Shown piece by piece: positions 1-64,000 of a stretch of 64,000 nucleotides of DNA. How positions within the stretch are numbered: the first letter of the stretch is position 1; every line of letters begins with the position of its first letter. Location of the stretch: NCBI RefSeq assembly GCF_036588685.1, contig NC_086378.1, forward strand, positions 35,092,001-35,156,000, written 5' to 3'. A program made the position numbers and the translations under genes. This DNA is from Mytilus trossulus. Taxonomy: Eukaryota. The notes under the pieces are model-generated. The model ran no database searches, was not told the origin of the DNA, and saw only the letters and a list, made by a program, of their open reading frames with translations.

Positions 1-168
1 CACTACGATTTGACTTACGACTGCCTGTTAATACTCGTAAGTTTACGATCAAACTTGCGATAAAATTCTACTTACGATTGTTTATGAAACGGTCAAAAAC
101 TTACGATTTGACTTACGACCGACGTACGATCTAAGATTGTCGTACGATTCTTTGTGAAACGATGGCCA
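1..168. repeat. End of a non-autonomous repeat carrying reiterated CTTACGA/TCGTAAG motifs
   Basis: Many TTACGA/TACGAT copies in both orientations within 170 bp, ending in TTTGTGAAACGATGGCC. Confidence 0.4.
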
Positions 169-344
169 GACCGTACGCGTACGGTCCAAATACTCATACG
201 GTCTGGAACATATACATGTATAAATACTGATCGGATGAGCGTGTTTGCAAATATTAACAGCATTCACGTTCCTAATGCATACTGGGTATTTTTACTTTTG
301 ATTGAATTTTGAAATTTTCCACGTATTTCTACGTTTATTCTTAC

Positions 345-469
345 CCATATTCTGTTTATAAGCCATTAATTTCTTCATGGTGTCTTCTAATTGTTGTATT
401 GGAAAATCAGCTGTTTTCGAATGGAAGCCCATATCAAGTGACTCTGTTATTGTAGCGAATACATCAATT
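345..469 (-). CDS. Coding exon 2 of the same gene (IDVFATITESLDMGFHSKTADFPIQQLEDTMKKLMAYKQNM)
   Basis: Acceptor TTTTCTTTCAG| at 470 and donor G|GTAAGA at 344; 125 nt, open in the frame required by exon 1. Confidence 0.7.
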
Positions 470-832
470 CTGAAAGAAAAATAAAAGAAACTTCACATAA
501 AATGCGGAAACTTACTATTTTAATTTCTCATTTGTCAGATGACGGTAGGAAGTGTTATCCCAAATTCTCGAAAATCAATAATTCTTTGGTGAATCCCCAA
601 TGAAATAATTATTTGAATTCCCGAGGTCTGATAGGTGAAAATCCCGAATTCCTGCGAAAATAAGGACACAATCCTGTATTCCCTGAAAAGAATACAGGCC
701 TAATCTGGACGTCCCAAATGAATTGATAATTTTTGAAAATATGTGTAGAACATATTTGTCGAAACAATGAAATTCTACGCGATTATAAACATATTTAAAC
801 AAAAAATAATATTTAAACAAAAAAAAACTTAC

Positions 833-888
833 GTTCTGCTGGCAACAGAAGTAATGCCGTTAATATCCGGAAAATAGACACAATCCAT
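833..888 (-). CDS. Coding exon 1 of an unidentified spliced gene (MDCVYFPDINGITSVASR-T); the gene runs off the left window edge
   Basis: ATG at 888 in an AAAATGG context; 56-nt open exon ending in a consensus donor AC|GTAAGT at 832; phase 2 joins in frame with the exon at 469-345. Confidence 0.7.
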
Positions 889-979
889 TTTCTGTTCTTC
901 GGTTTCTTTTGAAAAGACTGCAGCGCTTCTCAAAATTTTCTTGCTAAACTTGCCGTCGTAGCGAAGGGAAGATAGACCG

Positions 980-1090
980 ATGGCAAGTTATACGTAACGT
1001 CATAATCTGAACGTCTTTTCGTTGGACGTTTGGACACAGATAAAGAGACAAAATGTCAAAAGTAACGTAATTTTTAATTGGTTGCATATC
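980..1090 (-). promoter_or_regulatory. Probable promoter of the left-edge gene
   Basis: Locally CpG-richer segment upstream of ATG 888, with an ATF/CRE-like TAACGTCA (~995-1002) and a CCAAT box (ATTGG on + at 1077). Confidence 0.35.
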
Positions 1091-1289
1091 TACTGAAGGA
1101 CAAACGTGTAAAAGCATGCTCTGAAAGTTTAAATAGCTCTTTGAAAAGAAAATGAGAAATTACCAATGTCCTTCGTTTTTGTTCTGCATTTTTCTATCCA
1201 AAGAGCTACTTATTTTACATATTTCCATGCATTCAAAATGCTATTCTGCACTATAGAAAATACTCTTGAAAATCTTTAATTTTGGTTCA

Positions 1290-1482
1290 TTACTATGCTT
1301 TGGAGTTTAGTATGACCTCAATTATATTTGAACTTGTACGCATTTTTGTTTAGGGGCCAGCTTAAGCACGCCTTAGGATTTTCTCGCTGTTTTGAAGACC
1401 CATAGGTGGCCTTCAGTTGTATTTTGCTCTTTGGTCGGGTTTTCATCTCGTTGAAACTTTCCACATTTCCATTTTCAATTTT
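1290..1482 (+). repeat. Short interspersed repeat, family A
   Basis: GGGGCCAGCT...TTCTCGCT...GAAGACC...GGTCGGGTT...CATTTCCATT.TCAATTTT; homologous copies at ~4070-4217(+), 11150-11205, 11412-11460, 23750-24010(+), 33150-33430(-) and 39720-39905(-). Confidence 0.75.
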
Positions 1483-2074
1483 GTATATGATTTTTAATAC
1501 TATACATAAGTGGCGGGTTCGTCTTAATGTATTTTGTGATATTTTTTTTTATCATTTATTATATTTTGTGTATTAGGGAAATGGCAGTTTTACTTTTTGA
1601 AAAAGCGAAACATAATCAAAATACTTATTTAAAAAGTGAAATTATTTCGAGCTCGTTCCGTTTCTTCTTTGGTAATCTAAGATTTTTTTTTGATTTATTC
1701 CATTAAGTTGCGCCATCATCTGGCTAAGAAAAACCTTCTTGTTCCCTTTTACCGAGTTATATCCAAGAAGGACTTGATATCTAGTTCATCAATCGTTCAC
1801 CAAGCGAACATTTTCCAACATTTTCAGGTTTGAACAGAAATTGCTGATTTGAATATAATCTTGAGGCATTTGACATCAGTTTACACATTTCATGGTTTGT
1901 GTCTGCTTTCGAATCAGCTTGTCATTTTAAAAGATATTATGAATATTAAAGTCTAAAGAATAACATATTACAAGAGCGATAGTCAAGAACCTTTTCCGAA
2001 ATGTTTTGAAACATTTTTTCAGTAAAGAATATTGTGGTACAATTTCATAGAGACAAACTCAATGTATCCCCCGG

Positions 2075-2076
<2 letters not shown>

Positions 2077-2106
<30 letters not shown>

Positions 2107-2109
2107 AAA
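2077..2109. repeat. Poly-C tract followed by poly-A
   Basis: Run of about 20 C then about 13 A, read directly. Confidence 0.9.
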
Positions 2110-4354
2110 GTGATGTTTTCCCCTAATTGGTTTTGGCTAAAATCCATTCCAACCTTTCTTTTGTGGTATGGAACCTAGTGATTCAATTTCATAAAAATTA
2201 AAAGACATGCATATACACTAGGTATTGTCCTAAAAGAAAAAATAATATGTTTTTCTCATTTTGTTCCCTAATTCTTACAAAGTTAGAGCAAAAACCCCCC
2301 AAATCAATCCCAACCTATCTGTTGTGGTATGGACCCGTGTAGTAGTACAATTTTAAAGATATTCATTCGCTTGTACTCAATTTATTGTTTGAAAACCAAA
2401 TGTCTTCGGACGGTGACGACGACATCGCCTTTACAGTATACATGCTAAAGGCGGCAATTAGTTTGCGGTCATGTACTAACAGTAGTCATTTTATGAGGTG
2501 TCTTCGTGTCATGACCATACAATATTTCAAAACATAATTGAAAAATATAAACGATTAATCAAAGAAAATTTACATGTAGATGTATTTAAAAACATACGCT
2601 ACTTTTTTTCATACTCAGCAAAAGAAAAACGCTTAGTAAATCAGATTCGTTTTTAAAAAGTTTTCGATAGACATCAAATAATTTCTAATTTGAGTAATGT
2701 GTTTATTCAAATTCAAATTCAAATTCGAATATTTTATTGGACAAAGCACATATGATACAATGCGTATTCCAAGATACAAACACATTAAACATGACAATGT
2801 ATGCAAATACAACATAAAGAAAACATAATTAGTGGTGTATTTAAAATTCGAAACGCCAATCCGAGCAATTTGACTGTAAAAATTGAAATAAGCAGGATAA
2901 TGTTTTGAAATAAAATCATCATGCGTTTCTTTTTTGGAAGAGTATATTTGGAAAGCATTAACAAGTAAGCCACTTTTTTGGATGATAAGAAGGACATTAG
3001 CATGGTTTATTTTCATTTAATAATAATTACATTTGATGTATGTTTCATTATAATACCTCATTTTGATTGGCTAACTGCACTTCACATGTTATATCTTAAG
3101 CAATTGCATCATTCAATACAACTTTTCATTCATGATAACACGTGGTCCCACAAAGAATGGACTAACGTGTATCTGAATGGCACATAGCTAATAATATATA
3201 TACGATAAAATATTGGCGTGAAAGTATTTTGTATCCATTTTTGATAACTATACAAGATTTTATAAATCGGTTAAATTTGCAATTCATACCAATCTTTTGG
3301 CATTTAGAATTTGGTCACTAATTAAGATATTAAGATAATACTTCATTACTTGTGTAAAAACGTACTCATAGACTCTAAAGACGACTAAGCGACACTACAT
3401 GCATATAGATAAGAATTGAGGATAATATAAAAGGGGGATCTGTCAATAATCAGAAATCCCTTTTTACGTGATTGAAAATATCGGAATAAGAAAACTTACA
3501 TTTTCACATTTTCTTTTCGTTATTAGTATAATTCATCACTGTAGATCTAGAAATACGCGATTTCATCTGGAAAATATATAGATATTTCGTCCAGAAACAA
3601 ATACATATATCTATAATCATATAAATATGCCTGACGTTTGTTGCCTTTCATAGCTGACTATGCGGTGTGGGCTTTGTTCATTGTTGAAGACCGTGTGGTG
3701 ACCTACATTGTATAGTTGTTAATTTCTGTGTCATTTGGTCTCCTACGGCAATCATACCACATCTATTTTATATTGGTTAATCAAGTAGCAAAGCAAATCT
3801 TGGACAATGTAATAAAACATTTTGTCGTTCTTATATTTTGTATTTCACAGCACGAGTGGTGTCAAATCATGTATCAACTATAAAAGACCGTTTTACATTC
3901 CAGTTCCTACATGTATTTTCAAAGGAGCAGTACCACGTCTAAATTTTTCAAAACGTTCTTCAATGGCTAGAGGAAAAAGGGGGGTTGAGCGGATCTCACA
4001 AATCGTATTCAACCCCACCGCATTTTGGCGCCTGTCCCGAGTTTACGGAGAATTATTATTAAGTTTTAAAATGGCCAGCTGAATCCCACCTTCGGGTGCA
4101 GGATTTTCTCGCTGCGTTGAAGACTTATAATTGGTGGCCTTCGGCTGTTATTTGCTCTTTGGTTGGGTTGTTGTCTCTTTGACATACATGTATTTCTCAT
4201 TTCCATTATCAATTCTATTCAATATCTTTCTACGTATATTGTATAAATACTTTGTCTTTACAATATTCATTTTTAAATTATCGTAAAGAAAGCAGTTTGC
4301 CACGTCGTTGTCACAGGCACTTGTCTCAGAATTGTTTTACCCTATAAACCTGAA

Positions 4355-4750
4355 GGATGTACTTAGGTGAGGTTAGGTGAAAATTAATAAATTAGAAAAA
4401 TAAAATTGATACTATAACCTGGTAGAGCATCGATTAGGGATAAACATAAGCTAAACATATTGATAGGTCATGGACCTCCTTTACGAAATATTTGAGAATC
4501 AAAATATGGCGGGAAAAGGCTGAATCGGACTTATACCTTATATATGCATTAGTATTATTGGGTCTCAAAAGAAAAGAAAAAAAATTAAGAATCTTCTAAA
4601 ATTTTGGTAAATGACCTTTCATGAGCTATTTAATCTTATATGAAAAAAAGGGGTGTTATGGGGCAAAATATTTTACATTGTATTGTATGGAAATACACCA
4701 AGGAGTCCGAACATTTGATACAAATTCCAAAACCTCACCTAAGTACATCC
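4355..4750. mobile_element. MITE / non-autonomous TIR transposon, TTAA-target type
   Basis: Perfect 20-bp TIR GGATGTACTTAGGTGAGGTT / AACCTCACCTAAGTACATCC; flanks TGAA and TTAA. Confidence 0.8.
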
Positions 4751-4903
4751 TTAATAAAATACATTAAGGTAGGGGAATCTGAGACAAGTGCATGTGTTCC
4801 GTGTGACGTCTTATACCATTTTTCATGAAATTTATACATATGTTCTCAATCTTTATATAATATGTTCAATGCTAGAGTTTAAGCTAGGATCATGACGGCT
4901 TTA

Positions 4904-7900
4904 CACGCATTTTCAATAAGGGGGTGCATTTGCGATATTTCAATATCGAAAATTTGAAGGAAAACAAACCCAACAATTCATGCTGATTTTGTTTCATTGA
5001 TATGTTGTCTTGCTCGATATAAAAGCATTTGAACAAATAACAAAGGGTTTTCGTTTCACGATTCGCCAACTACAAGCTAAAATACTGTTCTAAAACTAGT
5101 TTAAAATGTCCGTTACGCTGCAGGTACTCCAATAGATATTCAAGTGTTTTTATTTTACGAATATCCTCGTTTGAATAATGGGTGTGATCGCTTAACATAT
5201 GCCGTAAATGACTTTCCCGTTTCAACATTTACCTACTGTTGTACTTTTTCACTCTTTTCTCACTAATTCAAAATTGCATATCTTTTTACAGAGTAAAACT
5301 CCTGGCAAAATTATTTAAAAGGTTGCGTTTAATTCCGGAATATGTCAATAATCTGGATATTTTGTAATGACAAAGTTATATGACATCCTGCAAACTGACA
5401 TAGTATCCAAAATGTGAAAGTTAATCAGTTAAAAAAAGTCAGTGTTTAGTAAAACCCATATATTTTCCGCAGGCTTATGAAAGTAACGAACATTTTCTAA
5501 AAATGGTTAAAAAATTAAATACAATCTTTTTTGTATTCTGAAGGAGAGAGTGTTGAGAGATGTTGGGAAAACGATGATAAAGTGCAGCATTATAATTGAA
5601 ACTTGATATATATCTGAAATTAAGGACTTCCTGGTGTTTCGACCAAAACGAAATGTACGTTACTGTAGTGACACAATACAGAAACACATTTTCTTGTCAA
5701 TTTCAGAATGAAATATAGCTACTAAAAGTTAAAATTTGATAGAAATGAGAGTATATTATAGACAATTCAATGAAACAACATGTAAACTTTAATAAACAGA
5801 AGCAAGTAACGAACATTTCAAAATTTTATAATCTTCTGCTCAAGTCAATTTTTATTACTGTAAAGTTTCTCAATTTTTGCTGCATCATCGGGGTTTACTT
5901 TAAGCATTCTTTTCGATTTCCCGGAGGGTTGTGGATTTGATATCTTGCACAAAATGTCCTTACGGTCAACCCAAATGATATCAGACCTACTTGGCCACTG
6001 GAACATTGCTTTCTTCTTTTCTAGAAAAGAGATTTCAATGGTGTTATCTTCAATATCGATTGTTTTTATTTGACCGATGTACCATTTATTTAAGTAGATA
6101 GCAGCCACGTAATCTGCAATGCTATAGTCCATTTCTGGATAGGTTTCCCTGGCTTCATCTGCAACCTCTGCTGTTTCACCCTCTTGAGTTCCGGTCTTCA
6201 AAACTGTTTCCAGCTGCCAATTTTCACATGTAAATTCATCTGACAAACAGGTTACGCAATAACAACTTGTATTACGAACAGCAACTACATCATTGCCCTT
6301 TTCTGCTACAGCATGTAATTTCATCGTACCTGGTACCGGACGAAGCTTTTGTTCAGATAAAAGTTTGCTTTTGTTTTCACATTTGTCTTTTGGCAAGAAA
6401 ATAAACTTGATGCTCTTTAGGCTACATGATTGTGATTGTGTCCATGCAAAGAAATCATGTGGGTCTTGTATTGCGACTTTCCCAGTACGCACCGCTTCGT
6501 CTGCCATTCGTTTACTAGTACCTCCAATCCCATCGCATGGGCCTTTCCCATGACCGGCCTCCCAATAGTTCCACTTGGCCCTTATGCCGTAATCGAGACT
6601 GTGATTGGCAATAGCATTAAATATTGCTTTATTGCGATATTGAGATGTCGGACTATCCGTCCAGTAATGGATACATTCTACAGTTGGAAGAAGTTGTTTT
6701 ATCTCTGGTATAATTAGGTCGATGATGGATAGTACAGTTGCTGAATTGTGACCCATCTCATCTGAGATTACTACTATACTTTTGTGTAGCAGCTCATCCT
6801 CGTCAACCTCGTAGTAAACTACAACGGGATGTATTGTCACGCTAGTCTGATTCCAATAGGCAGACTGGATCTCTTCCACGGATTTGCACTGATAGTTTTC
6901 GGCAAAGTCCATATGTACAATGCAATGATTTTTTGGTAGATTTATCTTCAATTCTTTCATTTGTGCATATTGTGTTTGTATTCTTGTTACATGGTCTTTG
7001 AATTCGTTCATCTGTTTTTCGAAATGAGCTATAAATCCACTTTTGTCAACTGTGCTGTCTACAACTTTCATTGTCATTTTTGTTCTGCCCTTCTCTTCTA
7101 CTTTAACTCTTTTCCACTGACTAAATACCACATCACTGGCCTCTGTATTTTTCATGTCTTGTATAATCTTTTCTTGTTTTTCAACTTCTTTTTCTGCATT
7201 CAAAGAAACGTCTATTCCTAATCGTTTTACAGCTTTTAATGTAAATGACATGTTTTGGTGTTTGGTACATAAACATGTGTCTCTTCTTATAAATGATGTC
7301 AGAAGAATATTCTTTGGACGAAGTCGTGTAAAGGTGGTAAATGACAGCTTCACTGTGGGATGCTCCATCATAAATTTATGGTACAAGTTTGAAAGGTAGT
7401 CTGTCAAGATTCTTTTCTGAACTTTCTTAGCATCTGTTTTAACATAATCTGCCTTTCCTGGCATAACTCTAGAGTTTTCATCCCTCTGTAGAAATCTTGT
7501 TACATTGTATCTATACTTTCCCATCTCTCGAATTCGATAAAACCTTTTGATATTGATGTCTTTAGTTGCTACTTTTGCTAGTTTATTTCTACTGAGTCCT
7601 ATTCTTTGTGCTAGTGTCTTAATCATCCTGTACTTTTTCATGGTTTTACCCGAGACAATGTTTCTTACTATCCTAGTTCTCATTCTTGCCTGAGTCGATG
7701 TTCCCTCTCCTGCTGATTTAATTTCATTACAAATTGTATTAGCGAAAAGTAATTCTTTTCTGACACTGCTTCTCTGTTCAGCTGATAAGTTCATTTCATC
7801 GAGTTGCTGTTCAGTTTTGGATCTTGGTGTACTTGTGTTTTTGTCAGTTTTTTTTCGTTTCACTCGTTGCAAAGAGCGAGCAGTTGTTCTGTACTTCCTC

Positions 7901-9939
7901 TTTAAATTTTCATGCTTGGCTTGTAGACTTTTCATTTCGGCCTTTATTTTAGTTAATTCTTTGCTTATTCTCATTTTCGGACCATTGGCTTTCTTCTGGA
8001 ATCTCATTTGGACCAGCAGTCTATTTTCAGTAGGAATGACAGACGATGTTCCACTTTCATATCCACTTGTGGAGGGTTCAATCTGCTGGTTATTGGCATG
8101 GATTAATTCTAATACCTCTTTTTTTCTTGCTCTATAATGTTTTAGATAATCTCTGTTATATTCGTTTCTTTGCCTCCTCTTTCTTTGAGATAATTGACTA
8201 CTAGGTACATAATTTTGTTTCCGTCTCTCTCTTTCCTTTTGAAGATAAGCTTCATTGTTTTTTTCTTTCAGGCGCTGTCTGTATTCTCTCTGAATCTGGG
8301 CCCTCGATTTGACCATTCCTGTAAATGAAAGATAATTGTATGTAGATACGGGTTCAATGATATACATAAAAAGCTTTCGGGGAAGTCGTTGAAGTCTTTA
8401 GAAATATTTATTTAGTAAACATTTAAATTTGAATACAAAATTTCATACGAGGTAAGCTAAAAATTATTTTGAAATGTTCGTTACTAGAGACGAAATGTAC
8501 GTTACCACTACATATGTGGGAATTGTCCTACATTTTGAATGCACAAACTTAAACGTGACGATTGGAAACGTAGTACTGTCATCACATTAGTAATTTCTTC
8601 AAGAAATTGCATTCAAGTTGCATGCATTCTTTTGAAGCAGGTAAGTTATCATAGACGTGATAATTTTCAATACAAAAATATTAGAAAACGTCTGTTTCTG
8701 TAGGATTCAACTTTTTATTAATTTGTTATGTACTTTTATTTATTCAACTGACATACAATTATGCAATGAAAAGTGATAAATAGACATAGTGATAGTTTTA
8801 AGACAACATTAAAGAACTATTTCAATGTGTATAAATAGTAAAAAGTTCGTTACTTTATATAACGAACATGTCACAACTACAATGTCATTGATTAACACAT
8901 TTTAAGACATCCATGTCAATTACGATGTATGACCATATTGTTTGGGTTATTATGTAAACACGGTGATATAATATTTCATAGTTGTGTATTTCATAATAAG
9001 AAATGCGTAATAATGTAAAATGTAAACGTACCTTATAAATGTGGATCCTTCTCCTGTCAAAAGTGTATAAATGAATGAAACTGTTTTCGTTTTAAATAAA
9101 TGGCGGCAGTCAACTCATCCAGCATCCCATACTTTTATGTAAAGCTATCACGTTTTGAGTCTGTTTCGTATCCTAGGTAACGAATTTGTCAGTAACGTAC
9201 ATTTCAAGTATACTGAAGACCTTCAATTTAAGAAACCAATAGAGTTTATTGAATCGAAAAGGTTTATTTTTCTAGAAAGGATAATATACAGAATTACCCA
9301 GTGCTAATCGGAATATACTGAGGTTTAACTGAGAGAAGTTTTTAGCAGTAACGAACATGTCATAACTACGTTTTTACATCTAATATCTTCCCTTCCGACA
9401 TTCCCAGAATCTGTTAACTGTACAATACAGAAAATTATATCTGTCTTGATTTGAGTAACTTTATCAACAAAGTTTTATTCCCTGTTTCAGCTCAAGTTTG
9501 ATCATGTATATATATATATATTAAAAATTTCGACGTATTTAAGTTGGCGTAACGAACATGTACCTGCTTTTTGTGACAACCCTTAAGGAGTATGCTGTCA
9601 TGCGTTTTCGGGAGATTGACGAATGAAAGTTTTTTCCCTGAAAGATATCACCAATTCCTCAACGCTGTGTAACTGTAAGGGATAAAGAAATGCACAAAGA
9701 GGCAACTTTCTAGTGATCAACACCTTATTTAAGATTTGGCGACAGTAACGAACATTTCAATTTGTTGATTCCGTTACCGAAAATTAAAAAAAAAAATTAA
9801 AAATTCTGATAACATTTTTTAATTAAAAGAGTGTTGGTCCACATGGATTAAAAATATACAGCAAATAAATCTGATACTCATACAGGAATTCGTACACACA
9901 CCGGCGACAGCACATGCACCCTCTTATTGAAAATGCGTG
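4904..9939 (-). mobile_element. Full-length DNA transposon, Sola-superfamily-like (Sola2-type transposase)
   Basis: 26-bp TIR CACGCATTTTCAATAAG(G/A)GGGTGCAT (4904-4929 / 9914-9939, one mismatch); 4-bp TSD TTTA at 4900-4903 and 9940-9943; encloses an uninterrupted transposase ORF. Confidence 0.9.
5845..8316 (-). CDS. DDD-type transposase (~823 aa from MVKSRAQ), Sola2-like
   Basis: Motifs HMDFAENY, QSAYW...TIHP, WTDSPTSQYRN and EAGHGKGPCDGIGGTSKR; basic coiled-coil N-terminus, SCYCVTC cluster and a C-terminal small beta-barrel-like domain. Splice acceptor TTTCATTTACAG| at 8319 places the true ATG at 8316; candidate 5'UTR donor AAG|GTACGT at 9031. Subfamily label is from recalled motifs. Confidence 0.85.
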   Translation of the reverse strand: MVKSRAQIQREYRQRLKEKNNEAYLQKERERRKQNYVPSSQLSQRKRRQRNEYNRDYLKHYRARKKEVLELIHANNQQIEPSTSGYESGTSSVIPTENRLLVQMRFQKKANGPKMRISKELTKIKAEMKSLQAKHENLKRKYRTTARSLQRVKRKKTDKNTSTPRSKTEQQLDEMNLSAEQRSSVRKELLFANTICNEIKSAGEGTSTQARMRTRIVRNIVSGKTMKKYRMIKTLAQRIGLSRNKLAKVATKDINIKRFYRIREMGKYRYNVTRFLQRDENSRVMPGKADYVKTDAKKVQKRILTDYLSNLYHKFMMEHPTVKLSFTTFTRLRPKNILLTSFIRRDTCLCTKHQNMSFTLKAVKRLGIDVSLNAEKEVEKQEKIIQDMKNTEASDVVFSQWKRVKVEEKGRTKMTMKVVDSTVDKSGFIAHFEKQMNEFKDHVTRIQTQYAQMKELKINLPKNHCIVHMDFAENYQCKSVEEIQSAYWNQTSVTIHPVVVYYEVDEDELLHKSIVVISDEMGHNSATVLSIIDLIIPEIKQLLPTVECIHYWTDSPTSQYRNKAIFNAIANHSLDYGIRAKWNYWEAGHGKGPCDGIGGTSKRMADEAVRTGKVAIQDPHDFFAWTQSQSCSLKSIKFIFLPKDKCENKSKLLSEQKLRPVPGTMKLHAVAEKGNDVVAVRNTSCYCVTCLSDEFTCENWQLETVLKTGTQEGETAEVADEARETYPEMDYSIADYVAAIYLNKWYIGQIKTIDIEDNTIEISFLEKKKAMFQWPSRSDIIWVDRKDILCKISNPQPSGKSKRMLKVNPDDAAKIEKLYSNKN

Positions 9940-12402
9940 TTTAGTCAATTATGCGTTATACTAACCGACTTTTTAGGGGCAACCATCTAGGACAGTTGTA
10001 ACGTGAACTTTAACATTTATATGCTTAATGATCCTTAATGTGATTTTTCTTTTTCTTTTTCAGCATTTTAGAAGTATTGACCTATTATTTATTTTGAAAT
10101 TAGAAAAAAAAATCTTTCTTAAATTTTGATATGTAGTCAGAAGGTCCTATTTTTTCTGTATTTCGTTTTAATACATTATTTCCCTCTCTCATTTAATAAA
10201 GTGATTTCTAATTTTATACATCATTGAACTTTACATTTTCTCCTTGCATGGCACACACCACATAAATCACCATAGAGAGTTAAATTAGGTGTTAATTTTC
10301 CAACAACCATCAAGTAGTAGGTTTGTAATGATAGGATTAATGTGAACACAATATGACTTCTGTAATTTGTTCTATTTATGGAAAAAATCATGTCAAGTAA
10401 TCAAAAATGTCACGTGAACCTGTGGCAAAACCCACGTTAAAACACAATAAAATAGAAAGAAATATGTTAATATTTGTACATTCTAGATTAACATTATTTC
10501 CGTTTTATATATTGTTTTAAATGAAGACACAATATTGATTGATATATGTTTGTTTACATGTAATATATGACAATATATGACAATATAAGTAATGAAAAAC
10601 ATCGTCCTGGGAAAAATTACTTTACATACATATAGAAAAATTAAACATAACGAAAGCAATAAAATATTAATACGTTTGACTACTACAATGATGGCCACGC
10701 CTTTTTGTTATTGCAATACAACCTGTGATTCGGTTAATCCTCTTATAATGAACATTTCATTACACCAGAAACAACCTAACAACAGCAACGAGGAAGAATG
10801 TGTTCTAACCACAGGTGTATGCAAGCGACTTGTGTTAAGGCGTAAATAACGTGGATACACTTAAAACACCTTTCAAATTGTATCGTTCATTGTGGAACAT
10901 GTTAATGAAACAAAGTGTCTGAAAGGGTGGAGTGTTCCTGAAAGATGATGTATACATGATGAAAATAGCGACGAGTTAGGATAAATTTCATGAGGTTATG
11001 AAGGTATGTTAATGTTATCTGGTAATTATTGTTTATGAACTCCTTTATCCGCAGAAACTATATGCTTATGTAGGTTTTCTCTTGCTTTAGAAAATGCTTT
11101 AATAAGCATTAGGTAAAAGTGTCTCATATGTCTTTTAAGGAAGGAATCTTATATGTTTTATGTTGCTTTTATCTGATGTATAATATATCCTATGGTCGGA
11201 TTGTTGTCTCTTTGACACATTCCCTATTTCCATTCTCAATTTTATTTCAACATATTTTAATATACCCGAAACTAAAAAATACACTAAACATCATCCATAT
11301 GTGTACAGACACGTGATTTTATGCCTTGATTTGCATTTCTGGAATGTTCCAGTCAGTATTATCACAGTAACGTAGTAAGTAAGTAATTAGTTTATTATAA
11401 TGTCACAATTTGTCGGGTTGTTGTCTCTTTGACACATTCCCCATTTCCATTCTCAATTTTACTTTTACCTCAGGCTTATTAAATGAACACACAATTTAAA
11501 ACATTTTAAAAATAAAAATTATTTAAAAATACAAAACACATTACATGTTTAGTCAATATAAACAAAAATAATTATCAAATGATTCATAAATTGAAGCTAG
11601 GAAAAAAATCAATTACTTCATCTTATTCATCATATTAGGTAAACTATAATGTCGTATTTTAGGAAGAAGTACTCTTCTATCTGTGGTACTGTTACAAAGA
11701 ATGTATTTAAGTTATACAATGTAACAACATGTATCGAAGAAAGAAAATGAAAAGCGTGACAAGATTCCTTAGCGACAATGTAATAGCATACGTCGAATAA
11801 AACAAGACACTATGTATAGTTGGTCCAAGGACACAGTTATCGTCCTTTGGTTTTCGTTGTCCGAATATAGTCCATAGTGTAAACAGTGTATAACCGTTGC
11901 ATGTTGTATTTGATACACTTTCCCAATTTATTTCTTGATATTGAATGCATGAAATATTAAATAGGGGGGTGTAATTACATGTCAAAAAAAATTGAGTGCC
12001 GAATCTTTCTGTTTAGTAGTGAATTGGTCCAGTTCTAAAAGTTCAAATTTTATCACGTCTGAAGCTGTCAAACTGAATTTTACTAAATTGTCAATATATT
12101 GAGTTAGAGCTGGTAGAAGTTTTTATGATATATATATACTGAATTATATAGATATTATTTGTCTCACTGGTAGTACACTACACTGTAAAAATCTTTTTGA
12201 GAAAAAGCAGGTGTGGTTTTTTTAATTTGAATTTCTGGTCTAAAAGAAATGCACTACGAAATAACTGTGTTCTCGGGTCAGTTATATGATTAAATCTGGC
12301 ACATTCAAAAATATATACGAAGCTTTCCGATATTGTAAATGCACAGCTTAATTCACTTTCTTTTTCAGATTCACACGTTCATTGGACTATTTTCTTAACA
12401 AG

Positions 12403-13437
12403 ATGATAACTAAGCGTCTTAAAATGTTTATGCGCTGTTCCGTGAAAAACATCGTATTACTGTGTGTATTAGTAACAATTCTTATCCTTGGATCATTAAT
12501 GACAGAAATTCCGACGGAAAAACGTTCGGATATTACCTACCATTTGGAATCATATAACATAAGTTCATCGACAGTTCGGATCAACCATTCTAAAAATGTG
12601 TCGGTACACAAAAAATCTATAAACGTAAAAAGTTTAAACAAAAACGATTTGTACAGTCATCCTTATAACTATATAAACACTCCATCTGAGACATGCAGTC
12701 ATCAAGGATCTAAAATTGACCCTTTTCTTTTAATTATCATCAAGTCAAACGTCAGAAATATGGATAACAGAATAGCAATACGATCCACATGGGGAAATAT
12801 ATCCGATCCATCGGTAAGAGTTGTCTTTCTTTTAGGATTTTCCCCGTTCCTTGAAAAGTTCATTAGCATGGAGCAATCTATGTATAACGATATTATACAG
12901 GAAGATTTCCTAGATAATTATAACAATAATACACTTAAGACAATTATGGGATATAATTGGAGTGTCAGCAACTGTAAAAACACTAAATATTTCTTTTTTG
13001 TCGATGATGACTATTTAGTGAATGTTCGGCTACTCTTAGATGTTTTTCGGAAACGTTTGCCTAGTAGTATTTTTACAGGATGTGTTTGGTATAATGCTAA
13101 ACCCAACCGGAACGTGCGCCGGAAGTGGTATGTTTCTATAAAGGAATATCCGGATAAACATTGGCCTCCATATGCAACTGGTGGCTCTATTTTAATGACA
13201 TATGATTATGCAAATAAAATGAAGGATGGATTTAAATCCATTAAACCTTTATATATCGATGATGTGTACCTTGGAATAGTTGCCAAAAAACTTAATATTC
13301 CATTAACGAATGATGGTCGATTTCATCCATATTACAATTTGGGAAGGATTCATCAAATGTATTCCATCCATAATTTTCAATCGCCAAACAGACTTGTAGA
13401 AGATTGGAAAAAATTAAAAAGTATTTTAAAAGCTTAG
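12403..13437 (+). CDS. GT31 family beta-1,3-glycosyltransferase (beta-1,3-galactosyltransferase / brainiac-like), type II membrane protein
   Basis: N-terminal TM segment (IVLLCVLVTILILGSLM); motifs RIAIRSTWG, DIIQEDFLDNYNNNTLKTIMG, FFVDDD (DxD), YPDKHWPPYATGG and IDDVYLG; acceptor TTTTTCAG| at 12368, first ATG at 12403. Confidence 0.93.
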   Translation: MITKRLKMFMRCSVKNIVLLCVLVTILILGSLMTEIPTEKRSDITYHLESYNISSSTVRINHSKNVSVHKKSINVKSLNKNDLYSHPYNYINTPSETCSHQGSKIDPFLLIIIKSNVRNMDNRIAIRSTWGNISDPSVRVVFLLGFSPFLEKFISMEQSMYNDIIQEDFLDNYNNNTLKTIMGYNWSVSNCKNTKYFFFVDDDYLVNVRLLLDVFRKRLPSSIFTGCVWYNAKPNRNVRRKWYVSIKEYPDKHWPPYATGGSILMTYDYANKMKDGFKSIKPLYIDDVYLGIVAKKLNIPLTNDGRFHPYYNLGRIHQMYSIHNFQSPNRLVEDWKKLKSILKA

Positions 13438-14768
13438 TTTCTTTAAAGTCGGTTCCTTAATAGAACTACTGATTTGAAGAAAACTAATCACGATTAATAT
13501 TATGAATCAGACGTGAAGAATGTTATAAACATAATGAATCTATAGCCTTAAATGTTCATTATAAACTATGGACAAAAAAACGGAATGCATGTAACACGCT
13601 GAAGAATCACAATGAAACTTACATATAAAACGTATATTGCTAAACTAATGGTCTATTATGAACACATAATATTGACAAACAGAATATAAAATGACGGATT
13701 GAAACAGAGTGTATCAAAGTGGATTCCTGGATTGCTTAAGAATTATTTTATTGTTGGAGTGCTAGCTTTTTTCTTTGCGTTTATCTGTATAATTGTAATT
13801 AAAATTAGATGCGTTTAACAAAAACGCTAAAAAAATGTATGAAAAATGAAAATGATGAATACAACAAATCTGTAATTTATGAAATCCATAACTGTGGTTG
13901 ATTTTTTTTTGTATTTATCCATTATACAATTATACAATTGCAAACTTATTGTATCTAAATTTTGAATGACTATGATTATCATTGTCGTTGTCGTCGTTAT
14001 CATCATCGCCAATGACGATAACGATGATTGTAAGGACTAGTGAAAAGTGATTTCTACTTTACCGAAACGCTGAGCCAGATTTTTGACGTGCTATTTCACA
14101 AGGTAACAGTTTGCAAGAAGACATGTTACCTTGTAAACATACACGTGCCTCCAATCAGACCAATGTTTTCTTTTATACCTAGATGTCGTTTGTACATTAG
14201 AGAAGACTTAGTAGCAAATTCGAAAGCTAGAGTCTTTGTTTTGATAATAGCAGATATATTTAAGGAAAAAAGTAGGTAACCGTTTTAATTTGGTAAATCC
14301 ATTGTACAAAATGTAATAAGCAAAAGACATTGGGTGTGTATTAACACTTACACATCGTATCAGTCAACCAATTTAATGATGATGACCTTTAATCTTTTGT
14401 AATGTCGATTTCAGACGTTATTTCTCTGTTCCTCTGTTGGGAGATCTTTGTGTAAAGAGTTCAACTTGTCAATGGCGTATACAAAGTTTGAAAACCAATG
14501 TTCGTACCGTATTAACTGATATATGCAAATGCAAAACTACTGAGAAATGTAAAGTTGACAATTTACAAAATAAAACTCATCACATTTGTCATAAATGATA
14601 GTTTACATTCTTCTATTTTTGTCAATATCGAGAAAAAGATCAATATTTGAAACAGAATGTCGGTATACTTTGATATATGAAAGCAACAATACTATACCAC
14701 TGTTCCTGGTATATGAAGTTTTTCAGCACTGATTGAAATGTTGGTTCCTCAGCGACATGACATCATTT

Positions 14769-14792
14769 AATATATATATATATATATATATA
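14769..14792. repeat. (TA)n microsatellite
   Basis: About 12 TA units, read directly. Confidence 0.9.
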
Positions 14793-15439
14793 TGCAGGAT
14801 GCTTTTTCGTTTTGTTTTTGAAAAGGTTCAGTATGAAATTCGGCATATCAATTTTAGAAAAAATCGTCCAAACTTAACAAATATGGTAGGTTTATATACT
14901 GTTCATGTTGATACGGTTACCGAGAGCGACAAGGGTGGATTTTTTAATGTCATTAAATCAACTGCTTCGTGAATAATATTAAAATATGGATTTCTAGTTC
15001 CTGTACGATCAGTATTCTTCATGTATACAGAGAAAATGTGTAATGAGGTTTGCATAGACAACATTATTGTTTGAGGCTAAATTGTATTTGAATTTTGCTT
15101 TGAGAGGGGGTAGGCATTCACATCGGCATTTTATTGAAACAGTCAGTGACTCGTGTGATCATTGTACATTTTGTAGATTAAGAATGCGTTACTGAATGCT
15201 GGACCATATACAAAAATGTAGCTTTGATACATTCAGACAATGCGTCCAGTTTCTGTTTTATCTGGCTCGCGCTTTATCCATTTTTTGGCAAAGTCCTGAA
15301 CTGAATAATCAGTTACAGCAACAACAGAATTTTTAATTTATAAATCAAGACTTACTGAGGAGCAGAACAAAATTTAGATTAAAGAGTACAATTATTTTTT
15401 TGGTTTGGAAAATCACAATAAAACTAAAACAAAATAGGA

Positions 15440-15900
15440 AAAAAGGGATATACCAAACTTATTGTATTCACAAAGATAATGAATGCTTGAATACAATCAG
15501 TACCTTTGTATTTTGAAGGACGAGTTGAAGTTCATCTTCTGGACTGTGGAATTTCGATATGTCGATTCTTTGTCTAAGAGCTCTCTGAGTTAATTATTGT
15601 TTATAATGCCAATGTCTCCAGTTATGACATGACCAGCATAGCATTATTTGTATGGTGAAGTAGTATTAGAGATATCGGGAAGGTTTGACTTTATATTTTT
15701 GAGGGTAAGATCTTAGGAATTCACTGGTGGTTGAAAAAGTGTGGATCATGAATGCAATAGATTTGGTGTATGTATATGAAATGGCTGTTGTAGTTTTATA
15801 ATGAAGTAATAAGGTATGTTTTGGTATTGTTTCTGCATAGATTGTAAATAAAAATATTTAAATGACATCCAAACCCTTATAAGCAAATTCAACATGAAAG
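15440..15900 (-). pseudogene. Degenerate fragment of a Penelope-like retroelement ORF (region upstream of the RT core)
   Basis: Minus-strand peptides EFAYKGLDVI and AGHVITGDIGII...LRELLDK..YR resemble the F.NKGLD / GHVITGDL...KGP.YR motifs I associate with these elements; stops and frameshifts present. Confidence 0.5.
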
Positions 15901-16577
15901 AACTACGTTTTTCAATATACTAGTGACTGGAAGTTATGCTTGGGTTTGAATAGCTTTGTGCTTACAATGTCCATAATTATTGCAATTATTCTGCACTTTG
16001 CAGAATTTTTATCAAAAACGAAAGCGTTTTTGTCCTCTTGAAATGTAAGCTTTGATAATGGTATATAAAACACAATCACTTCAGCATTCGAAACAAGCAT
16101 TGGTACAACAAAATAATTGAATAAAATTACTCATATATCTTAAAGTTTGAAGACTTAATTGCATTATTTTACATATGAACAATCACAATAATTTAATAAC
16201 TAGAACAATATCCGCTCTTTTACACATATCTACCCAATCTACGGCATAATTATTATGTTGACATTAAGAAAAAACGGTCTATTCATAATCCCAATCAAAA
16301 AAAATTAAAGGTTATGAAACTCGTTTGGAAAAGGAATAACCAGATATTTGGAAATATTATTGAACATTTATTGGGACCGTACTTGAATTATTTTGAGACA
16401 ATCGAATTCTGAAAGGTGATTTCAAAATATATACAGCTTCAAGAAACACATCTGTCACTGATCTTACAAATTACACAAACAAGTCTCAATCACTAAATTT
16501 ATCACTTTTAGGAATTTTTGGTCCTCGATGCTCTTCAACTTCGTACTTTATTTTTATTTTTTTTAATTTTTTTATTC

Positions 16578-16620
16578 GAGCGTCACTGATGAGTATTTTG
16601 TAGACAAAACGCGCGTCTGG
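16578..16620 (+). ncRNA. Degenerate minimal type-I hammerhead ribozyme motif
   Basis: CGTCA-CTGATGA-GTA...GAC-AAAA-C-GCGC-GTC-TGG; core GAAA changed to AAAA and stem II mismatched relative to the 52007 copy. Confidence 0.7.
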
Positions 16621-16657
16621 AATAAATACAAAAATTCAATCCTGGTATCTATGATGA

Positions 16658-17080
16658 TATAAAAAAGAACTATCCACAAAAGACCAAAATGACACAGACA
16701 TTAACAACTATAGGTCACCGTACGGTCTTCAACAATGAGCAAAGCCCATACCGCATAGTCAGCTATAAAAGGCCCCGATAAGACAATGTAAAACAATTCA
16801 AACGAGAAAACTAACGGCCTTATTTATGTAAAAAAAATGAACGAAAAACAAATATGTAACACATAAACAAACGACAACCACTGAATTACAGGCTCCTGAC
16901 TTGGGACAGGCTCCTGACTTAGGACAGGCTCATACATAAATAATGTGGGGGGGTTAAACATGTTAGCGGGATCCCCCTCCCCCCCCTTAACCTGGGACAG
17001 TGGTATAACAGTACAACATAAGAACGAACTACAAAAATTAGTTGAAAAAGGCTTAACTCATCAGATGGACAAAAATACAA
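16658..17080 (-). repeat. Short interspersed repeat, family B (minus copy), inserted into the hammerhead-bearing repeat
   Basis: Reverse complement of 58890-59245; fragments also at ~3650-3770 and ~31190-31265. Confidence 0.85.
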
Positions 17081-17835
17081 GTTTATTTAGAGAAACGGAA
17101 TGTGAAAGTTAGAATATTTCCTTTTAAAAAAAAATTATGAACCAGAGATATCTTTTAAATTTTCTAAACACCTTAACTGTCTAAAGCAAACAATTTAGAT
17201 CTACGAAATTTTCAAAATAAGCACCAAAACCCCATTTTTTTTTCAACAAGCATAAGTTATTGAGAACATGAGTATTAGACATAAACTATGTTTGAATACG
17301 TATGAATTTCAAATTAAACAGGAATATTATAAGAACAAAACTCCCCGTTCATATTATACCATCGGTGATAGATATTTAAACGTTTTGCACCAAATGAAGT
17401 GCACTTAACACGGATTTATATCAATCAAATATTAAACAAAACGCAATTGCTAAATATCAACGTTTACGCTTAATTTACTGTTTACCGACTTCGAATGAGA
17501 TTATTCGATTTTTTAAAAAACATGGATATCCGCAGGTTACGATTTGATTTTTTTTTCAATAATAAAAAAACTATCTCGATATCACTTGCGAAACAAACCA
17601 GTATTGTCGTCTTAATGTGAAATGTTTGTTAATGGGACAGAGGATAATAAGTATTATTATACCACTTTTTCTGGTATTAAAGTGCACTTTTTCAGTCTCC
17701 TGCCTCCCAGACGAGAGTTGGTTTTAAATGTAAACGAGAATCCTCAATTTACATCCTGAGCAACTGAGGAAACTGTAAACAGGTTTTAAAAAAAAAAATC
17801 TACTAAAGAAGAAAAAAGAATGAGACAGAGGATCT

Positions 17836-17910
17836 TGGTGGCCAAATGGTATAGCAACTTAACTAAGAGCCTGTGAACACTAAGATTGTGAGTTCGAATC
17901 CCGCACGTAG
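17836..17910 (+). mobile_element. tRNA-derived SINE head (Pol III A/B boxes)
   Basis: A-box-like TGGCCAAATGG (~17838) and B-box GTTCGAATC (~17892); no complete cloverleaf. Confidence 0.5.
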
Positions 17911-18148
17911 AATTCTTCTCTATTCAATCAATCAATAAATAAGATAGCAGCTATGTTTTATAAATGAATATCATTTCATAAATACATATCATTTTATGAA
18001 TAAATATCATTTTCTAAATCATAAAAATACATCATTTTGTAAGTCATTTTTTTTTCTAATTCAATCGCATTTTTATGAATAGATAAATATTGTCTAAAAA
18101 AATCACCACTGTTAATTCTCAAAACTGAGAATTAAAAGTATATATAGT

Positions 18149-19873
18149 TCAATTGATCTCCTCATACGTTCCGTCATCATATTCCATTACTTGAACTGTT
18201 CCATCATAAAATCCTATCCAAATGTTGTCGTGTATGTCAACAGCAAAAGATGATGGTTGGTTTTGGTATTGGTCTATTTTGATAAAATTTCCATTTTGAT
18301 CTAAAAGGTGCTGACGAAAACAAACACGGTCCAAAACTGTAATACGACCATCTCTCAGAAATCCAGCGCCAATAAATGAATACGCACTCTTCTCTTTACC
18401 TGTTTTTTCATCTTTTGGTGGGTACCTCATCTTGTGATTCCCGTGTTTGTCAAGAAGCTGTATCCACGACGATTTATCGTTTGGGTCACACGTGATACAA
18501 ATGTTTCCGTTTACACTCTCGTCTATGAATACTGGATTTTCAATTTTAATATTGTTGGAAATGTTCAGCTCATTCGTTTTGATTTTTTTGTCAGAATACC
18601 ATCGTATTACTGCTCCCCTTTCATTGCTTTCTGTCAAAACAGCGATATCTCTGTCTTTCTCTGGAGACGATACGGTACAAATAGCTGCCAAATGTTCAGA
18701 ACGTAATTTTATATGGGAAACCAATGTGCACGCTCCCGATTTTCTTAGAGTTCCAGCTACCGTTTTGAGAAGTTTGATGGTTTTCCTGTTTTTTTTACGA
18801 CCTATAAGCAAACCATGCTTTTGACTATGTCCAGCTGAAAATGGTTCTCCATCTATACGCGAAAGGAGAGTGGTAACGATTGGTTTTGATTCGTTTAAAT
18901 TAACCTCATTGACATCAACTCCAATAACCCAAGCCTCGTATATATTTGTCTTGGGTACAATACAAATGCAAGTATTTTCACATTTCGCCATTTTAATCAT
19001 TTTGTATTTTAAGTCTTTGTTATGATCTGCAGAGACCCCTAATTTTCTATCTCCGTTGTCTGGCGATTTTGACACATAAATATCACTTGAACTTTCGTCG
19101 TAATTCATATCTGTTTTTTGTTCATTCTTATAACGATCTGGATTTGTTTCTTTTGCAGACGCTTCTAATTTTTTATCATTTGATGAAGGGTTTTGTTCCC
19201 TTTTTTCCTCTTTATTTGTAAGAGATGATGTTTTGTCTACGGCCTTTGCCTTCTTACATTGAAAAAAATCTTGATAAAATTCTTTTGTTAAATATTTCTC
19301 CTCTATTTCAAAACTAGGAGGTTCGATATTCGGGATATTTTCCGAGTTGTTTTCGTTATTTGCCATTTTTTGCAGCTCGGAATTTAATTTTACAACATCT
19401 GATGGTTGAATGTTAGAATTTTGTTGTTGTACTTTCCTTGTTATTTGTTGTAAATTGCTACATCGAATATGATGATAATTATAGCATTCCTCAAATTTCA
19501 CGTTCGCTTGGTGCCTCGATTGATCAATCTGTCGTATAGCTTCTTCTTGTAATTCATGAAAAATTGTCTTTATTTTTCGTGTTTTTGAACGAATTTTAGT
19601 AATGGTTTCATCAACTGATTCGTTAAATGACCCTTTAATTGTTGTAACAACCTGCATTGTTTCGGTCAAACGTGGAATATCCTTTTCAGTTATTTCTGCA
19701 ATACTTTCAATCAAAACTTGTTTGTTATTGTGATCATTGAGTTTACTTTTTTTGCATGTAGTATGTTTTCCTTCTCCTGAAACACAATCATCACACACAA
19801 AAACATTGCATGCATCGCAATGGAATCTAATTTCTTGTAAAGTGTGTTCAGCGCAAGTTCTAGACGATGACAT
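18149..19873 (-). CDS. RING-less TRIM-like protein 1 (B-box2 + coiled coil + linker + NHL-like beta-propeller), 574 aa
   Basis: B-box CAEH...CDAC...CDDC...HTTC; helical heptad region; propeller blades PVFIDESVNGNICIT, FLRDGRITVLDR and PSSFAVDIHDNIWIG; acceptor TTTTAG| at 19893 just upstream of the ATG. Confidence 0.9.
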   Translation of the reverse strand: MSSSRTCAEHTLQEIRFHCDACNVFVCDDCVSGEGKHTTCKKSKLNDHNNKQVLIESIAEITEKDIPRLTETMQVVTTIKGSFNESVDETITKIRSKTRKIKTIFHELQEEAIRQIDQSRHQANVKFEECYNYHHIRCSNLQQITRKVQQQNSNIQPSDVVKLNSELQKMANNENNSENIPNIEPPSFEIEEKYLTKEFYQDFFQCKKAKAVDKTSSLTNKEEKREQNPSSNDKKLEASAKETNPDRYKNEQKTDMNYDESSSDIYVSKSPDNGDRKLGVSADHNKDLKYKMIKMAKCENTCICIVPKTNIYEAWVIGVDVNEVNLNESKPIVTTLLSRIDGEPFSAGHSQKHGLLIGRKKNRKTIKLLKTVAGTLRKSGACTLVSHIKLRSEHLAAICTVSSPEKDRDIAVLTESNERGAVIRWYSDKKIKTNELNISNNIKIENPVFIDESVNGNICITCDPNDKSSWIQLLDKHGNHKMRYPPKDEKTGKEKSAYSFIGAGFLRDGRITVLDRVCFRQHLLDQNGNFIKIDQYQNQPSSFAVDIHDNIWIGFYDGTVQVMEYDDGTYEEIN

Positions 19874-20899
19874 CTTTCTGGTCCAAATGAGTCTAAAATA
19901 AAATTAAAGTACAAATGATATTGTGTGTGTCAGTGTCTTGTACGTTTACAACTTTGTGCTAAACAAAAAACAACAAAAAAAAATAACAGGAAACACAAAA
20001 AATAACTGGACAGTATAACATACCACATCAATCACTAACAAGCAGACGAACAAAAGAAAAACACATGTATGTATATCAACCAGAAGATTTCTTTAAAATC
20101 TATAAATCAGTTATTGAATTTCTACTTAAACGGAGTTCAATTTTAATGAGGGGTTAATTTGAGTATAGAAATATGGTCATCACTGATTTTCCTCGACCTG
20201 GCAATAAATTGCTGCAAACATACACAGACTAGTTTAGAAAGACTTTTTAACTTCAAAAACCTTGTATACGACGACAGTCAAGCTTGCTTTCTGCATGTTC
20301 AGAAACCATTGCAAAATCTCTCTGAGGTTTCCCTAATTAACCGTATGCAATGCAGCATCTAAGCCCATATTCCAATATTCCCTAATTTTTAAATGCAATC
20401 TGCACATGTTCTCCCTTCTAAACACACTCTGGTCAGCCTAAGCAGTGTATTAATTCAAAATTTCCTCTCCCAATTATGCAATATGACACATTTGCCCCTG
20501 GACGTTAACATGCAACAATGAAAAGCGAATTCACGTTTTTGAAAAAGAAAACAAATGCAGCCAATTATTTTCGGCCTTATTTAGGGGGTTTTACGTAATG
20601 CATAAAGTTTAAACGGGCGATCGATACTGACCGTTTTTTTTTTGTTTTTTTTTAAATAGCATACATATATATTTTTGTTTAAAACCTCTAAGTGAAAAAA
20701 TAAGATTAGAGCATTGCATAAAATGTGTCATCCAAATGGCTACTTCGTCGATGGTATCCAAAGCCATTCAGTCATTTAAAAAATCTTGTCAGGTTTTTGG
20801 TCACAATTTACCGTAATTCCACTAGAATTTGTATAACATGGATATTTCCAATCTTTGAGGTTTTATGTGTTTGATGTCACAACTTTTAATGAATACCCG

Positions 20900-21105
20900 G
20901 CCATAAAAGAGAGGCGAAAGATACCAGAGGAATATTAAAACTCATAAAGAAAAATAAAGACTGAGCAGCACTAACCCCATGTGCTCCGGAAAGGTAGGCA
21001 GATCCTGCTCCAGATGTGGCACCCGTCGTGTTTCTCATGTTATTACGAACCAAGGAAATAGTCAAATTCGGTAGGTCACTTTCGTGAAAAAGTACGGGAT
21101 TACAG
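20900..21105 (-). repeat. 3'-terminal repeat of the Penelope-like element family
   Basis: Reverse complement of ACGGGTGCCAC...GAGCAGGATCTGC.TACC.TTCCGGAGCAC, which follows the RT relic at 62220; further copies at 30895-31340, 52750-52900 and 63010-63150. Confidence 0.7.
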
Positions 21106-21117
21106 CTGCACTATTAA

Positions 21118-21588
21118 AGGTAACAGACCACCAATTAAAAGTCCCTATCTGTTCAACCAAATTTTGCAATTTTCATAGCTTTCTAAATCTTTTATCTTAA
21201 GTTTAACCTCTAACAAACCAGGTATGTCCTGAATCGCACAGGTATCACCTTTCTTCATGCCAATTTTCAACATACCTTTAAAGCCATATAAGAAAGAAGA
21301 GACCTTCCGAACTGATGTACCACTAAAAATAACCCCTGGTTTTCTTGAAATCTTATATTAGTATACTATGGAGCGCATTAATTCTCAATTTTTAATGTCA
21401 ACTCATAGACATGTAAATTTGGGCTCAAAATGGTCTTAATATATTTCTCTTTCACCAAAAGTTTCATTTTTTGCAAATTTGTTGGGTAGTTTAAGTAAAC
21501 AATGACATCAAATGCACTATTTTTTGTCCGAGTAGGCCTACTTTCACTTTTCCTTAAATTTGAGGGAGTAATCGGTGGTGTGACACCT
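21118..21588. mobile_element. Degenerate MITE
   Basis: Imperfect TIR AGGTAACAGACCACCAATT / AATCGGTGGTGTGACACCT. Confidence 0.5.
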
Positions 21589-22039
21589 ATTAGGAACTTA
21601 CGACACGATTAATCATGTATTGATCGTTACATTTGCGTAACCTGCAAAGTTAACATGGTAGCGATTAATACGCCTTCATGTTGACATAGAAAATTTCAAA
21701 CTCTTGAAACCACTTTGATTTCGCTTAATCTTTTTTATTATATTCCTTTTGTAAAATTGTGTTTCTTTTATTTATAGTTAAACTTGACAATTTATAGCAA
21801 TTATAAATAGACATATTACCTTCTAACGAAAATTTAAAACCCGATGCAATTTGGTCCACTTATTACTAAAATAGTTGCGTGTAAAGTTCAACTATTTTTA
21901 ACTGTGGAAAGTCTAGTCGACTCTACTTCCTGGAACATTTACTGCGAAAAATATTAAATCTACCAGAAGTTAAACACCATAAGTAACTTTTGTGATTTTC
22001 TAAAAGTTATCAATTCGAACTCTTTCCTGTCAGTGAAAA

Positions 22040-22350
22040 GTAAAAACACAAAAATACCGAACTCCCGAGGAAAATTCAAAAAGGAAAATCAAAAATCAAA
22101 AGGCAAAATCAAAAGTCCAAACACATCAAACGAATGGGTAACAACTGTCATATTCCTGACTTGGTACAGGCATTTTCTAATGTAGAAAATGGTGGATTGA
22201 ACCTGGTTTTATAGCTAGCTAAACCTCTCACTTATATGACAGTCGCATCAAATTCCATTAAATTGTCAACGATGCATGAACAAAACAAACATACTCAAAG
22301 AGTAAAAATGTCAAAAATAGGGGTACAACAGTCAATATTGTGTTATCATC
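22040..22350 (-). repeat. Short interspersed repeat, family E
   Basis: Homologous to 40085-40360 (same orientation) and 27130-27390 (opposite orientation); shares the AGTCAGGAATATGACAGTTG core. Confidence 0.8.
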
Positions 22351-23169
22351 TTAATTGATTTTCTGTAGTAATCCGTATACTAGTACATAATATTGATAAT
22401 TGAATGTAAATGATCTAACCATTTATAATTATTAATCATTTACTGAACCTGTTTGTTCAGTAAAACTAACACTACAGGGGTGCCCTGTCAAATGCTTTAG
22501 ACATGGTATTCTTTATAACAGCAATAGTGCAATAAATCAGGTTTTATATAAAAAAAAAAAAAAAAAAAGATTTACAGTATGCTTTAAAAGCTTATCATTT
22601 GTAATTACCAATTCATCAAACAATTTACATGGTAATTGACTTTTAAAGATAGGTTACTGAAATGAAACGGCATCCAGGTAACCATTGAAAGCCCGTAACC
22701 CCTTCAGTCAGTTTTGATTGTTGAAAACGCCCATCATTAAATGTTGCTAGTGATTTGTTTTGATTTTTTTTTCAAAACCTATAAGCCAAACCCTGAGTTA
22801 TAATCAAAATCCGAAACCGTAAATTAAAACCAGTTTTAATGCAACAAATACTATGAATGCTATGATACGAGAAATGAAATAATCTTTTTCAAATGTTGGG
22901 ATGCGACCTGATCTTGGGATGTTGGCACTAGCTATATAGACATGTTAGAAAATTTTATTGATTTATCTAGCACCGGAAACCTAGTCCACCTTTTCAAAGC
23001 GGCTTTAATATTGTCCAAATCATTTGATAAAATTTATCTATATTTTACGTATACAAAAGTCGAGATTTTTTGTCTGAGAGCGATATATAAAATAAAATAG
23101 AAAATTGATGAAGCATGTAAAATGTTTGAGGTTCTAATCAGTAGAGAAATAGAATATGAATATTAAATG

Positions 23170-23420
23170 TAAAATAAAGGCAACAGTAGTATACCGCTGT
23201 TCAAAACTCGTAAATCTATGGACAAAAAAACAAAATCGGGGTAACAAACTAAAACTGAAGGAAACACATTTAAAATTAGAGGATAACAACGACACCACAT
23301 TAAAATGTAACACACAAAGAAACGGACTAAGCATTAGACAATATCCGATGAGAATAACAAATATAACATCAAAACCAAATACATGAATTTTGGATTGAAA
23401 AGTGCCGTAGATGTGATTCA
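23170..23420 (-). repeat. Short interspersed repeat, family D
   Basis: AAAGGCAACAGTAGTATACCGCTGTTCAAA end shared with 36505-36710 and, inverted, 59520-59575. Confidence 0.8.
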
Positions 23421-24479
23421 AAGGAAATTAAAGGATTAGGTTGAAAAAGTAAGTTACTTGTATACAAAATTATTAAACTTAATCAAGATGAAGAATTTTA
23501 CTTAATAGACCATCATATATTCTTGACTTGCAAGAGAATATAGACTAGCTTTTGAAAACGAATAACATTTCCTGTTGGAGTGTAATACAAATACCAAAAA
23601 AAATAGATACCATCAAAAGTTAAACAGATGAGAGGATTTTTTTCAAGCCATAAAAACACACAGAAATTTTAAATTATGAAGCCTGCATTTACAGAAGGTT
23701 TAACAAAAATTTCATGCAGTTTTTAATTACCTTGTAGGTAAGGACACAGAAGATGTCCCAAGTCAGGTGATTCTGGCTTTTGTTAGGCTTGCATATTTTT
23801 TTTTATTTTAGTACATTTATATGTTTTGGAGTTTAGTGTGACGTCAAATGTCATTGAACTAGGACAAATTTTGTTAAGGGGCCAGGTGAAAGCCGCCTCT
23901 AGGTTTGGAATTTTTTGCTATGTTGGAGGCTCATTAGGATCCCTCATATGTTTTCTGCTCTTTGGTCGGGTTGTTGTCTCTTTGACACGTTCTTCTTTCC
24001 ATATACATTTTCTGCTGCGCATAGATCATCTTTCAGGGTATTCCAAAGTCATGTGAAAGAGCGTTTTAAGGAAAGGATCCTCGAAAAACGTATAATTGTC
24101 AATTTGTCCTGTTTTCAACGTTCTATGTTTATGTAGTCACGTCATGTAGCGTTTAGATATCTCAGTTGATAATATATTGAAAACACGTGTTAATTTCGAC
24201 ATTTGCTCTTACATGTATCTGCTAGTTTGTCGAGTGTCATTGTGACGAGTTTTCCAGCAGTGACAATTTACCATACATATGACCGTCTCGTTAGACAATA
24301 TACTTAATTTAGTTCACTGGGACACACGAGATGCGTGTAATGTATGAAGTACTTGCAAATACCTGAATGGAAGGACGTCAGTCACATATCTAAAATTGAA
24401 TCTAAAATTGAAACTACATTGTAATGATTTATTCTGGATGTGTTTCATTTTGTCATTTGTATTGATTACTATGTAAGAC

Positions 24480-25065
24480 ATTCTTTACACGCGGCACCGG
24501 ATTCAAATTAAAATGTAAATCATATTTAAGCTAAGTCATTAAACTTGACTTACATTCCTATAAGTAGGTCTTCCTTCTAATAAAGATTCAGGGATTCTAA
24601 TTGATGATGTGTATCCTCATGGCAGACCCTTACCTGTACTTATGACTATCAATAAATCAAATTCTTTCTATGACAACAGTATACGTAAACTTTCACTTAC
24701 CTGTACTTAGAACTGTCATTCAACTAAGTTCGTTCTATATTACGACATAAAGATCACTGCGGCCTGTGATTTCAATTGAATCTTGTCAATGTCGCGACAT
24801 TTGGTAAACACATCTAATTTGTCTTTGAAACTCTTACTTTTTCCTTCTTTTTCCTGTCTGTTGCTTTTACGATTTTTAATTTAGTTTAGACAGGATTTCT
24901 GTCCACAAAGAACTTTTAAAGCAGGTTAAAACTTACCTATGCTACCTGTTTAATATGGTGAGTATTTTTATTTGTTTATATATATATATTGAAATATGAT
25001 AACGGTTTAAACACTTTGTTTAAACTTGGAGTATCCTTTTGTATTGAATAGGTAAAGTAACAAAT
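24480..25065 (-). promoter_or_regulatory. Conserved upstream block of TRIM-like gene 1 (candidate promoter / 5'UTR exons)
   Basis: Collinear similarity to 32065-32797 (CGGCACC.GATTCAAATTAAAAT; GTTCTATATTACGA.ATAAAG.TCA; CTACCTGTTT); minus-strand donor consensus AG|GTAAG near 24633, 24701 and 24935. Confidence 0.55.
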
Positions 25066-25300
25066 CAAACAGGAATATCATAAAACGTTTATATCATACA
25101 CTCGGTGATACATATTCATACGTTTTCCACTAAATGCATTGCGAATAAAATGAATTTGTATCACCTAACGCAATAGCATTGTTTACCAAGTTCGAATGAG
25201 TTTATTCAATTTATTTAAAATCATGTATACCCACATAGTTTCTAGAACGTTTTTATATATTTAACAGCAATGATTAGATTGTTTTCAATAAAAATGTTAA

Positions 25301-25688
25301 GGGAGTTCGCTTCTCAGTTTCAAAGTAATTAACTTTTCAAAACACTAGCTTATATAGATAGGGGATTAATAAAGTAATCCGAAGAGCAAAAAAATATATA
25401 GGTCACCGTGCTTGTTTTCGAGATATTAGCCATTGAAATTTTGACGGGAAAATATTCTCTCTTGATTTTTCATAGCTTTATCATTAAAAAGTTGAAGTTC
25501 TCAAAAACTGTTAAAAAGTAATAAAATTTTATAAGACTTTTACAGATGGCTTATCATTATACATGTAAAAGATTTACAAAAATAAAAATGGGGGTCAACA
25601 GGCAAATTTTTTCAAGGCATTCAAATGGATAAAACCAGAGGATTCCGAAAATCTGACAAAAAATCTAAAACATGACAAGCCAGCTTCC
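25301..25688. mobile_element. MITE with TTAA TSD
   Basis: TTAA at 25297-25300 and 25689-25692; imperfect TIR GGGAGTTCGCTT / AAGCCAGCTTCC. Confidence 0.65.
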
Positions 25689-26451
25689 TTAACATCGTGG
25701 AATACATCTACTCCAGATTTCATCTCCTAGCTGGTGTTTAGGCAAATAGATAGACGCGTTATCAGTGCAAAGCCATTAGCATTGCTTTCATTAGGGAATT
25801 GTGAATAAGTACCTGCAGAGCAAACACTATTTCTAGTTATACTGCAATAATGGACACGAAGACGCTTGACGACCTTTAATAGTACAGGGATATAGGCGAT
25901 TCTCTCTATCTGATAAATGTAACAAAAAGGCGCGGATAATTGATGAACATTTCCGGTGAGGGACATAACTCGAAAGTAGTCTATATATTCAGCTTAAATG
26001 AGACTTAAAGAAACAACCAGGAAATACCCCAATTCCTTACACTCATTTGGTCACCTCGATTATTGCTTCCACTACTCATGTTACTTCAGATCTCGAACAT
26101 ACAACTATTCTGAAGTAGTTCCAAAACTATACACAAATGTCTTCTCTATAAACCAAAATGATAAAATTACTATAGAATGATTCTATTCAAGGGAACAGTT
26201 AATGTATATGGATCATATTATAATTTGTGCGCTCTAGAAACAACAGCACCGTAAACCAATAGGATGCGACACTCTTGAATGTATCTGATAACCATTTGTT
26301 ATAAGATGGATACAGGCACAGAATAACTTTCTTAATACAAATGATTTTTTTGTTATCTTATTTAATGAAAAGGAAACAATTGGTAACATGATTTATGCAA
26401 TATATCACAATGGAAGCAAATTTTCCGACTTGATATCGACGTAATACTGAA

Positions 26452-26931
26452 AGGAGTAGGTCCAGTAAGACCCTTTTTTGGCTGTTTTTGACAATACAGT
26501 GCACATAGAACGGGAACTAGCACCATAAAGGCATGCTAAATTACTGAAATCTTCACAATTATAGCATTTTAGTTAAATTTTAGACGGTTATCGTGTAAAA
26601 CGAAAGTGGCCGCATTCGTGTTCAAATGAAATGTAAGTTGTATTTTATGATAATACATAACATATTTAAAGGTTGAGGATGAACACGGATGCGGCCACTT
26701 TCATTTTTGACAAAAACCATCTGAAAAGTGACATTTTTCGGCATATTTGGTAGATTTTTCATATTTGAGCTTGAATCGGATCGTTTTAATGACTAAATCA
26801 GTTCCAATCTTTCACATAAACTATTTGATTCAAACGAAATAGACACTTAAGTGTTTAAAAAGTGGTCAAAATCTTTCGTCAGATGTACCTGAAATTTGAG
26901 GCCAGAAACGGTCCTTACCGGACCTACTCCT
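26452..26931. mobile_element. MITE with AGGAGTA termini, TTAA-type target (Kolobok-like)
   Basis: TIR AGGAGTAGGTCCAGTAAG / CTTACCGGACCTACTCCT; flanks TGAA and TTAA; internal inverted repeat AAAGTGGCCGCATTCGTGTTCA / TGAACACGGATGCGGCCACTTT. Confidence 0.8.
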
Positions 26932-27695
26932 TTAAATCATCTATACTTGGACAAACCGTATTTAATATCCGGGTAAAGGAAGAATAGCTTATTTCCGTAC
27001 ACATACGGATGTTCTTTACTGAAAGGAAAATAAAAAAAAATATTTTGTTATAGCGAGGGAATTTTGTTTTATAGTGATACAAATAACACAATGATGACAG
27101 ATGTATCCTATTTTTTTAATTTTATATTGTTAACTATTATGTCTGTTTGCTTTGCTCACACATTGTTGTCAATATAATGAAAATTTATCTGACTGTCCTT
27201 CAAGTGAAAAATTTAGTTCGCTATTAAACCAAATTTAATCATCCATTTTTTTTACATAAGGACAGACTTGTACTAAATCAGGAATATGAAAGTTGTTTTC
27301 CTTCCGTTTGATGTGTTTGAGATTTTGACTTTTCCATTTAATAACGGACTTTTCGTTTAGAATATTCCATGGAGTTGATTTTTTTTAACACTTCAAATAT
27401 TTTAGTGTACTTATCTCAGGTGAAGAACTTCGTCAGTAGTTGTCTTTTATTTCATCTTCATTTTTTTGTTTTTTCAATATTTTTTCTAAAATAAGAGAAT
27501 TTTCGCAATTTTTGGGGCAATTTGTTTATAAACATATGGTATGTTGTGGAAGACCAAGTGTTGCTCAATTGTTATCCTTTATTGTGTTGTTGAGATGAAA
27601 GATAGATGCCTTATTAGATTATTCTCCACATCTCATTTCATTCATATTACAAGCTGTAACATATACAGAAGAATAATGTAGTGCAATATATTTAA

Positions 27696-28010
27696 GGTGT
27701 TACCCAACACTTTAAATAAAACTAATTTGGCTCGTTTAATTTTCATAAAATTTTGACAAAATGTTACTTTGACCCTTTGATAAAAACCGGGCTGAAGTAC
27801 GTTCACTATTCCCGATAAAATTATAAAAATTTCAAAAAACTTGAACCAATCACTTCCTCGGAAAAAATTGGTTGGATATATAGCATTTTGACAATCACTA
27901 ATTTTAATCATTGAGAAGCTTAATACATTTGTATTTCTTTAAAAATACAACGTGATTGAAACGTTAAGCTGATTTTACAGAGTTATCTACCTGTAGTGCT
28001 AGGTACCACC
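27696..28010. mobile_element. MITE with TTAA TSD
   Basis: TTAA|GGTGTTACCCAACACT ... AGTGCTAGGTACCACC|TTAA; a partial inverted copy lies at ~63155-63241. Confidence 0.8.
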
Positions 28011-28223
28011 TTAAAGCTTGAACAAAAACCAACAATTACAAATGCATATACATCATTTTCCGCAGTATATATCTAATGCCATTACTCTCATCTTTACTAA
28101 AATTCAAAATATAACAACTTCATACATATTTTGGAGGTTCGCACAATAGTCATGAGTATTTCTACTGTTAGTACCAAGAACTAAGTAATTAATTAAAAAA
28201 AATATATAACTAAATTGAATATA

Positions 28224-29981
28224 TTAATCATTAATTTCAATGTCCTCATACCATCCGTCCTTATATTCCATCACTTGAATTGTTCCGTCGTCAAATCCTA
28301 TCCAAATGTTGTCGTATAAGTCAACAGCAAAAGATGATGGTTGGTTTTGGTATTGGTCTATTTTGATAAGCTTTCCATTTGCATCTAAAAGGTGCTGACG
28401 GAAGCTCACGCGATCCAAAATTGTAATACGACCATCTCTTAGAAATCCAGCACCAATGAATGAATATACATTGTTCTCCCCAACTGATTTTTCATCTTTT
28501 GGTGGGTACCTCATCTTGTGATTCCCTTGTTTATCAAGAAGCTGTATCCACGACGATTTATCGTCCGGCGCACACGTAATGCAAATGTTACCGTTTGTAA
28601 ACTCATCCATGTATATTGGATTTTCAATTTCAACATTGTTGCTAATGTTAAGGTCATTCGTTTTTAATTTCTTACCAGAATACCATCGAACGACTGCTCC
28701 CTTTTCTTTACTTCCTGTCAATTGGTAGTCATGTAGTAGTACCGCGATATCTTTCTCTTTCTCTGCAGGTGTTGACACTGTACAAATAGCTGACAAATGC
28801 TGAGCATGTGCATTTATATGAGAAACTAATTTGCACACGTCCGAAGTTCTTCTTAGTGTTCCAGTCGCTGTTTGAAGTTGTTTGATGGTCTTCCTGTTTT
28901 TAAGACCTATAAGTAAACCATGCTTTTGACTTTTCCCAGCTGTAAAGGGTACTCCATCTATACACGAAAGGAGTATTGTTGATTGTGGTGATTGCTTCAA
29001 ATTAACCTCGCAGATATCAACTCCTATAATCCAAGCCTCGTAAACATTTGTTTTCGGCACAATCAAAGTAACAGCACTTTCACATTTGAAAGATTTAATC
29101 ATCTTGTAGTTTAAGTCTTTGTTATGAACTACTGAAACCCTTGATTTCGTATCTCCTTTGTTTGCCGAGTTTGACACGTATATGTCACTTGAATTCTCGT
29201 CGTAGTTCGTATCTGTGCCTTGTTCATTCATGTCTAAACCTGAATTGATTTCTTTTGCAGACGAGACAAGTTCTATACAATCTGAAGAGGAGTTTGGTTC
29301 TTCTATACCTTTCTTATATGTACACGGTTCTGCTTTCTCTTCATCTTTTCTATTCTTGCATTGAAAAATATCCTGATAAAATGCTTTTGTTAAATATTGT
29401 TCATTTATTTCAAAACAGGGTGGTTCTAGTTTCGGGATGGTTTCCGAGTCGTGTTCGATATGTAACATTTTTTTCATTTCGGAATCAAATTTTACAACAT
29501 CTGAAGATTGAATGTCGTTTTTTTGTTGCTGGACTTTCTCTGTTATTTGCACTAATTTGTTATATCGAGTTTGATGATGATTAAGAAATTCATCAAATTT
29601 TATGTTTGCTTGTCGCCTCGATTCATCAATTTGTCGTATAGTTTCTTCTTGCAATTCATGAAGAATTGTCTCTATTACTTGTGTTTTTGAACGAATTTCA
29701 GTAATATTTTCATCCGCTGATTTGTTAAAAGATTTTTTAACTTTTGTTGCAAGTTCCAATGTTTCCTTCAGACGTGGGAGATTTTTGTCAGTTATTTCTT
29801 CCACATTTTCAATCAAAATTTGTTTGTTCTTGGCACCATATTCACTAAGTTTAATTTTGATACATTTAATATGTTTCCCTGCTGCTGTTACACAATCGTC
29901 ACACACAAAAACATTGCATTCTTCGCAATAGAATCTAATTTCTTCTGAAGTGTGTTCAATGCAAGTGGAAGACAGTGACAT
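28224..29981 (-). CDS. RING-less TRIM-like protein 2 (close paralog of gene 1), 585 aa
   Basis: B-box CIEH...CEEC...CDDC...HIKC; long identical stretches with gene 1 (GNHKMRYPPKDEK, FIGAGFLRDGRIT, IKIDQYQNQPSSFAVD); acceptor TTTCAG| at 30001. Confidence 0.9.
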   Translation of the reverse strand: MSLSSTCIEHTSEEIRFYCEECNVFVCDDCVTAAGKHIKCIKIKLSEYGAKNKQILIENVEEITDKNLPRLKETLELATKVKKSFNKSADENITEIRSKTQVIETILHELQEETIRQIDESRRQANIKFDEFLNHHQTRYNKLVQITEKVQQQKNDIQSSDVVKFDSEMKKMLHIEHDSETIPKLEPPCFEINEQYLTKAFYQDIFQCKNRKDEEKAEPCTYKKGIEEPNSSSDCIELVSSAKEINSGLDMNEQGTDTNYDENSSDIYVSNSANKGDTKSRVSVVHNKDLNYKMIKSFKCESAVTLIVPKTNVYEAWIIGVDICEVNLKQSPQSTILLSCIDGVPFTAGKSQKHGLLIGLKNRKTIKQLQTATGTLRRTSDVCKLVSHINAHAQHLSAICTVSTPAEKEKDIAVLLHDYQLTGSKEKGAVVRWYSGKKLKTNDLNISNNVEIENPIYMDEFTNGNICITCAPDDKSSWIQLLDKQGNHKMRYPPKDEKSVGENNVYSFIGAGFLRDGRITILDRVSFRQHLLDANGKLIKIDQYQNQPSSFAVDLYDNIWIGFDDGTIQVMEYKDGWYEDIEIND

Positions 29982-32064
29982 CTTTTAGGTACATTTGAGT
30001 CTGAAATAAAATAAGCTATCAATGCTATAGTTTTAATGTTAGTTTTGCGTAGGAAAAACACCGTTTTTAACATTGTTAAATATATATTTGTGTATATATA
30101 TGACAAGAGTATTTGACGTTGCTCTGTACATATACATCCAGTCATTATGGTATTCATGGTATTGTGCTATGGTAATTTTTTGTGGGTTTTTTTTCTAATG
30201 TGCTTTGTGTGTATGCCTTTTTTGTTTCTTTCTTGCATATAACGTGGCTCTGTACTTATACATCCTGCCATTATGTTATTGTGCAATGGAACATTCTTGT
30301 ATTCTTGTCTTTCATTTTTTAATGTGCTTTGTCAATATATCTTTTAGTGTTATTTTGTTTCTTTCATAGCATATGATGCAGGCATTAGACATTTTTAGAA
30401 TTGAGGAACAAATTTGATGTTTTATTTGCATGTATATGTCCTTGAATTTGACACACACATTTCGTTTGACGTATGAAAATACAATGCAGATTTTCAATAT
30501 GATTTAAGATACATTATTTTACATATACAATTAAACAATCATACATGAAAATACATAGATCATGTACAAATACAAATATATCGCATGCATGCCAATAACG
30601 ATTTTCTTCACTTGGATCCCGTGCATGTGGTAATTATTCAAAATAAAACATTTACATATTGAATTTAACGTACGTGGAAAGTACACTTTAAATGAAAAAC
30701 TCTATCTATGAATTAGGTATAAACCTAAGGTTTCTAACATTAAAGCTCTTAATTACAAAACCGTGATAAATAGAATACATTTCACTATTTAAAGTAATAG
30801 ATATAAAAAGATATAGAAAACAACAATAAAACATTGAGTTATGCTTCTTTGTCTAAATATGTAAGATTGATCAATTTAATCAATAATGACGTGCTTCAAG
30901 TGGTTAAATTGAAAAAATTCCTTCGTGAATTTTACGGACGATATCACGAGTTGGTTGACCGTTTTGGAATATCTGTTTCACAGATACCGACAGATATGTT
31001 CCAATTGTCGTGACTACAATCTCGTATCTCTTTCTCTGAAAGTAGCCTTCTGAATTAGTCTTATCACCTCAAATGTTCGTGTATGATCAAGACGATAGGT
31101 ACAACATGTCGAGCAGGATCTGTGTACCCTTCCGGAGCACCTAATATAACACCCAGATTTTGGTGGTGATCGTATAACTCCGTTAGTCTAAAAAAGAAGA
31201 TGTGGCATGATTGCCAATGAGGCAACTATCCACAAAAGTACAAAATGACACAAACATTAACAACTATTTGTCTTTTTCTATTTTAATCATTGTTTTGTCA
31301 TTTCAGTTTGTTCATCTTATGAGTTTGAATGTCCCTCTGGTATCGTTCGCCTCTCTTTTATACGTGTTTAGTTTTCCGTAAAGTCTATGTAAGTCTTGGT
31401 TCAAGTATATTTAGAAACAAAAGAATGCTTTATTGTTATTTCCATGCATTTTGATAGCGGTTTCGTATGAAGTAATATATTAATGCTTATGAAAACATCT
31501 AAAATCTGTATACATATAAACATAAAAAATGCATGTGAAAAAAATCAGATTAAAAACAGATTTATATGTGAAAAATATTCAATATCATATTAGCTGAAGG
31601 ATACAAAAGCTACAGGACGTCGAAAATGTGTGTGATTGACAAAATAAAAGTCAAATAAAAGAAAATATTTCATTTGTCTAATCGGAAATGTTGAGTCGTC
31701 CGAAACCGACCATTTCAACAAAAGTTACCAAAATGAAGCTGATTGGTTTGATTCAGTACACTGGAACACAGTCATTAGATGTGAGGAAGTTCTGAAATGC
31801 TAGTAAGATGTCAGTAGAATGACGTCATCAAAATATCTGAAAGTGACAGTGAAGGATTTTACTAAGTGTGTTTGTTCATTGTATATTTTTTACGTGTTGC
31901 TTAAGGGAAAATATGTCACGCATATTTCTGTACAAGGGTAATGTAACAACAAATCGAAAATAAATATTCTTCTAAGTTGGATGCCCGGGATAAAGGACAA
32001 AATTTCGACAGTAACTGTCACGGGTCCTTGCAGAGATTTAAGAACATGCAGAAAGCCTGGTACT

Positions 32065-32797
32065 ATTTACATACGGCACCAGATTCAAATTAAAATCTTA
32101 CTTCTATTTCAAGTGAACGGCGTCATCAAATGTAAAAAATAAAATAATTTCTTTACTTAGTTTTTCCTTCCTAAATTTGAACCAGAGCTGCAGACGGAAG
32201 AAAAATATCAGTAAGGCTGCAAAACAGCCACTTATCTGTATTAAGAACTTATAAATTAATTAAGTATATTCTATGAAAACATTCACTGACAACATAAACG
32301 TAAGTGTACTTGAACTTATCGTTTTGGGTTTTCATTGGAGTTACTTTTGTTATTCTACTGTGTGGAACTATCGATCAATAGAACTTTGTTCTATATTACG
32401 AAATAAAGGTCATATAAAATTAAGTTAAGACCTACTAATCTAGCGAATTTTGGTATACACATATACTAATTTCTTTTCAAAAGTTGCCTTATTTTACTTT
32501 CCTTACCTTTTTGTGGCTTTTCCGAATTTCTTTCAGTTTCGATACGACGAATATCCACTTAGAATATCAAGTTAAATCAAGGCCACAATAGTGTACCGAT
32601 GATCAATGATCAAATATCGTAAAACGATTGAATAAAAGTTAAAACTTTTAAAAGTATTTAAAAAAGTATACTACCTGTTTTGTGTGGTGAATTTTCAAAA
32701 CGTGTATTTAAATACACATCAGAATATAGATTTTTACAAATTGTACAAAGCATATATGTATTATCTTTTGTAATGATTAAGTGAAATCATAACAAAT
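32065..32797 (-). promoter_or_regulatory. Conserved upstream block of TRIM-like gene 2
   Basis: Paralog of 24480-25065; contains GGCTTTTCC (32515-32523) and TTTCAGTTTC (32531-32540; GAAACTGAAA on minus). Confidence 0.5.
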
Positions 32798-32954
32798 GAA
32801 ATCACTGGTTTTTTTTCATGTCCGAGTTACCCTTCATATCTTTTTAAAGTTAGTTAATCTTCAAGTGTGAAAAATTATTGTATTGTATACCTTTTTCCAA
32901 CTCCGAAACTATGATATGCCAACACAAACTATGTCAGCCTTGACAATATAATGA

Positions 32955-33145
32955 ATACAACAGGTTCAGTTAAGTCTGCATCATATCTTGACTTACATCT
33001 AGAAATTAAAAATGAGGGTCGGTTGAAAACAAAAATTCACGACCAAGGAAATGATTTCAGTTTTCATTTGAAAACTGTGTAAAACCTGTGAATTTTCCAT
33101 TTCTGTATACTAGTATGTAAAACATTTCTAGCAGTACATGCATAT
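32955..33145 (+). pseudogene. Penelope-like RT C-terminal fragment
   Basis: Encodes SASYLDLHLEIKNEGRLKTKIHDQGNDFSF; homologous to 61825-61900. Confidence 0.6.
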
Positions 33146-33919
33146 GAATAAAATAGAGAAAGGAAATAATGGGGAATGTGTCAAATAGACAACAATCCGC
33201 CCATTTAACAGACAACATCAGAAAGTCACCAATGACTTAAAGTCTTAAATGCAGCGAGAAATTCCCGCATCCGGAGGTGTCCTTTAGCTGGCCCCTAAAT
33301 AAATATATATACTAGTTCAGTGATAATGAACGCCATACTAAGCTCCAAATTATACACAAGAGACTAAAGTTAAAAATAATACAAGACTAACAAAGTCCAG
33401 AGACTCCTGACTTTGGACAGGCACAAAAATGAAATTCATTCAAATTTCATATATAAATTATTTCAATTTCGCCCTAAATTCTATTACGGCACCTGAACAT
33501 GAAGAACAAGATTTTTTTTGAGAACCGATTGTATAGTTTTGTTATTGATATTTATCCCATATGTTTTAGATTAGTATTATTGATATACAAGAAATTTCTT
33601 GGTATTTCTAAACGGAAGATTATGCACAGAGAAGAAAAAGTATACTTAACAACAACATTATTTTCATTAACATGTGTATAATATGACGTATTTTTTTATT
33701 TTCAAAGTTGAGGTTTCAAAAACTGTTTAACATTTCACAGCGGTTTTATAGTTTTACTTTAGTTTGAATCTTTTTATTTATTTTTTGTCTTAATTATTCA
33801 TCCCTTATTTTTATTAACTATGTATTTTTATTGTATCACAGATAAAATTTATTCGTTCTGTGTGTGTTAATTTGTGTTACTACGGGTTTTTTTGTTTAGC
33901 CTTCCAATTAATATTTTAT

Positions 33920-34185
33920 AGTGTGTATTTCTTTGTTGTGATGTTATACTATTGTTTCAGAAAAGGGGAAAGGTTTGATACTATTTGACTTTGCTGTAAT
34001 TGTTTGTACCTGTCCTACGTCAGGAGGCTGATGTTCAGTGGTTGTCATCGTCTGTTTGTGTAGTTTATAAGTATTCCTCGTTTTCATATAGATTAGACCG
34101 TTGGTTTTCCCGTTTGAATGGTTTTATACAGTAATGTTTTAGAGAGTTGTTTCATTGGCACTCATGTCCCATCTTCCTATACTTT
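33920..34185 (+). repeat. Short interspersed repeat, family C
   Basis: Homologous to 41255-41629 in the tandem-array unit (ATTGTTTCAGAAAA...GTCAGGA...CATTGGCACT...CATCTTCCTATA). Confidence 0.8.
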
Positions 34186-34287
34186 ACTTATATCATAGAT
34201 TTTACAGTTCATTTCCGTATTCGGATAAATAAAATAAAATAAATAATCATAAAAACGATTATCGAGAGAAGAAATGAACATATTACA

Positions 34288-36093
34288 CTAGGTCTTGTTT
34301 TGGATATAAGTTTCATATCTATCATTGTAATTTATCAGCTGAATATTTTCGTTGTCAAACCCGACCCACAAATTATCATACATATCAACAGCCATACAGA
34401 TTGGCTGATCATGATACATGTCTATTTGTAAAACTTTTCCTCCTCTATCTATAAGGTGCTGACATCGTTTTGTTCGATCTAGTATTGTTATTGTCCCATC
34501 ATTTAGAAATCCTGACGCAATAAAATAGTTCGTTTCGTTCTCCTTAGATGTAATTTGTATTTTTGAAGGGTATCTCATCTTATACTTTCCATTCTTGTCT
34601 AAAAGTAGAATCCATGACGACAAGTGTTTCGGTGAACACGTGATGCATATGTCGCCATTGATCCGGTTTTCGCAAATGTGAATAGGATTACTAATTTCGA
34701 TGTCATCTGATAAAATTACAATATCTTTTGTCTTTTGCTTCTCTATGGAAAACCACTCAATAACAAATATCTCACTTGTAGGACTGAAGAATTTGCTTTC
34801 AGACATTGGGTCATCTCTAAGGCATATAATTATGTCAGAGCCCTTAGTTGATGATGTGCAAATTGCAGCTACATTGTTTGGATTGTCCATACTTGAAGAT
34901 GTGCTTGCGCATGCACTAGCTACACTTTTGGAATCGACGTACATATAGGAAGTTAGTTTGTAATTTTTAGCTTTGCTAAATAATGCAGAAGACACTTGTA
35001 AATTTCTAAGTGTCTTTTTATTTTCTATCCCTATCAATAATCCATGCGCATTGCTTTTACATGCCGTTAACACATTACCATCTAATGAAGGTATTCGTAC
35101 TGCGCATGTTGGTGATTCGATATTTAAATTAAGATCACTTATACCCGACCCTATTAACCATGCATTTCGACATTCCTTTTTCGGAACAATGTGAAATACC
35201 TTTTGATTGTGTTTGACTGAGACAATTACTTCGAACTTTTTACCTTTCGGGACTGAGCTATAGAAGTCGCTTCCTCTCTCATCGCTATATATCACTTTTC
35301 TATCAGCAACATTTGACGAACTTGTGTGTAACGAGTCAGATCGTTGTAGTTCTACATATTTTCTTGTTCGATTTTCGATAGATACATCCTCTTTGTCATT
35401 TTCATTTTGCAGTGTTAGTTTGAATACATCTGTATTAGAAAGTGTTTCGATAGGAGAAGGTAAATCATATTCCCCATAATCTAAGATACCTAATATATGT
35501 CGGAGGTTTTCTTTCATTTCATACTCTTTATGAAAACGGTGCTTTGGAATTTCAATTTTAAGACTTGTTTCCACAAACTGGTTTTCGTTCAGAAGTTCAT
35601 TCAGTTTTGAATCGTAGATGGCAATATCGCTTGTAGATATATTAGACCCTTTTTTCTCGATTTCGTCGACAATTTCTTGTATGTTATCTTTTCTTTGTGT
35701 ATGTTCCTGCGTAAAGGTGTCATACGTATCATTTGCAACTCGACGTGCTTCTTCGAAGCTTTTAACCAATTCTTCTTTGATTTCATTGAATATCTTTATA
35801 ATAATATCTGTCTTCGAGCAAACAGATTCTACTTCTTTATCTACTAAACAATTGAAAGATTGTTTTGCAATTTTTATTTGTTCCAATCTTCTGTTGATAT
35901 TTGGTACCCTAGTTTCTGAAGCTGATTTTGTGGTTTCCTGTAAAGATCGTTTCTGTCGTTGTCCATATTCACTTATTTTGGTTTTGATGCACAGGGTGTG
36001 GTCTCCTACCACACAATCATCACATATAAGTTCTTTGCATTCCTCACAGTAGAATCGAACCTCTTCTGTCTCGTGCTTTTTACAGCTTGTCAT
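34288..36093 (-). CDS. RING-less TRIM-like protein 3 (divergent paralog), ~601 aa from MTSCKKH
   Basis: B-box CKKH...CEEC...CDDC...HTLC; shared motifs HGLLIG, AAICT, NGDICITC, SSWILLLDK.G.YKMRYP, GFL.DG.ITILDR and AVD.YDNLWVGFD; acceptor TTTCTTTCTAG| at 36129 makes ATG 36093 the likely start. Confidence 0.88.
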   Translation of the reverse strand: MTSCKKHETEEVRFYCEECKELICDDCVVGDHTLCIKTKISEYGQRQKRSLQETTKSASETRVPNINRRLEQIKIAKQSFNCLVDKEVESVCSKTDIIIKIFNEIKEELVKSFEEARRVANDTYDTFTQEHTQRKDNIQEIVDEIEKKGSNISTSDIAIYDSKLNELLNENQFVETSLKIEIPKHRFHKEYEMKENLRHILGILDYGEYDLPSPIETLSNTDVFKLTLQNENDKEDVSIENRTRKYVELQRSDSLHTSSSNVADRKVIYSDERGSDFYSSVPKGKKFEVIVSVKHNQKVFHIVPKKECRNAWLIGSGISDLNLNIESPTCAVRIPSLDGNVLTACKSNAHGLLIGIENKKTLRNLQVSSALFSKAKNYKLTSYMYVDSKSVASACASTSSSMDNPNNVAAICTSSTKGSDIIICLRDDPMSESKFFSPTSEIFVIEWFSIEKQKTKDIVILSDDIEISNPIHICENRINGDICITCSPKHLSSWILLLDKNGKYKMRYPSKIQITSKENETNYFIASGFLNDGTITILDRTKRCQHLIDRGGKVLQIDMYHDQPICMAVDMYDNLWVGFDNENIQLINYNDRYETYIQNKT

Positions 36094-39000
36094 TCCTTTA
36101 ATTTTTCTTCCGTTTTTCAAACTTGTAACTAGAAAGAAAAACATATTTGTATATATGAAATAGGGTCCATATTTGAAGACAATTCCCCCGGAATGTTAGG
36201 CCTGTCCTTTTCATGACACCCTTCATCCTTTTAACACTAATGGGACCAATTTTTATTTATTGCTCCAGAAGCACATGTCGACATTTGTTTTTCAGTGATG
36301 CTAGAGGCCAAAATGTTTGAAAATCCAAAAGATGACCTGTTTTTTGTTGTTGTTATTAATTTTGTTTTTGGCAAGCAGTTGATTTTAATCAGTTTGTTTG
36401 AAACATAGTGGGAAAGCATTGTGCTATTGCTTTACTTTAATGTTGGTAACACTTTTGTATATGATTAATTGCGACGATTTTGACAAGTAGTAACGTCGCT
36501 ATACATAAAGGCAACAGTAATATACCACTGTTCGAAATTCATAAATCGATTGAGAAAAACCAAATCAGAGTTACAAACTAAAACTGAGGGAAACGCATCA
36601 GATATAAGAGAACTACCACACAACAGAAACACAATATTAAAATTTAACATACACAGAAACGAACTATCATATAACAATGGCCATTTCCCTGACCTGGTAC
36701 AGGGCATTTTAAGATAAAAAAAAAAAAGAAAAAAAAAAGGAAGATTATACCATTATATTATCACAATAGAACAATTATGCAAATAACTTTTATCTGAAGT
36801 TCTTGTCGCTTCCAACAATGAAGATACTTTGTTTTGGATAATTGATATTATAAATCAGGTTTGAACATTAAAAATACTCATTAAAGATAAGACAATATAA
36901 CAATCAAAATCAAGGAGTATACAAAGACTAAAAAACCAAGGGACATTTACATCAACATGTTATAAATAAAAGATAAGAAACATAGTTTATGCAGAGTGCA
37001 ACCTAAAAACATAACATAATTCATACTATTTAATTATTTACATTTTAAAAGATTTTATCAATATCGGGACTATTTAGTTTTTGTCTATATACATATATGT
37101 CTATTGTTCCCGTATGCTGACCTCGAAATGTCTGTATGTGTCAATTATTTCCTGTGTCAATGACACATTACCGATATATTTCTTCTTTATTCAAATATAC
37201 ACAAAAATAATAAAGAAATATTTCAGTTTTCGTGTACTCGTGCATTTTGAAATTCATTATGAATGTGTGTACTGTTATTTGATTAAATAACTATTTAAAA
37301 TATTTTTGAAAACTAATTGAGCTAACTTTTGTCATTTAACTTTAAATTAAATTGAAGCTACGTTAGAGTCTTTGATAAATAAACAATTATTAACTTTATC
37401 ATCTATAAGATGTTATTTTTGTGTATAACTTCTTTATGTTTTGTCTATGTTGTTAAACCTAGCATTAAAGACGGTTAGGAAATCAGATTCTTACCAGAAC
37501 GTTAGCTTAAATTTGGTAATATCCAGTACCTTTAACTTCTTAAACATCTTAATATTAGGGGGGAAGTCAAAACAAATTATGAAAGAGACATATTCAAACA
37601 AATTATTAAATATTCACCTTCAAATACATAAAAAAAAACAATTGAGATTACCTTTATCAGACAACCGGATGTTTATAAAAGGAATGTCCTTAAGATATTT
37701 AAATTGAAGTGTTGACCGTCTTATGTTTTGTACAGGTGATATTTAAAACACTGTAAACTTGACGTAACACATTTAACCTTATTAGTCACTAATAAGTCCT
37801 GTTCATAACTTCTAACATGTTTATTTTTTAAATAAATGTTCTATGATCATGGTTAGGATTAATCAGTGTTAGATGTTCAATTAACAAGAAACAAGATATT
37901 CTGTTGCGTATGAAATGTATTTTGTTCTAAAAAAAACATTAACTGACATCTGACCTTTGTATCATATATATATATTGATTGCGTTAAGTTCAAAGTTCTT
38001 GATATCATTATCACTACAGTTATTTTGAATAGGAAGAAAATTGTCAGTTTTAGCTAGTTCTTTTTTTTTAAATAACTGTTTCGAGATACAAGATGTATTT
38101 ATATATTCGTATTTTGAATAATTCATAAGGTCATGTAGTCGATTCTTTTTTTATCCACTCGCCAGATGGATAGTCAAAATTTGACCTTATTGAATTTGCC
38201 GGGGTTTTTCTTTTGATCATTTTAGAATTTTTTCATGCCCCCTTAAATTTCAGACTTTATCGGCTTGAATTCATGTTGTATTGAAGATTTAATGTTCATC
38301 TTTTCGTGTTTTTGTGTTTTCTTGTTGGGTGAATATTTTGCTGTCTCCTACACGTTTTGCACACATCTATTTTACTCTTTTCATACATTTTACGTTTTTT
38401 TAGCAATCAAGTAAGAAATGTATGATTGGTTGAAAGCTTAATCCTTATCTTAAACAATGCATGAACCGGTTTAATTATCTTTTCATGCTTCGGTTTTGTT
38501 TTGGGGTTGTTGGGGTTTTTTTTGGTGGTGGGGGGGACGTCATGTATCATGAACATTAAATAACACATACGTTTTGGAGCTAAGTCATCAATATTAAAAG
38601 AATGTGTGGATCATTGTACATGTTTTTTAACCTTACTTAACTCTTTTTTATTAAAAGTTCTCAGTGATTTTTTTTTCCATGTGCATGTCCAGAGCAGAAA
38701 AGGGTGTGATCTAACAATTTTATTTGTGTTTTTTTATTTAAAAAAACTGTAATCTGCTTAAAAGTAATACAGATTTACTTGAAGGTTATTGTAGAATTTT
38801 TATCATTAAATTGGTCAAAATAAGGAAAAACTGAAAAATGGATCACCTCCCTTTTGTAGCCATTCATCTATTTGAATCTTGTAAATTTGCACACATTTTT
38901 TTATTTCTGATTACTCCAGTAAGTATTCTTTAATTTGTATATGATACTTGTAGGGTTTTGTAAGATTTTAACTTCAAAATTGGTCAAAAACAAGAAAATT

Positions 39001-39220
39001 CCAATTTTAAGAAAATTGTGTTTTACCATTTTTTGGTACAGAGGTAACAATGAAAGAAAATTAGATATATCTCTTTATACTTTGTTATTGTGTTTAGATA
39101 ATATCTGAAAATAAATAATATATCACAGCAATTTGTCTGGTTTTTTTATGTATTGTTTCTAAATAAATATTTAAGATACTGTAATTTGTGTATATTTGTC
39201 TAAACCAGAACCCACAATCT

Positions 39221-39251
39221 GACACTTGGTTGCCATGGCAACCAAAGTGTC
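39221..39251. promoter_or_regulatory. Palindrome containing a consensus RFX X-box
   Basis: Perfect 20-bp palindrome TTGGTTGCCATGGCAACCAA (39226-39245), extended by GACAC/GTGTC arms. Confidence 0.5.
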
Positions 39252-40189
39252 CTAGCAACATAATGAATACTTTTTCATCAATCTTGATTGAAGGCAAGAT
39301 AACATACCAAATTTGGTGATAATCTGTTGACCCCCATGTATCATTTATTGCATGATTTTTACCCGGTGCCCTACTTAATTACACATCTTCAACTTTGTGC
39401 TTAAACCTTAAACGATATATTTTATTTCCCTTAAGTTTTCATTTCTTAAAGAAATGTCTATTTTAAAATATTCAAAATAAGCAGTTTCTGTTCATTATAC
39501 TAGCAAAAGCCATTTTCATAATTGTAAAAAGTGGAAAAAAAATGATTTTTGAAACTTCAAATTATTAAAATTCAAAGTAATCTATCATTCAGCCACAAAA
39601 ATTTTTAGGATCAACCTATCAAACAGAAAAACTGAAATAGATAAAATTCGCTTCGCGTTTTGTATTTTTTCTTTTCTTTTTTATCTTATATAGATATGAG
39701 AAGATGTGGGAAGTGCCAATTAAAATTGAGAATGAAAATGGGGAATGTGTCAAAGAGACAACAACCCGACCATATAAAAAACAACAGCAGAAGGTCACCA
39801 ACAGGTCTTCAATGTAGCGAGAAAATCCCGCACCCGGAGGCGTCCTTCAGCTGGCCCCTAAACAAATATGTACTAGCTCAGTGATAATGAACGCCATACT
39901 AATTTAATTAAACAACTCTCCTTCTAAGTCATGATTTGTAAAGGTCTAGATCTACATATACAGCTGGAAAGCAAAATTTGCACTTAATAATTAAGACAAT
40001 AGCAAGTATCGATGTAAGTCCCAGTAACTCGATTAAAAAAGACAAACCAAGATACAACTAGTGAAATTGCATGAACTTCAAATAGTAAAATAACCAAAAT
40101 ACCGGACTCCGAGGCACTGAAATGAATGAAAAGTCCCTAATCAAATTGCGAAATCAAAAGCCCAAACACATCAAACGAATGTATAAAAA

Positions 40190-43100
40190 ACTGTCATATT
40201 CCTGACCTGGTAAAGGCATTTTCGTGTAGAAAATGATAGTTTAAACCTGGTTTTATAGCTGACTAAACCTCTCACTCGTAAGAAAGGCACTTAAAATTCC
40301 ACCGCAATAGGTAAAAATGTCAACAAAAGGGGTACAGTAGTCCAAATAGTTTTTATAATCGTCATCACGATAAAATCATACAAATGTGTCAACATAGAAT
40401 AAAAGGAGCAAATCGAGTGTATCGACAGCATATGCGTCTACTGCTATGCATGCGCCACTTGCAGTGCGAGTGCAAACTCAGGAAATAAGTCGCAAGTAAC
40501 AATTTGAAAGCACTGTTTAAATAACATACCATACGAGACTTCCGTGACTGTTGCAGGGACAATTACTCCTATAAGATGTCATTGTATTGTTTCAAACCAA
40601 ATGTATCATATCTTCCTCACAATCAGGCAAACATTTTGCACTAGTGTTTTTATATATATATATTCAAACGTGACAGAGGAGAACATAAAACAAGGAACAA
40701 TCAAAACTTAGAATATGACATTGACGTTTGACCTTGACCTCAATTTCATTTTATTCAATTAAGAACATCAAACCAAAGTACCTTAGATCTCTATCACTTT
40801 CCATTCATACTATAGATCAATAGATCACTTTTGTCAAATACATAAGGAAAATAACTACCAGATTGAGTGTTTGTGTCGCTTCCGTCAAAATTGGACAAAC
40901 AATGCTGAGGTTATAACGAGCAATTAGGTAAAACATTTTTTTTAGGTTTATGGAGGAGATGCTGTGTATCGTTTTTTACACACGTTTCAAATTGTTTTAC
41001 GATACCATTTCCTTGAAAGTGCAGTTTATCAATGTTAGTGGTAGAACGGGTATGTACTTGTTTATCGTTGCAAGATTATCGAAAATATAATCATGAATAG
41101 ATAAACTGTAATCAATGTTGTCTATGAAGATGTTGGCTTGGTTTTAGAAGTAGGGATATTTACAAATGTACGATTAAATATTGGGAGAAAGAAAACATTT
41201 AGCCTGAAGCAATAGTTTGGTTTTCTAGATTTGATATTTTGCCAATTGATATTTTACCGTGTGTTTTTCTATGTTGTGCTGTTATGCTATTGTTTCAGAA
41301 AAAGGGAGAAGGTTTGGATCTATTAAAATGTTTAATTCCGCTGCAAATGTTTGCACCAGTCCTAAGTCAGGAATCTGATGTACAGTAGTTGTCGTTTGTT
41401 AATGTAATTTATACGTGTTTCTCGTTTTTCGTTTTTTTTTATATAGATTACATGGTTGATTTTCCCGTTTCAATGGTTTTACACTAGAAATTTTGGGGCC
41501 CTTTATAGCTTGTTGCTCGGTGTGAGGCGTGCTGAAGGCCGTACATTGACCTATAATGGTTTACTTTTTTTTAAATTGTTATTTGGATGGAGAGTTGTCT
41601 CATTGGCACTTACACCACATCTTCCTATAACTGTCATATTCCTGACCTGGTAAAGGCATTTTCGTGTAGAAAATGATAGTTTAAACCTGGTTTTATAGCT
41701 GATTAAACCTCTTACTCGTAAGAAAGGCACTTAAAATTCCACCGCAATAGGTAAAAATGTCAACAATAGGGGTACAGTAGTCCAAATAGTTTTTATAATC
41801 GTCATCACGATAAAATCATACAAATGTGTCAACATAGAATAAAAGGAGCAAATCGAGTGTATCGACAGCATATGCGTCTACTGCTATGCATGCGCCACTT
41901 GCAGTGCGAGTGCAAACTCAGGAAATAAGTCGCAAGTAACAATTTGAAAGCACTGTTTAAATAACATACCATACGAGACTTCCGTGACTGTTGCAGGGAC
42001 AATTACTCCTATAAGATGTCATTGTATTGTTTCAAACCAAATGTATCATATCTTCCTCACAATCAGGCAAACATTTTGCACTAGTGTTTTTATATATATA
42101 TATTCAAACGTGACAGAGGAGAACATAAAACAAGGAACAATCAAAACTTAGAATATGACATTGACGTTTGACCTTGACCTCAATTTCATTTTATTCAATT
42201 AAGAACATCAAACCAAAGTACCTTAGATCTCTATCACTTTCCATTCATACTATAGATCAATAGATCACTTTTGTCAAATACATAAGGAAAATAACTACCA
42301 GATTGAGTGTTTGTGTCGCTTCCGTCAAAATTGGACAAACAATGCTGAGGTTATAACGAGCAATTAGGTAAAACATTTTTTTTAGGTTTATGGAGGAGAT
42401 GCTGTTTATCGTTTTTTACACACGTTTCAAATTGTTTTACGATACCATTTCGTTGAAAGTGCAGTTTATCAATGTTAGTGGTAGAACGGGTATGTACTTG
42501 TTTATCGTTGCAAGATTATCGAAAATATAATCATGAATAGATAAACTGTAATCAATGTTGTCTATGAAGATGTTGGCTTGGTTTTAGAAGTAGGGATATT
42601 TACAAATGTACGATTAAATATTGGGAGAAAGAAAACATTTAGCCTGAAGCAATAGTTTGGTTTTCTAGATTTGATATTTTGCCAATTGATATTTTACCGT
42701 GTGTTTTTCTATGTTGTGCTGTTATGCTATTGTTTCAGAAAAAGGGAGAAGGTTTGGATCTATTAAAATGTTTAATTCCGCTGCAAATGTTTGCACCAGT
42801 CCTAAGTCAGGAATCTGATGTACAGTAGTTGTCGTTTGTTAATGTAATTTATACGTGTTTCTCGTTTTTCGTTTTTTTTTATATAGATTACATGGTTGAT
42901 TTTCCCGTTTGAATGGTTTTACACTAGAAATTTTGGGGCCCTTTATAGCTTGTTGCTCGGTGTGAGGCGTGCTGAAGGCCGTACATTGACCTATAATGGT
43001 TTACTTTTTTTTTAAATTGTTATTTGGATGGAGAGTTGTCTCATTGGCACTTACACCACATCTTCCTATAACTGTCATATTCCTGACCTGGTAAAGGCAT

Positions 43101-46100
43101 TTTCGTGTAGAAAATGATAGTTTAAACCTGGTTTTATAGCTGACTAAACCTCTCACTCGTAAGAAAGGCACTTAAAATTCCACCGCAATAGGTAAAAATG
43201 TCAACAATAGGGGTACAGTAGTCCAAATAGTTTTTATAATCGTCATCACGATAAAATCATACAAATGTGTCAACATAGAATAAAAGGAGCAAATCGAGTG
43301 TATCGACAGCATATGCGTCTACTGCTATGCATGCGCCACTTGCAGTGCGAGTGCAAACTCAGGAAATAAGTCGCAAGTAACAATTTGAAAGCACTGTTTA
43401 AATAACATACCATACGAGACTTCCGTGACTGTTGCAGGGACAATTACTCCTATAAGATGTCATTGTATTGTTTCAAACCAAATGTATCATATCTTCCTCA
43501 CAATCAGGCAAACATTTTGCACTAGTGTTTTTATATATATATATTCAAACGTGACAGAGGAGAACATAAAACAAGGAACAATCAAAACTTAGAATATGAC
43601 ATTGACGTTTGACCTTGACCTCAATTTCATTTTATTCAATTAAGAACATCAAACCAAAGTACCTTAGATCTCTATCACTTTCCATTCATACTATAGATCA
43701 ATAGATCACTTTTGTCAAATACATAAGGAAAATAACTACCAGATTGAGTGTTTGTGTCGCTTCCGTCAAAATTGGACAAACAATGCTGAGGTTATAACGA
43801 GCAATTAGGTAAAACATTTTTTTTAGGTTTATGGAGGAGATGCTGTGTATCGTTTTTTACACACGTTTCAAATTGTTTTACGATACCATTTCGTTGAAAG
43901 TGCAGTTTATCAATGTTAGTGGTAGAACGGGTATGTACTTGTTTATCGTTGCAAGATTATCGAAAATATAATCATGAATAGATAAACTGTAATCAATGTT
44001 GTCTATGAAGATGTTGGCTTGGTTTTAGAAGTAGGGATATTTACAAATGTACGATTAAATATTGGGAGAAAGAAAACATTTAGCCTGAAGCAATAGTTTG
44101 GTTTTCTAGATTTGATATTTTGCCAATTGATATTTTACCGTGTGTTTTTCTATGTTGTGCTGTTATGCTATTGTTTCAGAAAAAGGGAGAAGGTTTGGAT
44201 CTATTAAAATGTTTAATTCCGCTGCAAATGTTTGCACCAGTCCTAAGTCAGGAATCTGATGTACAGTAGTTGTCGTTTGTTAATGTAATTTATACGTGTT
44301 TCTCGTTTTTCGTTTTTTTTTTATATAGATTACATGGTTGATTTTCCCGTTTGAATGGTTTTACACTAGAAATTTTGGGGCCCTTTATAGCTTGTTGCTC
44401 GGTGTGAGGCGTGCTGAAGGCCGTACATTGACCTATAATGGTTTACTTTTTTTTAAATTGTTATTTGGATGGAGAGTTGTCTCATTGGCACTTACACCAC
44501 ATCTTCCTATAACTGTCATATTCCTGACCTGGTAAAGGCATTTTCGTGTAGAAAATGATAGTTTAAACCTGGTTTTATAGCTGACTAAACCTCTCACTCG
44601 TAAGAAAGGCACTTAAAATTCCACCGCAATAGGTAAAAATGTCAACAATAGGGGTACAGTAGTCCAAATAGTTTTTATAATCGTCATCACGATAAAATCA
44701 TACAAATGTGTCAACATAGAATAAAAGGAGCAAATCGAGTGTATCGACAGCATATGCGTCTACTGCTATGCATGCGCCACTTGCAGTGCGAGTGCAAACT
44801 CAGGAAATAAGTCGCAAGTAACAATTTGAAAGCACTGTTTAAATAACATACCATACGAGACTTCCGTGACTGTTGCAGGGACAATTACTCCTATAAGATG
44901 TCATTGTATTGTTTCAAACCAAATGTATCATATCTTCCTCACAATCAGGCAAACATTTTGCACTAGTGTTTTTATATATATATATTCAAACGTGACAGAG
45001 GAGAACATAAAACAAGGAACAATCAAAACTTAGAATATGACATTGACGTTTGACCTTGACCTCAATTTCATTTTATTCAATTAAGAACATCAAACCAAAG
45101 TACCTTAGATCTCTATCACTTTCCATTCATACTATAGATCAATAGATCACTTTTGTCAAATACATAAGGAAAATAACTACCAGATTGAGTGTTTGTGTCG
45201 CTTCCGTCAAAATTGGACAAACAATGCTGAGGTTATAACGAGCAATTAGGTAAAACATTTTTTTTAGGTTTATGGAGGAGATGCTGTGTATCGTTTTTTA
45301 CACACGTTTCAAATTGTTTTACGATACCATTTCGTTGAAAGTGCAGTTTATCAATGTTAGTGGTAGAACGGGTATGTACTTGTTTATCGTTGCAAGATTA
45401 TCGAAAATATAATCATGAATAGATAAACTGTAATCAATGTTGTCTATGAAGATGTTGGCTTGGTTTTAGAAGTAGGGATATTTACAAATGTACGATTAAA
45501 TATTGGGAGAAAGAAAACATTTAGCCTGAAGCAATAGTTTGGTTTTCTAGATTTGATATTTTGCCAATTGATATTTTACCGTGTGTTTTTCTATGTTGTG
45601 CTGTTATGCTATTGTTTCAGAAAAAGGGAGAAGGTTTGGATCTATTAAAATGTTTAATTCCGCTGCAAATGTTTGCACCAGTCCTAAGTCAGGAATCTGA
45701 TGTACAGTAGTTGTCGTTTGTTAATGTAATTTATACGTGTTTCTCGTTTTTCGTTTTTTTTTATATAGATTACATGGTTGATTTTCCCGTTTGAATGGTT
45801 TTACACTAGAAATTTTGGGGCCCTTTATAGCTTGTTGCTCGGTGTGAGGCGTGCTGAAGGCCGTACATTGACCTATAATGGTTTACTTTTTTTAAAATTG
45901 TTATTTGGATGGAGAGTTGTCTCATTGGCACTTACACCACATCTTCCTATAACTGTCATATTCCTGACCTGGTAAAGGCATTTTCGTGTAGAAAATGATA
46001 GTTTAAACCTGGTTTTATAGCTGACTAAACCTCTCACTCGTAAGAAAGGCACTTAAAATTCCACCGCAATAGGTAAAAATGTCAACAATAGGGGTACAGT

Positions 46101-49100
46101 AGTCCAAATAGTTTTTATAATCGTCATCACGATAAAATCATACAAATGTGTCAACATAGAATAAAAGGAGCAAATCGAGTGTATCGACAGCATATGCGTC
46201 TACTGCTATGCATGCGCCACTTGCAGTGCGAGTGCAAACTCAGGAAATAAGTCGCAAGTAACAATTTGAAAGCACTGTTTAAATAACATACCATACGAGA
46301 CTTCCGTGACTGTTGCAGGGACAATTACTCCTATAAGATGTCATTGTATTGTTTCAAACCAAATGTATCATATCTTCCTCACAATCAGGCAAACATTTTG
46401 CACTAGTGTTTTTATATATATATATTCAAACGTGACAGAGGAGAACATAAAACAAGGAACAATCAAAACTTAGAATATGACATTGACGTTTGACCTTGAC
46501 CTCAATTTCATTTTATTCAATTAAGAACATCAAACCAAAGTACCTTAGATCTCTATCACTTTCCATTCATACTATAGATCAATAGATCACTTTTGTCAAA
46601 TACATAAGGAAAATAACTACCAGATTGAGTGTTTGTGTCGCTTCCGTCAAAATTGGACAAACAATGCTGAGGTTATAACGAGCAATTAGGTAAAACATTT
46701 TTTTTAGGTTTATGGAGGAGATGCTGTGTATCGTTTTTTACACACGTTTCAAATTGTTTTACGATACCATTTCGTTGAAAGTGCAGTTTATCAATGTTAG
46801 TGGTAGAACGGGTATGTACTTGTTTATCGTTGCAAGATTATCGAAAATATAATCATGAATAGATAAACTGTAATCAATGTTGTCTATGAAGATGTTGGCT
46901 TGGTTTTAGAAGTAGGGATATTTACAAATGTACGATTAAATATTGGGAGAAAGAAAACATTTAGCCTGAAGCAATAGTTTGGTTTTCTAGATTTGATATT
47001 TTGCCAATTGATATTTTACCGTGTGTTTTTCTATGTTGTGCTGTTATGCTATTGTTTCAGAAAAAGGGAGAAGGTTTGGATCTATTAAAATGTTTAATTC
47101 CGCTGCAAATGTTTGCACCAGTCCTAAGTCAGGAATCTGATGTACAGTAGTTGTCGTTTGTTAATGTAATTTATACGTGTTTCTCGTTTTTCGTTTTTTT
47201 TTATATAGATTACATGGTTGATTTTCCCGTTTTAATGGTTTTACACTAGAAATTTTGGGGCCCTTTATAGCTTGTTGCTCGGTGTGAGGCGTGCTGAAGG
47301 CCGTACATTGACCTATAATGGTTTACTTTTTTTTAAATTGTTATTTGGATGGAGAGTTGTCTCATTGGCACTTACACCACATCTTCCTATAACTGTCATA
47401 TTCCTGACCTGGTAAAGGCATTTTCGTGTAGAAAATGATAGTTTAAACCTGGTTTTATAGCTGACTAAACCTCTCACTCGTAAGAAAGGCACTTAAAATT
47501 CCACCGCAATAGGTAAAAATGTCAACAATAGGGGTACAGTAGTCCAAATAGTTTTTATAATCGTCATCACGATAAAATCATACAAATGTGTCAACATAGA
47601 ATAAAAGGAGCAAATCGAGTGTATCGACAGCATATGCGTCTACTGCTATGCATGCGCCACTTGCAGTGCGAGTGCAAACTCAGGAAATAAGTCGCAAGTA
47701 ACAATTTGAAAGCACTGTTTAAATAACATACCATACGAGACTTCCGTGACTGTTGCAGGGACAATTACTCCTATAAGATGTCATTGTATTGTTTCAAACC
47801 AAATGTATCATATCTTCCTCACAATCAGGCAAACATTTTGCACTAGTGTTTTTATATATATATATTCAAACGTGACAGAGGAGAACATAAAACAAGGAAC
47901 AATCAAAACTTAGAATATGACATTGACGTTTGACCTTGACCTCAATTTCATTTTATTCAATTAAGAACATCAAACCAAAGTACCTTAGATCTCTATCACT
48001 TTCCATTCATACTATAGATCAATAGATCACTTTTGTCAAATACATAAGGAAAATAACTACCAGATTGAGTGTTTGTGTCGCTTCCGTCAAAATTGGACAA
48101 ACAATGCTGAGGTTATAACGAGCAATTAGGTAAAACATTTTTTTTAGGTTTATGGAGGAGATGCTGTGTATCGTTTTTTACACACGTTTCAAATTGTTTT
48201 ACGATACCATTTCGTTGAAAGTGCAGTTTATCAATGTTAGTGGTAGAACGGGTATGTACTTGTTTATCGTTGCAAGATTATCGAAAATATAATCATGAAT
48301 AGATAAACTGTAATCAATGTTGTCTATGAAGATGTTGGCTTGGTTTTAGAAGTAGGGATATTTACAAATGTACGATTAAATATTGGGAGAAAGAAAACAT
48401 TTAGCCTGAAGCAATAGTTTGGTTTTCTAGATTTGATATTTTGCCAATTGATATTTTACCGTGTGTTTTTCTATGTTGTGCTGTTATGCTATTGTTTCAG
48501 AAAAAGGGAGAAGGTTTGGATCTATTAAAATGTTTAATTCCGCTGCAAATGTTTGCACCAGTCCTAAGTCAGGAATCTGATGTACAGTAGTTGTCGTTTG
48601 TTAATGTAATTTATACGTGTTTCTCGTTTTTCGTTTTTTTTTATATAGATTACATGGTTGATTTTCCCGTTTGAATGGTTTTACACTAGAAATTTTGGGG
48701 CCCTTTATAGCTTGTTGCTCGGTGTGAGGCGTGCTGAAGGCCGTACATTGACCTATAATGGTTTACTTTTTTTAAAATTGTTATTTGGATGGAGAGTTGT
48801 CTCATTGGCACTTACACCACATCTTCCTATAACTGTCATATTCCTGACCTGGTAAAGGCATTTTCGTGTAGAAAATGATAGTTTAAACCTGGTTTTATAG
48901 CTGACTAAACCTCTCACTCGTAAGAAAGGCACTTAAAATTCCACCGCAATAGGTAAAAATGTCAACAATAGGGGTACAGTAGTCCAAATAGTTTTTATAA
49001 TCGTCATCACGATAAAATCATACAAATGTGTCAACATAGAATAAAAGGAGCAAATCGAGTGTATCGACAGCATATGCGTCTACTGCTATGCATGCGCCAC

Positions 49101-51712
49101 TTGCAGTGCGAGTGCAAACTCAGGAAATAAGTCGCAAGTAACAATTTGAAAGCACTGTTTAAATAACATACCATACGAGACTTCCGTGACTGTTGCAGGG
49201 ACAATTACTCCTATAAGATGTCATTGTATTGTTTCAAACCAAATGTATCATATCTTCCTCACAATCAGGCAAACATTTTGCACTAGTGTTTTTATATATA
49301 TATATTCAAACGTGACAGAGGAGAACATAAAACAAGGAACAATCAAAACTTAGAATATGACATTGACGTTTGACCTTGACCTCAATTTCATTTTATTCAA
49401 TTAAGAACATCAAACCAAAGTACCTTAGATCTCTATCACTTTCCATTCATACTATAGATCAATAGATCACTTTTGTCAAATACATAAGGAAAATAACTAC
49501 CAGATTGAGTGTTTGTGTCGCTTCCGTCAAAATTGGACAAACAATGCTGAGGTTATAACGAGCAATTAGGTAAAACATTTTTTTTAGGTTTATGGAGGAG
49601 ATGCTGTGTATCGTTTTTTACACACGTTTCAAATTGTTTTACGATACCATTTCGTTGAAAGTGCAGTTTATCAATGTTAGTGGTAGAACGGGTATGTACT
49701 TGTTTATCGTTGCAAGATTATCGAAAATATAATCATGAATAGATAAACTGTAATCAATGTTGTCTATGAAGATGTTGGCTTGGTTTTAGAAGTAGGGATA
49801 TTTACAAATGTACGATTAAATATTGGGAGAAAGAAAACATTTAGCCTGAAGCAATAGTTTGGTTTTCTAGATTTGATATTTTGCCAATTGATATTTTACC
49901 GTGTGTTTTTCTATGTTGTGCTGTTATGCTATTGTTTCAGAAAAAGGGAGAAGGTTTGGATCTATTAAAATGTTTAATTCCGCTGCAAATGTTTGCACCA
50001 GTCCTAAGTCAGGAATCTGATGTACAGTAGTTGTCGTTTGTTAATGTAATTTATACGTGTTTCTCGTTTTTCGTTTTTTTTTATATAGATTACATGGTTG
50101 ATTTTCCCGTTTTAATGGTTTTACACTAGAAATTTTGGGGCCCTTTATAGCTTGTTGCTCGGTGTGAGGCGTGCTGAAGGCCGTACATTGACCTATAATG
50201 GTTTACTTTTTTTTAAATTGTTATTTGGATGGAGAGTTGTCTCATTGGCACTTACACCACATCTTCCTATAACTGTCATATTCCTGACCTGGTAAAGGCA
50301 TTTTCGTGTAGAAAATGATAGTTTAAACCTGGTTTTATAGCTGACTAAACCTCTCACTCGTAAGAAAGGCACTTAAAATTCCACCGCAATAGGTAAAAAT
50401 GTCAACAATAGGGGTACAGTAGTCCAAATAGTTTTTATAATCGTCATCACGATAAAATCATACAAATGTGTCAACATAGAATAAAAGGAGCAAATCGAGT
50501 GTATCGACAGCATATGCGTCTACTGCTATGCATGCGCCACTTGCAGTGCGAGTGCAAACTCAGGAAATAAGTCGCAAGTAACAATTTGAAAGCACTGTTT
50601 AAATAACATACCATACGAGACTTCCGTGACTGTTGCAGGGACAATTACTCCTATAAGATGTCATTGTATTGTTTCAAACCAAATGTATCATATCTTCCTC
50701 ACAATCAGGCAAACATTTTGCACTAGTGTTTTTATATATATATATTCAAACGTGACAGAGGAGAACATAAAACAAGGAACAATCAAAACTTAGAATATGA
50801 CATTGACGTTTGACCTTGACCTCAATTTCATTTTATTCAATTAAGAACATCAAACCAAAGTACCTTAGATCTCTATCACTTTCCATTCATACTATAGATC
50901 AATAGATCACTTTTGTCAAATACATAAGGAAAATAACTACCAGATTGAGTGTTTGTGTCGCTTCCGTCAAAATTGGACAAACAATGCTGAGGTTATAACG
51001 AGCAATTAGGTAAAACATTTTTTTTAGGTTTATGGAGGAGATGCTGTGTATCGTTTTTTACACACGTTTCAAATTGTTTTACGATACCATTTCGTTGAAA
51101 GTGCAGTTTATCAATGTTAGTGGTAGAACGGGTATGTACTTGTTTATCGTTGCAAGATTATCGAAAATATAATCATGAATAGATAAACTGTAATCAATGT
51201 TGTCTATGAAGATGTTGGCTTGGTTTTAGAAGTAGGGATATTTACAAATGTACGATTAAATATTGGGAGAAAGAAAACATTTAGCCTGAAGCAATAGTTT
51301 GGTTTTCTAGATTTGATATTTTGCCAATTGATATTTTACCGTGTGTTTTTCTATGTTGTGCTGTTATGCTATTGTTTCAGAAAAAGGGAGAAGGTTTGGA
51401 TCTATTAAAATGTTTAATTCCGCTGCAAATGTTTGCACCAGTCCTAAGTCAGGAATCTGATGTACAGTAGTTGTCGTTTGTTAATGTAATTTATACGTGT
51501 TTCTCGTTTTTCGTTTTTTTTTTATATAGATTACATGGTTGATTTTCCCGTTTGAATGGTTTTACACTAGAAATTTTGGGGCCCTTTATAGCTTGTTGCT
51601 CGGTGTGAGGCGTGCTGAAGGCCGTACATTGACCTTTAATGGTTTACTTTTTTTTAAATTGTTATTTGGATGGAGAGTTGTCTCATTGGCACTTACACCA
51701 CATCTTCCTATA
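40190..51712. repeat. Tandem array of 8 near-identical ~1,440-bp units
   Basis: ACTGTCATATTCCTGACC recurs at ~40190, 41630, 43071, 44512, 45952, 47392, 48832 and 50272; only a few SNPs and homopolymer indels differ; each unit is a mosaic of a family E fragment, a TGACCTTGACCT-type repeat and a family C repeat. Confidence 0.98.
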
Positions 51713-52006
51713 TCTATCATATAATTCGTGATTGATTATATTATGTTCAAATGTTTACTATATGTTTTCCCTGGTTTTAGAGCCACAATAACCGTAAGAA
51801 AAAAAACCATAATGCAACAATAGTATAATGTAAAACAAAATTATACTAGTTACAGCCTAATGATTTAAGAATTCGTCATAAAGTTCATGTACCATATTTA
51901 AATCTGTTGTCATTTTTATTAGAAACAGTTTTTCGTTTTTCTACAAAGTTAAGCTTTTTTTATTTTTATTTCTCCAGTGTGTTCTATATATATATTTTGA
52001 TATGAG

Positions 52007-52047
52007 CGTCACTGATGAGTCTTATGTAGACGAAACGTGCGTCTGGC
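52007..52047 (+). ncRNA. Minimal type-I hammerhead ribozyme (retrozyme / Penelope-associated type)
   Basis: Stem I GTCA/TGGC, core CTGATGA (52012-52018), stem II GTC-ttatgta-GAC, core GAAA (52032-52035), minimal stem III C-gtgc-G, GTC cleavage triplet ending at 52043. Confidence 0.85.
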
Positions 52048-52354
52048 TTACTAAATTATAATCCTGGTACCATTGATAATTATTTATATTAGTGTACATA
52101 AAAAATTGCAAGAACACTTTACTTTGTAGAAAAACAATGCTTCTCGCATATCGCTAGCGATAGTATTTTGGTGATTTCATATATGCATATTCTATGTATT
52201 TCATAATCTATGTTCATCCATCTATTAATTTTAAAAAACCCGTTAATGCATTCTCTGGTTGAAATCACCTGTTTGTCTTTAAATATATTAACGATGTTTA
52301 TATACGTTTTAAATGAAATCTGAGACCCTTTGAAGATATTCTACCGAATGATTC

Positions 52355-52484
52355 TTTTGTATTGGTTGAAATTGATTTCTATCAATCGCAAGAATGAACC
52401 AATTGTACAAAACGACCGGAAGTTTTTAATTAACAAAAAAATTCTTACTACTTCGAGTCTATACATTTTACCTTAAATGTAAGT
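52355..52484 (+). promoter_or_regulatory. Promoter and non-coding first exon of the 222-aa gene
   Basis: Two opposed CCAAT boxes (52361, 52399), ETS site ACCGGAAGT (52415-52423), donor |GTAAGT at 52479 pairing with acceptor TCTTTCAG| at 53038. Confidence 0.6.
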
Positions 52485-53068
52485 ACAGTTTCTAAATATG
52501 TTTTCTTCTCCTTTGACACTAATATTAGTTTGTTATTACATGCAAGCTTGAGCTTATAGAAGTATAGACATTATTTCAGGTTGATTTACATTGATGACTA
52601 TTTACGTTTTAGTTTCTATTAGAATACATCAAAAATATATCAATCCTATGTTTCATCTGGTCACTTGTTTTAAAAAAAAGGGAAAAAATTCTTACATCTG
52701 ATGCTGTTAACATAACTTTCAAATTGAAAATTATATCCGCTTATTGTATACTTTCGTGTGGCTTAGTCTTCAGTTTTTTTGTGTTATGTCTTGTGTACTA
52801 TTATTAATCTGTTTGTCTTTTTCATTTTTTTCCATGACGTTTTCAGTTTACTTTCGATCCATGATTTGACTGTTCCTCTGGTATTTTTCGTCCTCTTTTT
52901 TAAACTATAGTATTAAGTGTGATTGGTATAAACTCGTTTTAAAAATAAAACGCATTACTACATATCAGAAAACTAATTTTGATTTTAATGATGATCTCAA
53001 AAATTGCTATTGATAATAATAATGTTCATTTCTTTCAGATTAATTGAGAATGTGAAGGGGAGAAAATC

Positions 53069-53737
53069 ATGGAAATTATACAAGTTGACGGAGTAAACGA
53101 TAGTTTGATTAACCGGGTAATGGAATTTTATAGACGAAGGGCCAATAATTACAAAGACATGATTTCTATGCAGAGAATGCTTTCCGGTATAGTGGATTAC
53201 ATAATTGCTAAAAACGACCCATACGTTTTATCAAATTCAGAAATTCTAGTCAGGGACACGGATCATAGTTACTTGTGCATTTATTGTGGTCATGGGGACA
53301 GACAATTTATAGTATACGAAACGTATCCACATTATGGAAAAGTGGAAATAGTAGAAACAATTTATAAGAAATTCATCGATGATATTATTAATACTCCTGA
53401 AATAACCAAACATATAATAGAAAATGCAGTCATGCGTTACTGTGGTGTTGCGGGAACCAATGGAGGAAAGAAAAAGGAATCTCTTCGTAAACATCTTATT
53501 GCTGCCAAGGAAACTTTAGAAATTGCTCCCGATAAAAGTTGTTGGAAAAACGCAACGTTGAAAGTGACTGATGCTTTTGTCAATACAGTCACATTTTTCA
53601 GCGGGACAGGAAAATATAAATTTTCAGTAAATGATGTGGATGGAGAAACTAATATAGTCTATGATGTGTCTAACGAAACGTTGGTACACAACAAGGACAA
53701 AGATAAAGCTTGTCCTTGGGTATGTCATATAATGTAA
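53069..53737 (+). CDS. Uncharacterised 222-aa protein with a C-terminal CaaX motif (CHIM)
   Basis: 669-bp ORF in AT-rich DNA; ATCATGG start context 31 nt after a splice acceptor; ends KDKDKACPWVCHIM-stop; no family recognised. Confidence 0.75.
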   Translation: MEIIQVDGVNDSLINRVMEFYRRRANNYKDMISMQRMLSGIVDYIIAKNDPYVLSNSEILVRDTDHSYLCIYCGHGDRQFIVYETYPHYGKVEIVETIYKKFIDDIINTPEITKHIIENAVMRYCGVAGTNGGKKKESLRKHLIAAKETLEIAPDKSCWKNATLKVTDAFVNTVTFFSGTGKYKFSVNDVDGETNIVYDVSNETLVHNKDKDKACPWVCHIM

Positions 53738-54552
53738 TTAAAACAGCATTTAGTTCTTTACGAAGTGTTCTTTTTTATAGACATATTTAAACCGGTGTCA
53801 TTAAATCCAATGTAGCGTTTTGGAAGAGTGCCAATGCCTCTCTGTGCACGTTAAAGAAACCTTACAACAACACTCTGAGGAGTTCGTAGACGGAATGTTA
53901 CAAATCAAACTGTCAACCCCTTAACCTCTTTTTAAACATACTCATTTCCTAGTGATAGTCTAATCTTCAAGACATTCGTCACAAACTATGCAGTACATAC
54001 ATTTTTTTTTTATATAAACAAAACAAACGATTCCATGTCGAAAGGTCTAAACAATTGATAATACAAAAAAAATGTGCTTTTTGGGAAACTTAGGATTGAG
54101 ACAAATAAGCATCAACAAATCAGATGAGAAATACATGCGGCTTTTGTTGGACAGTTCCTGTTGCATCATCTGTCTTCTCCATGACAAGTACAACTACGGT
54201 GAGAAACAAAAAATAAAAATGAAATACGCACGAAACTCTGTCAAAAAATACTAGTAATAGAAAATAGCCGTTGCCCTCTGTGTATTAATATTTTTTTCTT
54301 ATTAATCTATTCAATAAAGGCGAAATTCTTTTTTAAAAATGTCTTCATATCACTTCCGTGTAGGCTATTTCTTAAATTCTGGCAGCCTGTGGGACAAGAT
54401 CGAGAGGGTGTAAAGAAGTCGGTACTCATTTAGCAAAACAACTAGTAAAAAACTGTTTATTGATTTAAATCAAAATGCTCCTGCTAAAAACAGTTAAACA
54501 TACTATCCTTTCAATTTAGGCTGTTTTAATCATGAACAGTTGTTTTACGCGC

Positions 54553-57500
54553 GGTATTTGCCTAAATGGCAGTCAAATTATATCTTCCTCTTTGTTATAT
54601 TATTGTTAGTAGTAAGATGTTTATGACATTCTTTAAAAGAAACAATGTGTATTGATATAAGGTGTGCTCTCAGAATATTTATTGATCCCGCTATTATGTT
54701 TTTTTTACATTCCTGGTGCTGATAGATCTTGATGTGCGATAAACTGTAGTCCAGACAATAATAGGCAACTTACTATTAGACTCGACCAAAATCAGACAAA
54801 TGAGAGTCACAAAGATGCGAAGATTTGGCAACATGATTGAGTCCAACAAATGAAAATCACCAGCATCATTATTTTATGAATGTTTAATTAAAAAAAAGTA
54901 TGACTTTTTAGTCTTACCATATAGTTCAAATCATTATTAAGTATCGCTACTGGAATTCATATGCCTCTACAGAAAAACTTCATCACTACAATGAATACAA
55001 AACTATAAATATTATAACGAGCATTAAGCATGTAAGCTACACCAAAAAACTACTTTTTGGTTGCCTAAAAAACTTACAATTTAAAAACAATATGAATTTT
55101 CCTTTCCTCCATAAAGAATGTAAAAATGATATATTGTTTTAGCAGAAATTATTCTTCATGTACATCAAAAACAACAAAAACAAGGAACAATTGTTGTTCT
55201 TCGTCTCAAAGTCTCGATCCTGACTTCAGATTTTAGACTTCCCGTAGCACCTTTTTGAGTGATTTTTTTTTGGAAAACTGACAATCACGTCATAACAGTA
55301 CGTTAACTTTAAAAGTTTAATGTTGAACGAGTACATGAACAATCAGTGATACAAAAAAATATCTCACATATATAGCATGTTTTTTTCATAAAAAAGAATA
55401 GACATAAAGAATATATGTTTAACGGCGATGCATAATTCCTATACGAAAAGATAACACAAATATCCCTTTTGACAACTATACATATTCAACTTGTGTTATG
55501 AGAAGTGTCCCGTAGAAATAGAAAGTAAAATGGATATTTTAACGCATCAGCATTTCCAATATATTGCAACATAAATATTGTAGTTTCCCAGTAAAATGAT
55601 TCTTTTTCGATTTCATTGGGGGGGAAATATATTTAGTCAACTACAGACTATCCATTTTCTTTAAATGTAACTGATTAAAGGTAAACGCCCATTTCTATTG
55701 CAGTATCATATACCTCATTATAACGAACAACAAGAAATTGTACTCTTTCGACAAATTATGTAAACAAAAACAAGTAATATTCAACGTCATCATCAACAAA
55801 TGTGTTACAAAACATGAAACTAATCGAATGTGTTTATGTAAAACATCAAAGTTGCATATATTTGTTCTATGTTACTTACGTAACAATATTCAAATTAATT
55901 CATAGACATTTTATGATATTTTATAAGTACTTTTGTTAGGTTCTTCATGTACTAAACGGTATCGGTTTTGCATTCTTTTAAATTTCGGACATTGATCAAG
56001 ATATGTTCAAATCCTGGACAATGGGTTCATTCGGGGTAGTTGCCTAATTGGCAGTCAAAATATATCTTTTTTGTTATATTATTGTTAGTAGTAATGTGTT
56101 ATTGAGTCATGACATTTTTGAAAAGAAACAATGTGTATTGATATAAGGTGTGCTCTCAGAATTCTTATTGATCCCGCTATTATGTTTTTTACGTTCCTGG
56201 TGCTGATAGATCTTGATGCGCGATAAAATGTAGTCCAGACAATACAAGGCAAATTACTATTAGACCCGGCACAAAATCAGACAAATGAGTCACAAAGATG
56301 CGAAGATTTGCCAACATGATTGAGTCCAACAAATGAAAATCACCAGCATCATTATTTTTGTAGTTTTTGTTAAAAAAAATATGAAATTTTAGACTTACCA
56401 TATAGTTCAAATCATTATTAAGTATCGCTACTGGAATTCATATGCCTCTACAGCAAAACTTCATCATTACAATGAAGAAAACTATAAATATTATAACGAG
56501 CATTAAGTATGTAAGCTACACCAAACAAAATACTGTTTGGTTGCCTAGAAAACTTACAATTTAAAAACAATATGAATTTCACTTTCCTCCATAAAGAATG
56601 TTAAAATGAATATATTGTTTTAGCAGAATTTTTTTTCATGTACAGCAAAAACAAAAAAAATAAGGAACAACTTTTTTTTGTAATTCTTCCTGTCAAAGTC
56701 TCGTTCCTGTCTTCAAATTTTAGACTTCCAGTACCACCTATTTGGACGATTTTTTTTGAAAACTGACAATCACGTCATAACAGTACGTTAACTTTAAAAG
56801 TTTAATGTTGAACGAATACATGAACAATTAGTGATACAGAAAGAAATATCTCACATATATAGCATGTTTTATTTTCATGAAAAATAATAGACATAGAGAA
56901 TATTTTTTACCGACAATGCATAATTCCTAAATGAAAAGATAACACAAATATTTCTTTCGACAACTAAACATATTCAACTTGTGGTATGATAAGTGTCCCG
57001 TAGAAATAGAAAGTAAAATGGTTATTTTAACGCATCAGCATTTCCAATATATTGCAACATACATATTGTAGTTTCCCAGTAAAATGATCCTTTTTTGATT
57101 TCATTGGGGAAAATATATTAAGTCAACTGCAGATTAGCCATTGTCTTCAAATGTAACTGATTAAAGGTAAAACGCCCATTTCTATTGCAGTAATATATAC
57201 ATCATTATAACGAACAACAAGAAATTGTACTCTTTCGTCAAATTATGTAGACAAAAACAAGTAATAGTTAACGTCGTTATCAACAAATGTGTTACAAAAC
57301 ATGAAACTAATCGACTTGTTTGTGTAAAACATCAAAGCTGTATATATTTGTTCTATGTTACTTACGTAACAAAATCAAATTAATTCATTGACATTTTATG
57401 ACATTTTATAAGTACTTTTGTTAGGTTCTTCATGCACTTAACGGCATCGGGTTTGCATACTTTTAAATTTCGGACATTGACCAAGATATGTTCAAATCCT

Positions 57501-58833
57501 GGACAAATGGTTCATTCGGGGTAGTTGCCTAAATAGCAGTCAATAAAAGGCAACTTACTTTTAGACCCGACACAAAATCAGACAAATGAGTCACAAAGAT
57601 GCGAAGATTTGCCAACATGATTGAGTTCAACAAATGAAAATCACCAGCATCATTATTTATGTAGTTTTAGTTAAAAAAAAAAGTATGACTTTTTAGACTT
57701 ACCATAAAGTTCAAATCATTATTAAGTATCGCTACTGGAATTCATATGCCTCTACATGAAAACTTCATCATTACAATGAAGAAAACTATAAATATTATAA
57801 CGAGCATTAAGAATGCAAGCTATAACAAAAATCTACGTTTGGTTGCCTAGAAAACTTACAATTTAAAAACAATATGAATTTCACTTTCCCCCGTAAAGAA
57901 TGTAAAAAAGAATACATTGTTTAAGCAGAAATTATTCTTCATGTACAGTAAAAACAACAAAAATAAGAAACAACGCTTTTTTTGTTATTTTTCGTTTCAA
58001 AGTCTCGTTCCTGTCTTCAAATTTTAGACTTCCCGTAGCACCTATTTGAGAGAATTTTTGTGAAAATTGACAATCACGTCATAACAGTACGTTAACTTTA
58101 AAAGTTTCATGTTGAACGAGTACATGAACAATCAGTGATACAAAAAAAATATCTCACATATATAGCATGTTTTTTCATGAAAAAGAATAGACATAAAGAA
58201 TAAGTTTTTACCGACAATGCATAACTCCTATATGAAAAGATAACACAAATATTCCTTTTGACAACTATACATATTCAACTTGTGTTATGAGAAGTGTCCC
58301 GTAGAAATAGAAAGTAAAATGGATATTTTTAAGCATCAGCATTTCCAATACATTGCAACATACATATTGTAGTTTCCAAGTAAAATGATTCTTTTTCGAT
58401 TTCATTTGGGAAAAAATATATTTAGTCAACTGCGGACTAGCCATTTTCTTTAAATGTAACTGATTAAAGGTAAAACGCCAATTTCTATTGCAGTATCATA
58501 TACCTCATTATAACGAACAACAAGAAATTGTACTCTTTCGACAAATTATGTAGACAAAAACAAGTAATATTCAACGTCATTATCAACAAATGTGTTACAA
58601 AACATGAAAATAATCGAGTCAGATTATGTAAAACATCAAAGCTGCATATATTTGTTCTATGTTACTTCCGTAACAATATTCAAATTAATTTATTGACATT
58701 TTATGATATGTTATAAGTACTTTTGTTAGGTTCTTCGTGTACTAAACGGTATCGGTTTTGCATACTTTTAAATTTCGCACATTGACCAAAATATGTTCAA
58801 ATCCTTGACAGTTGTTTAATTCGGGATAGTTGC
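54553..58833. repeat. Diverged tandem repeat, 3 units of ~1.48 kb (third unit internally deleted)
   Basis: GGTA.TTGCCTAA...GCAGTCAA recurs at ~54553, 56035 and 57520; units are ~1482, ~1485 and ~1305 bp with many substitutions. Confidence 0.95.
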
Positions 58834-58889
58834 ATTTAAGTTAATACATGTAGCAATCAAAGTATTCTTCCATTAAAAAAAATCCATAC

Positions 58890-59245
58890 TTTACTGTTAT
58901 ACCACTGTCCCATGTTAGGGGAGGGTTGGGATCCCGCTATCATGTTTAACCCCGCCACATTATTTATGTATGTGCCTGTCCCAAGTCAGGAGCCTGTAAT
59001 TCAGTGGTTGTCGTTTGTTTATGTGTTACATATTTGTTTGTTTTTTTACATAAATTAGGCCATTAGTTTTCTCGCTTGAATTGTTTTACATTGTCTTATC
59101 GGGGCCTTTTATAGCTGACTATATGCGGTATGGGCTTTGTTCATTGTTGAAGGCCGTACGGTGACCTATAATTATCAATGTTTGTGTCATTTTGGTCTTT
59201 TGTGGATAGTTGTCTCATTGGCAATCATACCACATCTTCTTTTTA
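58890..59245 (+). repeat. Short interspersed repeat, family B (near full length)
   Basis: CACTGTCCCA.GTTAGGGG...CCAAGTCAGGAGCC...GGCAATCATACCACATCTTCTTTT; inverse of 16658-17080. Confidence 0.85.
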
Positions 59246-59369
59246 ATATTTACAATGTATAATGAACACTGCTGTAAGATATTATAGTAAAAACTCAAAT
59301 AATTTCAAAAGGAAATCAATATTCCTTCCGTCAACGATCAAAACAAGGTCATTATTTCCTTGTTGACTT

Positions 59370-59920
59370 TTTCTAGAATGGTGTCAAACGTGCCATTTGT
59401 ATCCAAAGATGTCGAGAAAGATGTTAACGCGAGATTTGGATCTCATATCACGTTGAACTCTTTACATGACGATATGCAGTCAACATATCTCATTTGACAT
59501 TCAACTCAAACAGCACTGATCCGTGTTCACGGATTTATGAGTTTGAACAGCGGTATACTTCTGTTGCCTTTATTCATCATGACAGTATATACGCACTAGA
59601 CAACAACTCAAGTGTAATATTGCTGATATTGGATCTAACAGCAGAGTTCGGCGTGATCGATCAAGACATTTTATTCGATAGTCTACAGTATACTTTTGGT
59701 ATATCTGGAACAGCCTTATCGTGGCTTCGTTCATACTTGACTAATAGGTCACAATGTGTCTCCAATGTGTCTGTTCACTCCGACAATATGGTTCTGAAAT
59801 ATGGTGTTCCACAGGGCTTTGTCATGGGACTGAGACTTTATTCCATGTTTCCGTTCCCGGTTGTTGACATATATAACAAGCATGGCATGACATACCACTG
59901 CTATGCACATATATACACAA
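59370..59920 (+). pseudogene. Degenerate L2/CR1-clade LINE reverse transcriptase fragment
   Basis: LLILDLTAEFGVIDQDIL, GISGTALSWLRSYLTNRSQ, YGVPQG and HCYA (YADD destroyed); interrupted by a family D fragment at ~59520-59575. Confidence 0.85.
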
Positions 59921-60296
59921 ATCTATTGATATTTAGATTCTAATTCAACTTTTGATAGAATTGAGAGTTTAAGAATTACAATATATGTCAACTTTATTGT
60001 TTACACTCCCTAGCAACAAAATTTAGACATTTTGACACAAGGCTTATATTTGTACTCTATATGCTTCTGAAAAATTGAGCTGTATGTAGTAGCCTAAGTA
60101 TTCAACGCTTTGTTTTTTTTCTTGCCAATATATCAAATTATCATTCTTATCATGTTTTAATGCTACATTTTAACATATATTAAATGTATAGTTGATTCAG
60201 ATGTAAGAAATTGATTTCCTATTACCAAGTTTTTTAATCAAGTCTTTGGTATGCAATAAACATGAAAATTTACATTTGCCTGCTTGAAATTGCTCA

Positions 60297-60867
60297 AGGA
60301 GTAAGTTCGGTAAGGGCCATATTTGGTCCCAATTATAAAGTTCATAGTAACAAGACAATACATGTTTTAAGTTGCCATTAAGACATGTTAGAAAGTTAAA
60401 CAGAACAGTTTTTGTCAAAGTTTAATTCTAACACGTTGATTTTTACATCCAAAAAAGGTCAAGATTTTGGTGAAATTTGACAAAATCAGCTGGATTTCAA
60501 CCAAATAAAGGACCAGGAAACATAGAGCGCAGGCGTCGACAAGCTTAAGATTCAAATAAGACATGTGAAATGTCTTCACAAACATTGTTTTTAAAGATCT
60601 TTGTTGTCGACGTATGCGCTCTATGGTTCCTGTCCAATAATCTATGGAAATTTACCCATTTTCATTGTTTTTTTCGTGAAAAATCAACATTTGTACAACT
60701 TGTGACGTCATAATGAAACGCAGAAACGTAAAATTTTCAACAAAATGGTTTATATCGTAGCTAGTCAATGTATTAGCTATACTTTATCGTGATATTGGTC
60801 GATAAATCCGAAATTGAAATTTACGCTAAAAAGTGGGCCATTTTAGGACCTTATCGAACATACTCCT
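60297..60867. mobile_element. MITE with AGGAGTA termini (related to 26452-26931)
   Basis: TIR AGGAGTAAGTTCGGTAAGG / CCTTATCGAACATACTCCT; internal inverted repeat CATAGAGCGCAGGCGTCGACAA / TTGTCGACGTATGCGCTCTATG. Confidence 0.75.
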
Positions 60868-61821
60868 TTTGTACAATTTTGCATCATCAGAGATCTTATT
60901 GAGATATTCAACATTCAAAAACTGACAAAGGAGGTATAGTTTTAAAGATTTTGCCAAAAATTTAGGTAGAAACAAGATTTTACACTTTGACTTGGCACCT
61001 TTCTTTAAATCAGTTTGTGTCGCGTTTCAGTGTCAACTGCTAACTTTCATAAAATATTCATTACTCAACCAATTTTAAAAAATAAAAGACCATTTTACTC
61101 GTTTTAGCTAGCAGAACACAGAAAATTAGGTAAAATTGGATATTTGAAAAAAATATTTTCTATCAAGGTAGCAATACACAGTTAGGAGTTTAGTTTCGTA
61201 TTTTGGCCCCGGTGGATTTTTTCAAATATGAAAGTTATTGTGTAATAAAATTCATTTTTAGACAGCTGAGTACTAATTTAACCTTCAAAGATGGTTTATA
61301 ATATCATCAAGCTGATTTTTGACTATTTATTGGCTATTTTCTGTTTGACTCTCCGTATTTTCATAGCTAGACCAGCCATCGGTCTAGAAATTAATGTAAT
61401 GTTAACAAACACTTTTTTTCTACACGAAGTTTTAACGCATTAATTTTACAAAACAATGAGACGAAAGACATATGATTTTCATTGGATTAACTGAGAGATA
61501 TATGTAAACAGTTTTAAAAAATGTACTACTGCAAGCAATTGAAATTCTACTTTTAGTCAAATTTTGGGGAAATATGTGACATCTTTCCCCCCCCCCTTTT
61601 TGCAATTTTTTGGTGCAAATAAATTGTTGACATGGATACACCCAAAAGACACTATATTTTACCATTTTATATACTGGATATAAAATCTTTGGAAGATTCT
61701 GATTACATACATTTGCACATATATGACACACATAGTAAGCTTAATATTGCAAGAAAGCAATGAAAAGGGGATGGTAAAATTAATGAGGGCAAATTTTTAT
61801 ATTTTTTCCTAACTGTTTATT

Positions 61822-62445
61822 GCTACCAGAAATTGACAATGAGGGTCGGTTGAAAACAAAACTTTACGACAAAAGTAATGATAACAGTTTTCAAATTGTG
61901 AACTTTCTATTTCTAAGTAGCATCTGCATACGAGGCCTATTTATCTACCAATTGATACGATATTCTCGTGCTTGCATTTCCTATCATGATTTTCTTGATA
62001 GAGGGGTTGATGCTCACATCCAAACTTTTAAATAAAGAGTACCAAATGCTGAAGTGGAAATCATCCTTTTGTAAATTTTATTGACGCCCTCACGAGTTTG
62101 TTCACCGCTATGGAATAAACGTTTGACAAATGATATCGAACTACAATCCCCTTCCGTTTCATGAATGTGACCATCCGAATTAGACTATTTACCGGATTTG
62201 TTATAACACAAGCAACATAACGGGTGCCACACATTTCGAGCAGGATCTGCTTACCCTTCCGGAGCAGCTGAGATCATCCCTAGTTTTGCATAAGGTTCGT
62301 GTTGCTTATTCTTTAGTTTTCTATGTTGTGTCATGTGTGCAAGTGTTTGTCTGTTTGTCTTTTTCATTTTTAGCCAGGCGTTGTCAGTTAATTTTCGATT
62401 TTTGATTTTGACAATCCCTTTGGTATCTTTCGTCCCTCTTTTAAG
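61822..62445 (+). mobile_element. 5'-truncated, degenerate Penelope-like retroelement (RT C-terminus plus 3' repeat)
   Basis: EIDNEGRLKTKLYDKSNDNSFQIVNFLFL...YQLIRYSRACISYHDFLDRG resembles the LYDKRDDF.F...SQLIRY.RAC thumb motif; followed by the GAGCAGGATCTGCTTACCCTTCCGGAGCA repeat. Clade assignment is from recall. Confidence 0.7.
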
Positions 62446-64000
62446 CGTTTTTTACTTGTAGATTTGTATACGTACGAATTTGTGTTTATCTTTAAACATG
62501 AAAATCGCTTAGAGTAATTGCATAATTATATAATGCACTTAGAAAATGATGTAATAATAACTGCCTTTTAATAATAATGGCACCAGATTGTGTGACAATT
62601 TTGAGGAAGTGTACAGTACTATTGGTACTCAATAAATAAAGAAAACATTATTTGTTTTAATAACATTAGAATAGCTGATTTCATAGAGAAAAGCAGGTCT
62701 AATTTGTAGTCTTATGGTAAGATAAACATTTTATGGGTTTGAAAGTAAACATAATGACATGCAAGTACCTTGAATAGGACTGTTCATATTCTTATTTTTC
62801 ACTTATATTTTGTTATCCATCGGGGATGTGTTCCTTTGTAATGCATTAAATAATGAATTGAAACTAACCCTGTTTTGGTAAATTTATATAACAAATTTTA
62901 CACACACTAGCTCTTTCGTCAGTTGTGAATTGTTTAAGTGTTTACTTTATATTATTATTATTTTTAATTAAGATAATTCATTGATAATCTAAATAGCAGT
63001 AGGATTATTCAAAGGAGAAGCGAAAGATACCAAAGTGACATTCAAACTCATAAGTCGAAAAATAAACTGACAAAAGAGAAAAGAAAAAGGTCAACAGACA
63101 AACAACAGTGCACACATCCCAACATATATAGAAAACTAAAGAATGAGCGGTAAACAGGTCAAAGTAAATATGTTGATAAAAACTTTATGAAAATTAAACG
63201 AGTCAAATATATTTTAGTCAAAATGTTGGGTACCCCCTTAAGTGCTTGTTGTTTGTATATCCTGAAAAACTTCGGATAGACCAGAAACTACAGCACGGAA
63301 TAAGCGTCTCGACCAATTTCAAATGGGTTCACAATATTTGCCTACTACACAATAAAATATTACTGTGCTTATTTCAGTCAAATAGTTGCAATGTGTTTGC
63401 AAATCGTATTGTTTGTGCTGTTAACAGTCTGTGTTGTTAATTCCTATTACAAAGGTAGGTTCTGTATGCAAATCTCTAATAGTAATGTATGAAAGAAATA
63501 TGAAAGTAAAAATAATGTAGCCAGATTGAAACTGTCTACCAAAGACCAACGGGACAAAGATATACGCAACTGTATATCATTAAACGATCTTGAACACTGA
63601 GCACAACAGATTCATTTTACAAAGTATTGCCTTGATGTATATTTAAATAGAATTTCCCGCAATGTTTATTGACCAAATATTGCATACCTTCAATAACATA
63701 TGTGACATTTCTATTTTCTGTAATCTGGTGTGTAAACCCCGCATCTGTGAAACTGATCACCGACAAGGTGTCCCCTTTATTTAATTCATACCAAAATTAT
63801 TTATCGTTTTGAAAGCCTCAAATTGACATTAAAGAAACTAGTTTGATAACCAGTAATTATTGAAGCGAGTAAGTAATTCTTAGCAAGTTTTTGATGTACA
63901 ATTGTGTTAATAATTTATTATGAGATTGAGTTCTGGTTATCTACTTTTGTATAACAGTAAAATGATGTCTATTTTATCACATCGTTCGAAATTTTAGTTT

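Follow-up and report, generated by a model that had tools for sequence, protein, structure and literature searches.

Many bivalve genes that combine a B-box with a propeller are uncharacterised, and many of them lack a RING domain, which raises the question of what output their products have. We consider this question for three genes in a window of 64,000 nucleotides of Mytilus trossulus DNA (the whole stretch analysed), for which an initial annotation had proposed signalling by tyrosine phosphorylation and SH2 recruitment in place of ubiquitination. The genes and all the motifs cited for them, including the tails, EYDLP and KYVEL, were found where the annotation had placed them:

18149..19873, minus strand: gene 1 coding sequence (P0001, 574 aa), uninterrupted ORF; B-box, coiled coil, disordered linker, NHL-like propeller and short tail, no RING
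19893..19894, minus strand: inferred splice acceptor AG of gene 1, 19 nt before the ATG, read from the sequence
28224..29981, minus strand: gene 2 coding sequence (P0002, 585 aa), uninterrupted ORF
30002-30001, minus strand: inferred splice acceptor of gene 2, with an in-frame TAA (29987-29985) between it and the ATG
34288..36093, minus strand: gene 3 coding sequence (P0003, 601 aa), uninterrupted ORF

The three genes are tandem paralogs of a Mytilus type encoding RING-less B-box/coiled-coil/NHL-like propeller proteins, gene 2 being 66% and gene 3 35% identical to gene 1. Tblastn with 16 protein queries detected no fourth paralog in the window, an Rfam search of the window gave no match, and two metagenome scans confirmed no locus. 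The in-frame TAA bars an upstream RING exon from joining gene 2 through its acceptor, while the reading frame of gene 1 stays open across its own. Database orthologs of genes 1 and 3 begin at the identical Met. No 5' splice joint was seen among the matches listed from two RNA-seq runs and two contig sets, which were swamped by repeats, and coverage of gene 3 in the two RNA-seq runs was low; for genes 1 and 3 the reads alone leave room for an upstream coding exon.

Each protein has one B-box match in Pfam (PF00643; E = 8e-5, 3e-7 and 1e-7 across the three, the value of 8e-5 being just under the curated cut-off), followed by a coiled coil with predicted helix at residues 50-154 (gene 1) and 40-151 (gene 3). 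A profile search matched the coiled-coil regions of TRIM28, TRIM25 and TRIM5. Pfam detected a RING neither in the three window proteins nor in the 26 rows, among 53 scanned, that belong to the clade of these genes, and a sequence pattern detected none either. The Pfam NHL model matches none of the three; the best Foldseek matches are the NHL propellers of TRIM2/TRIM3 (7qrv and 7qrw, E about 1e-11), with WD40 propellers narrowly behind, and a profile including distant relatives has TRIM2/TRIM3 as its top hits, matching TRIM2 NHL at E = 1e-36, at a propeller identity to TRIM2/TRIM3 of only 11-14%. The region between coiled coil and propeller, where class VII TRIM-NHL proteins carry a filamin domain, has no Pfam match and is predicted to be disordered. 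The disorder check proposed with the annotation bore out its expectation for linker and tail, since AlphaFold gives pLDDT < 50 at 210-287 and 568-574 in gene 1 and at 211-282 and 592-601 in gene 3. A complex prediction for the gene 3 propeller (286-592) and linker peptide (253-284) scored 0.00 with the alignment not used, and is evidence neither way. No PH or PTB domain was matched by Pfam in the three window proteins, nor do they contain a hydrophobic stretch of signal-peptide or membrane type (maximum 19-residue hydropathy 1.0-1.1). For want of a signal-like stretch of this kind we rejected tyrosine sulfation and a DOPA-type adhesive role.

Brat and Wech are scaffolds that act without a RING, Brat binding RNA and Wech linking integrin complexes, and we know of no phosphotyrosine docking role for either. 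They resemble the window proteins in their B-box/coiled-coil/NHL order and absence of a RING, and the Brat NHL gave an E value of about 1e-10 in the fold comparison and of 6e-19 in the profile search. Both Drosophila proteins are listed as TRIM-like (PMC3503706, Table 1), and TRIM2/TRIM3 represent class VII TRIM-NHL, subfamily C in Marin 2012 (PMC3503706). With TRIM2/TRIM3 the window proteins share B-box, coiled coil and NHL-type propeller; unlike them, they have no RING, no filamin domain and a single B-box, together with a disordered linker of 70-80 residues and a short tail that carry Tyr motifs. The same architecture is found in the expanded B-box/NHL family of bivalves, the nearest Atlas clusters being mollusc zf-B_box + NHL, and a passage in PMC8382680 lists a B-box orthogroup as expanded in bivalves. 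Members of this family bear automatic names such as TRIM56-like or 'B box-type domain-containing protein'. In contrast to genes 1-3, its typical members have Tyr-poor linkers and end soon after the terminal Tyr column, stopping a median of 2 residues past it.

In a tree built without linker and tail, support of 97/91 separates thirteen non-redundant clade proteins from a sample of 30 distant relatives, and a larger tree of 113 rows gave the clade an SH-like support of 99. A homolog search with a 12-sequence clade alignment recovered only P0028 among 8000 scored candidates, indicating that the depth in oyster, scallop and clam is thin; only one named non-Mytilus clade member was found. By a rule picked after viewing the sequences, and among paralogs that are not independent, 21 of the 44 linker and tail tyrosines of the clade have an acidic residue upstream and a hydrophobic residue or Pro at +3, as against 4/44 in 92 distant relatives. 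The acid and +3 hydrophobic context is found at 22/175 tyrosines in the folded parts of the clade, and within-segment shuffles of the clade gave a mean of 6.2 for the 21 observed (p = 0.0002). At least one such site is present in 11/13 clade proteins and in 4/92 distant ones, and when two homologous site classes are dropped the counts are 9/24 versus 1/23 (p = 0.01). Moreover, linker/tail Tyr density is about 2.9-fold that of the distant relatives (odds ratio), and the Tyr:Phe counts of 44:10 versus 44:64 show that Tyr is not traded for Phe. Sites may also be unrelated between members, for instance YMPM, YEEV and YLLM in Saccostrea P0028, and P0021 has proline-rich stretches as well.

The enrichment of acid-flanked tyrosines holds at the level of the clade and is borderline in the three window proteins alone (4 in acid plus hydrophobic context against 1.57 by shuffling, p = 0.06, not significant). 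A stricter pattern for Src-family SH2 ligands failed to distinguish clade from distant relatives (clade 8/44, distant 5/44, p = 0.55). YxxM and YxxP each occur at 4/44 clade and 0/44 distant tyrosines (p = 0.12). The expectation that linker and tail tyrosines are more invariant than their neighbours was not borne out across seven pooled ortholog groups (22/26 versus 332/485 other residues, p = 0.12). These non-significant tests (p = 0.06, 0.12 and 0.55), the many mollusc clusters of identical architecture and the loss of sites in some paralogs would suit the view that the genes are ordinary members of a large bivalve expansion, with motifs that are inherited leftovers and an enrichment produced by shared ancestry and a post-hoc pattern. 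We regard this as quite improbable, given that the linker module shows selection (p = 0.009, see below), that short motifs persist in linkers that cannot otherwise be aligned, between proteins with an overall identity of 18-35%, and that the enrichment survives removal of homologous sites.

The individual tyrosines differ considerably as candidates. After the last blade, the following tail motifs are present:

18155..18166, minus strand: YEEI motif of the gene 1 tail (aa 570-573), in a stretch predicted to be disordered
28239..28250, minus strand: gene 2 tail motif YEDI (aa 578-581)
34291..34332, minus strand: gene 3 tail (aa 588-601), with Y589, a generic propeller-terminal Tyr, and then YETY, predicted disordered

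The first tail Tyr (Y565 in gene 1) lies within the last predicted strand, is present in 63/88 distant relatives with a full propeller and aligns with the terminal VYRYL of TRIM2, and we rejected it as a docking site because it is a generic last-strand residue of NHL propellers. The second one (YEEI, YEDI, YSEV) is found in 9/10 Mytilus paralog groups, whose identity to gene 1 ranges over 23-66%, and seven of them have I/V at +3. It is absent from P0014 and P0022/P0179, and oyster-type members are without a tail Tyr. Judged by motif, YEEI appears to be the best SH2-type candidate site of gene 1.

Two further sites had been noted in gene 3:

35458..35475, minus strand: GEYDLP, a site just after the coiled coil (aa 207-212), on the margin of the ordered region
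35458-35472, minus strand: EYDLP
35347-35361, minus strand: KYVEL

They fared differently. No Tyr site of the clade is more deeply conserved than GEYDLP. A post-coiled-coil Y-[EAD]-x-hydrophobic site occurs in 8/14 clade sequences and 1/92 distant ones; it is common to the oyster-type proteins, whereas genes 1 and 2 have lost it. We rejected KYVEL as a conserved site, its Tyr being kept in only 2/4 gene-3 orthologs. The second tail Tyr and the post-coiled-coil site (EYDLP in gene 3) are thus the best candidates of phosphotyrosine type that motif comparison suggests. The post-coiled-coil site sits where order gives way in the model (block pLDDT 67) and could also have a structural role. The post-coiled-coil Tyr might pack on the dimeric coiled coil, and the YxxI/V peptides of tail and linker might dock on a propeller or act as AP-complex YxxPhi sorting signals, all without phosphorylation, which we hold to be unlikely. 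Packing would agree with the place of gene 3 Y209, which borders on the ordered region and keeps a nearly constant spacing from the last helix, and YxxPhi doubles as an adaptor mu-subunit signal. However, packing aromatics usually swap with Phe, which is seen at this position in none of the 8 holders; two models predict disorder in tail and linker; several sites are lineage-specific and floating; and acids at +1/+2 are more in keeping with kinase and SH2 patterns than with mu-subunit signals.

The initial annotation had placed most weight on a twin-tyrosine module just before the propeller:

19070..19105, minus strand: linker module of gene 1 (aa 257-268), its core E-x-S-S-D-I, Tyr at +3 from Ser
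29172..29207, minus strand: gene 2 linker module (aa 259-270)
35251..35292, minus strand: gene 3 linker module (aa 268-281), ExGSDF core, then Tyr

The substitutions between genes 1 and 2 show purifying selection on the module: 5 are synonymous and 1 is a replacement, compared with roughly 17 and 49 in the linker on either side (Fisher p = 0.009). Its conservation is thereby upheld, but the twin tyrosines are not the conserved unit. Genes 1 and 2 have the first Tyr at -5 from Ser and gene 3 has it at -6, P0008 has His in its place, and P0014-16, the sister paralog, retains the core but has no Tyr. What is common is an acidic core, E-x-[GAS]-S-D-[FIY], present in 6/10 close paralog groups (shuffle mean 0.08) and, mostly without Tyr, in the linkers of 10/92 distant relatives (shuffle mean 0.21); its position floats and it occurs in separate clades of the tree. 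The module tyrosines also fit SH2 ligands poorly (YDES, YVSK, YDEN, YVSN, YSDE), YSSV being the only one that fits. For the core itself, a caspase cut site (xSD|F) was ranked low on known P3/P4 preferences, as P3/P4 are Gly/Ala/Ser and often Lys/Arg, and the LIR, FFAT and beta-TrCP patterns, compared by eye, misfit most holders.

These observations would also accord with the acidic motif being the functional element, a serine-kinase site or docking peptide in many RING-less bivalve B-box/propeller proteins, with Tyr incidental or a hydrophobic contact. Its frequency far above the shuffle means, its floating distribution, the selection on the motif block and its occurrence in 0/16 RING-bearing versus 10/76 RING-less distant proteins (too few to be firm) speak for this. 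As a full account it nevertheless seems unlikely to us, because the tail and post-coiled-coil tyrosines are left unexplained and Tyr-rich members lack the motif (P0018-P0021, P0025, P0028, P0037). The motif can, however, be functional alongside a phosphotyrosine scaffold.

A RING-less bivalve group with conserved, predicted-disordered Tyr motifs points to phosphotyrosine-switched signalling scaffolds. We put the chances at about even that genes 1-3 and their mussel-and-oyster clade with acid-flanked Tyr motifs are such scaffolds, probably dimeric, which are Tyr-phosphorylated and recruit SH2-type partners instead of ubiquitinating. The proposal of the annotation is in this way sustained by the Tyr density and context of the clade, and not by the twin-tyrosine module as SH2 ligand. 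By analogy with TRIM biology, the coiled coil would dimerise and two propellers would bind a target. Target-driven clustering may then allow a Src/Syk/Abl-type kinase to phosphorylate the tail site (YEEI, YEDI) and also, where it is present (gene 3 and older paralogs), the post-coiled-coil site (YDLP, YEEL, YAEV), and the phosphorylated sites would dock SH2 proteins. The linker module would be a separate, older E-x-[GAS]-S-D-[FIY] motif. As its +3 position is Asp/Glu in 8/15 holders and Tyr in the window genes, phosphotyrosine would probably restore the negative charge there and might, speculatively, activate the motif, perhaps as a CK2-type site. A passage in PMC6380604 describes mouse TRIM2 as immunoprecipitated with anti-phosphotyrosine and reports RING-independent action.

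Gab, IRS, Dok, SLP-76 and p130Cas are phosphotyrosine scaffolds which, like the clade, have several acid-flanked YxxPhi, YxxM and YxxP sites in disordered segments, some of them proline-rich. Unlike these, the clade has a TRIM-type chassis with no PH, PTB, SH2, SH3 or membrane anchor and fewer sites per chain, its sites being candidate phosphosites. In gene 3 the module Tyr forms D-F-Y-S-S-V-P, which matches the Cbl-binding pattern (N/D)xY(S/T)xxP and might allow recruitment of a RING ligase in trans. A broader scenario, which we consider possible though rather doubtful, is that bivalves remade TRIM-NHL proteins as cytosolic receptor-like sensors, exchanging RING output for phosphotyrosine docking in linker and tail, with Cbl recruitable in gene 3 and an undescribed, family-wide ExGSDF motif made kinase-switchable by replacement of the +3 Asp/Glu with Tyr.

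Two concrete, mutable handles are now available, namely the clade with phosphotyrosine-type sites and the wider ExGSDF linker motif. If confirmed, the proposed role would mean that TRIM-like proteins can signal through kinases and SH2 proteins in place of ubiquitin, and a large expansion of invertebrate genes would gain a first mechanism that can be put to the test.

Three long ORFs, encoding RING-less B-box proteins with a coiled coil and an NHL-like propeller, lie on the minus strand of the window:

18149-19873, minus strand: gene 1 (P0001), 574 residues
28224-29981, minus strand: gene 2 (P0002), 585 residues
34288-36093, minus strand: gene 3 (P0003), 601 residues

Every motif quoted for them in the initial annotation was recovered in its place. 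Identity is 66% between genes 1 and 2 and 35% between genes 1 and 3, and the nearest named homologs are from Mytilus (89% for gene 2 in M. edulis; 83% for gene 3 in M. californianus and M. coruscus). Four M. californianus paralogs, apparently on one contig, suggest that the cluster is conserved. A fourth paralog type known from other Mytilus data (P0014-P0016) has no separate copy in the window. A splice acceptor is inferred upstream of each CDS, that of gene 3 (36130) coinciding with the end of one contig set. An in-frame stop separates acceptor and ATG in gene 2; genes 1 and 3 have an open frame upstream of the ATG, but database orthologs start at the same Met. RNA depth over the CDSs was low in two RNA-seq runs (about 1-5 per direction for gene 3) and fell close to zero in some intergenic bins free of repeats, and no 5' splice junction was seen in these runs and the contig sets on the window. 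Other features of the window are:

5845-8397, minus strand: intact 850-codon ORF, no Pfam match at cut-off; its motifs HMDFAENY, WTDSPTSQY and GHGKGPCDG resemble those of a KDZ/EnSpm-related transposase
12352-13437, plus strand: beta-1,3-galactosyltransferase-like single-ORF gene (PF01762, E 2e-39)
40189-51722: about 8 tandem copies (99.5-99.8% identity) of a 1.44-kb unit in which there is no ORF >76 codons and no Rfam match; a recent amplification or an assembly expansion
53048-53737, plus strand: 229-codon ORF between both tandem arrays, without significant Pfam match
54522-58833: about 3 tandem copies of a unit of roughly 1.5 kb, about 90% identical
59470-59943, plus strand: reverse transcriptase fragment (RVT_1, below the cut-off at E 2.5e-5) that probably stems from a decayed retroelement

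Pfam identifies a single B-box in each of the three proteins and yields no match to RING or NHL in any of them. The AlphaFold models of gene 1 (from 18 sequences, mean pLDDT 75) and gene 3 (from 53 sequences, mean pLDDT 79) predict a B-box followed by a helix of about 105-110 residues and a short helical return; the linker comes next, then a beta-propeller and finally the tail. The linkers (residues 210-287 in gene 1 and 211-282 in gene 3) and the tails, earlier taken to carry docking motifs, are predicted to be disordered (pLDDT <50). In Foldseek searches, the NHL domains of TRIM2 and TRIM3 rank first with WD40 propellers close behind, and the family profile matches TRIM2 NHL at 1e-36. Since RING and filamin domain are both absent, the proteins are by definition not canonical TRIMs; a paper giving the TRIM definition places Wech and Brat as TRIM-like in subfamily C (PMC3503706). 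The window proteins are TRIM-NHL-like, built on a known chassis and part of a bivalve expansion. Bivalve expansions include a B-box orthogroup (PMC8382680), a mussel transcriptome has 108 B-box annotations (PMC5549309) and Aplysia has 22 TRIM genes (PMC9334734). In a tree built without linker and tail, 13 non-redundant clade proteins, including genes 1-3, stand apart from 30 sampled distant ones (support 97/91; 6 long-branch rows left out of the sampling pool), although nearest matches to any query tend to group as a clade anyway.

The initial annotation had proposed a conserved twin-tyrosine module just before the propeller. Residues 257-268 differ between genes 1 and 2 by 5 synonymous changes and a single replacement, compared with about 17 and 49, respectively, in the linker around them (p=0.009), and SSDIYVS is invariant in 7/7 gene-1/2-type sequences, while only 19/86 non-Tyr linker and tail columns are. 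This replacement deficit, together with an invariant stretch in a variable linker, indicates that the module is under selection. Its common core is nevertheless E-x-[GAS]-S-D-[FIY] (ExGSDF), not two tyrosines: the lineages of genes 1/2, gene 3 and P0022/P0179 all retain the second tyrosine, and the first is out of line in genes 1/2 relative to gene 3, with His at its position in the homolog P0008. The module Tyr in gene 3 and P0011 also fits a Cbl-binding pattern; at this stretch P0012 and P0013 retain the Pro, not the Ser.

ExGSDF, at 35260-35280 in the gene 3 linker, was surveyed in an alignment of 118 proteins of 430-720 residues, obtained from homolog searches including 150 listed of 338 hits. 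It occurs in 6/10 close paralog groups (0.08 on average after shuffling) and, among the matches listed, in 10/92 distant relatives (0.21 on average and at most 2 in 2000 shuffles), in the linkers of P0034, P0035, P0039, P0047, P0053, P0064, P0101, P0116, P0138 and P0150. These holders are scattered over separate clades in the trees, and the position of the motif floats, its distance to either flanking domain varying. Because their best-scoring stretches in the homolog search stop before or begin after the motif columns, they are unlikely to have been picked up through the query's own motif, as judged from these alignments. Of 15 non-redundant holders, 12 have Glu at -3 (in part a consequence of the search pattern) and 13 have Phe at +2; at +3 there are 8 with Asp/Glu, 3 with Tyr and 4 with another residue. 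None of 16 RING-pattern and 10/76 RING-less distant proteins among the matches listed carry it, numbers too few to be firm. The sister type P0014-P0016 keeps the SDF core without linker tyrosines, a natural control. ExGSDF looks like an acidophilic kinase site (CK2 consensus S-x-x-D/E), and Asp/Glu to Tyr at +3 would make the motif tyrosine-kinase-dependent. It is a second, older element beside the putative phosphotyrosine sites; that it is the functional element alone, given its wide scatter on the one side and the tyrosine enrichment of the clade on the other, seems rather unlikely.

The proposed tyrosine tail is special only in its second Tyr. The first tail Tyr is generic, since Y565 sits in the last predicted strand, has an equivalent in 63/88 distant full-propeller relatives among the matches listed and aligns with the terminal residues of TRIM2. 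The second is present in 9/10 Mytilus paralog groups (as YEEI, YEDI, YETY, YEDN, YETV, YSEI, YSEV, YSSI or YAEV) and absent from P0022/P0179, P0014, oyster-type proteins and P0025. Beyond the terminal Tyr column, distant relatives among the matches listed have a median of 2 residues, and at least 8 in only 10/88. Of the motifs added by gene 3, KYVEL is not conserved, with its Tyr in 2/4 gene-3 orthologs. EYDLP belongs to a homologous site, Y-[EAD]-x-hydrophobic, which lies about 7 residues past the last helix and occurs in 8/14 clade sequences and 1/92 distant ones among the matches listed. Among its carriers are P0037 and P0077 (about 19% identity); P0028, from Saccostrea, has His in place of the Tyr, and genes 1 and 2 have lost the site. 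As this site adjoins the ordered region of the model, a structural role is possible for its Tyr. For the tyrosines in general, with most of linker and tail predicted to be disordered, a role as structural or sorting signals appears doubtful.

Tyrosine density in linker and tail is higher in the clade than in the 92 distant relatives (matches listed; odds ratio 2.9, p=1.5e-6), with Tyr:Phe of 44:10 and 44:64, respectively. A context rule (Asp/Glu among the four preceding residues and V/I/L/M/P at +3) describes 21/44 clade linker and tail tyrosines (mean 6.2 in shuffled linkers and tails), 4/44 in distant relatives among the matches listed and 22/175 in the clade's folded parts. Without the tail and the first 12 linker residues the counts for clade and distant relatives are 9/24 and 1/23 (p=0.01), but of the 9 window-gene tyrosines still included a single one conforms. 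Against a phosphotyrosine reading, the rule was fixed post hoc, after the sequences were viewed, and the paralogs lack independence; taken by themselves, the window proteins have 4 such tyrosines against 1.57 expected (p=0.06); and a stricter Src-family SH2 pattern is matched by 8/44 vs 5/44 (p=0.55). Nor are tyrosines significantly more invariant than other residues in orthologs when pooled (22/26 vs 332/485, p=0.12). That the motifs are inherited noise has little probability beside the replacement deficit and the enrichment that persists without the tail and the first linker residues.

We give about even chances, more than to any other reading, to genes 1-3 being dimeric target-binding scaffolds, tyrosine-phosphorylated on clustering and docking SH2-type partners, as judged from sequence and models. 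The propellers of the dimer would bind a target, clustering would lead to phosphorylation at tail and linker sites, and these would dock the partners. What the sequences and models show is the architecture, the predicted disorder and the motif conservation; dimerisation, phosphorylation and docking are the inferred steps of this proposal. The antiviral role of TRIM2 is RING-independent, and anti-phosphotyrosine immunoprecipitates TRIM2 (PMC6380604). Neither this clade nor its tyrosine and GSDF motifs were found described in titles and abstract openings, chiefly of the open literature, although supplement tables could list these genes.

Conspicuous clusters of phosphotyrosine-type motifs (YMPM, YEEV, YLLM, YLVP, YEEL) and proline-rich stretches are found in the linkers of P0028, P0037, P0077 and P0021; these proteins are more promising for experiments than genes 1 and 2. 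The motifs are real and selected, and a subgroup of the bivalve expansion looks, by its sequences, like a phosphotyrosine scaffold.
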